Source: an uncultured Caldithrix sp.
GTDB taxonomy: Bacteria > Calditrichota > Calditrichia > RBG-13-44-9
DNA: 43,119 nucleotides
Reading direction: 5' to 3'
NCBI GenBank assembly: GCA_964394475.1
Contig: CAYMXZ010000002.1
Span: forward strand, 1-43,119
The notes under the pieces were generated by a model. It did not search any database and was not told the origin of the DNA. It saw only the letters and a program-made list of their open reading frames with translations. How positions within the stretch are numbered: position 1 is the first letter of the stretch; the number at the start of each line of letters is the position of its first letter. Shown piece by piece: positions 1-43,119 of the stretch. The translations under genes and the position numbers were made by a program.

Positions 1-874
1 CAGAAAACAAACTTGAAAGCAATATCCCTTTAACCGTAGGTGCTCCAGCTCCAATGCCTGCTACCGCCATTCCTTTAAATTCTCCACCGCAACCAGCACC
101 CAGTCCACCCATGGCGAGGCCTGTCATATCTTCACCAGCACCCGTTCCTAATCCTCCGATCGCAATTCCTTTCATGTTTTTACCTGTCCCGGCACCTAAT
201 CCACCAATAATGATACCCGCCAGGTCTTCGCCAGCTCCAGCACCTAATCCGCCAATTATTATTCCTTTCATGTTTTTACCTGCGCCTGCACCTAATCCGC
301 CAAAAACGATACCGGTCAAGTCCTCACCTGCTCCAGCGCCTAATCCACCAACTATTATTCCTTTCATATTCCTGCCACTTCCGGCTCCTAATCCACCCAG
401 AAAAATTCCCTTCATATCGCTTCCGGCTCCAACACCCAAACCACCAATAGCTAAACCACAAGCGTTGTTCCCGGAACCAACTCCCAGTAATCCCATGGAT
501 ACACCCCGAAGTTCCTGATCGGCTGCTGCACCTAAAATTCCTATCTGTATTCCGCGCAGATAACCGGCTTCCGGTAATAATCCCACAGAAAGGCCGGTGA
601 CCCGGGCTTGTTCGTTTTCTTTCGCTTTCCACAGGGTAATATTTATTCCACGAATATGCTCAACCTGACGGTCACGAAGATTCATTCGCACGCCGGAAAA
701 TTCCTTCGAGTTTCCAAAACTAATTCCAGCCTTAGAAGTCGGGAAGGATAATGCCTGACTAAAGGAGGAATGCTGTTGAAATAAAAAAAATAAAAATACC
801 CAAACGAATAGGACTAATTTTTTTACCTCCCATTTCGAGCTTGCTAAAAAAAACGGTGTTGCCTGATTTTCCAT
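1..874 (-). CDS. Secreted glycine-rich tandem-repeat protein, partial (C-terminus runs off the left edge of the window)
   Basis: Hand translation of the minus strand from the ATG at 874-872 gives MENQATPFFLASSKWEVKKLVLFVWVFLFFLFQQHSSFSQA (signal-peptide-like). It continues ...GIQIGILGAAADQELRGVSMGLLGVGSG... and then repeated GGLGAGAG(E/K)(D/N)(L/M)(T/K)GI(I/V)x units. The frame stays open to position 1. It is missing from the ORF track because it has no stop codon inside the window. It loosely resembles surface repeat proteins with GxQxGxxN/GGLG repeats, but the family is not identified. Confidence 0.75.
   Translation of the reverse strand, partial: MENQATPFFLASSKWEVKKLVLFVWVFLFFLFQQHSSFSQALSFPTSKAGISFGNSKEFSGVRMNLRDRQVEHIRGINITLWKAKENEQARVTGLSVGLLPEAGYLRGIQIGILGAAADQELRGVSMGLLGVGSGNNACGLAIGGLGVGAGSDMKGIFLGGLGAGSGRNMKGIIVGGLGAGAGEDLTGIVFGGLGAGAGKNMKGIIIGGLGAGAGEDLAGIIIGGLGAGTGKNMKGIAIGGLGTGAGEDMTGLAMGGLGAGCGGEFKGMAVAGIGAGAPTVKGILLSSLFS
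51..482 (-). repeat. About 9 tandem copies of a 48-bp (16-aa) coding repeat with a 96-bp super-period
   Basis: On the plus strand the word cctaatcc(a/g/t)cc recurs at 147, 195, 243, 291, 339 and 387. Degenerate copies sit at 51, 99 and 435, so the spacing is exactly 48 nt. Alternate units carry either ...ttcctttcatgttttta... (KNMKG units) or ...gtc..tc.tc.cc... (EDLTG/EDLAG units). Confidence 0.85.
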
Positions 875-1136
875 CTTTCTCTCCGTCATTTGAAAAGGTT
901 CATGTTTTGAAGCATTCATGATTGGTTAACCTCTTTTTCAATTTATTTTTTTTCAGCTATACGGAATAAAAGAATATTTGTTTACTGCTTTTTTCTTTTA
1001 TCAATTGCGTTCTATTGCTAAGTGGGTAATACATTTTTTAAATAAGATGGTTGTGGAGTATAAGATTTATTCTCGTAAACAAGATAAAAGATAACGGGGT
1101 TTTTCAAGAAAATAGTGATGTATTTTTGATTTCTTT

Positions 1137-3692
1137 TTACGATGCTTTTTCCTGGAGTGAATGGTAAACGACGCTGAGGAGTTCATTCATCGAAAAAGGT
1201 TTACGAAGAAAAAAATATCCCAGATTTTGAATTTCTGCTCGATCACATTTGTCACCTGCATATCCACTGCATAAGATAACCGTCAAATCCGGCTTATCAA
1301 CGGTCATCGTTTTTGCAATATCTAAACCACTTCCATCTGGTAAAATGACATCTGTTATCAGTAGTTTTATTTCATCCTTAAGCTCAGAATATAATGTCAA
1401 TGCCTCCTGAGCGTTGCCTGCCAGGAACACTTTAAAACCCTTTTCTGTTAACAGAGTACCGATAAAATCTCGAATTCCCTCCTCATCTTCAATAACCAGA
1501 ACTACCTCGCCTTTACTCTGGAAAGTGATTTTAGATAATTGATCTTTGTCTGCTTTGGTCGATTTTACAAACGAAGCTGGCAGATAAATTTCGAAAGTGG
1601 TTCCTTTATCCAGCTCGGTTGTGACATTTATCCAGCCATGATGTTGGGTGATAATTCCATAAACAACTGAAAGCCCCAGACCTGTTCCCTTCCCCTGTTC
1701 TTTGGTGGTAAAAAATGGTTCGAACAAGTGTTGATAAACCTCCTGAGTCATTCCGGTACCTGTATCTGAAAAGGTTAATCTTACAAATCGACCAGGCCGG
1801 GAACGGGGAATCTTTTCACTCTGACTTTTATCGATCACCACATTGTTGGTGGCAATAAAGATTGTACCTCCTTTGGGCATGGCATCGCGCGAATTAACTG
1901 CCAGATTCATAATTACCTGCTCTAAGTTTCCCTCATCCGCATAAACTCTCCACAAATTTGGAAAAAAGTTTGTTTTAATCTGGATGTCTTCACCAATCAC
2001 CCGCTCTAACAATAGCAACATGTTCCGAATAGTCTCATTAATATTGAGCGAGATGGGTTCCATAATTTGTTTACGACTGAATAAAAGCAGCTGATGAGTC
2101 AAGTTGCTGGCAAGTTGTACCGCTTTTTGAATCTGTTTCAAGTTTTTTTGTAGAGGATCTTTCTCCTTCACCATCTGCAAACTTAAATCAGTGAACCCCC
2201 TTATAGTTGTTAAAAGATTATTGAAATCATGAGCCATTCCTCCGGCTAAGGTTCCCACCGCTTCCATTTTTTGGGCTTGCAAAAGCTGAGCATGCATTTT
2301 TTCCCGTTCTTGTTCAATTTCCTTTTGCTGAGTAATGTCCATGTGAGTACCTAACATTCGACCTGTTTTTCCCGACTCATCTGGAACCACTCTGCCGCGT
2401 GTGATAAACCATTTAGTCGAACCCTCTCGATGCACCATCCGATAGCTCAAATCTACCTCGGACAATCTTCTCTGTAAAACTGAATCATATTCCTGTTTAA
2501 ATTTTTCGACATCGTCGGGATGAATTAGTTTTATCCACTCTTCCAATCGGTTGGCAATTTCATCATCGGTGTAACCTAAAATGGCTTTCAGAATTGGATC
2601 GATGTACATCTGTTTTGTTTCTAAATTTAAATCCCATACTCCTATTTTGGCGGCAGTGGTTGCCATCTTATATCTGCGTTCGCTCTCCCTTAAGGCCTCT
2701 TCGGCTCTTTTTTTCTCCGTGATGTCCTCATAGCTTCCAAATAAACCAATAATCTCACCCTGTTTATTCTGCAGCGGAATTTTGGTAGTTCTTAACCAAA
2801 GGAAAGATCCATCTTCACGGACCTGCGGTTCTTCATAATTAATTTTAGAAATATTTTTTTCGATGATTTCTGTATCATCCGAACGATATAACGGAGCGGT
2901 TTTTTTCCAGGAAAGCTCAAAATCATTCTTACCCACTATCTCCTCTGGTGAGTCTAATCCGGCATCCTGGGCAAAGGCTTTATTGCAACCCATATAAATA
3001 AAATTTTTATCCTTCCAGAATAATCGGGTGGGGATAGTGTCCATGACCAGTTGCAACATTTGTTGAGAATCTTTCAAATCTTCCCGGGCTTTTTCCAGAT
3101 TGACTCTCGTTCGAACCGATGACAATCCGAAAGAAAGATCGGCGGCTAAATCGATTAGAAATTTTAATTCCTTTTCCTCAAAAGCACCTGCTTCTGCTGA
3201 GTAAATTGCCAGAACCCCAATGAGCTGCGACTGCTGTGATAAAGGCAAAATTACTACTGAAGTATATCCTAATTTTCTGGCATCGGAGGGCGCAACCATC
3301 CCGGCTGGCTGATAAGAAATAATATTTTCCAGGAAAGGTTGGCCGGAGCGAATAGAAGGTAAAATGATCGGCATCTTTTGGATCAGCGAATGAATAGAAT
3401 CAAGTAATTGGCCTTCCTGATCTCCAGCTAAACCTTTATAAACGACCGGAATTAACTGGTTAGACTGAGCGTGATCGAAAAAACCTATCCATACAAAACG
3501 ATATCCCCCATCGCGAATGATGATATGACAGATTTCTTCCAATAAGGCGCTTTCATTTTCCGCTCTTACCAAAATCTGATTACACTCATTCATCATTTTT
3601 AGTAGGCGATTAATTGCCGGGAAGCCTTCCGCCCCATCGCCCGCTGAAGCAGCAAAATTATTGGTATTTTTTATCTTATTGTGATTTTCCAT
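1137..3692 (-). CDS. Hybrid sensor histidine kinase (GAF, 2x PAS, HisKA, HATPase_c, C-terminal receiver)
   Basis: H-box MEAVGTLAGGMAHDFNNLLTTIRG. N-box and G-boxes [33 protein letters not shown]-terminal receiver VLVIEDEEGIRDFI...ITDVILPDGSG...LRKPF. The N-terminal 460 aa look like GAF and PAS domains, with the EDITEKKRAEEAL linker typical of PAS arrays. Confidence 0.9.
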   Translation of the reverse strand: MENHNKIKNTNNFAASAGDGAEGFPAINRLLKMMNECNQILVRAENESALLEEICHIIIRDGGYRFVWIGFFDHAQSNQLIPVVYKGLAGDQEGQLLDSIHSLIQKMPIILPSIRSGQPFLENIISYQPAGMVAPSDARKLGYTSVVILPLSQQSQLIGVLAIYSAEAGAFEEKELKFLIDLAADLSFGLSSVRTRVNLEKAREDLKDSQQMLQLVMDTIPTRLFWKDKNFIYMGCNKAFAQDAGLDSPEEIVGKNDFELSWKKTAPLYRSDDTEIIEKNISKINYEEPQVREDGSFLWLRTTKIPLQNKQGEIIGLFGSYEDITEKKRAEEALRESERRYKMATTAAKIGVWDLNLETKQMYIDPILKAILGYTDDEIANRLEEWIKLIHPDDVEKFKQEYDSVLQRRLSEVDLSYRMVHREGSTKWFITRGRVVPDESGKTGRMLGTHMDITQQKEIEQEREKMHAQLLQAQKMEAVGTLAGGMAHDFNNLLTTIRGFTDLSLQMVKEKDPLQKNLKQIQKAVQLASNLTHQLLLFSRKQIMEPISLNINETIRNMLLLLERVIGEDIQIKTNFFPNLWRVYADEGNLEQVIMNLAVNSRDAMPKGGTIFIATNNVVIDKSQSEKIPRSRPGRFVRLTFSDTGTGMTQEVYQHLFEPFFTTKEQGKGTGLGLSVVYGIITQHHGWINVTTELDKGTTFEIYLPASFVKSTKADKDQLSKITFQSKGEVVLVIEDEEGIRDFIGTLLTEKGFKVFLAGNAQEALTLYSELKDEIKLLITDVILPDGSGLDIAKTMTVDKPDLTVILCSGYAGDKCDRAEIQNLGYFFLRKPFSMNELLSVVYHSLQEKAS

Positions 3693-3883
3693 ATTTCCTT
3701 TAATAATTGAGATATACCAGTTGAAGAACCATATTTTTTATACATTAATTGATAACTCATGTGTATACCAAAAAAAGGCCAGGGTACCAAGCGATAACCA
3801 TCTTCATCGCCATCACTTGCAAGAATGGCGAGTCGAATCAATATAACTCCATATTTCCGACGACTGAACTAAAAAATGCCTGA

Positions 3884-4867
3884 TCAATTTTTCTTTTTCA
3901 GGCTGGTAACAGGGGATTGTTTACCGGTAGAACGTACTAATCGAATATCATCGATATAAATGTCCATGGGAGAGCTCAACCTGACAGCAAAAATACCAAA
4001 ACTTGTGATTTTGTTTAACTGCATCAGGCGATTGTGGGGCGCCGTTCTGACATCTTCCAGAGAAACTTTTAGCTGATTCCAGCCGGGGTGTAAGATCAGC
4101 CGTCTGTTAAAGCGGTCCTCATATAATTGTCCAGTTTCGACATGCTGGGCATCGTGGATTCGACAGGCAAGATTCAGGGAGGAAGGGAGCGGATTATATA
4201 CTGCAAAAAATAAACTATCCCATCCTTCCCAGTTTTGTGGAAAATATTTTAAGAATACTCCTGAATATTCAGCGGTGCTCAGACTGATCCGTAAGGAGTG
4301 CTTTCCTTCAAATGCCAAAGCAGTCGTCCTGGCTTTTGCTTCCTTCGGTTCCCAGCGCTCAATTTCAAAGGGTGTTTCAAATCCTGACAATACAGGGAAC
4401 TGGTAGCGACTCCATATCTCATCTACCACTGCTTTAAAGGGAGCAAATAATTCGACGAAAATGAGTAAAATTACCAGCAGGCGAATAATGAAAATCTGGC
4501 GGAGGCGGTTCTTTATATTAATGGAAAAAAAGACCCATCCTGCCATACAACCTAAAAAGTCCCTCCAAACATCTCCGAATTCAGAGAATCGGGAAAATTT
4601 TCGCTGGACGAATTCCAGAAGTATTCCAGTGGACAGCGTAATAACCACCAGTACCAGCAACTGAACCACAGGAGTCTGCTTCTTCAAGAGATCCCATCGT
4701 CGCAACAAAACCACGGTCAGCAATGTATACAGGACAATATGTCCCTGATCCCAGAGGCGTTTATATGATCGGGGAGAATAATAATAATCGGGACCGGCAA
4801 AAAAGAGAAAAAAAATGCCTAGCAAAAGCAAAATAAAAAGGATGGTATCAACTCGTGTCTTTCTCAT
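3884..4867 (-). CDS. VanZ-like membrane protein with a C-terminal beta-sandwich-like (CBM/CIA30-like) domain
   Basis: The N-terminal half has about 4 TM helices and VanZ-type motifs (GHIVLYTLL; LLEFVQRKFSRFSEFGDVWRDFLGCMAG). The C-terminal ~170 aa are soluble and beta-rich (SLRISLSTAEYSGVFLKYFPQNWEGWDSLFFAVYNP...LHPGWNQLKVSLEDV). The assignment of this C-terminal domain is tentative. Confidence 0.6.
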   Translation of the reverse strand: MRKTRVDTILFILLLLGIFFLFFAGPDYYYSPRSYKRLWDQGHIVLYTLLTVVLLRRWDLLKKQTPVVQLLVLVVITLSTGILLEFVQRKFSRFSEFGDVWRDFLGCMAGWVFFSINIKNRLRQIFIIRLLVILLIFVELFAPFKAVVDEIWSRYQFPVLSGFETPFEIERWEPKEAKARTTALAFEGKHSLRISLSTAEYSGVFLKYFPQNWEGWDSLFFAVYNPLPSSLNLACRIHDAQHVETGQLYEDRFNRRLILHPGWNQLKVSLEDVRTAPHNRLMQLNKITSFGIFAVRLSSPMDIYIDDIRLVRSTGKQSPVTSLKKKN

Positions 4868-5111
4868 ACTCTCGTCAAATTGAACTTTCTGAAAATATTA
4901 AGCATATATTATATGTTTAGAAAAGCCTATTTATTAAAAAAGTTTTTTATAGATATTCAGGCATCAAAGGCAATCAATGATTAACTCGAACAGAAAGTGA
5001 CATAGTGAAGGTTTTCGACCGGTGAAGTGAGTTTAGAAATTTCTTTTAAAAAAAATTATTTTATTAATGGTAACTCTTATATATTTAGCACAGTTATTAA
5101 TCAAATAATCT

Positions 5112-7952
5112 ATGAAGTTATCATTTTTAATCATTTGGGGCTTATTTTTATTTTGGTTCTTCTTCCCGGTAGAAGTATCCTCGCAATGGTTCTATTACGG
5201 TCGAAATAAAGTCCAATATACCGACTTTGACTGGTATGTTTTGCAGACCGATCATTTTGATATTTATTATTATCCGGAGATGGAAGAATTAGCGGAAAAT
5301 GGAGCCTACTTTGCGGAAGAAGGCTATCATTATTTAGAAAACAAATTCAACTTCACCATAAATCGAAGAATTCCCCTCATATTATATAGCTCTCATCTCC
5401 ACTTTCAGCAAACCAATGTTACCCCTTCATTCATCCCGGAAGGTGTGGGTGGCTTTTTTGAATTTCTGAAAGGCCGGGTCGTCATCCCTAGCGATGGTAA
5501 CATCAATATGTTTCGCAAAGTCATTTTCCACGAGCTGATCCATGTCTTCATGCACAGTAAAGTGTATTATGTGAACAAAGAGCGTTCTCGTTTCGAAGGA
5601 ACCTATCCCCCCTTATGGTTTATAGAAGGATTAGCAGAGTATTGGTCATCCGAATGGGATGCACAAGCCGAGATGATCATGCGCGATGCCGTCCTGAATA
5701 ATTATGTGGTACCCCTCTCCCAGATTTACCAGATTCAGGGGACGTACATGATGTATAAAGAAGGACAGGCCATCCTTAAATACATTGCGGAGACTTATGG
5801 CGAAGAGAAAATACTACAAATGCTGGAAGAGATCTGGAAGTACAGTAAATTCTCCGATGTCTTCAAAGATGTTATGGGGAAAACCTATGAAGAATTCGAT
5901 GTCGAGTGGATGTATTATTTGAAAAAAAAGTATTATCCGCTTCTGCAGCATAATGATTTTTCAAAAATGGTGACCGCAACTATTGTCTCTAAGGGATACA
6001 ATTTCAATCCGGCCTTCTATCGGGATGAAAGTGGCACGGAACAGGTTGTATTTATTGGAAATCGAGGCGGTTATTCCAATATATACTTGCAGGAATTAAA
6101 ACCATTGAAATTACGCCAGCGGGAAAAACCTAAAACGATAGTCAAAGGAGAACGAACCTCAGATTTCGAATCTTTTCACCTTTTTACCAGCAAAATAGAT
6201 GTGGATAAAAAAGGAAATCTGGTTTTCTCGTCCAAGAGCAAAGAGAACGATGCGCTGTATATCTTTAATCTTCCTGAAATGCGGGTGATAAAAAAATATT
6301 ACTGGGATAAACTGGTGAGTATTTCTTCACCATCATTCTCACCTGAAGGAGACAAGATCGTTTTTACAGCGGTCGATTTCGGCGGTAAACAAGATCTGTA
6401 TCTCTTCGATCTTCCCCAGCAGCGCCTCTTGCGATTGACCGATGATTTTTATTTGGATCAAGCCGCTTCATTTTCTCCCGATGGAAAAAAAATTATCTTC
6501 TCTTCCGACCGAACGCAATTCGGAGTTGACTGGTGTTATAATCTTTTCATTTATGATCTGACTACTGATCTGATCTACTATCTTACCACCGGGCCTTATC
6601 AAGATAATACCCCTGTATGGTCTCCCGATGGTCGCTATATAGCCTTTACATCCGATAGAGATTCTTCCTTTAATATCTGGATAGCGGATCTTTCTTCCAT
6701 TTCAGAATGGACTGCCGACAGCTATTTAAAAGTCCAGCTAAAACAAATTTCAAAATTTACCAATGCAGCCTTTAATCCTGAATGGGTAGACGATAATCGT
6801 TTGTTATTTTCGGTATATGAAAACAACCGTTTTGAAATTCGGCAAATGGATCAATTATCTTCTCGAATCGATTCCACTCATTCAACTATTTCCAATATAC
6901 CACTATTTGGTCATCGCCAATGGCAGTTCAGTCGGTTATCGGGAAGCAAAATACAATCTAAATTGCGCTATCGGAAAAAATATCAACTGGATATTGCGCA
7001 GGCTCAGGTGAGCCAGGATCCCTTCTGGGGGACAACCGGTGGTGCTATCTTTGCTTTTACCGATGTGCTGGGAAATGATCAGTATTATTTTATGTTGTAT
7101 AATAATGCTCAAAGTCGTGGTGATTTTTTCAGGAGTTTCAACGGAGCCATCACGAAGGTCTCTCTGGAGAAGAGAACAAATTATGCCTTTGGTGCTTTTC
7201 GATTTTCCGGACGCTATTTTAATTATCGCGATGGATATTATTATGAAGATCGGGCCGGTGGCTTTTTTACCATCAGCTATCCTTTCTCACAATTCCAGCG
7301 CCTGGAATTTAATACGAACTTGAGTTATTCCGATAAAGATGTCTACGGATTAAGGCGCCGGCACTCCATCATTACCGGAAACTCCATTTCTCTGGTTTCA
7401 GACAATTCCATCTGGTGGTATACTGGACCCCTGGAAGGACATCGCTATAATTTAACGATAGCCAATACTTATGACCTGCGGTGGTCAAATGTAAATTACT
7501 ATACCTTTTTAGCCGATTTACGTCAATACATTCGTCTGGCACCACGCTTAACACATGCCATTCGATTCCTTATATTATATAATGAAGGACAGGAAGCACG
7601 TTGGTACTATCTGGGAGGCAGCTGGGATCTGCGCGGCTACCGACAATGGTCAATTCGAGGGGAAAAAATAGTCTTGATATCCAACGAGATTCGCTTCCCC
7701 TTTATTGATTATCTGGGTATCAAATTCCCTTTCATGGGAATAGGTTTTCACACGATACGGGGAGCTTTATTTTTAGATGCCGGTAATGCCTGGAATGATC
7801 GCTGGGAAGGTTTTTTAGGAAGTACCGGCTTTGGTTTCCGCATGAATGTGGGCGGATTTTTAGTTCTCCGATTGGATATTGGTAAAAAAACGGACTTTAA
7901 AAAGTTTACTTCAGATTGGTTCACTCAATTTTTCTTTGGCTGGGATTTCTAA
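5112..7952 (+). CDS. Outer-membrane fusion protein: MA-clan HEXXH peptidase-like domain, PD40/TolB-like beta-propeller repeats and an Omp85 (bacterial surface antigen) beta-barrel
   Basis: Signal peptide MKLSFLIIWGLFLFWFFFPVEVSSQ. HELIH motif at codons 140-144 (5529-5543). PD40 repeats FSPEGDKIVFTA, FSPDGKKIIFSSDR, WSPDGRYIAFTSDRD. The C-terminus is typical of Omp85 barrels (WDLRGY...NEIRFPF...LFLDAGNAW...GFGFRMNVGGFLVLRLDIG...FFGWDF, ending in an aromatic residue). Confidence 0.8.
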   Translation: MKLSFLIIWGLFLFWFFFPVEVSSQWFYYGRNKVQYTDFDWYVLQTDHFDIYYYPEMEELAENGAYFAEEGYHYLENKFNFTINRRIPLILYSSHLHFQQTNVTPSFIPEGVGGFFEFLKGRVVIPSDGNINMFRKVIFHELIHVFMHSKVYYVNKERSRFEGTYPPLWFIEGLAEYWSSEWDAQAEMIMRDAVLNNYVVPLSQIYQIQGTYMMYKEGQAILKYIAETYGEEKILQMLEEIWKYSKFSDVFKDVMGKTYEEFDVEWMYYLKKKYYPLLQHNDFSKMVTATIVSKGYNFNPAFYRDESGTEQVVFIGNRGGYSNIYLQELKPLKLRQREKPKTIVKGERTSDFESFHLFTSKIDVDKKGNLVFSSKSKENDALYIFNLPEMRVIKKYYWDKLVSISSPSFSPEGDKIVFTAVDFGGKQDLYLFDLPQQRLLRLTDDFYLDQAASFSPDGKKIIFSSDRTQFGVDWCYNLFIYDLTTDLIYYLTTGPYQDNTPVWSPDGRYIAFTSDRDSSFNIWIADLSSISEWTADSYLKVQLKQISKFTNAAFNPEWVDDNRLLFSVYENNRFEIRQMDQLSSRIDSTHSTISNIPLFGHRQWQFSRLSGSKIQSKLRYRKKYQLDIAQAQVSQDPFWGTTGGAIFAFTDVLGNDQYYFMLYNNAQSRGDFFRSFNGAITKVSLEKRTNYAFGAFRFSGRYFNYRDGYYYEDRAGGFFTISYPFSQFQRLEFNTNLSYSDKDVYGLRRRHSIITGNSISLVSDNSIWWYTGPLEGHRYNLTIANTYDLRWSNVNYYTFLADLRQYIRLAPRLTHAIRFLILYNEGQEARWYYLGGSWDLRGYRQWSIRGEKIVLISNEIRFPFIDYLGIKFPFMGIGFHTIRGALFLDAGNAWNDRWEGFLGSTGFGFRMNVGGFLVLRLDIGKKTDFKKFTSDWFTQFFFGWDF

Positions 7953-7960
7953 AAACGAAG

Positions 7961-9130
7961 ATGAAAAATAAATTAATACTCTACAGCTTTTTTAGCCTGA
8001 TATTCGTCACCGTATTCTGCGCTGGATGGGCGAAATTAAAATTTTCCAGCGAATATGCACAGACCTCCGCTCCCGCCAGTCCAACACCTTTTCTATCCAA
8101 TCTCAGACAAAACTCAGTGGACAGCGATATTTCTCCCCCTTATAAAATTATCTGGGAAACCGGTGTGAAATCAATGGTGTCCGATCAACCTCTGGCCTTT
8201 GATCAGTATCTGGTTTATACCTTAAAAAATGGTACCATCGGTTTTCTGGATATCCAGACGGGAAAAGTGATTGCAGAAAATCGCATTGCCCCGGCTTTTG
8301 AACACGCTCCAGTGATTGACAAATACACCGTTTTCTATGCTGCTAATTTGGGCAAAGAAACCCTGGTTTCCTTTAATCTCTTAGAACTCCGAAAAAATTG
8401 GATTGTTAATTTGCCTCACATTTATACGACTCCTCTAACCTGGAAAAATTATATTTATGTTGGAAGTAAAGAGAGGAGTTTCTTTGCCGTGGATAAAATG
8501 AGTGGTGAAACTCGATGGCAATATCACGCTAACGCTTCTCTTTTTGGTACTCCTGCAGAACAGGACGGTAAAATCTATTTCTGCGATGTAAAAGGTTCAG
8601 TGTATTGCATTGATGGCCTCACCGGTGAATTGCAATGGCGCACAAAATTACTTCCCAATATATACGGAGGACCAGTATTGGGCACTCAACAAGTATTTAT
8701 AGGAAATACGGCCGGGATTTTAAATGCCTTAGAGGCTACTACTGGCAAAATACTATGGCAGACAGCGACCGGAGGCTCAATTTATTCGAATATTGCACTG
8801 AAGGAAAACCTGCTTTATGTTGGCAACAACTCGAATAAAATGCTGGCCATTAATGCCCAGGATGGCCAAATACTCTGGGAATTTCAAACCAAAGGAATTA
8901 TCAATTCGGCACCATTAGTGGGAAAAAATTTCCTTTATTTTGGAGCATGGGATAAAAATTTTTACATCTTATCCCGATATTCTGGAGAACTGATTCAAAA
9001 GATTGAATTCAAAAGACCGGTAAAATCATCTCCATTGCTTTATGAAAATAAACTTTTTTTACATATAGCCAATGATCATTTGTATTGCATCGGAACAGTT
9101 GATTCACCATCCGGTGGAGTAAAGAGATGA
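7961..9130 (+). CDS. BamB-like PQQ-type beta-propeller lipoprotein
   Basis: Repeated propeller blades with a tG..xW signature (DIQTGKVIAEN, DKMSGETRWQY, IDGLTGELQWRT, EATTGKILWQT, NAQDGQILWEF, SRYSGELIQKI). I start the gene at the ATG at 7961 (MKNKLILYSFFSLIFVTVFCAGW). This gives a signal peptide with a lipobox-like TVFC and avoids overlapping the upstream gene. The ORF-track start is 7916. Confidence 0.8.
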   Translation: MKNKLILYSFFSLIFVTVFCAGWAKLKFSSEYAQTSAPASPTPFLSNLRQNSVDSDISPPYKIIWETGVKSMVSDQPLAFDQYLVYTLKNGTIGFLDIQTGKVIAENRIAPAFEHAPVIDKYTVFYAANLGKETLVSFNLLELRKNWIVNLPHIYTTPLTWKNYIYVGSKERSFFAVDKMSGETRWQYHANASLFGTPAEQDGKIYFCDVKGSVYCIDGLTGELQWRTKLLPNIYGGPVLGTQQVFIGNTAGILNALEATTGKILWQTATGGSIYSNIALKENLLYVGNNSNKMLAINAQDGQILWEFQTKGIINSAPLVGKNFLYFGAWDKNFYILSRYSGELIQKIEFKRPVKSSPLLYENKLFLHIANDHLYCIGTVDSPSGGVKR

Positions 9131-9897
9131 TAAAAACTTTTATTTTTATTTGTCTGTTATCATGGGTGGCCGTCTGCTGGTCTCAGTCAGAGTATGCTCA
9201 CTTATCAGTCTATTCTACCCCCCAGAATATCACCATTCGTTTGAATTCAATTATATTGGGGACAACTCCTCTGCAAGACATTCATGTTGAGCCTGGAAGA
9301 TATCAGATAGAAGCACTTGTGACCGAACCAGGAATTTGGTATAACCATAATTTAGTTAAAGAAATCCAACTTTGGGCTGGACAGGATACCACCATCTATT
9401 TTCAGATTCCTTCTCTGGTAAAGATTAATTCTATCCCTTTTCATGCCCGACTACTGCAGGAGAATCGTTTCATCGGACTCACCCCATTATTTTTAGATTT
9501 CAACCAATTTCAGGGGAAAGAATTCTTCCTGGAAAAAACCGGTTATAGAAGTGTTCACTTTGTTTTATCCTCTGCCCGATCTCAAGTATATATCCTTGAT
9601 CCCCTCGAGCTTGCTGTATCCAGTGAAGAACACCATTCCTTTGTGAATTCACTTTTCCGCAGCCGTCTAAAAACTAAATTTATACTTTTAGGTGGCACAG
9701 TTGCCTCACACTGGCTGGCATTTTATTTCAAAAATATGGCCGATGAAAACTACAATAGCTATCTAAAAACCGGAAATCCTCAACATATGCAGAAATATTG
9801 GGACAATACCCAGAAATACGATCGCTGGTCTGATATTAGCATTATCGTCTCCTATACTTTTTTAGGCGGGCTCATTTACACGGTGCTTTTGGATTGA
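9127..9897 (+). CDS. PEGA domain-containing membrane protein
   Basis: Signal peptide, then a PEGA-like segment (LSVYSTPQNITIRLNSIILGTTPLQDIHVEPGRYQIEA). Two C-terminal hydrophobic helices. The start overlaps the upstream stop (ATGA at 9127-9130), which suggests translational coupling. Confidence 0.7.
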   Translation: MIKTFIFICLLSWVAVCWSQSEYAHLSVYSTPQNITIRLNSIILGTTPLQDIHVEPGRYQIEALVTEPGIWYNHNLVKEIQLWAGQDTTIYFQIPSLVKINSIPFHARLLQENRFIGLTPLFLDFNQFQGKEFFLEKTGYRSVHFVLSSARSQVYILDPLELAVSSEEHHSFVNSLFRSRLKTKFILLGGTVASHWLAFYFKNMADENYNSYLKTGNPQHMQKYWDNTQKYDRWSDISIIVSYTFLGGLIYTVLLD

Positions 9898-9941
9898 TAC
9901 TTTTAAAAAATGTGCTTTTAAAATATTTCAAAAAAAAGTGC

Positions 9942-9970
9942 TTGACAAGTTTAAGAAATTATATTATTTT
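9942..9970 (+). promoter_or_regulatory. Candidate sigma-70-type promoter (TTGACA, 17 nt spacer, TATTTT) with an A/T-rich upstream tract
   Basis: TTGACA at 9942-9947, a 17-nt spacer, and TATTTT at 9965-9970. It is preceded by aaaatatttcaaaaaaaag. This rests on sequence match only. The promoter consensus of this lineage is unknown. Confidence 0.3.
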
Positions 9971-9976
9971 TGTTGC

Positions 9977-10045
9977 GACCTGAAAAGGTCAAAAACCTCC
10001 CTCCCAACTCCGCAGGGGACACGTTCAGTGTCCCCTGTTTTATTT
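9977..10045 (+). ncRNA. Candidate ~70-nt small RNA or leader with a C-rich single-stranded segment (CCUCCCUCCC) between two hairpins
   Basis: Lies between the candidate promoter and a strong intrinsic terminator. Small hairpin GACC-ugaaaa-GGUC at 9977-9990. C-rich tract aaaaaCCUCCCUCCCaacuccg at 9991-10012. Terminator hairpin at 10013-10037. There is no ORF here. Confidence 0.3.
10013..10045 (+). terminator. Rho-independent terminator
   Basis: Perfect 10-bp stem CAGGGGACAC / GUGUCCCCUG with the 5-nt loop guuca, followed by UUUUAUUU. Confidence 0.8.
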
Positions 10046-10144
10046 CTCTCTGTTTCCAGTAAAATTTTTAGTAACCTTTAAAATTTTTTTTTTATTTAAA
10101 TTTACAATTATATTAAAAGGTAGTTTTTTCGTTGAGGCATTGAG

Positions 10145-11554
10145 ATGAAAATCGTTTCCAAAATCGTTCTGCTCACTTTTATGATCGTATCACAAAATAT
10201 CGGTCAATCATTCATACCTCTGACCGTAGAATACGCTCTTTTTCGAGCTTCTGAAAATCAAAGCTATCTGGAAGTATACCTGTCATTTTATGAAAATAAT
10301 CTGAAATATATCCAACAGAATGACCGCTTTATCGCTGAATACCTCGCTACCGCTGAAGTGATACAAAACGATAGTGTGGTCGATCGAAGATTCGACCGAA
10401 GGATAAGCGCCATCGATACCGCCAATGCCCCTACGACTATGCGGCAATTTTTAAATCTGTTTAAATTTTATCTGGAACCCGGATCGTATGCCGTTCGTAT
10501 CCGGGTACAGGATCAACATTCCAGTGGAAGTGGTGAATATCTTTTCGATTTAACTGTTCCACCCTTCGGCTCTGATCATCTGACAATGAGCAGCATCCAG
10601 TTGTGCAGTAAAATAAATCCTGCCAGCGGTGAGAATGAATTCGAAAAAAATTCGTTCATCACTGTTCCGAATCCGGAAAATCTGTTTAGTATTTCACAAC
10701 CAGTGCTCTATTATTATGCCGAGTTATATAATTTACAATATGATACTGCTCAGCCAGGCACCTACTTAATCCACACCACGATTACGGATCTGCAGGGAAA
10801 TATTGTGAAAGATTACCCGGTAAAAAGTTATAAAAAACCGGGATCATCAGCCGTGGTGGTCGGTGGGTATAATATCGTTACATTGTCGCCGGCCAATTAT
10901 TACCTGAATATGGAAATCAAAGATGAGCAGACCCAAGCCACGATTCGAGGTTCAAAAAAATTCTCATTTTATAAACCCACCGAACGCGATTTACAGACAA
11001 CCGATTCCGCATTTGCATCGAGCCGTACACCACTCGGTGAAAATGAGTATCTCAGTTATAGCGAAAAAGAACTTGACAAAGAATTTGCTCAGGCCGAATA
11101 CATCTCCACCAGGGAGGAACGACAAACCTATAAAAACCTGAATCTGGAAGGAAAGCGAATATTTCTGGCGAAATTCTGGAAGAAACATGATAGTAATCCT
11201 CAAACCGAAGTCAACGAATTCAGAAAACAGTATCTGGAATTAGTTAATTATGCCAACCAGAATTATGGTGCCATGCGAAAAGAGGGGTGGAAGACCGATC
11301 GAGGTCGGGTTCTATTAACCTATGGTATGCCCAGTGAAATCGAAAGATATTATATGGAAATGGATAAGAAACCTCATGAAATCTGGCATTATCAGCAGTT
11401 AGAAGGAGGAGTGATTTTCGTTTTTGCTGACATTTCAGGGTTCGGAGAATTTGATCTTCTGCACTCTACTTTTAGCCGCGAACTTCAACAACCCAACTGG
11501 GAGAGATTAGTCACTAAAACACCGGGAAGTCTGCAAGAGGATCAGCAGTTCTAA
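10145..11554 (+). CDS. GWxTD domain-containing protein (secreted)
   Basis: Signal peptide MKIVSKIVLLTFMIVSQNIGQ. C-terminal signature EGWKTDRGRVLLTYGMPSEIERY...PHEIWHYQQLEGGVIFVFADISGFGEFDLLHS matches the GWxTD domain family. GAGG lies 8 nt upstream of the ATG. Confidence 0.85.
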   Translation: MKIVSKIVLLTFMIVSQNIGQSFIPLTVEYALFRASENQSYLEVYLSFYENNLKYIQQNDRFIAEYLATAEVIQNDSVVDRRFDRRISAIDTANAPTTMRQFLNLFKFYLEPGSYAVRIRVQDQHSSGSGEYLFDLTVPPFGSDHLTMSSIQLCSKINPASGENEFEKNSFITVPNPENLFSISQPVLYYYAELYNLQYDTAQPGTYLIHTTITDLQGNIVKDYPVKSYKKPGSSAVVVGGYNIVTLSPANYYLNMEIKDEQTQATIRGSKKFSFYKPTERDLQTTDSAFASSRTPLGENEYLSYSEKELDKEFAQAEYISTREERQTYKNLNLEGKRIFLAKFWKKHDSNPQTEVNEFRKQYLELVNYANQNYGAMRKEGWKTDRGRVLLTYGMPSEIERYYMEMDKKPHEIWHYQQLEGGVIFVFADISGFGEFDLLHSTFSRELQQPNWERLVTKTPGSLQEDQQF

Positions 11555-11590
11555 GGGAGAGTATCAGGAAAAAACGATTCAGGATTTTAT

Positions 11591-12559
11591 TCAAACTTTA
11601 AGAGCGGAGCTCGATTTACACTCTTCCTGCGGAAGATCGTCGGCTTCTCGATCCAGCCCGCAATAATCTGCCCTCACATAACAACTCCGATAATCGGCTA
11701 TGCCTTTCAGGCAAATCAGGCGGCGATTCGAATAGGTATGATGATCCTTATGATACTCCACATCCACTAACGATCCATAAGGACATTGCAGGCAACCTTC
11801 CGGTTGAACGGTAAACTCAGTGGCAGTCTCACGGGCCAATTGAGTGAAGGAATCATTCCAATCGAGCGGAATACCCTTCTGCAAAACCTCCGTTCTTCTA
11901 ATCCGCGACAGGATCAATCGTCCGTGATCAACCTTTAAATCAGCCACGCCTTCCAGGAAGGTACCACTGCCTAAATCCAGCTGCTTTAAATGATTGGCTG
12001 AAATTAATCCATAGATTGGATCTTCAAAATGCAGGCGATCCAGAAAAATTTCCTTAAAAACCAGAATAAACCCTTTGAAGGAAAGAAATTGGGTCTGGGG
12101 ATAGACCTTCTTGACAAAATGAGGTTTTATATTTTCGATTTTACCAGAAAATTCCAGAGCCTTAAATTGATGTTCCTGCAGCCAATCCTCAAAATCATCC
12201 AGCTCATGGCGGAATTGGCGATATTCTTCCTGACTAATCTGCAGTTGAGGATAATTATGAATCTTTTCCTCATAAAAATCGCGACAACCAAAACACTTTC
12301 TACCGACATGGGAATATCCGCGATAACAGGTTTTCTTTTTATTCAATTGTTTGCAGCGCCAGCGAAAATAAATGCAACCATCAGGATAACAGGCTTTTTC
12401 CTTCAGAATATGATATACTGAAATTTTATTTTTAAAATTCTGATGGGATTCATGGATGCAACGGAAAATCTGCGTGTTTTTATATAAATTCTTCATCGTT
12501 CGCCCCCACTGAAAAATAGGAAAAAAAATCCCTGATTCATAGAGAGATTTTATCATCAA
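11591..12559 (-). CDS. Cysteine-rich hypothetical protein (13 Cys clustered at both ends)
   Basis: Long intact ORF. N-terminal cluster CYPDGCIYFRWRCKQLNKKKTCYRGYSHVGRKCFGC. C-terminal cluster EGCLQCPYG...LICLKG...SCYVRADYCG...EECK. I recognise no family. The first codon is TTG, with an ATG one codon later at 12556. Confidence 0.6.
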   Translation of the reverse strand: MMIKSLYESGIFFPIFQWGRTMKNLYKNTQIFRCIHESHQNFKNKISVYHILKEKACYPDGCIYFRWRCKQLNKKKTCYRGYSHVGRKCFGCRDFYEEKIHNYPQLQISQEEYRQFRHELDDFEDWLQEHQFKALEFSGKIENIKPHFVKKVYPQTQFLSFKGFILVFKEIFLDRLHFEDPIYGLISANHLKQLDLGSGTFLEGVADLKVDHGRLILSRIRRTEVLQKGIPLDWNDSFTQLARETATEFTVQPEGCLQCPYGSLVDVEYHKDHHTYSNRRLICLKGIADYRSCYVRADYCGLDREADDLPQEECKSSSALKV

Positions 12560-12656
12560 TCATAATATCCTGTTGACACTTTCACCATTTTTCGTTAGTT
12601 TAATTTAGCAACATCATTCAAATAGATTTGGCGAAATAAGAGAAGCTTAAAATCAA

Positions 12657-13301
12657 ATGGAAATAGCTGCTTTAATCATCAGCGCCGGATTTTCCAGACG
12701 AATGCAAAGTTTCAAACCCCTTCTGACCTACGAGGGGGTACCTTTCATTATTTCTATTATTTTTAAATTATATTCTCATCTGAAAAAAATTTATATTGTC
12801 ACCGGTTATCGAAGGGAAGATATCGAAGAGACACTTCACCAATGGTTAAATCGTCAGCCAGAACCAACATTTCTACAAGCCCACCACCTTCTGGAAAGCG
12901 AATGGAACTCATTGAAAGATCACGTCCATTGTGTTTATAATGCCGAATATGATCAAGGAATGTTCTCTTCGCTACAAAAAGGGTTGTCCCATTGTCACGA
13001 TAACAATTGGGTTCTGTATCACTTTGTCGATCAGCCCCATATTCCTCGCTCCTTTTACGGTTTATTTCTGCATCAAATCTCACCCGACTATAACTGGATT
13101 CAACCCTGCTATCAACATAAAAAAGCTCACCCGTTGCTTTTACATCGATCGCTGTTTCCTCTTATCCTGCAGGAGAGAAATACTTCTTCACTCCAGGCAA
13201 TATCCCAACATCCCCTGGTGAAGAAAAAGCTGTGGGAATGCCAGTATCCACAAGTTTTACAGGATTTTGATTCACCGTCAGATTATCAATCAGGAGAATA
13301 G
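12657..13301 (+). CDS. MobA/MocA-like nucleotidyltransferase (molybdenum cofactor cytidylyl/guanylyl-transferase family)
   Basis: The N-terminal motif AALIISAGFSRRMQSFKPLL matches the LAAGxSxRMGxxKxLL signature of NTP_transf_3 / MocA-type enzymes. It sits next to an XdhC-family gene. Confidence 0.7.
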   Translation: MEIAALIISAGFSRRMQSFKPLLTYEGVPFIISIIFKLYSHLKKIYIVTGYRREDIEETLHQWLNRQPEPTFLQAHHLLESEWNSLKDHVHCVYNAEYDQGMFSSLQKGLSHCHDNNWVLYHFVDQPHIPRSFYGLFLHQISPDYNWIQPCYQHKKAHPLLLHRSLFPLILQERNTSSLQAISQHPLVKKKLWECQYPQVLQDFDSPSDYQSGE

Positions 13302-13307
13302 TTTGGT

Positions 13308-14138
13308 ATGGAAATTTGTAATCAGATGGCAAATCTGGTAAAGGAAAATCAACCGTTTGTTCTTGCTACCATCGTCAAAACAGAGGGGTCGGTTCCGGGA
13401 AAGATTGGTTTTAAACTGCTTTATCACTCCTCTGGAAAAATTACCGGCACAGTGGGAGGCGGAGCATTGGAGAAGGAGGTCATTACGGAATGTGAAAAGC
13501 GATTGATGAAGAACATTTCCGGCACCAAAGAGTATCTCTTGACTGACAAACCCTCAGCTGGTAAAAAGACTGAAGATGTTACGGTTATTCCGATGATGTG
13601 TCAGGGTCGGGTCTGGATCTACTATGAGGTGTATCAAACGAGTCCGACTGTTTATATATTCGGTGGGGGTCATGTAGGTCAAGCGCTTTCCTATTTTCTG
13701 GCAAAATTAAATTTTCGGATCATCCTGATCGACAATCGTCCAGAATTCGCCAATTCTGAGAGAAATCCTTACGCCCACCAGATTGTTCTGGAGGATTATC
13801 TTAAGTTTTGTCAGGAATTTCAACCACCTCCCCAATCATTCGTGGTGGTCGTTACTCATGGCCATCAATTCGACTATGAGATTGTGAAGATTATTTATTC
13901 ACGACAGCTTCATGTAAACTATGTGGGAGTCATCGCATCAATTTCCAAGGCCAAACAACTAAAAAAGCAACTGCTCAGCGAAATGGGGCAAACGTTTAAT
14001 CCGGTAAATTTATACACCCCGATTGGCCTGGATCTTGGAGGATCAACAGAAAGTGAGATCGCGCTAAGCATTGCCGCCGAAATTCAAGCGGTTTTTCATA
14101 ATAAAAATCTTGTTCATCTGCGACAAATGAGTGAATAG
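13308..14138 (+). CDS. XdhC/CoxI family molybdoenzyme maturation accessory protein
   Basis: N-terminal XdhC_CoxI-like segment (QPFVLATIVKTEGSVPGKIGFKLL...GTVGGGALE). C-terminal Rossmann-like XdhC_C segment (VYIFGGGHVGQALSYFLAKLNFRIILIDNRPEF...VVVVTHGHQFDYEI). Confidence 0.8.
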   Translation: MEICNQMANLVKENQPFVLATIVKTEGSVPGKIGFKLLYHSSGKITGTVGGGALEKEVITECEKRLMKNISGTKEYLLTDKPSAGKKTEDVTVIPMMCQGRVWIYYEVYQTSPTVYIFGGGHVGQALSYFLAKLNFRIILIDNRPEFANSERNPYAHQIVLEDYLKFCQEFQPPPQSFVVVVTHGHQFDYEIVKIIYSRQLHVNYVGVIASISKAKQLKKQLLSEMGQTFNPVNLYTPIGLDLGGSTESEIALSIAAEIQAVFHNKNLVHLRQMSE

Positions 14139-14200
14139 TTATAAAAAAAGCGCACTTCCCCAAAATCTGTATACATAAAAATATCATTTGAGTGCACTTT
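14139..14200. terminator. Long-loop hairpin with a flanking T-tract between convergent genes (possible bidirectional terminator)
   Basis: AAAGCGCACT (14147-14156) pairs with AGTGCACTTT (14191-14200). That is 9/10 bp on the plus strand. On the minus strand it is 10/10 with one G-U pair, and UUUUUUAUA follows. The 34-nt loop is larger than in classical terminators. Confidence 0.3.
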
Positions 14201-14472
14201 CGTTTAAATTCGCATAACGGTGATCGATTTTAATCAATAGAAAATTAGCTCCTTACTTCTTTTCCCATTGAAATGATTTCACCTTTTATCTGTCAAAATG
14301 ATTACCAGATTAATCACTTACAATTTTTTCTGGCCATCAATGATGACTGAGATAAAAAAGATTTTTCGATGAACCAGGCTTTATTATTTCGGGTAGGATC
14401 TGAGAATAATCTTTATGAATTTCCCAACTCTCTGACAGCCTCGGTCTGCTCCGCTATACGATACAATTTAGT

Positions 14473-17109
14473 TTATAAAGAAAACCAATAATTCAACTTT
14501 ATCAAATAAATATTGTTGGGGTGTGCTTTGAATAAATCTCTGGTATCACGTTGAAGGGAGAAATCCCCAAATTCATCTTCCACCGTAAGTCCTTGTGACC
14601 ATACCAGGTAGAGAATTGAACCGGGTCGATATTCCCAACGGACAACCAGGTTGGAACGGAATTGTTTGAAGTTAAAATCGGGATATTCAAAGGAATAATC
14701 GGGATCGCCATTCCCATCTTCATCAATGAGATATATTCTATTTTCAGAATCAGCGCTTATCTCATCGGAAGTAAAAAGATGAAATCTATCCTCATAACGG
14801 AAGGCTCGGGGATTCGTCACCCGCTTATAGTTGTTGTAAGATCCAGCAGAAATAAATGGTTGTCCATAATACTGGATACTGAGCTCTGGAGAAAGGCTAT
14901 AGTTTAGACGTAACTCCATTCCGACGGTATGCTGAATTAATTTGGCCAGAATATAGCGGTCTTCCCCATTTTTATCCACGGTATCCACATATTGTAAATT
15001 ATCCTTATTGAACATGTAGAATGGACTCAAAGAAATATTGAACCGGTGTGAGGGTTTAAGAAAGAGATTGAGACTAAGCCGATGAAAACGAGAAATTTTA
15101 TCATCATCGATAAAATTATTTCCTCTAATTCGAAATTGCCATGGTTTACGAGAGTCACTATAGATCTGATACCAATTATTCCAGCCACCTTCCTGGCGGG
15201 AGGCGGGGCCGCCTCTTAAAAAATAGATCGATAAGCCATCTTCTTCTCGACCGATACCTGTAAAAAATCCCCAGTAATTTTTAAACTGGCCACCTCCATT
15301 AATATTTCCACCCGTATAAAGTTTTTCAAGTCCAAAATTCCATCCATTCCATTGATTGGCGTTGAATTCAAATTGGCGGAATATCCAGGTTGGATTCACC
15401 ATCCGGTAGCCAATCCAGGTAAACTGCAATATTTGATCGGCTCGTTGTAAATAGCCAACATCATTCAATTCAAACCCGGGAGAACGCCATACTCCACCCA
15501 CCACATAACGAAGTCTACCGTTACCTTGTTTACCAATATCGAATGATCCCCCGTGCCCACTCAGACTGGTACGATGGGGATCAAGGTTTAGATAATTTGC
15601 GTCTGGACGTTGAAAATAACGAGCAGAAGCAGTTTGAACTTCATAAATAGCATCCGGATGCCCTCTGACATGGCTGGCCGCTAATTTCAAATCGACAAAA
15701 TAGGTTTTCTCCTCCCACTGATGGGTAAAATCAAATCCAGCTGTATAAGCCGAGCGATTAATGTTATTCAAATAATTCTGGTTAATATTTCGATTGGTTG
15801 CCGTCAATATCCCCCCTACAAAAGTATTACCTTCCTTAAAATCTCTTTGTAAGCGGCTGACAAAATAGTTCGTGAGGGGTTCAACGACTTCTTTTCTTCG
15901 CATACCCAGCGAATCTATCTGGCCATTTTCCTGAGCAGTTACTGCATCCAGAATTCCCAGCGACCAACCATGAGCCGTTTTTCCGCTGATTTTTGCCGCC
16001 CCCAGGATAGAAGTCTGTGCCGGAGAATCAAGATATTCGTCATCGCTCAGGTCAGGCTCATGCTGTGGAACGCGACCGATTCGGCGAGAATAGAACAATG
16101 TCTCCCGAGCAAAATCTCCATCTCCTATTCCTAAAGGGAATTGAAATATATTTTTCCCTTCGATAAAAAATGGTCGTTTTTCCTCGAAAAAAGTTTCAAA
16201 AGCCGTCAGGTTTACTTCCGAGGGATCGGCTTCTACCTGCCCAAAATCTGGATTCATTGTAAAATCTGCCGTGATATTACCCGACAATCCAATTTTACCA
16301 TCCATGCCCCCTGTGACTCTGCTTTCACGACCTGTGGAAAAAGGATTTCCGCTTTCCGACTCGTAAGTATGATATTGGGAAACAGCATATGGCAAAATTT
16401 CAACTCTTTTGGGAATGGCAATATTTAAACCTTTCAAATAACCAAAATTCGATACAAAACCTGAAGCATCTTTTGGCATATATTGCCAGACTGAATATTC
16501 CTGTAAGCGGTGAATGTAGCGAAAAATCTCCAATCCCCATACCTGTTCTTTTTTATCTGAAAAACGAAGTTGATTGAAAGGAATTTTCATTTCCGCAACC
16601 CAGCCGTCATCATCGATCGCCGTTGCAACTTCCCATACGGGATCCCAACTTTCATCTACTTCAAAACGGCTGTCGTTTGAGAAGATCCCATCAAATTTTA
16701 CACCGGCAACGTTCACCGCGAATTCGAAAGCAGTGCGGCGGTCAAAGTACGTATCCAGTATAATACCAACGGCATCTGATTGTTCGATCTCATCTCGTCG
16801 GGCAACGAGGGAAATAATTTTCTCGGGTTCAGCATCATAGGCTTTGATTAAAACATAAAGATTTTTGTCATCATAACAAATCTTAAAGTCTGTTTTCTGA
16901 CCGGGATTTGTACCCGGTTGTGGTTCAAATTGAATGAAATCATTTCCACTATAAACATTTTTCCAGACCGTCTCATTGGCCTTTCCATCAATTTCCGGAA
17001 CCTGAGGATTTGCCTTTTTCACCCAGTAGGTTCTCTTCACCAAAAGCGTATCCTGGGCCGATACTACGGAAATAAATATGATCACCGCAGAGACTATCAC
17101 TACTTTCAT
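14473..17109 (-). CDS. DUF5916 / carbohydrate-binding family 9-like outer-membrane protein
   Basis: Signal peptide MKVVIVSAVIIFISVVSAQ. N-terminal CBM9-like signature (VPEIDGKANETVWKNV...FIQFEPQPGTNPGQKTDFKICYDDKNLYVLIKAYD...DRRTAFEFAVNVAGVKFDG...ESWDPVWEVATAIDDDGWVAEMKIPFNQLRF). It is followed by a long beta-rich region that ends in an aromatic residue. Confidence 0.8.
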   Translation of the reverse strand: MKVVIVSAVIIFISVVSAQDTLLVKRTYWVKKANPQVPEIDGKANETVWKNVYSGNDFIQFEPQPGTNPGQKTDFKICYDDKNLYVLIKAYDAEPEKIISLVARRDEIEQSDAVGIILDTYFDRRTAFEFAVNVAGVKFDGIFSNDSRFEVDESWDPVWEVATAIDDDGWVAEMKIPFNQLRFSDKKEQVWGLEIFRYIHRLQEYSVWQYMPKDASGFVSNFGYLKGLNIAIPKRVEILPYAVSQYHTYESESGNPFSTGRESRVTGGMDGKIGLSGNITADFTMNPDFGQVEADPSEVNLTAFETFFEEKRPFFIEGKNIFQFPLGIGDGDFARETLFYSRRIGRVPQHEPDLSDDEYLDSPAQTSILGAAKISGKTAHGWSLGILDAVTAQENGQIDSLGMRRKEVVEPLTNYFVSRLQRDFKEGNTFVGGILTATNRNINQNYLNNINRSAYTAGFDFTHQWEEKTYFVDLKLAASHVRGHPDAIYEVQTASARYFQRPDANYLNLDPHRTSLSGHGGSFDIGKQGNGRLRYVVGGVWRSPGFELNDVGYLQRADQILQFTWIGYRMVNPTWIFRQFEFNANQWNGWNFGLEKLYTGGNINGGGQFKNYWGFFTGIGREEDGLSIYFLRGGPASRQEGGWNNWYQIYSDSRKPWQFRIRGNNFIDDDKISRFHRLSLNLFLKPSHRFNISLSPFYMFNKDNLQYVDTVDKNGEDRYILAKLIQHTVGMELRLNYSLSPELSIQYYGQPFISAGSYNNYKRVTNPRAFRYEDRFHLFTSDEISADSENRIYLIDEDGNGDPDYSFEYPDFNFKQFRSNLVVRWEYRPGSILYLVWSQGLTVEDEFGDFSLQRDTRDLFKAHPNNIYLIKLNYWFSL

Positions 17110-17400
17110 ACAAATCCCATTCTGAATAATAACCTCTTCTACGATCGATCTTCAGCTGAGGTTACATCACAATTAAATTTTGAATAGGGAAAAAAAGACT
17201 AATCCTTAATAAGCACTATAAAATATAATGGAGATTTTTAGAGAACGAAAAGTATTCCTGAATCAACTTAAAGTGAGTGGCAAGTTCTTTTTTCACAAAA
17301 ATTACGAATTGAAGAAAGCAATCGGTAAAAGTAAAGACTCTATTGGTTGTCGTTTTAATAGTAAACGTGAGACGATCTGTCACTCACCAACAGATTTTCC

Positions 17401-19422
17401 TCATTGGATCAGCATCATTTTTCTGGAAATCCGTTTATCCTGATATTGAATCTGATAAATATAGATGCCGCTGGCTACTGCTTCATTATGATCATCCGTG
17501 CCATCCCAGGTAATAATTTTTCCATACTCGCTGAAACCGTCAAAGAGGGTGCGCACTTTTCGACCGGCCACATCAAAAATTTCCAACGTCACCTGACCGC
17601 TGGTGTCGAGGCTGAAAGGAATGTGAGTCGCTCCATTAAACGGATTGGGATAATTCTGGTATAAATAAAAATCCTGCGTCAAATTTATCGATGGATGCAG
17701 ACTGGTCACCGGAACATAGGTAGCTCTCTTTAATATCCAATTTTCAGGATCAAACGCAACTGTCTGTGGCGCAGCTTTTAATGGGATCTCAAAAGTCTGA
17801 GTCAATAATGAATCCCAGATCACCAGAGTATCTGGCGTTGAATTTGAATACTGCACCACTATGTCAATCGGCATTTTATAGAGGTGTTGATAACCGGAAA
17901 GATATTGGCTTTGTTGGATCACCAGATATAAATAATCCTGTCCTCCTTGATGATAATGAGAATAGCCCCAGTTATAGATCGGGTAATATGGTTCATAAAT
18001 CCATTGTTGAAAGAACCAATCCAAATCCATTCCGCTGGCTTGCTCACAGAAATCACGAAATTGTTCCGTGGTCGCCGTCTTATAAGCAAATTCGATGTCA
18101 TTTGGATAATCATGCATGATTTGAAAAAAGGTCACATCCCCCACCACATGCCTCAACATATGCAGCACCCACATTCCTTTTATATAAACCGTCCAGGAGA
18201 AAATCGACCAGGGATCATTTATATCATAGCGGTAGATAGCCGGTACAAATGCTCCTGTGAAATTCGAATTTGACAACGAGTTATTTACATAGCTGTGAAA
18301 AGCAGCTGTGCCATAATAATCCTCCATCCAGAGCGCTTCACTGTAGGTGGCAAAACCTTCATTCAACCAGATATGATGCCAATCGCGGCACGTCACTAAA
18401 TCCCCATACCACTGATGAGATAATTCGTGAGCATAAATCGTTTCCCAGTTTGTGCTGACCCCTCCGATACTGGTGCAGGTCTGATGCTCCATCGCTCCAC
18501 CCCAGGGAAAAACGGCCTGCCCATATTTCTCCTCAATGAATGGATATAACCCATACAAGCGACTGTAAGAAGCGAGCATATCTGGAATTTTACTAAAAGC
18601 AGTCTGAGCCGTGGCTAATTGCGAAGCGTATACATAATACTCAATAGGCATAAAATTACCCGGCGAGTATTCAAAAGAATCACTAAAAGTACTATAGGAA
18701 TCTACGGCTAAAGAAACCAGGTAAGTAGTGATCGGATAGCGTTCCTTCCAGACGAAAGTTTTGGTATTGTTGGGATTCATGGTTTGCTCGACAAGTACTC
18801 CATTGGAGGCAACTATCATATTGGTGGGTACCGTAACAGAGATTCGCACGGAGTCCATTTTGTCGGCAGGATCATCCTTGCAGGGCCACCAGGATTGAGC
18901 GGCGTATGGTTCGCTCAGGGTATAGACGCCGCCCGAAAACATAAATCCTGCCAGCCCGGTAGAACGGGGAACTCCGGAATATTGCACCGTCACTGAAAAT
19001 GTTTCTCCCATATTATAAACCCGATCCAACTGGATTCGTAAAACCCAATTTGAATGGGTATAGCCGCTTACATTTCCGCTCACCGAAAAATTTGACCAGT
19101 AGGGGGGATTATCTTCGCGTGAGTCAAAATTGAGTTTAATCTGATTTAATCCATCGACATTACTGCGATATAAACCAGTGACAGTGGCCTCAAAATTTTG
19201 CGGGTTATACGTGATAATGAAATTGAGATCATAATATAACTGATCATAATCAGAGGAATCGGGAAGAGCTGACTTCGCAAAAAATGATCGGGCAAAACTC
19301 TCTGCTTCAATTTTATATATTTCTTGTCGGGTTTGCGCCAATAATTCTATTCGCTCGGGAGTAATATCCTGTCCAATAACCTGAGAGAAGAAAATTAGGC
19401 TGATGAGGATAATTATTTTCAT
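17401..19422 (-). CDS. M1 family zinc aminopeptidase with a T9SS-type (FlgD-Ig-like) C-terminal sorting domain
   Basis: GAMEH exopeptidase motif (WGGAMEHQT). HELSHQWYGDLVTCRDWHHIWLNEGFATY gives the HEXXH-18-E zinc site. C-terminal NYPNPFNGATHIPFSLDTSGQVTLEIFDVAGRKVRTL...ASGIYIYQIQ is typical of T9SS C-terminal domains. I place the start at the ATG at 19422 (MKIIILISLIFFSQVIGQ), which has AGGAG 8 nt upstream. The ORF-track start at 19515 would overlap the upstream gene. Confidence 0.9.
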   Translation of the reverse strand: MKIIILISLIFFSQVIGQDITPERIELLAQTRQEIYKIEAESFARSFFAKSALPDSSDYDQLYYDLNFIITYNPQNFEATVTGLYRSNVDGLNQIKLNFDSREDNPPYWSNFSVSGNVSGYTHSNWVLRIQLDRVYNMGETFSVTVQYSGVPRSTGLAGFMFSGGVYTLSEPYAAQSWWPCKDDPADKMDSVRISVTVPTNMIVASNGVLVEQTMNPNNTKTFVWKERYPITTYLVSLAVDSYSTFSDSFEYSPGNFMPIEYYVYASQLATAQTAFSKIPDMLASYSRLYGLYPFIEEKYGQAVFPWGGAMEHQTCTSIGGVSTNWETIYAHELSHQWYGDLVTCRDWHHIWLNEGFATYSEALWMEDYYGTAAFHSYVNNSLSNSNFTGAFVPAIYRYDINDPWSIFSWTVYIKGMWVLHMLRHVVGDVTFFQIMHDYPNDIEFAYKTATTEQFRDFCEQASGMDLDWFFQQWIYEPYYPIYNWGYSHYHQGGQDYLYLVIQQSQYLSGYQHLYKMPIDIVVQYSNSTPDTLVIWDSLLTQTFEIPLKAAPQTVAFDPENWILKRATYVPVTSLHPSINLTQDFYLYQNYPNPFNGATHIPFSLDTSGQVTLEIFDVAGRKVRTLFDGFSEYGKIITWDGTDDHNEAVASGIYIYQIQYQDKRISRKMMLIQ

Positions 19423-19483
19423 CGAAATTGCTCCTGAATTTTTAAAAGATAATACGAAAAGTTTGATCAAATTCAACGAAATT

Positions 19484-20326
19484 TTATTGATTGAAATCAA
19501 GAAACTCATCATCAATTAAATTTGGATACTCCCGCAAAAAAGTTTGCACATTAACCTGATGGGCATGAAAATGCGCCCATTGGGGAAAATGTAATTCCAA
19601 TTCCTCTTTCAATAGTATATCATCTAATCCCTGCTGCACGAGCTTTGTTCCGGTTTTTATTAACTCCTGAACATATTTCTTTTCATTCACGATTCGTTCT
19701 ATAATCTCAGTTTGGGGGGAAGCGGGCTTCCCATGACCAGGGATCAAGCAGGTAATCTCATATTCCAGGACTAACTTCTGCAAACGCTGTAAACTTTTCC
19801 AATATTGACCTATCGAATGAAGAATAAATGGGATCGGGGTTTGAATCAACATATCGCCGGACAGCATTAGCTTTTCCTCTGGGACTATAATGGCGGTCAT
19901 ATCTGTGGAATGTCCCGGTACATGAAAGAACGCAAAAGAAAAAGGCGGTAGAGAAATGAACTTTCCATCATCGACGAATGTGGCGTGATCAGGGAATGCC
20001 AGCCATTCGAAATTTTCATATCCCTGTTTACGGTACATCCCCTGCACATATCGCAGATCATTAGCTCTCATCTGGGCAGTTTTCTGCTCCTGGCAACGAT
20101 GAATAAAAACAGAATACTCACCAAAAGTCTTCCAACCGGATATATGATCCCCATGAGTATGCGTCAATAGTATATTGACGGTCGTAAAGCCTTCCTTATC
20201 AATAAAATCACGAATTCGCTGCAATTCGGGAGGAAATACACCCGGGTCTATCAAATAAGCAGCCGCTCCCTCATAAACAACCACTGAGTTCATTCCCAGG
20301 AATTGACTACTAAATCTTCTTTTCAC
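19484..20326 (-). CDS. MBL-fold metallo-hydrolase
   Basis: HxHxDH motif (LLTHTHGDHISG) plus downstream His/Asp ligands (HVPGHSTD, GDMLIQ, IPGHG). Confidence 0.85.
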   Translation of the reverse strand: MKRRFSSQFLGMNSVVVYEGAAAYLIDPGVFPPELQRIRDFIDKEGFTTVNILLTHTHGDHISGWKTFGEYSVFIHRCQEQKTAQMRANDLRYVQGMYRKQGYENFEWLAFPDHATFVDDGKFISLPPFSFAFFHVPGHSTDMTAIIVPEEKLMLSGDMLIQTPIPFILHSIGQYWKSLQRLQKLVLEYEITCLIPGHGKPASPQTEIIERIVNEKKYVQELIKTGTKLVQQGLDDILLKEELELHFPQWAHFHAHQVNVQTFLREYPNLIDDEFLDFNQ

Positions 20327-20468
20327 TGCTTTGCCTCAAAAACATCCAATGACTATCCGAAAATACCCAAATTTACAATTACACTTCTAATGATTTAATC
20401 AGTGAAATATTTAAAAGGTTATTTGCAAAGCGCAGAACCGTTCATTATAATTTCACAATTCATAAGTT

Positions 20469-21056
20469 GTGGATACCATGTTCACCGATTTGTTTGAACA
20501 ATTACATTTCGCCTATATATTTTGTGCGGCCATGCTTTTTATTGCTGGCATCTATGTAGCGCCAACCATTGTGGAAAAAAACATCCGCTGGTTGCTGATT
20601 TATCCTCGCTGGATGGCCAGATTAATGGAGAAGTACTTTTCTGTTCGCTGGGGATTCCTCCTTATTTTTTTCCTGATTCTAATTTTAAACAATATTTCAC
20701 TTTTTACCGGTTTTCTTTCTGGGTTTCTGATCTTCCTGCCATTTTTAGCGGTTTTCCTCACTGGTTTACATGTAGCCATTATCGGCTATGATTTAATGGG
20801 CTGGCAGGGAATCTGGCATTTATTGGTGAATCCGGTTGCCTGGTTAGAATTTCCGGCGACCTGGATCAGTTTCGGAATGGGCATCCGACTCTCTGTCGTG
20901 CTATTAACCACCAAAAATTTTTCCCTAGCTGTCGATATGTTTCACCAGCTGGTGCCACTTTATATGAAATATGTTTTAACCTTGTTGATTGTAGCTGCTC
21001 TATTGGAATCCGGCTTAATACAATGGACGGACAGACATAGAGATAAATCAGAATAA
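20469..21056 (+). CDS. SpoIIM/DUF95-like integral membrane protein
   Basis: About 5 TM helices. The WLEFPATWISFGMGIRL segment resembles the ELPA motif of the stage II sporulation protein M (DUF95) family. The start is GTG at 20469. An alternative ATG lies at 20478. Confidence 0.5.
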   Translation: MDTMFTDLFEQLHFAYIFCAAMLFIAGIYVAPTIVEKNIRWLLIYPRWMARLMEKYFSVRWGFLLIFFLILILNNISLFTGFLSGFLIFLPFLAVFLTGLHVAIIGYDLMGWQGIWHLLVNPVAWLEFPATWISFGMGIRLSVVLLTTKNFSLAVDMFHQLVPLYMKYVLTLLIVAALLESGLIQWTDRHRDKSE

Positions 21057-21124
21057 TCCTGGTTCATGCAGCAGATCTTGGGCAACTGGATTCAGCTGAG
21101 TCAACCACACCATCGAACAAAACC

Positions 21125-21673
21125 TTAATCCTCTAACGTCCAGCCTTCTTTTTGCATATACCAGGCATTGGGATCTTTGAGATACTGATAGGTATTATCC
21201 AAAACATCGGCATGTTCCTGCTCCATATCACGCAGGAACGCATAAAATTTTTTCGCTTTTTCATCTGTGGTTTCTTGATAGAATTGAGAGTACATCTTCA
21301 CCCCATTTTTTTCAAATTCTATCGCTTTTTGATACACTTTGAGATCAGTATCAGACAGCGTTTCCTTGCCTGTTTTCACTTTTTCCAGAGTTTGACTAAA
21401 AATAGTAGGCATTTTCTCTTTTATGCCATGATAATTTTTCTCCTCAGGCGAAAGTTGCATCCAGGTTTTTGACTGATTCAATTCCGCATAAAATCGTTTA
21501 ATCAGCGAAATGTGCATGCGTTCATCTTTAAATAATTGCTGGAAGATGGACTTCACAAATTCATTTTTCGATTGCTCTGCACCAGCTTTATATAATTCAT
21601 AGCCTTCTTCTTCGGTTTTTAAGGCCAGATTCAACGCTTCTAAACTTTTTTGTAAATCCACCATTTCAATCAC
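21125..21673 (-). CDS. Rubrerythrin/ferritin-like diiron four-helix-bundle protein (no rubredoxin domain)
   Basis: Two E...ExxH half-sites: EEEGYELY...DERMH and EFEKNGVKMY...EQEH. Confidence 0.7.
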   Translation of the reverse strand: MIEMVDLQKSLEALNLALKTEEEGYELYKAGAEQSKNEFVKSIFQQLFKDERMHISLIKRFYAELNQSKTWMQLSPEEKNYHGIKEKMPTIFSQTLEKVKTGKETLSDTDLKVYQKAIEFEKNGVKMYSQFYQETTDEKAKKFYAFLRDMEQEHADVLDNTYQYLKDPNAWYMQKEGWTLED

Positions 21674-21751
21674 TCCTTCTCGTTTTTTTATTCAAATTGA
21701 ACTTTTCGTTTTTGTAATTTTATTTTTTTCAGATTTATTGAAATTACACTA

Positions 21752-22690
21752 TCAAAATACAAAAAATTTAACACCTACCGGTCGATGGTCAGAGACCTCA
21801 TAGGTATATGCAGAAAAAAACTCATCTATTTTTATGACCTGTGTGTAACCATTGGCATACTCGTCGATCACATCTTTTGAAATTAGCACCTGATCAATAA
21901 TACTATTGAACGATCCGATATAGGTCGCATTCTGGGTCGGATCATTCAGCAGAACCTGCGTCAGGAAAATATAGTTTAAAGGATCGTTCAGAAAAACTTG
22001 GAAAACATTCTCGGCAGGCGGATCATTTAGTTCATCATTCCAATCCCCCATGACCATAAAGTCTTTATCACTGGAAATGGCAATTTCATTGTCTAAATAA
22101 TTTTTTAATTTATTGCAGGCTGATCGCCGACGGGCTTCATTCTCCGCCCCTCCCGAAGCTTTAAGATGCAGCACAATTAAAGTAAAATCAAACCACTTTT
22201 CACGATGGAATGCTTGAACATATACCCGCAGAGGTGGACGCGGAAAACTGTAGCTGTCATCTGCAAACAACATCTGTTTACCCGAAATATGTATCATATC
22301 TGTTTTGTAAATAACGGCGGTCTTCTGATATTCTCCACCCGAATAAACATCATCGGAATACAGTCCACTATATCCCGGAAGCAATGAAAGCAGGCGGCGA
22401 AAACTTACGGTATCTTCAATTTCCTGAAGTGCAAATAGATCGGCATCCAGATCATTTATAATTTCTATTATGTCTAAAATGGTCTGATCACCTAAACGTG
22501 GAAAATTTTGAATATTCCAGGTGATCGCCTCGAAGGAAACGTCCGATCCAAAGCGAGGAAGATCAATCCGCAGAGAATCAGCAACCTTTTGGTCTGAAGG
22601 AGAATTAATCCTTTTATTACAACCCCACAATAGTGCCAGCAGGATTCCAATGACATAGATATAATTTTTATGCAAGGTAAATTCCATCAT
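21752..22690 (-). CDS. Endonuclease/exonuclease/phosphatase (EEP) family lipoprotein
   Basis: Lipobox LLALLWGC. EEP motifs ADLFALQEIED, GDWND, SDHRPV. GGAGG is upstream of the start. Confidence 0.8.
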   Translation of the reverse strand: MMEFTLHKNYIYVIGILLALLWGCNKRINSPSDQKVADSLRIDLPRFGSDVSFEAITWNIQNFPRLGDQTILDIIEIINDLDADLFALQEIEDTVSFRRLLSLLPGYSGLYSDDVYSGGEYQKTAVIYKTDMIHISGKQMLFADDSYSFPRPPLRVYVQAFHREKWFDFTLIVLHLKASGGAENEARRRSACNKLKNYLDNEIAISSDKDFMVMGDWNDELNDPPAENVFQVFLNDPLNYIFLTQVLLNDPTQNATYIGSFNSIIDQVLISKDVIDEYANGYTQVIKIDEFFSAYTYEVSDHRPVGVKFFVF

Positions 22691-22886
22691 TATTTTCCTC
22701 CCCCCATAATTAGTAAAAGGACTATCTGAAAAGCAAGCAGTTCAAAAATATCATTCCCGTTTCAAAATTGCTGCTCACTATTTTATTTTTTCATAGTATA
22801 TTATACCAAAGCTGAATCAGGTAATAAAGCATAATATCTGAAATCTTATATAATACGGGTGAGTTACAATTTAAAATGGAGGGTGT

Positions 22887-23084
22887 ATGTCAACGAAAAC
22901 AATTGCTATCTTGATTATTGCCCTGATTATTTTACTTTTAATCATCCAGAATCTGGACATCATCGGGATTGATTTACTTTTTTGGTCGATTCAGGTATCG
23001 CTACTTTTAATAATTCTGTTTCCTTTCCTGCTGGGCATTGTATTCGGCTGGATTTTGGGATCGCTGTATAGTAAAAAGAAATAA
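22887..23084 (+). CDS. LapA-domain (DUF1049) small inner-membrane protein
   Basis: 65 aa with two TM helices. LLFWSIQVSLLLIILFPFLLGIVFGWILG is typical of the LapA/DUF1049 domain. GGAGGG RBS lies upstream. Confidence 0.65.
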   Translation: MSTKTIAILIIALIILLLIIQNLDIIGIDLLFWSIQVSLLLIILFPFLLGIVFGWILGSLYSKKK

Positions 23085-23454
23085 TATCATCGAAAAAGAT
23101 ATCCATCTACAGTCCAGAGTCGATTTTTTCAACAGAATGTCTACGTTCCTGTCATCGACAACTGTTTAATTGATTATATATCAGACAGAACAGAAAAATC
23201 TGGTTTTGTTCGGGAAGATATTTTTTTCAATTTGATACATCTAAACACTCATAAATATCCTCACCGCATAATTTCAAATAATACAACACTATAATTTATT
23301 TTTCTTTTTGTCACTTCATTAGAAAAATTCAAAAAAATATTTTAAAATTCTGCAAAAGTTTTTTTAAAAAGTGTCGATATTGTATATATTGTCGGAAAAA
23401 TAGACAATTGGAATTTTGGTTGTTTTTGATTTACAAAGAGAAAAACAGAATCAG

Positions 23455-24909
23455 ATGAACGAAAAAGTGATTACTCGCTTTGCTCCCAGTCCCACCGGGC
23501 TACTTCATGTAGGTAGTGTACGCACTGCGTTGTTCAATTATCTTCACGCGAAAAAGCGGGAAGGCATTTTTCGATTGCGGATTGAAGATACTGATGTGAA
23601 GCGTTCGAGTCCAGAATTGACTCAAAAAATTCTGGACGGTTTGAAATGGTTGGGAATCGAGTGGGAAGAACCTGTTGTTTTTCAGAGTGCAAATTTGAAG
23701 CGTCATCAAGAGGTGGCGCATATGCTACTGGAAAGAGATTGTGCCTATCGCTGTTTTTGTACAAAGCAGGAATTGGAAAACCACCGTCAGGATTTCCGCT
23801 ACAATCAACATTGCCGTCACCTTACCCCAAAAGTGATTCAAGAAAACCTAGAAAAAGGTAAACCGTTTTCCATCCGTTTTAAAGTCCCTTCCGGAATAAC
23901 TTCCTGGGAAGATACCATTCATGGCACGATTTCCGTTCAGAATAATGAAATCGAAGATTTTGTTGTCCTGCGCTCTGATCGCTACCCTACTTACCAGCTG
24001 GCAGTCGTGGTGGATGATCATGATATGAGTATTAATTGGGTTATTCGCGGTGATGATCATATCTCCAACACTCCCAAACAGATCTTGCTCTATCAGGCCA
24101 TGGAATGGGATATTCCGACCTTTTCTCATGTACCACTTATCTTAGGATCGGATAAAAAGCGTTTGAGCAAACGGCATGGCGCAACCTCTGTTGAAGAATA
24201 TCAGCAGATGGGGATTTTACCAGCGGCTCTATTTAATTTTTTGGCGATCTTGGGTTGGGCTCCACCCGACAATCGTGAAATACTGTCCCGTCAGGAAATT
24301 ATTCAACTATTCGACCTGCATGATATCTCTCGAAAAAGTGCGGTTTTTGACGAAAAGAAATTAGCCTGGATTAATCAACAACATATTCTCCAGTCCGAGC
24401 CAGAGACTTTGTATCCCTTTATTCATAAATTATGGAACCAACAGAGATGGGTTAATGATCATCCTGATCAGAGTCATAAAAAATGGTTTCTCTCACTAAT
24501 TCAATTGTTAAAACCTCGCACCACTTATTTAAATGATTTTATCGAACTGGCTCGTTACTTTTTTGAAGAACCCAATACATTTGACGAGAAAGGATTACAA
24601 AAGTACTTTACGGATCCGGAGTCCTGGACACTGCTAAAAGAAGTGGCAAATGAACTGAAAGCCTGTCAACCATTTTCGGCAACTGTTATTGAAAACTCAA
24701 TAAGACAATTCAGTGAAGTAAAAAAGATTTCTGCTGCTAAAATAATTCATCCTCTGCGTCTGGTTTTGACTGGTCGCACGGCTACTCCCGGTTTGTTTGA
24801 GGTAATGGAATTACTTGGTAAAGCAACCGTGTTAAAACGAATAGAGGTATTCGTAGATAAAAAGTATCACATCCATGAATTCTTGAGAATTGATAAGAGA
24901 GGACAATGA
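23455..24909 (+). CDS. gltX: Glutamate--tRNA ligase
   Basis: N-terminus VITRFAPSPTGLLHVGSVRTALFNY (HIGH-type motif). RLRIEDTD. KRLSKRHG (KMSKS-type motif). I start the gene at the ATG at 23455 (MNEKVITRFAPSPTG). The ORF-track TTG at 23416 adds an unlikely N-terminal extension. Confidence 0.95.
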   Translation: MNEKVITRFAPSPTGLLHVGSVRTALFNYLHAKKREGIFRLRIEDTDVKRSSPELTQKILDGLKWLGIEWEEPVVFQSANLKRHQEVAHMLLERDCAYRCFCTKQELENHRQDFRYNQHCRHLTPKVIQENLEKGKPFSIRFKVPSGITSWEDTIHGTISVQNNEIEDFVVLRSDRYPTYQLAVVVDDHDMSINWVIRGDDHISNTPKQILLYQAMEWDIPTFSHVPLILGSDKKRLSKRHGATSVEEYQQMGILPAALFNFLAILGWAPPDNREILSRQEIIQLFDLHDISRKSAVFDEKKLAWINQQHILQSEPETLYPFIHKLWNQQRWVNDHPDQSHKKWFLSLIQLLKPRTTYLNDFIELARYFFEEPNTFDEKGLQKYFTDPESWTLLKEVANELKACQPFSATVIENSIRQFSEVKKISAAKIIHPLRLVLTGRTATPGLFEVMELLGKATVLKRIEVFVDKKYHIHEFLRIDKRGQ

Positions 24910-26393
24910 ATACCTTTAAGACAATCGTGGTCGATGACCAGCCGGAGATTATTGCGAACCTGGAAAAGCAACTAGGTAAATACGGTTTGCAGGTACATAC
25001 CGCTCAAAATTACACAGAAGGACGGTTCTTAATCGATCATTATTCGTTTGATATTGCCATTCTGGATATCGCTCTTCCTGACGGCAGTGGCATTGACCTC
25101 TTCCGCCAATTGCGTCAAAAAAATAGCGAGATCTATACCATCATCATAACCGGCAATGCAACTCTGGAAAATGCAGTTATTGCTTTGAATGAAGGAGTCA
25201 ATGCCTATTTAGTAAAACCATTTTCAGAAGAACAATTACATACCGCTTTGCAACAGGCCGAGAAAACAATAAGTCTGAAATCAGAAAATCAAGCCCTGTT
25301 TAACGAAATTCAACGCAATAGACAGTTTTATGAAAATCTACTTAATTCAACCAGTGAAGCGATTCTGGTACTTGATTTAAATTACCATATCCAGTATGCT
25401 AATCATTCTGCTCAGATGTTGTTCAATCTCACCCCGGATTCATCCGAAAACCACCCCCTGGAAGAATTTATCGTAGATGGTTATAAAATTCTTTCCCACA
25501 TTCATCAACAGTTGATGCAGGGCAAACCGGTTTCAGGTTATCGCATTTCGATTAAATCAAAATCGAATAAATTATTTGATGCTCATTTGAATGCCGATCT
25601 CTTGATGAGTAAGGCTGGCCATAGCGAAGGTTTAATTATCAATCTGACCAATCCATTAGTCGTCGATGAGGCTTTTAATCGCATGGTAAGAAAAGAAAAA
25701 TTATCTACCATTGTGCATCTGGCGAATTCACTAAGTCATGAGATACGAAATCCAATTAATATCATGTCTGGACGGCTGCAGTTGTTAGAAAATGAACTCA
25801 ACGATCCCCATTTTAAAAACGCATTTGAAAGTATTCAGCGGCAGATCGAGCGGATTTTACATATCACTGAATTATTAGAAAAATTTAATTTTAGTCGAGA
25901 GGATTCTATTCCAGAAAAATGCAACATCACAAAAATTTTTGAAACTGTTCTTCTGGAAAGAAAACCTCTTTTCAATGAGAAAAAAATCGAAATTGACTGC
26001 CAGATGCTTAAAAACGGTTTCACTGTCGAGGGTAATCAGATTCAATTTACTGATGCATTCCGATATTTATTTGACTCATTATACGATCTCACACCGGCTG
26101 GTAAAAAACTTGAAATTACCGGAAAAGTTACCGCGCACGCCCAGGATACCAAATGGTATGAATTTCATTTCATTATTCCCGAAAAAAAAGTTAGTGCCGA
26201 TAAATTATTTGAACCCTATCAATCAATCGATATGCAACTAAATGGACTCCTGGGTTTAGGTATGGTTATTATGCAGACCATTTTCAATAATTATGGTGCG
26301 AAAATCGAGACAATGATTCAAAATAATTCTCAAACGCTTATTCGAATTCGGTTTCCCTTGTTTGAAAATCTATCAACACAGATGATTCATTAA
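24906..26393 (+). CDS. Receiver-PAS-HisKA protein with a degenerate ATP-binding (CA) domain
   Basis: REC domain: VVDDQPEI...ILDIALPDGSG...IIITGNA...YLVKPF. A PAS-like middle region. H-box LANSLSHEIRNPINIMSG. In the CA region I find no N-box Asn (FRYLFDSLYDL instead) and no DxGxG. A G2-like GLLGLGMVI remains. The start overlaps the gltX stop (ATGA at 24906-24909). Confidence 0.8.
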   Translation: MNTFKTIVVDDQPEIIANLEKQLGKYGLQVHTAQNYTEGRFLIDHYSFDIAILDIALPDGSGIDLFRQLRQKNSEIYTIIITGNATLENAVIALNEGVNAYLVKPFSEEQLHTALQQAEKTISLKSENQALFNEIQRNRQFYENLLNSTSEAILVLDLNYHIQYANHSAQMLFNLTPDSSENHPLEEFIVDGYKILSHIHQQLMQGKPVSGYRISIKSKSNKLFDAHLNADLLMSKAGHSEGLIINLTNPLVVDEAFNRMVRKEKLSTIVHLANSLSHEIRNPINIMSGRLQLLENELNDPHFKNAFESIQRQIERILHITELLEKFNFSREDSIPEKCNITKIFETVLLERKPLFNEKKIEIDCQMLKNGFTVEGNQIQFTDAFRYLFDSLYDLTPAGKKLEITGKVTAHAQDTKWYEFHFIIPEKKVSADKLFEPYQSIDMQLNGLLGLGMVIMQTIFNNYGAKIETMIQNNSQTLIRIRFPLFENLSTQMIH

Positions 26394-26434
26394 ATTAATA
26401 AAACAGTAATACTTATTAAGTGAGGAGCACCGTC

Positions 26435-27793
26435 TTGAAAACGAGTATTTTAATTGTCGATGATGAAACGGATGCGTTGGACCTCATGGAAGAACTATTT
26501 TTAAAGCATGGCTACGAAACATTTACTGCCCGCAACGGGCTGGAAGCCATGCCAATAATTGCCGAGCATGAGCCTGACATACTTATTTCAGATATGGTCA
26601 TGCCCGAAATGGATGGAATTAAGCTCTTAGAATTGGTAACCAAAAAATATCCAGATATTGCCGTCATTATGATAACCGCTCACGGAACTATCGAAACGGC
26701 GGTAGAGACCATGAAAAAGGGAGCAAAGGATTATATTTTGAAACCTTTGCGGTTGGATGAAATTCTGGCAAAAGTAGAAACTATCTCACAGCTGAAATCG
26801 CTGATGAAAGAAAACCAGTATCTGCGTGAGAAGCTTTCGCAAAAATATAATTTTAATAATATTATTGGCAAAAATAGCCAGATGCTGGAACTCTTTGATC
26901 TGATTAAAGACATTGCGAAAACAAACTCTACGGTATTGATAACCGGAGAAAGCGGAACCGGCAAAGAATTAATCGCCAATGCCATCCATTTTAATAGTGA
27001 TCGAATAAAAAAGCCTTTTGTGAAAGTCAATTGTGGGGTACTGGCGGAAAATCTATTGGAAAGCGAATTATTCGGACATGTTAAAGGTTCATTCACCGGT
27101 GCCATAAGGGATAAACTTGGTCGCTTCGAACTGGCCAATGGGGGTACCATTTTCCTGGATGAAATAGGAGATGTAACTCCCAACATGCAGCTAAAATTAT
27201 TAAGAGTTCTGCAGGAAGGAGAGTTTGAGAGAGTGGGTGGAACTGAAACAATTAAGGTTGATGTACGGATTATTGCAGCCACCAATCGCAATTTGAATGA
27301 GATGATGATGAAAGGTCAATTCAGACAAGATCTATATTACCGTCTCAATGTCATTCCTTTAGAAGTTCCTCCTCTGCAGGAAAGGAAAGATGATATTCCC
27401 TTATTGATTTCGCACTTTTTAGAAAAATTCAATAAACAATTTAATAAGAAGATTGATTTCATTGAAGATGAGGTCATGAAATATTTGCAGAATTATTCCT
27501 GGCCTGGAAATATCAGAGAACTTGAGAATTTGTTAGAACGAGCAGTGGTTTTGAATAAAACGGGCAAACTTACCCTCAAGGATTTCCCACTTATCTTAAG
27601 CGCTCAGGAGAGCAATTTTGAGGTGGAATTAACAACGGAGGGCGCTTTGACTGAAATTGTCGATAATTACGAAAAGCAAATTATTTTAAAAGCACTGCGT
27701 GAAAACAATTTTAACAAACTCCGAACGGCCGAGAAACTGGGAATTCATCGCAGTACCTTTATGTCTAAACTAAAAAAATATAATATCAATTGA
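26435..27793 (+). CDS. Sigma-54-dependent Fis-family response regulator (NtrC-like enhancer-binding protein)
   Basis: REC (ILIVDDETDA...ISDMVMPEMDG...ILKPL). AAA+ domain (GESGTGKE, ESELFGH, GSFTGA, GGTIFLDEIG). C-terminal Fis-type HTH (RTAEKLGIHRSTFMSKLKKYNI). I prefer the TTG at 26435 because AGGAG lies 7 nt upstream. The ORF-track GTG at 26420 is the alternative. Confidence 0.9.
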   Translation: MKTSILIVDDETDALDLMEELFLKHGYETFTARNGLEAMPIIAEHEPDILISDMVMPEMDGIKLLELVTKKYPDIAVIMITAHGTIETAVETMKKGAKDYILKPLRLDEILAKVETISQLKSLMKENQYLREKLSQKYNFNNIIGKNSQMLELFDLIKDIAKTNSTVLITGESGTGKELIANAIHFNSDRIKKPFVKVNCGVLAENLLESELFGHVKGSFTGAIRDKLGRFELANGGTIFLDEIGDVTPNMQLKLLRVLQEGEFERVGGTETIKVDVRIIAATNRNLNEMMMKGQFRQDLYYRLNVIPLEVPPLQERKDDIPLLISHFLEKFNKQFNKKIDFIEDEVMKYLQNYSWPGNIRELENLLERAVVLNKTGKLTLKDFPLILSAQESNFEVELTTEGALTEIVDNYEKQIILKALRENNFNKLRTAEKLGIHRSTFMSKLKKYNIN

Positions 27794-27857
27794 AGCGGTG
27801 CGTCAGGAGCGCAAGACAAGAAGTCGAGCGACAAACAGCATTCGCTTTGTCGTCAAA

Positions 27858-30491
27858 TTACTTTTGTTTCTGCTGTAATAAATTTTTCAATGACCTTATT
27901 GCTTCATCAAGTTTAGCTGGATTTTTACCGCCGGCAGTCGCCAGATGAGGCCGTCCACCACCTCCACCTTCGGTAACTTGAGCCAAGACTTTCACTAACT
28001 CGCCGGCCTTTATTCCAGAAGCGATCAAATCATCTGTCACTGCACAAACAAAATTTAGGCGGGATTCATTTCGAGAAACCAACAACAATATCCCGTTGTG
28101 ATTTTTTTGTCTAAAACGGTCGGCGGCCTGTTTAAGCAATTCGATATCAATCCCAGAGAATATTTTGACCACCAGACGGATGTTTCCGATTTTTTCCGCC
28201 TGATCAATTATATTTTCAATGGATTGAATGGTCTGTTCAGCTAATAATTTCTGCATTCGTTTTTCATTTTCTCTCACCATCTCATTGAGAGCTTTCAACC
28301 GGGAAATAATCTGCTCTGGTGTACTATTCAGAATTTGTCCCACTTCTTGCAAAACATCCCGGGCTTTTTGAGTATACTCTATTGCCCGTGGACCGGTAAT
28401 AGCTTCAATGCGTCGTATACCGCTGGCGATACTAGTTTCTTGCAGAATAAGAAATGCGCCAATTTGGCCAGTGTGACGAACGTGAGTGCCGCCACATAAT
28501 TCCCGGCTGAAATCATCTATGATGATCACTCGTACCTGTTCACCGTATTTTTCTCCAAACAGGGCCATTGCTCCCAGTTCTTTGGCTTTATTAAAATCGG
28601 TATAAAAAATTTGCAGAGGCCAATCATGGCGAATCTGCTCATTAACTATGCTCTCGATTTGAAGTAACTCCTCATGTTCAATTTTTTTGTAATGAGTAAA
28701 ATCGAAACGTAACCGGTCGGGAGTGACTAATGATCCGGCTTGCTGAACGTGCTTTCCTAATACCCTCCGAAGAGCCTCATGCAAAAGGTGAGTAGCTGTA
28801 TGGTTATACATGGTTGGAAAGCGGTGATTTTCATCGACCTTAGCGAGAACTTTGGAGTGAATGATATCAATTTTTTCCGGGGCTTCACATACATGAATTA
28901 TTTCTGACCCCTCTTTTTGCACATCGACCACTTTTAATTGAATATCATCTAAAATCAATGTGCCAATGTCGGCCACTTGACCTCCGCTCTCCGCATAGAA
29001 AGGGGTCTCCGTGAGCACAATTTGATATTTATTATTTTTTATAGAATACTTACAAATTTCAGTCTCGGCAGTTAAAGTATCATAACCGATAAAATGCGAA
29101 TTCGTGGGGCAGTGTCGCAGGACATTCCATTGGTCAACATGGTCAAATTGCATGGTGAATTTTCCAGTCTGTCGAGCGCGCTCGCGCTGCAGTTCCATCT
29201 CACGATCAAATCCTTCTTCATCTATCTGTAAATTTTTCTCGGCAGCCATGATCCGGGTTAAATCGAGCGGAAAGCCATAGGTATCATAAAGCCGGAAGGC
29301 ATCTTTTCCAGAAATAATATTTTCTCCCTGCGATTTAATGCGTGAGACGAGATTTTCAAATATGTCAATACCGCGATCGAGAGTTCGGCTAAAATTCTCT
29401 TCTTCGGATTGAATAACATTCATCACATGCGTTTGTTTTTCAATAATTTCCGGAAATGCCTTCCCCATCATTTCTCCCACCACCGGTACCAGTGAATAGA
29501 TGAAAGGTTTATGCAAATCCAATTTGCGGGCATAACGCGCGGCTCTGCGCAGAATACGCCGCAACACGTATCCTCTTCCTTCATTGGAAGGCATAGCGCC
29601 ATCCGCAATTGAAAAGGTAAGCATGCGGATATGATCGGCTAATACACGAAAGGCGATCTGTTTTTCATCATCACAATTCGTATATTTTATTCCTGCAATA
29701 TTTTCCACCCTATGGATAATTGGAAGAAATAAATCGGTCTCATAATTGGAACGTACCTTTTGGATAACCGCCACAATTCGCTCAAAGCCCATGCCGGTAT
29801 CCACATGTTTATGGGGCAAGGGATGCAGATTTCCATTTATATCGCGGTTGAATTGAATAAATACCAGATTCCACAATTCGATGAATCGACTACATCCTCC
29901 ATTCACCTGGCAGACATGTTCTTTAATCTGTTGCTTATCACAATATGCTTCACCTAAGTCAATATGAATTTCTGAACAGGGACCACATGGACCAGATTCT
30001 CCCATTTCCCAAAAATTATCTTTCTCCCCGAAGCGCAATACATGCTTTGGGTCAATATCAGTATGGTTCAACCAGCATTTTTCAGCCTCATCATCATCAA
30101 GATAAACGGTCGCCCATAATCTGCTTTTTGGTAAATGCCACACCGTTGTCATTAATTCCCAGGCCCATTCTATAGCTTCTCTTTTGTAGTAATCACCGAA
30201 CGACCAATTCCCCAACATCTCAAAAAAAGTATGATGATAGGTATCATGACCTACTTCTTCTAAATCATTATGCTTTCCGCTGACTCGAATGCATTTCTGC
30301 GAATTTACAGCTCTTTTATAAGGTCGGCTTCCAAGTCCTAAAAAAACATCTTTGAATTGATTCATTCCGGCGTTGGTAAACAACAAGGTAGGATCATTCT
30401 GTGGGATCACAGGAGAACTCGGAACAACAGTATGACCTTTATTCCTAAAAAAACTGATAAAGTCTTCACGTATTTGATAGGACGATTTCAT
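27858..30491 (-). CDS. alaS: Alanine--tRNA ligase
   Basis: Canonical N-terminus IREDFISFFRNKGHTVVPSSPVIPQNDPTLLFTNAGMNQFKDVFLG. Editing-domain HxxxH/CxxxH region (HTATHLLHEALR...CGGTHV). C-terminal DHHA1-like GGGGGRP. The length of 877 aa is typical. Confidence 0.97.
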   Translation of the reverse strand: MKSSYQIREDFISFFRNKGHTVVPSSPVIPQNDPTLLFTNAGMNQFKDVFLGLGSRPYKRAVNSQKCIRVSGKHNDLEEVGHDTYHHTFFEMLGNWSFGDYYKREAIEWAWELMTTVWHLPKSRLWATVYLDDDEAEKCWLNHTDIDPKHVLRFGEKDNFWEMGESGPCGPCSEIHIDLGEAYCDKQQIKEHVCQVNGGCSRFIELWNLVFIQFNRDINGNLHPLPHKHVDTGMGFERIVAVIQKVRSNYETDLFLPIIHRVENIAGIKYTNCDDEKQIAFRVLADHIRMLTFSIADGAMPSNEGRGYVLRRILRRAARYARKLDLHKPFIYSLVPVVGEMMGKAFPEIIEKQTHVMNVIQSEEENFSRTLDRGIDIFENLVSRIKSQGENIISGKDAFRLYDTYGFPLDLTRIMAAEKNLQIDEEGFDREMELQRERARQTGKFTMQFDHVDQWNVLRHCPTNSHFIGYDTLTAETEICKYSIKNNKYQIVLTETPFYAESGGQVADIGTLILDDIQLKVVDVQKEGSEIIHVCEAPEKIDIIHSKVLAKVDENHRFPTMYNHTATHLLHEALRRVLGKHVQQAGSLVTPDRLRFDFTHYKKIEHEELLQIESIVNEQIRHDWPLQIFYTDFNKAKELGAMALFGEKYGEQVRVIIIDDFSRELCGGTHVRHTGQIGAFLILQETSIASGIRRIEAITGPRAIEYTQKARDVLQEVGQILNSTPEQIISRLKALNEMVRENEKRMQKLLAEQTIQSIENIIDQAEKIGNIRLVVKIFSGIDIELLKQAADRFRQKNHNGILLLVSRNESRLNFVCAVTDDLIASGIKAGELVKVLAQVTEGGGGGRPHLATAGGKNPAKLDEAIRSLKNLLQQKQK

Positions 30492-30617
30492 ATATTCTTC
30501 TCTGACTCAGTAAAAAAACAAATAAAATCAATGATTATTTTATGCTGAAAATATAGAAAGGGCAATAGAGTAAGGCAAGCCAATTAAATGAAAGGAAAGG
30601 CCAGGTTTCTTCTAACC

Positions 30618-33473
30618 TCATGCTTTCTGATTTAAAACTTGCCTGATCTTCAATGCTAATTCTCTCATGCGGTATGGTTTGGGCAGCAATCCATTTATCA
30701 GTAAATCATCGGGGATAGATTTTTCTTTTTCGGGGTGCCCACTGGAAAGTAAGACTTTTATTCGTTTATCGATTTCTCTAATTTTTCGAATAGTTTCAAC
30801 ACCATTCATTCGCGGCATCGACATATCGATGATAACCAGATGGATCTTATATTTTTTCTGTTCCAATAATCGAATAGCTTCGGGTCCACTGGAAGCTTGA
30901 AATACGGCATAGCCTAAAGATTGCAGAATATCCTTCACCGAATCCCTAATTAATTCTTCATCGTCTACGATTAGAATTGACTCGGAACCCTCAGGAATAT
31001 TTTGACTGGAATCTTCGGTTTCGAATGATAGTTTTCGGCGAGCCGGTGGCAGGTAAAGATAAAAAGTCGTACCTTCATTCACTTCGCTTTCCACTTCTAC
31101 AAAACCCCGATGGCTCTGCATAATTCCATAAACAACCGAAAGTCCTAAACCTGTACCTTTTCCAACAGATTTAGTTGTAAAAAAGGGATCGAAAATCTTA
31201 TCGAGATCAGATGGTTTAATTCCACATCCCGAATCAGTAACACTTATACAAACATAATCTCTGGCAACCGATTGAGGATCAGAGTGGGGTTTATATTTAC
31301 ACATCCGAGTCCGTATAGTGATCTCGCCGCCATTTGGCATGGAATCCCTGGAATTAAGGGCTAAATTGATCAATACCTGACTCAGACGATTCTCGTCACC
31401 TTCAATATCTTCAATTTTAGGATCCAGATCTAATAAGATATCATATTCTTTTCCCAGAGTTCGTTGGAGCATCCCTGATAATCGAGTGACCAGTTGATTG
31501 GGAGAAATAATTTGCAATTGAATGTCTTGATTTCTTGAAAACATCAAGAGTTGACGGGTCAACTCAGCAGCCCGTTGAGTCGCTTCAGCAATAACAGTTG
31601 CTCGTCGTAAAAGTGTAGGATGACCGTTTGCTTCGCTCTTTATTAAGTCGGTATTGGGAAGAATTATACCAAGAATATTATTAAAATCGTGAGCAATGCC
31701 ACCGACAAGTGTTCCCAAACTCTCCATTTTCTGCAATTGAATAACTTGTTGTTGAGACCGTTGCAGTTCACTATAGGCATTCTCTAGGCTCTGCGCTTTT
31801 TCTTCCAGAGCCTTAACCAGATTTTTATTGTCTAATAGAATAGCTGTTTCAGTGACCAGCGTACTGAGCAGATGAACTTCTTCTACCCGAAAGGGTTGTT
31901 TTTTATTCCGGAAAAACACCAATACACCAAGATGATAATCTTTTTCACTTATGGGAACACTTATAAGAGAATACGATTTTTTATCAGTTATACCAGCTAT
32001 TTTCATTTCTTCCCGGCTTATCTGCGCAGAGTCCAACATGATAGGTTCATTGTCGGAATATGTTTTCCATAAAAAGTGATTTCCTACAGTAACTTTTTCA
32101 GCAAGATTTGCAATATACTGTTTTGGGAAGGTATGGGAGGGATAAAATTCATTTTTGTTCTTATCATAAATATATATCAAACCAATTTCCGCTTCCAGCA
32201 ACTGACAACCATTGTCTAACATAGTTTTCAAAATCTCATTCGTATCCAGAGAACGCATCATTTGTTGGGTGGTTTCAATCAACTTCGCGAGGTTACTGGC
32301 ATTTTTTTGATTGAGCTCACTCAATCGTTCTAATTCTTCGGTTTTCTGAGTGAGTTCTTTATTGATGCGCTGTAGTTTACTCTGATTCTGTAAAATTTCA
32401 CGCTGTATTTGAATTTTTTCAGTTATATCAATGGCAGTGATGATAATATTTTTTATAATATCACCTTCATCCATATGACTGGCCACGCTCAATTCAACTA
32501 CCTTTTTTTGCCCATCGATCATTTCAAGGGTAGTAACATAATTCCGAACATCCTGACGATCTTCAATAATCTTATTAAAGATGGCATGGAGATCTTCCTT
32601 CTGAATAAAATTTTCCAGCTTCATTTGAGTAAAGAGGTCGCGTTGAATTCCAAAGAAACTGCAGGCACTTTCATTGGCGGTTTCGATCTGACCTAAAGTA
32701 TCAGCAATTATGATGGGAATTGGATTCAGCTGAAAAATCGTTTCCAAATATCTTTTCGATTGATTCAAAGCTAAAATGTGAGTATTCAGATTGTCCGAGA
32801 GATCATTTAACGCTTTAGACAGCTGTGATATTTCGTCGTTACCTTTTACCGGCAGATGCAAAGCTAAGGCACCGTTTTTATTTGAATATTCTCTAATGGC
32901 TGCTGCCGTTTCTTTAAGGGGAGTAGTAATAGCCTTCGCCATTAAACTCATCAGAATAAACTGTAAAACAGATAAACCAATAGTTAAAATTATTAAAAAC
33001 TTTCTTTGTTCATTTATCTTTTCCTTCATCCAATTCAGTTGAAATCCAACAATCAAATCAGCCTGATAGTTATCTTTATAGAATACACTTTGTCTTACTA
33101 AAAGGTAGCTATTCGCATATTCAGAGAGTGCATTAGATTTGCGGAATTTTTCAATAGTCTGAGAATCTGGAAATGAGCCATATTCATACTGCAGTTGATT
33201 TTGACTATTGATAATTACAGCAAGAGTAATATCCGGGTCAGTTTCTAATCCTTTTAAAATACTACTCAGCGAACCAGCATCATTTGTATAAAGTGCAGGT
33301 CCTATATTTATAGCGGCAGTTTGAACTAAGCTAATACCTTTTCTTAGAAATCCTTCCCGTAAGTTTTGTTCGATAGTAAAATTAAAGAAGAAAAAAAAGG
33401 TGCAAATAAACACCAACAGTATGAAAAATGAGAAAAGCCAGAGTTTTTTAGAGATGGATAGTTTTAATAACAA
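30618..33473 (-). CDS. Membrane-bound hybrid sensor histidine kinase (2 TM with periplasmic loop, HAMP, PAS, GAF, HisKA, HATPase_c, receiver)
   Basis: TM1 [20 protein letters not shown] and TM2 [21 protein letters not shown] flank a loop of ~130 aa. H-box [55 protein letters not shown]-terminal [15 protein letters not shown]...[11 protein letters not shown]...LPKPY. Confidence 0.9.
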
Positions 33474-33730
33474 TTTATTGCTCTTTATTTTTACATCTAT
33501 CTAATTGTACACCGATTTATCGAGTCAATTTGCTTTATAATTTCCGATGTAAATTTAACAGTCGATGGAATCTTCATCCTCTTTAATTTAAAGATACGAA
33601 CCATAAAATATTAAAAACTGATAACCCTACAATTTTTATTCCAACCTCCCAAAAAGTAATCATCAACATTATTCTCATCTATTTTTAAAAAATTATGAAT
33701 TACACAAATCATACGAAATTCAAAACATCT

Positions 33731-35269
33731 CTATTCATCAGTCAAGATTTCTTTCAAAGACTTTTTTATTTGAGTAATGGTATATGGTTTTTTTAAAAAT
33801 CCTACCACGCCAACCATATCCTCATTTGTAATCGGTTGATCATCAAATCCGCTGGTAAAGATTATCTTAAGATCAGGTTTCATTTTTCTAAGCGCTTGAG
33901 AAGTTTCTCGGCCATCCATATCTGGCATTTTCAGATCAATGATGGCAAATTGAAAATTATCAATATTCGAATGCACAAAATTTACTGCATCTCTACCACT
34001 AGTGAATTTAGCAACTTTATATCCCAGATATTCCAGAGTATCACCCAGGATATTTAGAACAGATTCCTCATCATCTATAATTAGAATCGTCATATTTTTT
34101 GATTGTTTAATCTCTAAATTTTCTTCCGTCTCTTCACTCTCCGATTTTATCTCTGCCGGCAGATACAGATCAAAACGAGTTCCTTTGTTCACTCGGCTGG
34201 AAACTTCAATGTGACCATTCATACTTTTAATAATACCGTAAACTACGGATAAGCCTAATCCGGTCCCTTTGCCAATATCTTTGGTGGTAAAGAAAGGATC
34301 AAAGATTTTGGAAATAATTTCCAGAGGTATACCTACACCATTGTCGACCACTGATAATCGCACATATTTTCCGGGATCCAACGACCCTACCTGATAATAC
34401 TTTTCGATGATGTAGTTTTCAGCTATGATTTCAATAATTCCCCCTCTTGGCAGGGCATCCACCGCATTCAGGACCAGGTTCATGATCACCTGTTGAAGTT
34501 GAGAGGCATCACCATTAATAAGGTGAAGATCTGGTTGTAATTTTTGTTCGATCTTTACATGGTCTGGAACTCCATGAACCAGTAATTCCACACTATCATT
34601 AATTACTTTATTTAGATTGAGTGTCTCATAATTGCGATGATCACCCTGGCGAGTAAAAGTGAGTAATCTTTGAGCAATCTCAGAAGCCCGGTGGGCTGAC
34701 TTTTCAATAATTTCTGCTCGTTTATAGTTTGTATCCTCCTTTTTGCTAGAAAGTTTAATTAATTCAGCATTGGGTATGATTGCTGCCAAAATATTATTGA
34801 AATCATGGGCAATTCCAGAAGCCATTAAACCGACACTTTCCAATTTTTGGGTTTGAAGTAGTTGGTTTTGTATTCTTTTTAATTCTGTAACATCTTTGAA
34901 AAGAAAAAGGTAACCAAAGATCTCCTGTCGATAATCACCCAGAACATTGGCGGTCAATATTACATCAAGAAGTTCATTTTGTTGCGTGCGAAGTTGAAGC
35001 TCCTGATTTCTGATTAGGCCGTATTTTTCAAGTTGTTCTCTTAAACTCATTGCTTGTTGTGGGTCATTGATAAAAGTGTTAAAAAAATTCGTCTGAGAAA
35101 TATCACTATTGGCGGGTATTTGGAGGAAAAAATAAGCTGCTTTATTGAGATAAATTAGATCACCAGTCTCACGAGTTATGCATACCCCATCTTGAAGGAT
35201 TTCGATCAACTCGCTTAGTTGAAATGATTTCTGAGAAGTTGACTTTTTGATCTTAAAAAAATTAAACAT
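33731..35269 (-). CDS. Soluble PAS-containing hybrid histidine kinase (PAS, HisKA, HATPase_c, receiver)
   Basis: No TM segment. H-box [70 protein letters not shown]...[11 protein letters not shown]...LKKPY. Confidence 0.9.
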
Positions 35270-35275
35270 AGCTTA

Positions 35276-36334
35276 TTATTTTTTATCTTTCATAAAAATC
35301 TTAATTTGATTTTGCCAGTCTCGCTTAATACTGCTGATACTGAAAAATAGTGCTAATAGAACGATCAGTGTTATGAAAAGACTATTCAGAAGCAGAAAAA
35401 AGGTCAATTTTTTTAGGACAAATAAAAATACTGATATGACAATAATTCCCAGGAATGAAATTAAGATCACATTGGTAGTCGATTTTGCGGCGATATTCGA
35501 GAGAAAACCCTTATGAGGTTTACTCACCAATCCACTCAAATACTGATAATTCATTAAATATCGTTCATTTTCAATAGAGGCTTCGCTATTCAGATAAACC
35601 CAACGTGCATACCATAGAATTAGCATAGAAGCATTTAGAACTAAACTGACCATTTGTCCTTTAAAGTAATTATTAAAATTCCATCTTTGAGCAATGATAT
35701 GAATGGGTTCAATAATATTTATCAGGGTAAATACAAATAGAATTGAATTAAGATATTCACTAATAACTATTCGCTTAAAATAATATCTGTACCAGAAGAC
35801 ACCCAAAAGAAGAATAGAAATAATCATCAATAAATTATTAATTTTGATCCATTCTTCCCATGTAATCTCATTTTGAAGTGCATTAATAGACAACAAGAAT
35901 TTTTGATTTAAAATGGTAACAAATAATGATGCTAAAAATAAAGCAAAAACTGTCCGAATCAATTCACGATTTCTCAATACTTGATATGAATAAAAAACTA
36001 GATAAAATACTATCCAAAGAATTATCAACCTTAGAAAAAAGATAATTAAAAAATATTCAAAAAATTCATTTTTATTTAAAACTGGAATAAAATTTAGAAT
36101 TGGAGAAAAAAATGCTACATATCCATAAAATACAAAAAAAATTATAGTTATCTCTTTATTTAATTTTGTAACATTTAATAAATTTTTAATAATTAAAAAA
36201 GTAATAAAATATAATATGTTATTCAAATAAGGAATCGGGCTTAAAAGATAGACTTTTTTGTACAATAAAATTAAAGAAAATAGAATAATAAATAGCAAAT
36301 AATATGAATTTAGTTTTAAAAATTTAATCAACAT
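35276..36334 (-). CDS. Polytopic integral membrane protein of unknown function (about 9-10 TM helices)
   Basis: 352-aa ORF made almost entirely of hydrophobic helices rich in I, L, F, N and K. It ends 6 nt before the start of the soluble kinase gene. No family recognised and no obvious SD. Confidence 0.6.
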   Translation of the reverse strand: MLIKFLKLNSYYLLFIILFSLILLYKKVYLLSPIPYLNNILYFITFLIIKNLLNVTKLNKEITIIFFVFYGYVAFFSPILNFIPVLNKNEFFEYFLIIFFLRLIILWIVFYLVFYSYQVLRNRELIRTVFALFLASLFVTILNQKFLLSINALQNEITWEEWIKINNLLMIISILLLGVFWYRYYFKRIVISEYLNSILFVFTLINIIEPIHIIAQRWNFNNYFKGQMVSLVLNASMLILWYARWVYLNSEASIENERYLMNYQYLSGLVSKPHKGFLSNIAAKSTTNVILISFLGIIVISVFLFVLKKLTFFLLLNSLFITLIVLLALFFSISSIKRDWQNQIKIFMKDKK

Positions 36335-36406
36335 AACTTATATCAGATATTATTAAATTATCATCGTCAATTTTTTTAAAATTTTAAAATATAAAATAAA
36401 TAAAAT

Positions 36407-36445
36407 AGGGGACACATTAAAATTAATTGTCCCCTATATTTTTTT
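36407..36445. terminator. Bidirectional Rho-independent terminator
   Basis: 8-bp stem AGGGGACA (36407-36414) / TGTCCCCT (36428-36435) with a 13-nt A/T loop. T-runs flank it on both strands (tattttttt on plus, attttatttatttt on minus). It lies downstream of the minus-strand gene pair 37269-36531. Confidence 0.65.
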
Positions 36446-36530
36446 CAGAACTAAAATAATTTTACAAGATAAAATCTCAGAGAGAGACTTTTAATAAAAC
36501 AACTTTATATTTTATAAATTTAAAACATTG

Positions 36531-36737
36531 TCAAATTAAATTTATTGTTGGAGTTCCTCCGCCTGGATTAGGTCTTGGTTGTGGCCTTGTAATTATACCA
36601 GAAATACTACTTTTAGATGGTGGTTGTATCTGGTTCCAAATTGAATATGAGCCACTGGGCTCATCAAAGATTAAACCAATAATCATAAAAAACAATAAAA
36701 TAAGACCCACGACAATGAATGGTGTGAAACGGCGCAT
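36531..36737 (-). CDS. Small membrane-anchored protein with a Pro/Gly-rich tail
   Basis: 68 aa. N-terminal TM FTPFIVVGLILLFFMIIGLIF. Tail ...QPPSKSS...RPQPRPNPGGGTP. AAAGGAGAG RBS ~7 nt upstream of the ATG. It is tightly linked to the upstream HTH gene. Confidence 0.55.
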   Translation of the reverse strand: MRRFTPFIVVGLILLFFMIIGLIFDEPSGSYSIWNQIQPPSKSSISGIITRPQPRPNPGGGTPTINLI

Positions 36738-36774
36738 TTCTCTCTCCTTTAATTATTTGGAGTTGGTTTTTTTA

Positions 36775-37269
36775 TTATGAATTATTTGTTCTGTTTACCT
36801 CTCTTTCTAAAAAATTTAAGCTACTCTTTACCTCTTGATATTTTTTCTGAATCTTCTCGTAACTTTCACTATCCCTTTTTTCAATCGCCCACTTCAATAA
36901 ATCCGTTATTTTAAAATATATTCCCTTCCTTCGATTCCGAATATATGGTATCTGCTCTTCCTGTATTTTTCGATAAATGCTGGTCCTTGACCTTAATCCA
37001 AAAATATCTCGTAAGTCATCCGGGTCTAATATTTCTTCATAATAGGGTAAACGACAAATTCTCCATCCTTTATGTTTAACTGCTCCTAATATATTCCCCC
37101 TATATATATGCCGTCGCAGCGGAAAACCCGGACTTGACTTTGTATCGCGTAAAATCCCTTCTCTCGCTAACCACCTCGCTGCACTTTTCAGAGGAATTGA
37201 ATCTAAATTTTCTTCTTGCAATCGCCTCTGAATATAGTTATTTATTCTGGCAATCATACTAAATGCCAC
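36775..37269 (-). CDS. Putative DNA-binding protein with excisionase/MerR-type helix-turn-helix segment(s)
   Basis: C-terminal half LRDIFGLRSRTSIYRKIQEEQIPYIRNRRKGIYFKITDLLKW resembles HTH_17/excisionase-type domains. The N-terminal half (LKSAARWLAREGILRD...PLRRHIYRGNILGAVKHKGWRI) looks like a second, diverged copy. GTG start, with an alternative ATG at 37257. Confidence 0.5.
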   Translation of the reverse strand: MAFSMIARINNYIQRRLQEENLDSIPLKSAARWLAREGILRDTKSSPGFPLRRHIYRGNILGAVKHKGWRICRLPYYEEILDPDDLRDIFGLRSRTSIYRKIQEEQIPYIRNRRKGIYFKITDLLKWAIEKRDSESYEKIQKKYQEVKSSLNFLEREVNRTNNS

Positions 37270-37366
37270 AAAGAATATATTTTTATGATTTTCAACGAAC
37301 TAAAGTTTTAGTAAAGATACTACTAAATGTAGCAAATTGCAATAAATACAAATTTGAGGAATAAAT

Positions 37367-38101
37367 ATGAATTTACAAAACCGTGTCTGTCTCGTCACCG
37401 GCAGTAATGTTAGAGTGGGTAAAACTATTGCCCTAACCCTATCTGAAAAAGGAGCAAAAGTTGTCATCCACTATCGTTCCCAGAAAATAACGGCCGAAGA
37501 AACAGCTGACCTCATACGCGCTAAGGGAAAAGACTGTCTTTTAGTACAAGGCGATATCAGTGTAAGAGCGGACTGGATAAGAATGCGTGACAAAATTATT
37601 GAAAAATGGAACAAAATTGATGTCCTGATTAACAATGCCGCCATTTTCTACCGCACCCCATTTTTTGAAGTCAGTGATAAAGAATGGTATGATTTTTTAG
37701 ATATTAATCTGAAGGGCACTTTCTATGGCTGCCAAATCATGGGGGAGCTCATGGTAAAACAACGCTCAGGAAAAATAATTAATATAACCGATGTCTCCGC
37801 AGAAACAGCCTGGCCAGCTTATTTACCCTATTGCATTTCTAAAGCAGGAGTCATTACCCTAACCAAAGGACTGGCAAAGGCATTGGCCCCTTACGTCACT
37901 GTTAATGCCATTGCCCCTGGAACTGTATTATTGGCAGAAAACTATGATGAGGCTGAAGAAAATTATTTGATTGAAAGAACACCCCTTAAACGAGTCGGAG
38001 ATCCCCAGGATATTGCCAATACAGCCGTATTTTTGATCGAAGGCAGCGATTTTATCACTGGAACAGTGATAAACGTCGATGGAGGTCGTTCGCTGAGCTA
38101 A
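37367..38101 (+). CDS. SDR family oxidoreductase (classical short-chain dehydrogenase; cofactor motif resembles pteridine-reductase-like members)
   Basis: VCLVTGSNVRVGKTIAL (TGxxxxxG). NNAAIF. Catalytic YCISK (YxxxK). PGTV. GAGG RBS upstream. Confidence 0.85.
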   Translation: MNLQNRVCLVTGSNVRVGKTIALTLSEKGAKVVIHYRSQKITAEETADLIRAKGKDCLLVQGDISVRADWIRMRDKIIEKWNKIDVLINNAAIFYRTPFFEVSDKEWYDFLDINLKGTFYGCQIMGELMVKQRSGKIINITDVSAETAWPAYLPYCISKAGVITLTKGLAKALAPYVTVNAIAPGTVLLAENYDEAEENYLIERTPLKRVGDPQDIANTAVFLIEGSDFITGTVINVDGGRSLS

Positions 38102-38200
38102 AAATTCAAGCCACTAATTTAAATCGAGATAAAAACCCTGAACTCGATCATATAAAAAATTTTCATTATTAATTCATTGATTCATCTTCACTTATAATTG

Positions 38201-39685
38201 CTATACTCTCCGCAGAGGTAAAAGAATCTTAAATTCACAACAATCTTCACTGGTAAAGGTGATCTTTAAGCGCCCTCCTTTTTCCTTTAATTTTCGTTTA
38301 AGCAACTCCATATCCATCGAATAACTGGCTTCTAATTGACGTTCATCATCCATTTGAATACTGGGTGTAAACAATAACTGAGTCACCTGCATCCCTTCTA
38401 TGCTGGTTTCAGGCAATTCTTCATCAATTTCATAAGTGACCAATCGCTGAATCATGCGTTCAATCCGATCTATTCTTCCATCGTGTTTCATTACCAATCC
38501 TAAAAACCCATCATTAATCATTGAAGAAATTTTTATGATGGCACTGGGATCTTTATTGGATGACTTTCTTTGATCGAAATCTTCGATTCCATACAAAATG
38601 GCATTTCTTACCAGAAGAAAAAGAATATCCCTCACAATGTTCCGATAAGAATATGGAATCGATAAAGCATCAAAATCCTTGTAATCAAACTTAACCGTTT
38701 TCCCAAGTTGTTTGCTCAAACTGATAATAAGCTGTTTTAAAGAATGTACGAGCAATTCACTTTCATACGTTCGCTTGGTTCTAAAATGATTATGGAAGTG
38801 ACTGATGCGTTTAAAAATAGTCTGCACTTCTTTTAGAATTTCTCGCATATCACCTAAGGATACGACGATAGGTACAAAATCATTCCCGATGATATCGGGC
38901 TTATTACGCAATTTGACTACTTTGTTAATAAACTGATTAGTTCTGTCCGTGAAAAATCTCAGATCTAACATCGAGGCATTGCCTTTGATAATAAACAACG
39001 ACCGGTAAATATTTTCGATTAGTTCCCGTGGACTTTTCGTATCCTTGGCATTTTTTAATATCTCCTCGATATTCGCCAGTTCTTGTTCTACTCCCACAAA
39101 AAATTCTTTTAACATTTCTGGTTCAACATGCAAAATATTTACCAACCACTCCATCTGTTTCTGAGTGCGATCTTCCGTCTGCTGAATTTTTTTAGTCAAT
39201 ACAATTTTTTCAGTCACATCTTTGCTGGTAATTACTAATAATTTGATTTCATTATCTTCCACTACTCTTTTGAAGGAAAAAGTGAGATACTTTGATGAGG
39301 TCCAAATCCCCCATTCATCTTCATAAAAGAATTCGGTATCGACCAGCGGATTGAGTTCAGTGATCACTTCCTCATCCAAATCTGATCTAAACATTAATTG
39401 GATAAATTCTTTTGTATTCTCAATAATTTGGGTAGGAATTCGATTTTCCAGTAAATGAATTAAATTTTTACCCTCCAGATTATTTACTCCTAAAATATCA
39501 TGCAATACAACGGAATAGTATTTTTGAATAATAAAATTTCTATCCAAAAAGAAAATCCCTTCCATGGCATGTTGCAGAATCTGCTGCATCATCTGGTTCA
39601 GTTGATGCCATTCACTCTGGCGCTGGTTAGAATCAGCAACTGGTTCCGAGGAAGAGGGAATCAAATTTTGCTCATCTCCACTCAT
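38201..39685 (-). CDS. Soluble paralogue of the CheA-like kinase below: PAS-like, Hpt-like (His replaced by Phe) and a degenerate CheA-type ATPase domain; predicted pseudokinase
   Basis: Colinear with residues ~385-805 of the 40605-43119 product. Shared blocks include RTQKQMEWLVNILHVEPEMLKEF, IKGNASMLDLRFF and LLVRNAILYGIE. At the Hpt phospho-site the sequence is YRSLFIIKGNA versus YRSMHLIKGNA (TTT codon at 38993-38995). The G1 motif is HDGRID versus DDGRGI. The G2 motif GRGIGLD is replaced by ASYSMDM. Confidence 0.8.
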   Translation of the reverse strand: MSGDEQNLIPSSSEPVADSNQRQSEWHQLNQMMQQILQHAMEGIFFLDRNFIIQKYYSVVLHDILGVNNLEGKNLIHLLENRIPTQIIENTKEFIQLMFRSDLDEEVITELNPLVDTEFFYEDEWGIWTSSKYLTFSFKRVVEDNEIKLLVITSKDVTEKIVLTKKIQQTEDRTQKQMEWLVNILHVEPEMLKEFFVGVEQELANIEEILKNAKDTKSPRELIENIYRSLFIIKGNASMLDLRFFTDRTNQFINKVVKLRNKPDIIGNDFVPIVVSLGDMREILKEVQTIFKRISHFHNHFRTKRTYESELLVHSLKQLIISLSKQLGKTVKFDYKDFDALSIPYSYRNIVRDILFLLVRNAILYGIEDFDQRKSSNKDPSAIIKISSMINDGFLGLVMKHDGRIDRIERMIQRLVTYEIDEELPETSIEGMQVTQLLFTPSIQMDDERQLEASYSMDMELLKRKLKEKGGRLKITFTSEDCCEFKILLPLRRV

Positions 39686-39721
39686 AATTCTTTACAATGA
39701 TTCTCTTGAAAATTTTTATTG

Positions 39722-40168
39722 TTATTCTAAACATACCACTAAATAGCATCGATATTCCTTCCAGGTAATTGGGATAACAAAAGCTTGAACATGTTCGGGT
39801 AATCGAATATCTTTTGCCTTCCCTTCTACCACGACAGGCACCGAGATCATAAAACTACTTCCGTAAGCTTCACGAACATTCCCTGAAATGGTGTTCGCTA
39901 TCTCTCCGGTCAAATCTTTGACTGTTTCCACAGTGGCCTTAGGATCATCCAAGATGATATGAGCGAGGCTTCTTAACATTTCACTCGTAGTGGTAATATA
40001 TACACAACCTTTTCTTTTTCCAGAAATTCCAATTATACCAGAATAATCTAATACAACTGGTTCTTTTCCTTTTAAATAAGGAATACCGGTTATGGCCTGT
40101 TCTCCAGTAACTTCCTGGAAATAATTAACCGTACTATCTATAAAAAAATGAAGATCGGTTTCGTTCAT
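39722..40168 (-). CDS. cheX: CheX-like chemotaxis phosphatase (CheC/CheX/FliY superfamily)
   Basis: 148 aa, a CheX-typical size and layout: N-terminal FIDSTVNYFQEVTG, GIIGISGKRKGCVYI, and an ExxN motif in LTGEIANTISGNVRE followed by ...SVPVVVEG. It lies directly downstream of a CheY-like gene. Confidence 0.65.
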   Translation of the reverse strand: MNETDLHFFIDSTVNYFQEVTGEQAITGIPYLKGKEPVVLDYSGIIGISGKRKGCVYITTTSEMLRSLAHIILDDPKATVETVKDLTGEIANTISGNVREAYGSSFMISVPVVVEGKAKDIRLPEHVQAFVIPITWKEYRCYLVVCLE

Positions 40169-40185
40169 TCCTGGTTCTCCTATCT

Positions 40186-40560
40186 TTAATTTAGACCCAT
40201 CATTCTGCTGAAAGCACTTTTAAGCTTTTCAGAAGTAAATGGCTTCACGAGATAACTTTTTGCTCCAATTTGAATAGCCTTCAAGCCAGTGGCTTTGTCT
40301 TTCAAGGCGGTAATCACCATCACCTTTACATCTTTATTCATTCTCATCATCTCTTTAAGCACACTAATTCCATCCAGTTCGGGCATGGTGATATCCAGAG
40401 TCACCACATCGGGATTGGTGGTTTTGAATAATTCCAATGCTGTTTTGCCATCCCCTGCCATACCAACCACTTCCAGCGGAAAATCACTTAAATTTTTCTC
40501 GATGGCTTGACGAATAGTCATTGAATCATCAATAATTAAGATTTTGAATTTCTCTTTCAT
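40186..40560 (-). CDS. cheY: CheY-like single-domain response regulator
   Basis: 124 aa. ILIIDDSMTIRQ, VTLDITMPELDG (phospho-acceptor Asp), VITALKD, YLVKPF. No output domain. Confidence 0.85.
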   Translation of the reverse strand: MKEKFKILIIDDSMTIRQAIEKNLSDFPLEVVGMAGDGKTALELFKTTNPDVVTLDITMPELDGISVLKEMMRMNKDVKVMVITALKDKATGLKAIQIGAKSYLVKPFTSEKLKSAFSRMMGLN

Positions 40561-40604
40561 TCCTGCCTCACTAATTTTTGTGATCTTTTTATATATCGTT
40601 TATT

Positions 40605-43119
40605 TTATGCTTTTTCAGCTGTAACCCTGCGTTTATTCTTCAGATTGACTTTTAATTTTTTCTGCCTTTTTTTAATCGGAATAGTTATTTTAAATTCACA
40701 ATAGCTTCCCTTTTCAAAAGCAACCTGAATACTTCCTTTATGTTTTAAAATTTTGCGTTTGATCAGATCCAAGCCAATTCCGCGACCGGCAAAGATGTTA
40801 GCTTTTTCCGCCGTCGAAAAATCCGGCTCAAATATCAATTGGGCAATCTGATGGTCGCTCCATTTTTTAAGTATCTTCGGATCCACCTTACCACTTTGCA
40901 AAGCTATTTGACGCAATTTCTCAACCTGAATTCCCCTTCCATCATCCCGGAAGGTAAAACTATACATGTCATTCTTTAACTCAGTGGAAAGCGAAATGGT
41001 GGCCAGAGGTCGCTTTTTATGCTCTATCCTCTCCTGGGGACTTTCAATTCCATGATAGAGAGCGTTTCTTACTAATTGAATTAAAATTTCTTTGACAAGC
41101 AATCGGTATTGATAAGGTAAAGAGGTTGACTGAAAACTGGTATAATTGAATTCTACTTCTTTTCCCAGATCTCTCGCTAAATTATGAATCAAATTCTTAA
41201 TAGACCGAATCAATAAGTCGCTTTCATCATTTTTCTTTAATTGAAAATGTTTGTGAAAAGAAACCATTCGCTCAATAAGTTTTTTCACTTCGTAAAGATT
41301 CTGTTTCAGTTCACTTAACTTGATGACTAACGGAATAAAGTCATTCACCTGTATTTCGGGATTTTTTTTCATCCGACTGATATCTTCTTCAAATTGATGG
41401 GCCTGATCAGCAAAAAATTTTAAGTCTAATAAAGTGGCATTCCCTTTGATCAAATGCATCGAACGATATAATTCTTCCAGGACATGTTGAAGATTTCCAT
41501 TTTCTTCTGCGTGTTTTAGGAGTGAATCGACGTAGTTTAATTCACTTTCAACACCTGCTAAAAATTCATTTAATAAGGCAGGTTCAATATGGAGGATATT
41601 TACCAACCATTCCATCTGATTTTGGGTTCGCTCCTCTGATATCTTTAATTTTTTAGACAGCATGACCTGCTCAGTTACATCAACAACAGTAGTAATCAGA
41701 TTTAAAATCTTAGAACCTTCGTAAATACGCTTAAAATTAAAATTTAAAAATTTCGAACAAATCCATGATCCGCTTTCATCAGTAAAATTTACCTCAACTT
41801 CCTGCAAAGGATTTAACTCTCTTAAAGTTTCTTCGTCAACATCCACCGCAAACATTAATCGCAAAAAGTCCTGGGTATTGTGTATAATTTCTTTGGATAT
41901 TTTATTTTCTAATAGATTTAAAAAGTTCGAATTGGCTAAATTGGTTTCCTTCAACATCTTTTCTAAAGCTAAAGAATACTGTGATCCAATCACATAATCA
42001 GAATTCAAAAGAAACAAACCTTCTTCGACATGATTCAGAATATCATCCGTATCCTTTTTCGCACGTAGCAGTTCATAATTGCTCTGATTCAACTCCCTTG
42101 TCCTTTGCGAAACTTCCAATTCCAACCTGCGCTTTTGGAGGTTGATACTGCGAATTCGTAAATAGATAATGATATAGATTGAAGCTAGTAAGAACATGAC
42201 CATTATAAATTTAAACCACCAGGTCTGCCAAAACGGAGGTTCAATATATATATTGACAGACAGGCCTTTTTCATTCCATATGCCGTCATTATTGGTGCCT
42301 TTGACACGGAAAGTATACTGTCCTCCATTTAAATTGGTATAATTGGCAAATCGGCGAGTATCACAGTATATCCAATCCTGATCAAAACCTTCCAATTTAT
42401 AAGCATATTTGTTTTTACCGGGAGTTGAAAAATCCAGAGCAGCAAATTCAAAGGAAAGAAAGTTATCCCGATAGGTGAGTCTAATTTGATTAGTTTTGTA
42501 AACCGCCTGATGTAAAGGTATTTCCTGGTTATACTTTTTAATAGAAGTGAGAACGATTTCTGGTACATGAGTATTTTGTTTTACTTCCTGTGGAGAAAAC
42601 AGGGTAAAACCGTTAATTCCGCCAAAAAACATTTCACCCTGTCTATTTTTAAAAAAGGCATTGCCATTAAACTCATTTCCCTGAATTCCATCGCTCATTT
42701 CAAAAATTCTTACTTCTTTCGTATCCGGATTAAATTTCAGAAGTCCCTGATTGGTGCTCATCCACAAATTACCTTCTTGATCCTCTAAAATACCATAAAT
42801 AGCATCATGGGAGATACCAGCTTCTTTTGAATAATGGGTAAAAATAAATTCGTCGCGATCCAGCAACTCCAATCCTCCACCATAGGTACCAATCCAAAAC
42901 CTACCGGCGTGATCCTCATACATACAAAGCACGCGATTATTTGAAAGACTGTTGGGATTTGAAGGACTATTCTGAAAGGATATAAATCTATCTTCTTTTT
43001 TAATGTATAAACTTAAACCGCTAAATGTTGCTACCCAAATGGCTCCTCGCTTGTCTTCATATACATACCGAACATGATTGCCATACAAAGATTTTGCATC
43101 ATTTTGACGATGATAATAC
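40605..43119 (-). CDS. Transmembrane Reg_prop/Y_Y_Y sensor fused to PAS-like, Hpt and CheA-type HATPase domains, partial (N-terminus beyond the right edge of the window)
   Basis: Two-component-regulator propeller repeats (YEDKRGAIWVATFSGL, YEDHAGRFWIGTYGGGL, LEDQEGNLWMSTNQGL). Y_Y_Y domain (YAYKLEGFDQDWIY...GGQYTFRVKGTNNDGIWNE). One TM (WWFKFIMVMFLLASIYIIIYL). Hpt motif YRSMHLIKGNATLLDL, with the His codon at 41454-41456. CheA-type N, G1 and G2 boxes: LVRNALYHGIE, RDDGRGI, GRGIGLDLIK. The frame stays open upstream of the TTG at 43088 to position 43119, so the ORF-track start is not the real start. Confidence 0.85.
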   Translation of the reverse strand, partial: YYHRQNDAKSLYGNHVRYVYEDKRGAIWVATFSGLSLYIKKEDRFISFQNSPSNPNSLSNNRVLCMYEDHAGRFWIGTYGGGLELLDRDEFIFTHYSKEAGISHDAIYGILEDQEGNLWMSTNQGLLKFNPDTKEVRIFEMSDGIQGNEFNGNAFFKNRQGEMFFGGINGFTLFSPQEVKQNTHVPEIVLTSIKKYNQEIPLHQAVYKTNQIRLTYRDNFLSFEFAALDFSTPGKNKYAYKLEGFDQDWIYCDTRRFANYTNLNGGQYTFRVKGTNNDGIWNEKGLSVNIYIEPPFWQTWWFKFIMVMFLLASIYIIIYLRIRSINLQKRRLELEVSQRTRELNQSNYELLRAKKDTDDILNHVEEGLFLLNSDYVIGSQYSLALEKMLKETNLANSNFLNLLENKISKEIIHNTQDFLRLMFAVDVDEETLRELNPLQEVEVNFTDESGSWICSKFLNFNFKRIYEGSKILNLITTVVDVTEQVMLSKKLKISEERTQNQMEWLVNILHIEPALLNEFLAGVESELNYVDSLLKHAEENGNLQHVLEELYRSMHLIKGNATLLDLKFFADQAHQFEEDISRMKKNPEIQVNDFIPLVIKLSELKQNLYEVKKLIERMVSFHKHFQLKKNDESDLLIRSIKNLIHNLARDLGKEVEFNYTSFQSTSLPYQYRLLVKEILIQLVRNALYHGIESPQERIEHKKRPLATISLSTELKNDMYSFTFRDDGRGIQVEKLRQIALQSGKVDPKILKKWSDHQIAQLIFEPDFSTAEKANIFAGRGIGLDLIKRKILKHKGSIQVAFEKGSYCEFKITIPIKKRQKKLKVNLKNKRRVTAEKA

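Follow-up and report, generated by a model that had tools for sequence, protein, structure and literature searches.

A signalling operon of an uncultured Calditrichota bacterium encodes a probable class III histidine kinase and a conserved pseudokinase

Introduction

Which signalling system arises when a periplasmic sensor module, an Hpt domain and a CheA-type ATPase share one polypeptide chain? Such a protein is encoded at one end of a 43,119-nt stretch of DNA from an uncultured Calditrichota bacterium (contig CAYMXZ010000002.1; the whole stretch is called the window here), together with a CheY-like response regulator (REC), a CheX-family phosphatase and a kinase paralogue (PSK). A preliminary description had regarded this architecture as undescribed and the sensor as a receptor-kinase fusion that bypasses the MCP-CheW array. 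We compared the four proteins and their genomic neighbourhoods with known kinase systems.

Results

Layout and conservation of the operon

The four genes are co-directional on the minus strand with intergenic gaps of 44, 17 and 36 nt, and both the reading frames and their spacing agree with the apparent operon noted earlier (Table 1). Identical gene order was found in about 20 independent Calditrichota loci, which places the four-gene module far beyond chance: the four genes are a genuine signalling operon of an uncultured Calditrichota bacterium. A co-occurrence search, as proposed in the preliminary description, recovered the kinase-REC-CheX trio from Calditrichota to a Leptospiraceae-like genome, to PilJ-type and short members of the family and to gammaproteobacterial contigs (Xanthomonadaceae and Povalibacter). 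The syntenic contig L003, about 90% identical at the DNA level, reaches past the window end; its sensor orthologue comprises 1305 aa as called and ∼1360 aa once an upstream signal peptide is counted.

Table 1. Positions of the operon genes, their domains and two nearby kinase genes in the window
Feature	Position	Strand	Evidence or remarks
Sensor kinase gene	40605..>43119	(-)	ORF runs open into window end; 837 codons in window
Periplasmic input: last Reg_prop beta-propeller repeats and Y_Y_Y Ig-like domain	42243..43118	(-)	Pfam
Y_Y_Y domain of sensor	42243..42434	(-)	Pfam, 70 bits
Single TM helix TWWFKFIMVMFLLASIYIIIYLR	42156..42224	(-)	Hydropathy scan
Helix of ∼40 residues before PAS-like domain	42027..42152	(-)	AF2 model
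PAS-like alpha/beta domain, followed by long connecting helix	41679..42026	(-)	AF2 model, alignments
Hpt (CheA-P1-like) four-helix bundle	41244..41582	(-)	Pfam, family profile against CheA P1 structures
Predicted phospho-acceptor His, residue 555 of window translation	41454..41456	(-)	Within YRSMHLIKGNA
CheA-P4-type ATP-binding catalytic domain	40671..41234	(-)	NCBIfam, PDB phmmer, Foldseek, profile
REC, single-domain CheY-like response regulator, 124 aa	40186..40560	(-)	Pfam Response_reg, 98 bits
CheX-family CheY-P phosphatase, 148 aa	39722..40168	(-)	Pfam CheX, 71.4 bits; E89-x2-N92 motif
Pseudokinase paralogue (PSK), 494 aa	38201..39685	(-)	PAS-like/Hpt-like/P4-like layout as in kinase
PSK Phe231 in place of Hpt His	38993..38995	(-)	
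HisKA-HATPase-REC hybrid kinase	30618..33473		
HisKA-HATPase-REC hybrid kinase	33731..35269		

Domains of the sensor kinase

Pfam and the hydropathy scan bear out the Reg_prop repeats, the Y_Y_Y domain and the one TM helix that had been recognized before: three Reg_prop matches lie in the window fragment, and the full-length L003 orthologue has ten, in addition to Y_Y_Y and an N-terminal signal peptide. The PAS-like domain had likewise been described; it is recognized only in the AF2 model (pLDDT 91; strands 45-158), Pfam yielded no PAS match in the sensor, and according to alignments the domain is kept in every member of the kinase clade as well as in the paralogue. The model gives the order long helix, PAS-like sheet, helix, four Hpt helices and P4; with a pTM of 0.55 the relative placement of these domains is unreliable despite the high pLDDT. 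Input domains are swapped on one cytoplasmic core across the family, with REC in 18 members, PAS in 14, GAF in 7, Y_Y_Y in 6, PilJ in 5 and ROK in 4.

The Hpt domain of the window protein scores 21-22 bits in Pfam, just below the cut-off of 24.6, and its assignment therefore rests on family-wide evidence. Hpt and HATPase_c are both present in 71 of 71 homologues, in which the Hpt His (His233 in cytoplasmic numbering) and the K and G of the motif are invariant; of the 120 highest-scoring hits, almost every one retains His, G1 and G2 unaltered. A family profile matched CheA P1 structures with E values of 3e-6 to 4e-5 and P4 with 3e-39. In the catalytic domain the N, G1, F and G2 boxes are all intact (RNALYHGIE, DDGRGI, FEPDFST and GRGIGLD). 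HATPase_c scored 52 bits, NCBIfam CheA models align the ATPase with CheA P4 at profile positions 354-537, and CheA P4 was the sole match of a PDB phmmer search with the sensor (E 5e-27). The structural superposition suggested earlier also led to CheA P4 (Foldseek TM 0.83-0.91, rmsd ∼2 Å). Thus the motifs quoted in the preliminary description were located, and its reading of an Hpt domain joined to a CheA-class catalytic domain is upheld by the profiles.

Absence of dimerisation and coupling domains

No HisKA, H-kinase_dim or CheW domain was detected in the four proteins (Pfam, E ≤ 1), and none is among the families listed for the 71 homologues. The linker between the P1-like and P4-like matches measures only ∼20-35 residues and holds one helix, and an alignment that ran on through P3 of 4xiv gained no score (137.2 versus 138.1 bits): the P3 hairpin is absent, with at most a one-helix remnant. 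The sensor ends ∼20 residues beyond P4, PDB matches stop where P4 stops, and neither these matches nor Pfam revealed a CheW-like P5 domain. Profile HMMs, the AF2 model and the P3 alignment hence agree with the earlier claim that the HisKA H-box, P3 and P5 are missing.

How such a protein would dimerise had been presented as a puzzle. The absence of P3 holds, but the puzzle is less acute than stated, since Hpt domains fold as monomeric four-helix bundles and so require no partner chain. Any dimerisation could be supplied by the periplasmic module, the TM helix, the 40-residue helix or the PAS-like domain. EL346 (PDB 4r3a), a sensor kinase that functions as a monomer, was matched weakly by the paralogue model in Foldseek. 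Like the present kinase, it combines a PAS-type sensor with a helical bundle and a CA domain in a single polypeptide; however, its bundle is DHp-like of the HisKA2/HWE type, and it has neither a P1-like Hpt nor a CheA-type ATPase.

Partners and genomic neighbourhood

The partners had been named as a single-domain CheY and a CheX-type phosphatase, and the Pfam scores (Table 1) confirm both. REC consists of the receiver domain only and keeps D11, D12, D56, T84, Y103 and K106; CheX lies well above its Pfam cut-off of 27 bits and carries P111 downstream of its motif. To judge from their sequences, both proteins retain their active-site residues.

In line with the preliminary description, the window ORFs of at least 110 aa contain no CheW, MCP, CheR, CheB, pilus or flagellar domains. 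Beyond the window end, where a check of the flank had been advised, L003 carries ParB_N, Aldedh, OMPdecase and PRTase upstream of the sensor, and no che genes were found there. CheW and MCP were not found within ∼10 kb in 38 related loci, a screen with E. coli seeds including the Tsr signalling domain, which a divergent CheW could escape; they were also missing from the Pfam-annotated neighbourhoods (Calditrichota, Leptospiraceae-like, PilJ-type/short, Xanthomonadaceae and Povalibacter). All told, about 40 related loci yielded no gene for CheW, MCP, CheR or CheB. An unorthodox soluble chemoreceptor (MCPsignal) was detected neither in the window ORFs nor in the 38 loci or the Pfam-annotated loci. 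Caldithrix abyssi has both a type IV pilus cluster and flagellar genes.

Discussion

Assignment to class III histidine kinases

Class III histidine kinases (HKIII), a little-studied group reportedly named by Adebali et al. in J Bacteriol in 2017 (199:e00218-17), are said to combine a sensor domain, an Hpt domain and a CheA-like kinase without a dimerisation domain. Their partners are reported to be a single-domain response regulator and CheX; many of the systems, not all, are said to have an unorthodox soluble chemoreceptor in the neighbourhood, and type IV pili have reportedly been put forward as the output, the presence of pilT (type IV pilus retraction ATPase) somewhere in the genome being a further feature given for the class. 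The operon matches this outline in its domains and partners, and the preliminary description was mistaken in calling the architecture undescribed. An input domain, an Hpt His outside any HisKA/DHp and a CheA-type catalytic domain stand on one chain, which lacks P5 and, at the level of sequence and model, a dimerisation domain; REC and CheX are adjacent, and che genes are missing nearby. Homologues with the kinase-REC-CheX trio occur in Xanthomonadaceae and Steroidobacteraceae. The locus differs in its input, a periplasmic double-propeller/Y_Y_Y module, and in missing the soluble chemoreceptor of many HKIII systems. We consider it very probable that this is an HKIII two-component operon of an uncultured Calditrichota bacterium, taking the class as outlined above. 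Apparent additions to the class are a Calditrichota expansion with Y_Y_Y input and the conserved pseudokinase. To our knowledge a pseudokinase after CheX is not part of the published description, and the conserved dead-kinase partner alone looks new.

One alternative would place the genes at the margin of a conventional chemotaxis pathway, with the kinase as a CheA coupled to MCPs and CheW encoded elsewhere. The P1-like Hpt with its H-x-IKG motif and the P4-like domain (32% identity and TM ∼0.9 to T. maritima P4) do resemble those of class II kinases, CheY and CheX belong to the classic che repertoire, and flagellar genes occur in Caldithrix abyssi. However, the kinase has its own periplasmic, membrane-anchored sensor and is devoid of P2, of P3 and of the P5 needed for docking on receptor arrays, and CheW, MCP, CheR and CheB are not present here, CheW and MCP being absent from the surveyed loci as well. 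Hpt, dimerisation, kinase and CheW domains form the core of all CheA homologues (Berry et al.), so that a protein without P3 and P5 is not a CheA; this largely refutes the chemotaxis reading, which we regard as very unlikely. Even less credit is due to a hybrid two-component system (HTCS) of the Bacteroides style whose HisKA has diverged past recognition. HTCS proteins, of which BT4663 is presumably an example, do share the input module, namely periplasmic Reg_prop propellers and Y_Y_Y ahead of one TM helix, and the family profile weakly matched the PDB chain 4a2l (E 0.04; 'two-component system sensor histidine kinase/response'), which we take to be BT4663. Their chain continues with HisKA, HATPase_c, REC and an AraC-type HTH, whereas here an Hpt with a specifically CheA-type P4 follows and the receiver is separate; HisKA, fused REC and HTH_AraC were found neither in the sensor nor in the full-length L003 orthologue. 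The domain tests thus rule out an HTCS identity and leave the input module alone in common. Somewhat more weight, though still little, goes to a mainly relaying Hpt that would pass phosphate from the receivers of neighbouring hybrid kinases to the CheY-like protein, with P4 in a secondary role. Hpt domains often serve such His-Asp-His-Asp relays, and two hybrid kinases lie 3-8 kb downstream, with synteny preserved in L003 and L005, both close relatives. Against this, P4 retains its full set of ATP-binding boxes and is joined to Hpt in each of the 71 homologues, the hybrids are not adjacent in more distant HKIII loci, and four genes, among them a divergent SDR gene, stand between them and the operon.

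A further objection to a four-component HKIII operon concerns the fourth gene, which could be a decaying, functionless duplicate of the kinase. Its earlier description as a pseudokinase is borne out by degenerate catalytic motifs: Phe231 replaces the Hpt His, G1 is altered to HDGR-x2-RIER with the loss of the first Asp and third Gly, and G2 is gone entirely, while Pfam reports only a faint Hpt and no significant match. Yet the PAS-like/Hpt-like/P4-like fold is preserved, and ∼64 clusters of full-length, intact orthologues (470-508 aa, 35-97% identity) show a mean column identity of 57%, 42 invariant columns and the new family-specific motifs HDGR-x2-RIER and KITFTSE. PSK also follows CheX in 20 of the 22 loci with enough downstream sequence. 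This family-wide conservation contradicts decay, which is accordingly very improbable. At the acceptor position 42 sequences include H in 15, F in 11 and Y in 11 cases; judged by its residues, PSK is a lineage-specific pseudokinase that would be unable to act as a conserved phospho-acceptor or as an ATPase.

A possible signalling mechanism

From sequence and structure prediction, two Reg_prop propellers and the Y_Y_Y domain are delivered to the periplasm by the signal peptide. In the HKIII reading, a ligand bound there may alter the geometry of the stalk formed by the TM helix, the long helix and the PAS-like domain. This geometry could govern the access of the tethered P4 to the His of the adjoining Hpt bundle. 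Because that bundle is monomeric, cis-autophosphorylation inside one chain would be possible. The phosphoryl group would then pass from the Hpt His to Asp56 of the CheY-like regulator, and CheX would strip it off and so determine how long the signal lasts, as it does in chemotaxis. We infer autophosphorylation, its cis or trans geometry, phosphotransfer and the activity of CheX from the domains and their residues. Lacking an output domain, the CheY-like protein must act through binding a target; type IV pili and the flagellar switch are candidates. Of the earlier receptor-kinase fusion, the anatomy stands on the domain searches, and we infer that the CheA-type core senses directly and skips the MCP-CheW array.

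The most likely role of PSK is to modulate the kinase or to serve as its scaffold, speculatively by pairing with it, for instance, through the common PAS-like/helical module. A bolder and distinctly tentative proposal, which we think possible but doubtful, is that PSK serves the HKIII systems of Calditrichota as an obligate regulatory subunit, which by such pairing would replace the dimerisation and coupling provided by P3, P5 and CheW in CheA systems, and would either control autophosphorylation or deliver CheY~P to its target. If true, a pseudo-enzyme would provide the signal coupling of a CheA-derived kinase, a solution without described counterpart. In the CheA3/CheA4 split kinase of Rhodobacter sphaeroides, as mentioned by Berry et al., an active CheA works alongside a catalytically dead paralogue whose HATPase_c domain is degenerate, and in our operon, too, a degenerate paralogue accompanies a kinase with intact motifs. 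PSK, without conserved His and P5, differs from CheA3, which has a phosphorylatable P1 His and P5 and sits in a receptor array.

Domain content of the operon

The four minus-strand genes of the operon are listed in the table together with the other features of the window. ORF calls place them 44, 17 and 36 nt apart and, with Pfam and NCBIfam searches, confirm the ORFs and coordinates put forward in a preliminary description of this DNA. In the sensor kinase Pfam finds three Reg_prop repeats, a Y_Y_Y domain, HATPase_c and a weak Hpt match (21 bits; cut-off 24.6), and the ATPase aligns to the P4 portion of the NCBIfam CheA models. None of the four products matches HisKA, H-kinase_dim or CheW in Pfam at E ≤ 1. 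The receiver protein retains its active-site residues (D11, D12, D56, T84, Y103, K106) and the CheX protein carries the motif E89-x2-N92. Scanning the operon for promoters and terminators yielded no signal exceeding shuffled expectation.

Features of the 43,119-nt window
Feature	Coordinates	Strand	Remarks
Sensor kinase ORF	40605..>43119	-	open at window end
Second ORF, REC	40186..40560	-	Pfam Response_reg, 98 bits
Third ORF, CheX	39722..40168	-	Pfam CheX, 71 bits
Fourth ORF, paralogue	38201..39685	-	Pfam: faint Hpt only
Hybrid histidine kinase	33731..35269	-	PAS-HisKA-HATPase_c-REC (Pfam)
Hybrid histidine kinase	30618..33473	-	HAMP-PAS-GAF-HisKA-HATPase_c-REC (Pfam)
HTH_17 protein	36775..37269		within low-G+C stretch 32001..38000
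Polytopic membrane protein, 352 aa	35276..36334		no Pfam match; also in L003; low-G+C stretch
Sigma-54 NtrC-type activator	26420..27793	+	directly after REC-PAS-HisKA gene
REC-PAS-HisKA protein, 495 aa	24906..26393	+	no HATPase_c match at E ≤ 0.001
M1-family peptidase	17401..19515	-	C-terminal Por_Secre_tail (type IX secretion sorting)

L003, a syntenic contig with ∼90% DNA identity to the window, extends beyond the window end. Its sensor shows 10 Reg_prop matches, Y_Y_Y and one TM helix; from a typical signal peptide immediately upstream of the called start, the propellers are predicted to be periplasmic. Further upstream we found ParB_N, an aldehyde dehydrogenase, an OMP decarboxylase and a phosphoribosyltransferase, and no che genes. 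The arrangement is identical in CP070707.1, a complete 4.06-Mb MAG chromosome. Among all window ORFs of at least 110 aa, Pfam detects no CheW, MCPsignal, CheR, CheB, pilus or flagellar domains, in line with the earlier statement that the window has no such genes.

The kinase core

The 515-aa cytoplasmic part of the sensor was compared with PDB sequences by phmmer and matched CheA P4 structures (E 5e-27); on crystal chains comprising P3-P4-P5 the match starts past P3 and ends before P5. AlphaFold2, with 71 homologues as input (pLDDT 91), models a 40-residue helix from the membrane, then a PAS-like domain with a beta-sheet and a helix linking it to the four helices of Hpt, the second of which bears the phospho-acceptor His; one more helix leads into the P4 alpha/beta domain. 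Foldseek superposes this last domain on CheA P4 (TM 0.83–0.91, rmsd ∼2 Å). The family profile matches CheA structures in P1 (E 3e-6 to 4e-5) and in P4 (E 3e-39). The anatomy first read from the DNA was therefore correct: Pfam, NCBIfam and the structural comparisons give an Hpt domain and a CheA-type ATPase, without HisKA, P3 or P5. A hidden P3 was considered, as in 4xiv and 1b3q the alignment with the family profile can be extended into P3. With the extension the score is no higher (137.2 bits versus 138.1 bits for P4 alone), and the P1-like and P4-like matches lie only ∼20–35 residues apart, so that the P3 hairpin is absent and at most a one-helix remnant is left. A marginal phmmer match in the PDB, ‘BRIC1’ (6ff6; E 0.006), was discarded as a characterized relative: its sequence looks like a CheA P1 of E. 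coli type in repeated copies, we regard the protein as engineered, and the match tells no more than the P1 similarity does.

All 71 homologues keep the His, Lys and Gly of the H-x-IKG motif, the N-box Asn (N363), the Asp and Gly residues of G1 and the GRGxG of the G2 box; the Arg preceding N363 is nearly invariant. The His, G1 and G2 are also kept in nearly all of the 120 best matches. Since the acceptor His and the N-box, G1 and G2 residues are conserved, the window kinase looks catalytically active.

A conserved pseudokinase as fourth component

The fourth gene encodes a paralogue of the kinase core with ∼30% identity to the kinases. An exact-sequence look-up of the window protein gave no record; its full-length orthologues fall into ∼64 clusters, all of those with an informative source name being Calditrichota, and routine Pfam matches are lacking in these clusters save one Hpt. 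In 42 paralogue sequences the His column holds H 15 times, F 11 times and Y 11 times (Phe231 in the window), and the N-box Asn column N 24 times and F 16 times. An invariant HDGR-x2-RIER stands in place of G1, G2 is lost, a near-invariant KITFTSE marks the C-terminus, and mean column identity is 57%. In an AF2 model the three-part layout (PAS-like, Hpt-like, P4-like) is retained, the ATP-lid region is disordered, and Foldseek still matches the model to CheA P4 at a TM of ∼0.7. A decaying kinase copy would account for the lost catalytic residues; against it stand a conserved family with motifs of its own, the column identity and the retained fold. Because these are kept across orthologues, the fourth gene is a pseudokinase and pseudo-Hpt under selection. 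The most economical guess is that it pairs with the kinase via the common PAS-like/helical module. Its closest parallel is CheA3 of Rhodobacter sphaeroides, described as non-catalytic; unlike the window protein, CheA3 has kept a His that can be phosphorylated as well as a P5 domain.

Conservation and spread of the module

A scan of species-representative genomes, made with a narrower alignment, found 33 loci, 31 labelled Calditrichota, Calditrichia, Calditrichaceae or Caldithrix and two titled only ‘bacterium’; the best is Caldithrix sp. RBG_13_44_9 (75% identity). Taken with the type IX-sorted peptidase, which suits an FCB-group/Calditrichota origin, these loci assign the window to Calditrichota. 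The wider range reported below came from the protein search. For 38 loci, the four window proteins served as queries against the ORFs called there. The module recurs across Calditrichota loci, most commonly in the order Y_Y_Y-kinase, REC, CheX, paralogue, and the paralogue comes next after CheX in 20 of the 22 loci having CheX and sufficient downstream sequence. A minority order is REC, Y_Y_Y-kinase, second kinase, REC, CheX, paralogue. Seeds from E. coli for CheW and for the signalling domain of Tsr, which could miss divergent CheW proteins, matched none of the 38 loci.

L016, L022, L023, L029 and L001 have an additional single-domain REC upstream and, between the Y_Y_Y kinase and REC-CheX-pseudokinase, a second class III histidine kinase (HKIII) with a different N-terminus; two sensors may feed one regulator set here. 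In L001 a paralogue orthologue follows a soluble kinase-REC-CheX set. On this ENA contig the Y_Y_Y kinase and PPDK genes are split and the pseudokinase is cut at 432 aa (L001:4394-8519, 18671-21093), which looks like assembly indel error, not biology. A 487-aa ORF upstream of the kinase in another locus, L002, was dismissed as a paralogue, being the split N-terminal propeller of the sensor. In L021, L028 and L031 an HKIII of ∼611 aa with a fused receiver as input is followed by a single-domain REC, and neither CheX nor the pseudokinase comes after; within Calditrichota this kinase clade thus has a second type of operon. Several Calditrichota MAGs carry two separate loci each, and the class is heavily expanded in this phylum.

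Hpt and HATPase_c occur in 71/71 aligned homologues, and neither H-kinase_dim nor CheW is among the families listed for them. Their N-terminal inputs include REC (18), PAS (14), GAF (7), Y_Y_Y (6), PilJ (5), ROK (4) and MASE6 (2). Among distant members, the kinase-REC-CheX order is kept in one PilJ-type member, one short soluble member and L039, where the kinase is very similar to proteins that carry the labels Leptospiraceae and Turneriella. In L039 (8001-14624) the HKIII gene overlaps a Guanylate_cyc (class III nucleotidyl cyclase) gene by 4 nt, and two tandem CheX genes follow the REC gene. A profile of the most divergent matches reaches proteins labelled Xanthomonadaceae, Steroidobacteraceae, Povalibacter and Burkholderiaceae. 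L042 (Xanthomonadaceae) and L043 (Povalibacter) again show kinase-REC-CheX, then a TonB_C protein of 588–635 aa (L042:11167-12933, L043:11268-13175); the fixed fourth gene appears to differ between lineages.

Relation to known classes and a possible mechanism

Adebali et al. (J Bacteriol 2017) reportedly set out HKIII as kinases with sensory domains and no dimerization domain, partnered by a single-domain response regulator, CheX and often a soluble chemoreceptor. The class reportedly exists in genomes without chemotaxis genes and always together with pilT, so that a role of these kinases in type IV pilus motility is reported to have been proposed. A second-hand summary likewise gives occurrence without che genes and ties the class to a marker gene of type IV pili. 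By that summary and the class definition, the core of the window operon matches HKIII, sharing the sensor domain, the missing dimerization domain, the single-domain regulator and CheX; the optional soluble chemoreceptor is absent from the window system. The architecture, initially thought undescribed, is hence a known one. To our knowledge HKIII systems have not been tested experimentally. A search for class III histidine kinase literature returned only one paper citing the founding study, otherwise hexokinase and fungal papers, and other Zhulin-lab and citing papers contained no description of the class. The kinase is not a CheA, since it lacks both the dimerization and the CheW-like domains that Berry et al. 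report as core to all CheAs. Nor is it an HTCS: by Pfam it has neither HisKA nor a fused REC nor an AraC HTH.

A periplasmic ligand would govern the stalk, and the stalk would govern the access of P4 to the adjacent, monomeric Hpt bundle, an arrangement that would make cis-phosphorylation possible. Phosphate would pass to the CheY-like protein, to be reset by CheX. The output would be protein binding, candidates being type IV pili and the flagellar motor, both encoded by Caldithrix abyssi. The periplasmic module, the TM helix and the PAS-like domain could provide any dimerization; that it is dispensable is shown by sensor kinases that work as monomers, among them EL346, which Foldseek matches weakly to the paralogue model.

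The window operon is a genuine conserved system. By its core it is a member of a class that is known, if obscure, and current understanding is not overturned, the central architecture being in the literature. Three additions we believe to be unreported: the expansion in Calditrichota, the Y_Y_Y input, and the pseudokinase as a fixed partner. HKIII is far larger and more modular than a few genomes would imply, and one lineage has recruited a dead kinase copy as fixed fourth component. Should the pseudokinase be a regulatory subunit, it would offer a handle on the control of CheA-type cores without receptor arrays and on histidine kinases working without a dimerization domain.

Other features of the window

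The two classical hybrid kinases downstream of the operon occur in synteny in L003 and L005 (in CP070707.1), both closely related, and were not seen in Pfam-annotated neighbourhoods of more distant loci. The 495-aa REC-PAS-HisKA protein may be a kinase whose ATPase domain is degenerate or absent. G+C is 0.32–0.34 over 32001..38000 versus 0.37–0.42 in the first 32 kb.

Follow-up and report, generated by a model that had tools for sequence, protein, structure and literature searches.

The window, a 43,119-nucleotide stretch of DNA from an uncultured Caldithrix sp. (assembly GCA_964394475.1, contig CAYMXZ010000002.1), carries the following gene cluster, listed from the window end inwards:

40605..43119, minus strand: active sensor kinase, truncated where the window stops (ORF; Pfam HATPase_c, 51.9 bits)
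40186..40560, minus strand: cheY-like single-domain response regulator of 124 aa (Pfam Response_reg, 98 bits)
39722..40168, minus strand: cheX, encoding a 148-aa CheY-P phosphatase with an intact D-x3-E-x2-N motif (Pfam CheX, 71 bits; synteny)
38201..39685, minus strand: putative pseudokinase gene (494 aa plus stop), encoding a soluble paralogue with PAS-like, Hpt-like and P4-like parts (ORF with ATG start; 64 orthologue clusters)

The sensor kinase combines a Reg_prop/Y_Y_Y periplasmic sensor, a transmembrane (TM) helix, a PAS-like domain, an Hpt domain and a P4 domain. Its H545 is encoded by CAT at 41454-41456, and the N, G1, F and G2 boxes of P4 are all intact. The ORF at 40605-43088 runs open to the window edge; the orthologue has 1305 aa. 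According to Pfam, the kinase contains neither P3 nor P5 (CheW), so the name "sensor-CheA" given to it in the earlier note is not strictly accurate. In CheX, E89, N92 and P111 are invariant. A scan of the operon for promoters and terminators gave counts no higher than those in shuffled sequence.

The 494-aa paralogue aligned with kinase ORF 40605-43088 over 482 residues with 39% identity, 65% positives and 2 gaps (BLASTP, E = 1e-125). The match, far beyond chance, was colinear with kinase residues 327-807, as had been claimed for the cytoplasmic half of the kinase, and the shared blocks, codons and motif positions quoted at that time were all exact in the alignment and the DNA. The paralogue nested among Calditrichota Hpt + P4 kinases, and a profile search agreed; the class of sensor kinases with this core is spread over several phyla and has upwards of 1000 members. 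It has no TM segment (maximum Kyte-Doolittle 19-residue mean of 1.3 versus 2.4 for the kinase TM helix), consistent with its earlier description as soluble. Pfam searches of the paralogue returned no HATPase_c, H-kinase_dim or CheW domain; Hpt was matched below threshold, at 13.6 bits. The match to the P4 domain of Thermotoga CheA scored 35 bits for the paralogue and 98 bits for the upstream kinase. The domain structure was delimited as follows:

39218..39559, minus strand: PAS-like alpha/beta domain, residues 43-156 (AF2 strands 43-57 and 117-156, pLDDT about 90; no Pfam match)
39122..39214, minus strand: connecting helix, residues 158-188, with QMEWLVNILHVEP at its end (AF2; alignment)
38786..39121, minus strand: degenerate Hpt four-helix bundle, residues 189-300 (AF2 helices 189-215, 219-239, 243-260 and 267-300)
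38204..38773, minus strand: degenerate CheA-P4-like (GHKL) domain, residues 305-494 (Thermotoga CheA P4 match; Foldseek)

The ELNPL and WGIWTSSKYL blocks of the PAS-like domain are common to paralogue and kinases, and a whole-chain Foldseek search with the paralogue model retrieved PAS histidine kinases. The connecting helix with QMEWLVNILHVEP is the best-conserved block between kinases and paralogues; pairwise identity is 0.59 within the paralogues and 0.53 between a paralogue and its own kinase. Foldseek compared the P4-like domain with CheA P4 at TM 0.65-0.72. The PDB alignments begin at the first P4 residues (query about 308), about 7 residues past Hpt helix D, which leaves no space for a P3 hairpin. 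The chain stops 3 residues beyond the P4-like domain, and the P5 CheW-like domain is absent. The lid region (residues 418-444) is predicted by AF2 to be disordered, with pLDDT below 50.

Each of the catalytic motifs (the His of HxxKG, AHxFEE, RNxxxHGIE, DDGxG and GRGxG) is missing from the window paralogue. The remnants are located as follows:

38993..38995 (TTT), minus strand: Phe231 at the phospho-acceptor position, which is His in all active kinases (kinase H545)
38582..38614, minus strand: N-box remnant LVRNAILYGIE, with the LYGIE core at 38582-38596; the Asn is retained, and kinase H679 is Tyr365 in paralogues
38468..38485, minus strand: G1 remnant HDGRID; the adenine-binding Asp (kinase D715) is replaced by His401 and the second Gly by Ile
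38309..38329, minus strand: G2 remnant ASYSMDM where the kinase has GRGIGLD; D458 in paralogues stands at kinase G772, and R769 and G770 are lost

The phospho-site His is kept in 112 of the 112 listed active homologues. In Hpt helix C, the AHxFEE motif of active kinases reads TNQFINK in the paralogue, with both the His and the Glu partners gone. The F box is replaced as well. Every one of the 64 family members recovered, and likewise every orthologue derived from the loci, has lost the N-box His, G1 and G2; within the family, the His401 that stands opposite kinase D715 is invariant. Judging from these residues, the paralogue probably does not bind ATP. The "ATP lid lost" of the earlier note holds for the G2 motif, which is replaced, but the lid segment itself is not deleted, given 2 gaps in the whole alignment.

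Two histidine positions were considered as alternative phospho-acceptors. The His of NILHVEP (residue 186), although well conserved, was rejected because Asn or Ser stands there in active outgroup kinases; some paralogues have Gly or Arg. The HFHNHF stretch (residues 295-301) was also rejected, as its conservation is absent in the distant clade. The family alignment contained no other invariant His in the Hpt region, so there is no alternative conserved His of the kind that would have refuted the original view.

The paralogue family comprises soluble proteins of about 490 aa and forms a monophyletic group within the Calditrichota kinases (NJ bootstrap 100/100). It was seen only in Calditrichota MAGs (20/20 loci), and a pattern scan did not detect it in any cultured species. 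Intact ORFs of the family occur across the phylum at 36-97% identity, and the tree of the paralogues broadly matches that of the kinases. By these comparisons, the paralogue belongs to an ancient family that co-diverged with the kinases, and is neither a recent local duplicate nor a copy of the adjoining kinase; the earlier reading of it as a duplicate of its neighbour was therefore abandoned. The outgroup kinase genes P0067 and P0068 are orphans with neither cheY nor cheX nearby and are thus uninformative about the ancestral operon.

The residue at the phospho-His position varied by lineage and was F, Y, L, H, T, S, Q or N. The window's clade has Phe or Tyr, other clades keep His, and T, S, Q and N represent several further independent substitutions. 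Tyr occurs in many members, and most 50%-identity representatives lack the His. The orthologues at loci L006 and L018 and many distant members retain it, the distant clade often together with the helix-C Glu; that clade no longer has the K and G of the HxxKG motif. The IIKGNAS face that surrounds the lost His hardly varies within the window's clade. The alignments show two layers of loss: the ATP-binding residues had gone already in the family ancestor (G1 Asp to His, G1/G2 glycines lost, N-box His to Tyr), and the phospho-acceptor His, now Phe, and the helix-C His/Glu were lost in addition in the window's lineage. The expectation that relatives would share both the H-to-F change and the loss of G2 was thus confirmed for G1, G2 and the N-box His, which are lost universally, while H-to-F proved lineage-specific. 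Further independent degenerations were seen within the Hpt + P4 kinase class, suggesting that pseudokinase formation recurs there.

Selection was estimated from a 97% relative and a 99% pair, since dS was saturated in relatives at 57-83% identity. With the 97% relative, dN/dS was 0.038-0.043 for the paralogue and 0.054-0.088 for the kinase cytoplasmic half, the comparison that had been proposed at the outset; in the 99% pair, the second unsaturated one, the paralogue value was 0.021. In every saturated pair, paralogue dN was below kinase dN. The P4-like domain had a pairwise identity of 0.55-0.58 among paralogues, compared to 0.48 for the real P4 among kinases, yet was only 0.27-0.36 identical to that of its own kinase, which indicates new constraint and not drift. 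Around the former ATP site, family-specific conservation was very strong in two blocks, RHDGR..RIER (invariant H401, G403, I408 and E409) and GGRLKITFTSE. These rates show strong purifying selection on the pseudokinase gene across Calditrichota, stronger than on the active kinase. Together with the universal motif loss, they uphold the proposal of a protein that is probably catalytically dead and is kept instead of decaying.

Gene order was compared across 27 orthologous loci. The cheX gene lies immediately upstream of the pseudokinase gene in 27/27, cheY precedes cheX in 24/27, and an active Hpt-P4 kinase is found within the cluster in 23/27. The usual order is kinase(s)-cheY-cheX-pseudokinase with one or two active kinases, and some loci carry two kinases of different sensor types. 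L006 and L018 have just cheX next to the paralogue and lack both a kinase and cheY in the vicinity. For 15 genomes, partial Mantel tests gave r = 0.57 for paralogue-CheX and r = 0.64 for paralogue-kinase (p about 0.0005) and no residual paralogue-CheY link (r = −0.23); such tests over-reject where sequences share phylogeny, and similar rate patterns of the homologous paralogue and kinase could inflate their r. A Rosetta-stone search of the best 120 CheX relatives revealed no fusion to an Hpt, P4, kinase or pseudokinase; these relatives were all 147-148 aa long, 119 of them exactly 148. A physical CheA-CheX link has a precedent in the CheA-CheC/CheX fusions of Leptospirae (PMC10542144). CheX formed 881 clusters versus 64 for the pseudokinase, so CheX does not need a pseudokinase everywhere. 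Overall, synteny and co-variation favour a link of the pseudokinase to CheX and to the kinase.

Strong selection and phylum-wide retention beside cheX point to a real, non-enzymatic signalling part. With the ATP-site residues and the phospho-His lost, the protein presumably cannot autophosphorylate or relay phosphate, and would work by binding. We consider the chances about even that this is the gene for a histidine pseudokinase from the CheA-type (Hpt + P4, no P3/P5) lineage, acting as a non-catalytic subunit of a kinase/CheY/CheX module with partners suggested by gene order and co-variation, and perhaps tethering CheX. In the likeliest mechanism, the pseudokinase would pair with the active kinase(s) by way of the PAS-like domain and the connecting helix that they have in common, and CheX would dock onto the P4-like and Hpt-like surface of the pseudokinase, which is strongly conserved and has been put to a new use. 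CheA-type kinases have no phosphatase activity of their own. Tying the CheY-P phosphatase to the sensor in this way would provide a regulated "off" arm for such a kinase. A more specific proposal, which we offer tentatively, is that the pseudokinase is an adaptor coupling CheX to CheA-lineage sensor kinases, so that one sensor would rule both CheY phosphorylation, through the live kinase, and CheY-P dephosphorylation, through CheX on the dead paralogue. The kinase-tethering half of the model is weakened by L006 and L018, which have no kinase nearby.

Several other explanations were weighed against this non-catalytic subunit. Decay of a duplicate, a pseudogene in the making, could be read into three disruptions among about 27 loci, namely an in-frame stop at L013 and frameshifts at L027 and L028. 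However, the disrupted copies are otherwise fully conserved, and L027 and L028 come from one MAG series (isolate names MFD03804.bin), which we take to be long-read assemblies, in which sequencing error would be likely. This explanation is refuted by the dN/dS of 0.02-0.04, below that of the active kinase, and by the phylum-wide conservation of intact ORFs, and its probability is negligible. Very improbable, too, is a phosphotransfer protein or phosphate sink in the style of RcsD or Rhodobacter CheA3, with the Hpt phosphorylated in trans or from CheY-P and the dead P4 serving only structurally. Retention of the His, and often of the helix-C Glu, outside the window's clade fits such a role, which may apply to some His-retaining relatives. 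The window protein, however, has Phe231 and neither helix-C partner, the Hpt region offers no other invariant His, and repeated replacement of the His means that phospho-acceptance cannot be the conserved function of the family. Conservation of the two blocks around the former ATP site would also be expected if the remodelled pocket bound a different small ligand, such as another nucleotide or a second messenger, in which case the protein would be a soluble sensor. Some CA domains bind c-di-GMP, that of CckA being an example. We nevertheless regard a ligand pocket as quite unlikely: the sequence shows no ligand motif that could be recognised, AF2 predicts a disordered lid, and a protein-binding surface explains the conservation equally well.

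Two alternatives remain. A protein that did nothing but heterodimerise with the active kinase to inhibit or modulate it, in the manner of RetS and GacS, with mixed dimers half dead and CheX uninvolved, would account for the closeness of the PAS-like domain (identity 0.41) and the connecting helix to the own kinase, these being its most kinase-similar regions, and also for the paralogue-kinase partial correlation and the congruent trees. Yet the invariant neighbour is cheX and not the kinase, 4/27 loci are kinase-free while others have two differing kinases, and the helix after the membrane, conserved in kinases (0.56), is not kept in the paralogue (0.16). Nor would such an inhibitor need its P4-like domain to be conserved beyond the level of the real P4, and we judge it improbable. 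Slightly better placed, although still unlikely, is a reversed sensor resembling DivL, an established precedent (PMC4211667; PMC12963549), in which the dead Hpt/P4 core would bind CheY-P without transfer and the PAS-like domain would report its level to the kinase(s) as feedback. The nearly invariant IIKGNAS face is where a receiver normally docks, Tyr, the residue of DivL itself, replaces the His in many members, and most clusters include cheY. Against it, residual co-variation with CheY is lacking, L006 and L018 have no adjacent cheY, and the loss of the K and G of HxxKG in the distant clade means that conservation of the docking face is not family-wide.

To our knowledge, bacterial histidine pseudokinases are few and all characterised ones derive from DHp-CA kinases, DivL being the paradigm. 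Literature searches brought up nothing specific on a dead CheA-type paralogue, on Calditrichota signalling or on Hpt-HATPase + CheX systems. The Calditrichota family would be the first histidine pseudokinase from the Hpt + P4 (CheA-type) lineage: old, phylum-wide, more constrained than its active relatives and locked beside a CheY-P phosphatase gene. It would offer a clean natural experiment in which a GHKL ATP-binding domain is repurposed as a binding module, and it bears on signal termination in kinases without intrinsic phosphatase activity. Classical HisKA kinases carry a bifunctional kinase/phosphatase switch. If the adaptor reading is true, Calditrichota would have invented a split, two-gene equivalent of this switch by killing a kinase copy.

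The design was earlier called unusual; histidine pseudokinases are indeed rare, but known, as DivL and PsmA illustrate. DivL of Caulobacter crescentus (PMC4211667) is likewise kinase-derived, contains PAS domain(s), has its phospho-His replaced (Tyr in DivL, Tyr/Phe in the Calditrichota family), and is conserved, functioning without phosphotransfer by binding two-component partners, as the Calditrichota protein presumably does. The two differ in that DivL has a HisKA/DHp-CA core, whereas the Calditrichota protein is of the Hpt + CheA-P4 lineage and has no DHp. The CA domain of DivL is largely intact, in contrast to the ATP site of the Calditrichota paralogues, which is destroyed family-wide. 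The DivL partners, DivK-P and CckA, were shown by experiment, while those of the Calditrichota pseudokinase are proposed from genomic context, and CheX coupling has no counterpart in DivL. PsmA of Streptomyces, described in 2026 (PMC12963549), also represents a conserved pseudokinase family with a variable His-site residue, degenerate ATP motifs and retained PAS domains. PsmA, however, is a hybrid of the HisKA type that includes a REC domain and a long disordered linker, and it works in the polarisome with DivIVA, as opposed to the kinase/CheY/CheX operon of the Calditrichota protein.

Within the CheA lineage, the core domains are Hpt, the dimerisation domain P3, the HATPase P4 and the CheW-like P5 (PMC10542144). 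The paralogue shares a C-terminal domain homologous to P4, an Hpt bundle with a CheA-like HxxKG context, and cheY and cheX as neighbouring genes. It has an N-terminal PAS-like domain instead of P2, P3 and P5, and no phospho-His or ATP motif, and thus lies outside the four-core-domain definition of CheA. Pseudomonas ChpA carries His-less Hpt domains inside an active multi-Hpt kinase (PMC10542144); there too a CheA-lineage module without the acceptor His is retained, although the Calditrichota case is a whole separate protein. In the CheA3/CheA4 split pair of Rhodobacter sphaeroides, CheA3 has neither P3 nor P4 and receives its phosphate in trans. CheA3 retains a working His, whereas the window protein is without both functions. 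RetS of Pseudomonas is a kinase-like protein that modulates the true kinase GacS by direct contact, and RcsD of enterobacteria has a dead ATPase-like domain beside an Hpt whose His is functional; unlike the Calditrichota protein, both are HisKA-lineage membrane proteins and neither is linked to CheX. What the paralogue shares with histidine pseudokinases as a class is a kinase-derived fold that has lost the phospho-His and is kept by selection.

The paralogue lies on the minus strand in the order kinase, cheY, cheX, paralogue, with gaps of 44, 17 and 36 nt, in agreement with the earlier note, which had placed it in one operon with the kinase. A convergent short-chain dehydrogenase gene comes after it.

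38201-39685, minus strand: pseudokinase ORF, 494 aa (ORF scan)
39722-40168, minus strand: cheX
40186-40560, minus strand: cheY
40605-43088, minus strand: kinase ORF used for the BLASTP comparison

As the kinase ORF runs off the end of the window, it is truncated; its orthologue has 1305 aa. BLASTP produced a single colinear alignment of paralogue residues 13-493 with kinase residues 327-807 (39% identity, 65% positives, two gaps, E = 1e-125), containing all the shared sequence blocks reported previously. Pfam domains of the kinase were Reg_prop, Y_Y_Y, Hpt and HATPase_c. The paralogue gave only a sub-threshold Hpt hit (13.6 bits) and no Pfam match to HATPase_c. In both proteins the C-terminal 180 residues matched the P4 domain of Thermotoga CheA among solved structures, the kinase scoring 98 bits and the paralogue 35. 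No membrane-spanning hydrophobic segment was found in the paralogue.

Five motifs were present in every active kinase examined: the His in YRSxHxIKGNA, AHxFEE in Hpt helix C, RNxxxHGIE (N box), DDGRG (G1) and GRGxG (G2). AHxFEE matches the His/Glu pair tuning the phospho-His in work on Thermotoga CheA P1. The replacement of the phospho-acceptor His by Phe was confirmed in both alignment and codon, and the codons quoted earlier were exact (Phe231, TTT at 38993-38995; kinase His545, CAT at 41454-41456). Helix C reads TNQFINK in place of AHxFEE, and the N box (RNAILYGIE), G1 (HDGRI) and G2 (SYSMD) are changed as claimed. Systematic comparison revealed three sites conserved in both groups with differing residues (paralogue/kinase: Y365/H679, H401/D715 and D458/G772); conserved in kinases only, and lost in the paralogue, are the glycine of the F box, the second glycine of G1, the Arg-Gly pair of G2 and the Ala-His of helix C. 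The sole other well-conserved His, in NILHVEP, was rejected as an alternative acceptor because Asn or Ser occupies this position in active outgroup kinases.

An AlphaFold2 model of the paralogue, built from 27 family members (mean pLDDT 78), predicted the following anatomy:

residues 17-39: helix, with the variable N-terminus
residues 43-156: PAS-like alpha/beta domain
residues 158-184: long connecting helix, terminating in near-invariant QMEWLVNILHVEP
residues 189-300: four-helix Hpt bundle
residues 305-494: GHKL alpha/beta domain, about 7 residues past the Hpt bundle

The lid of the GHKL domain (residues 418-444) was predicted to be disordered. In Foldseek searches the whole chain matched PAS histidine kinases and the C-terminal domain matched CheA P4 (TM 0.65-0.72). 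The chain has no space for a P3 dimerisation hairpin and also lacks a P5 domain. CheA sensu stricto comprises four core domains (PMC10542144), a definition that excludes both the paralogue and the upstream kinase; the label "sensor-CheA" used earlier for the kinase holds for its Hpt and P4 core but not for the four-domain architecture. Both proteins are members of a large Hpt plus P4 sensor-kinase class with more than 1000 homologues in Calditrichota, Leptospiraceae, Proteobacteria and others, with REC, GAF, PAS, ROK, PilJ, HAMP or Y_Y_Y inputs.

Sequence search returned 64 clusters of proteins of ~490 aa (37-97% identity), all without a precomputed HATPase_c domain; matches beyond them were genuine kinases of GAF- or PAS-Hpt-HATPase architecture. 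In 64/64 clusters the N box, G1 and G2 were altered in this way. At the phospho-His column, the window's clade carries Phe, Tyr or Leu, and further lineages carry Thr, Ser, Gln or Asn. A small sister group made up of P0037 and P0038 retains His, as does most of one distant clade, but most 50%-identity representatives of the family lack it. Among relatives the G2 loss is family-wide and the H-to-F change lineage-specific. Universal ATP-site changes and a variable His column argue that loss of ATP binding was the ancestral event, with the acceptor His lost later in several lineages.

When each GTDB species was represented by one genome, scanning located the family in 20 loci, all in Calditrichota MAGs, the nearest relative being that of Caldithrix sp. 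RBG_13_44_9 (83% identity). A neighbour-joining tree was built from 21 paralogues, 22 kinases encoded at their loci and 5 kinases as outgroup; it placed the paralogues in a single clade (100/100 bootstrap) nested among Calditrichota kinases, with internal branching that roughly mirrored that of the kinases. The paralogue is thus old and was not copied from its present neighbour. Elsewhere in the Hpt plus P4 class, independent degenerations were found (L021:5004-7880, L027:2579-6541; ~8 of 138 representatives). The full-length sensors at these two loci, together with P0211, P0216, P0222, P0288 and P0317, have lost the phospho-His and/or G2 box and fall outside the HDGR pseudokinase clade, which suggests that kinase death recurs in this class.

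Against the 97%-identical orthologue locus L030, dN/dS of the paralogue was 0.038 (NG86) and 0.043 (YN00), a tighter constraint than on the kinase cytoplasmic half (0.054 and 0.088); cheX and cheY gave 0 and 0.024. The value was 0.021 in a second unsaturated pair (L014, L015). In more distant pairs dS was saturated, and paralogue dN was below kinase-half dN in every one. Mean pairwise identity of the P4-like region among paralogues was 0.55-0.58, versus 0.48 for the P4 of matching kinases, yet this region is the most diverged from the kinase (identity 0.27-0.36). This pattern indicates that the dead domain has come under new constraint. Three MAG copies were disrupted and otherwise fully conserved:

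L013:5594-5596: in-frame TAA at the Gln codon in TQKQMEWLV
L027:11425-12911: one frameshift
L028:8965-10399: one frameshift

The disruptions probably reflect errors of assembly or sequencing, or else very recent inactivation. A decaying duplicate was excluded, and the view of a maintained gene stands.

Among 27 distinct loci with upstream sequence, cheX was immediately upstream of the pseudokinase in all 27, cheY preceded cheX in 24, and at least one active Hpt-P4 kinase was clustered in 23. These kinases vary (Y_Y_Y membrane sensors, soluble, REC-fused, or two in tandem); two loci contained cheX and the paralogue alone. The CheX catalytic motif D-x3-E-x2-N is intact. CheX clusters far outnumber pseudokinase clusters (881 vs 64), and the best 120 of them (P0326-P0445; identity at least 70%) are unusually uniform, at 147-148 aa with 119 exactly 148, and include no fusion proteins. 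In a 4-Mb MAG (CP070707.1), the cheX ORF was called at 101 aa rather than 148 (L001:7524-7829, identical to L011:8467-8772), which may reflect a start-codon or frameshift problem.

Several other features of the window were recorded:

24906-26393, plus strand: REC-PAS-HisKA protein, 495 aa, H-box LSHEIRNP intact
26420-27793: sigma-54 activator, directly downstream of the preceding gene
30618-33473 and 33731-35269: hybrid kinases in the low-G+C region
35276-36334, minus strand: multi-pass membrane protein, 352 aa, without Pfam match
36775-37269, minus strand: 164-aa protein with HTH_17 (excisionase/MerR-like) domain, between the membrane-protein and dehydrogenase genes

The catalytic C-terminus of the REC-PAS-HisKA protein is almost unrecognisable (HATPase_c 13 bits; no N or G1 motifs), which makes the protein a possible second degenerate kinase of the window, of classical HisKA type. 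The membrane-protein gene is locally fast-evolving (75% identity to the L030 orthologue, dN/dS ~0.2, versus 94-100% and at most 0.07 for its neighbours). G+C is 0.32-0.36 over the two-component-rich 32001-42000, to which the pseudokinase operon also belongs, versus ~0.40 elsewhere in the window; gene order there is common to the window, L001 and L030, so it is not obviously a recent insertion.

With distance matrices for 15 genomes, partial Mantel tests gave significant residual correlations for paralogue-CheX (r = 0.57), paralogue-kinase (0.64), kinase-CheY (0.41) and CheX-CheY (0.60), and none for paralogue-CheY or kinase-CheX. Kinase-CheY and CheX-CheY are known enzyme-substrate pairs, which lends the method some credibility; since the test is liberal under shared phylogeny, the apparent co-variation of the paralogue with CheX and the kinase is suggestive only.

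The paralogue, encoded beside cheX, is soluble, homologous to the kinases, conserved and under selection, and it lacks the ATP-binding and phospho-acceptor residues. The earlier observation is confirmed and its core reading supported with these refinements, and the protein is very probably a maintained non-catalytic pseudokinase. We infer that it acts through binding. Within a composite explanation, to which we give an even chance, we tentatively favour a specific adaptor form: the paralogue would pair with the kinase(s) via the common PAS-like domain and connecting helix, CheX would be held on its repurposed Hpt/P4 surface, and removal of CheY-P would thereby be wired to the sensor. CheA-CheX fusions in Leptospirae offer a precedent for a physical link (PMC10542144). 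Rival explanations see the paralogue as a DivL-like sensor of CheY-P, a RetS-like heterodimerising inhibitor or a remodelled ligand pocket; a role in phosphotransfer or as a sink would apply to the His-retaining relatives only.

In literature searches, neither a dead Hpt plus P4 paralogue that stands alone nor a CheX-coupled pseudokinase was found described. The pseudokinase is real and previously undescribed, conceptually near known pseudokinases, and its mechanism is testable. Histidine pseudokinases are an established, small category that includes DivL (PMC4211667) and PsmA (PMC12963549); ChpA contains His-less Hpt domains (PMC10542144), and in PsmA the residue at the His site varies, as it does in the present family.
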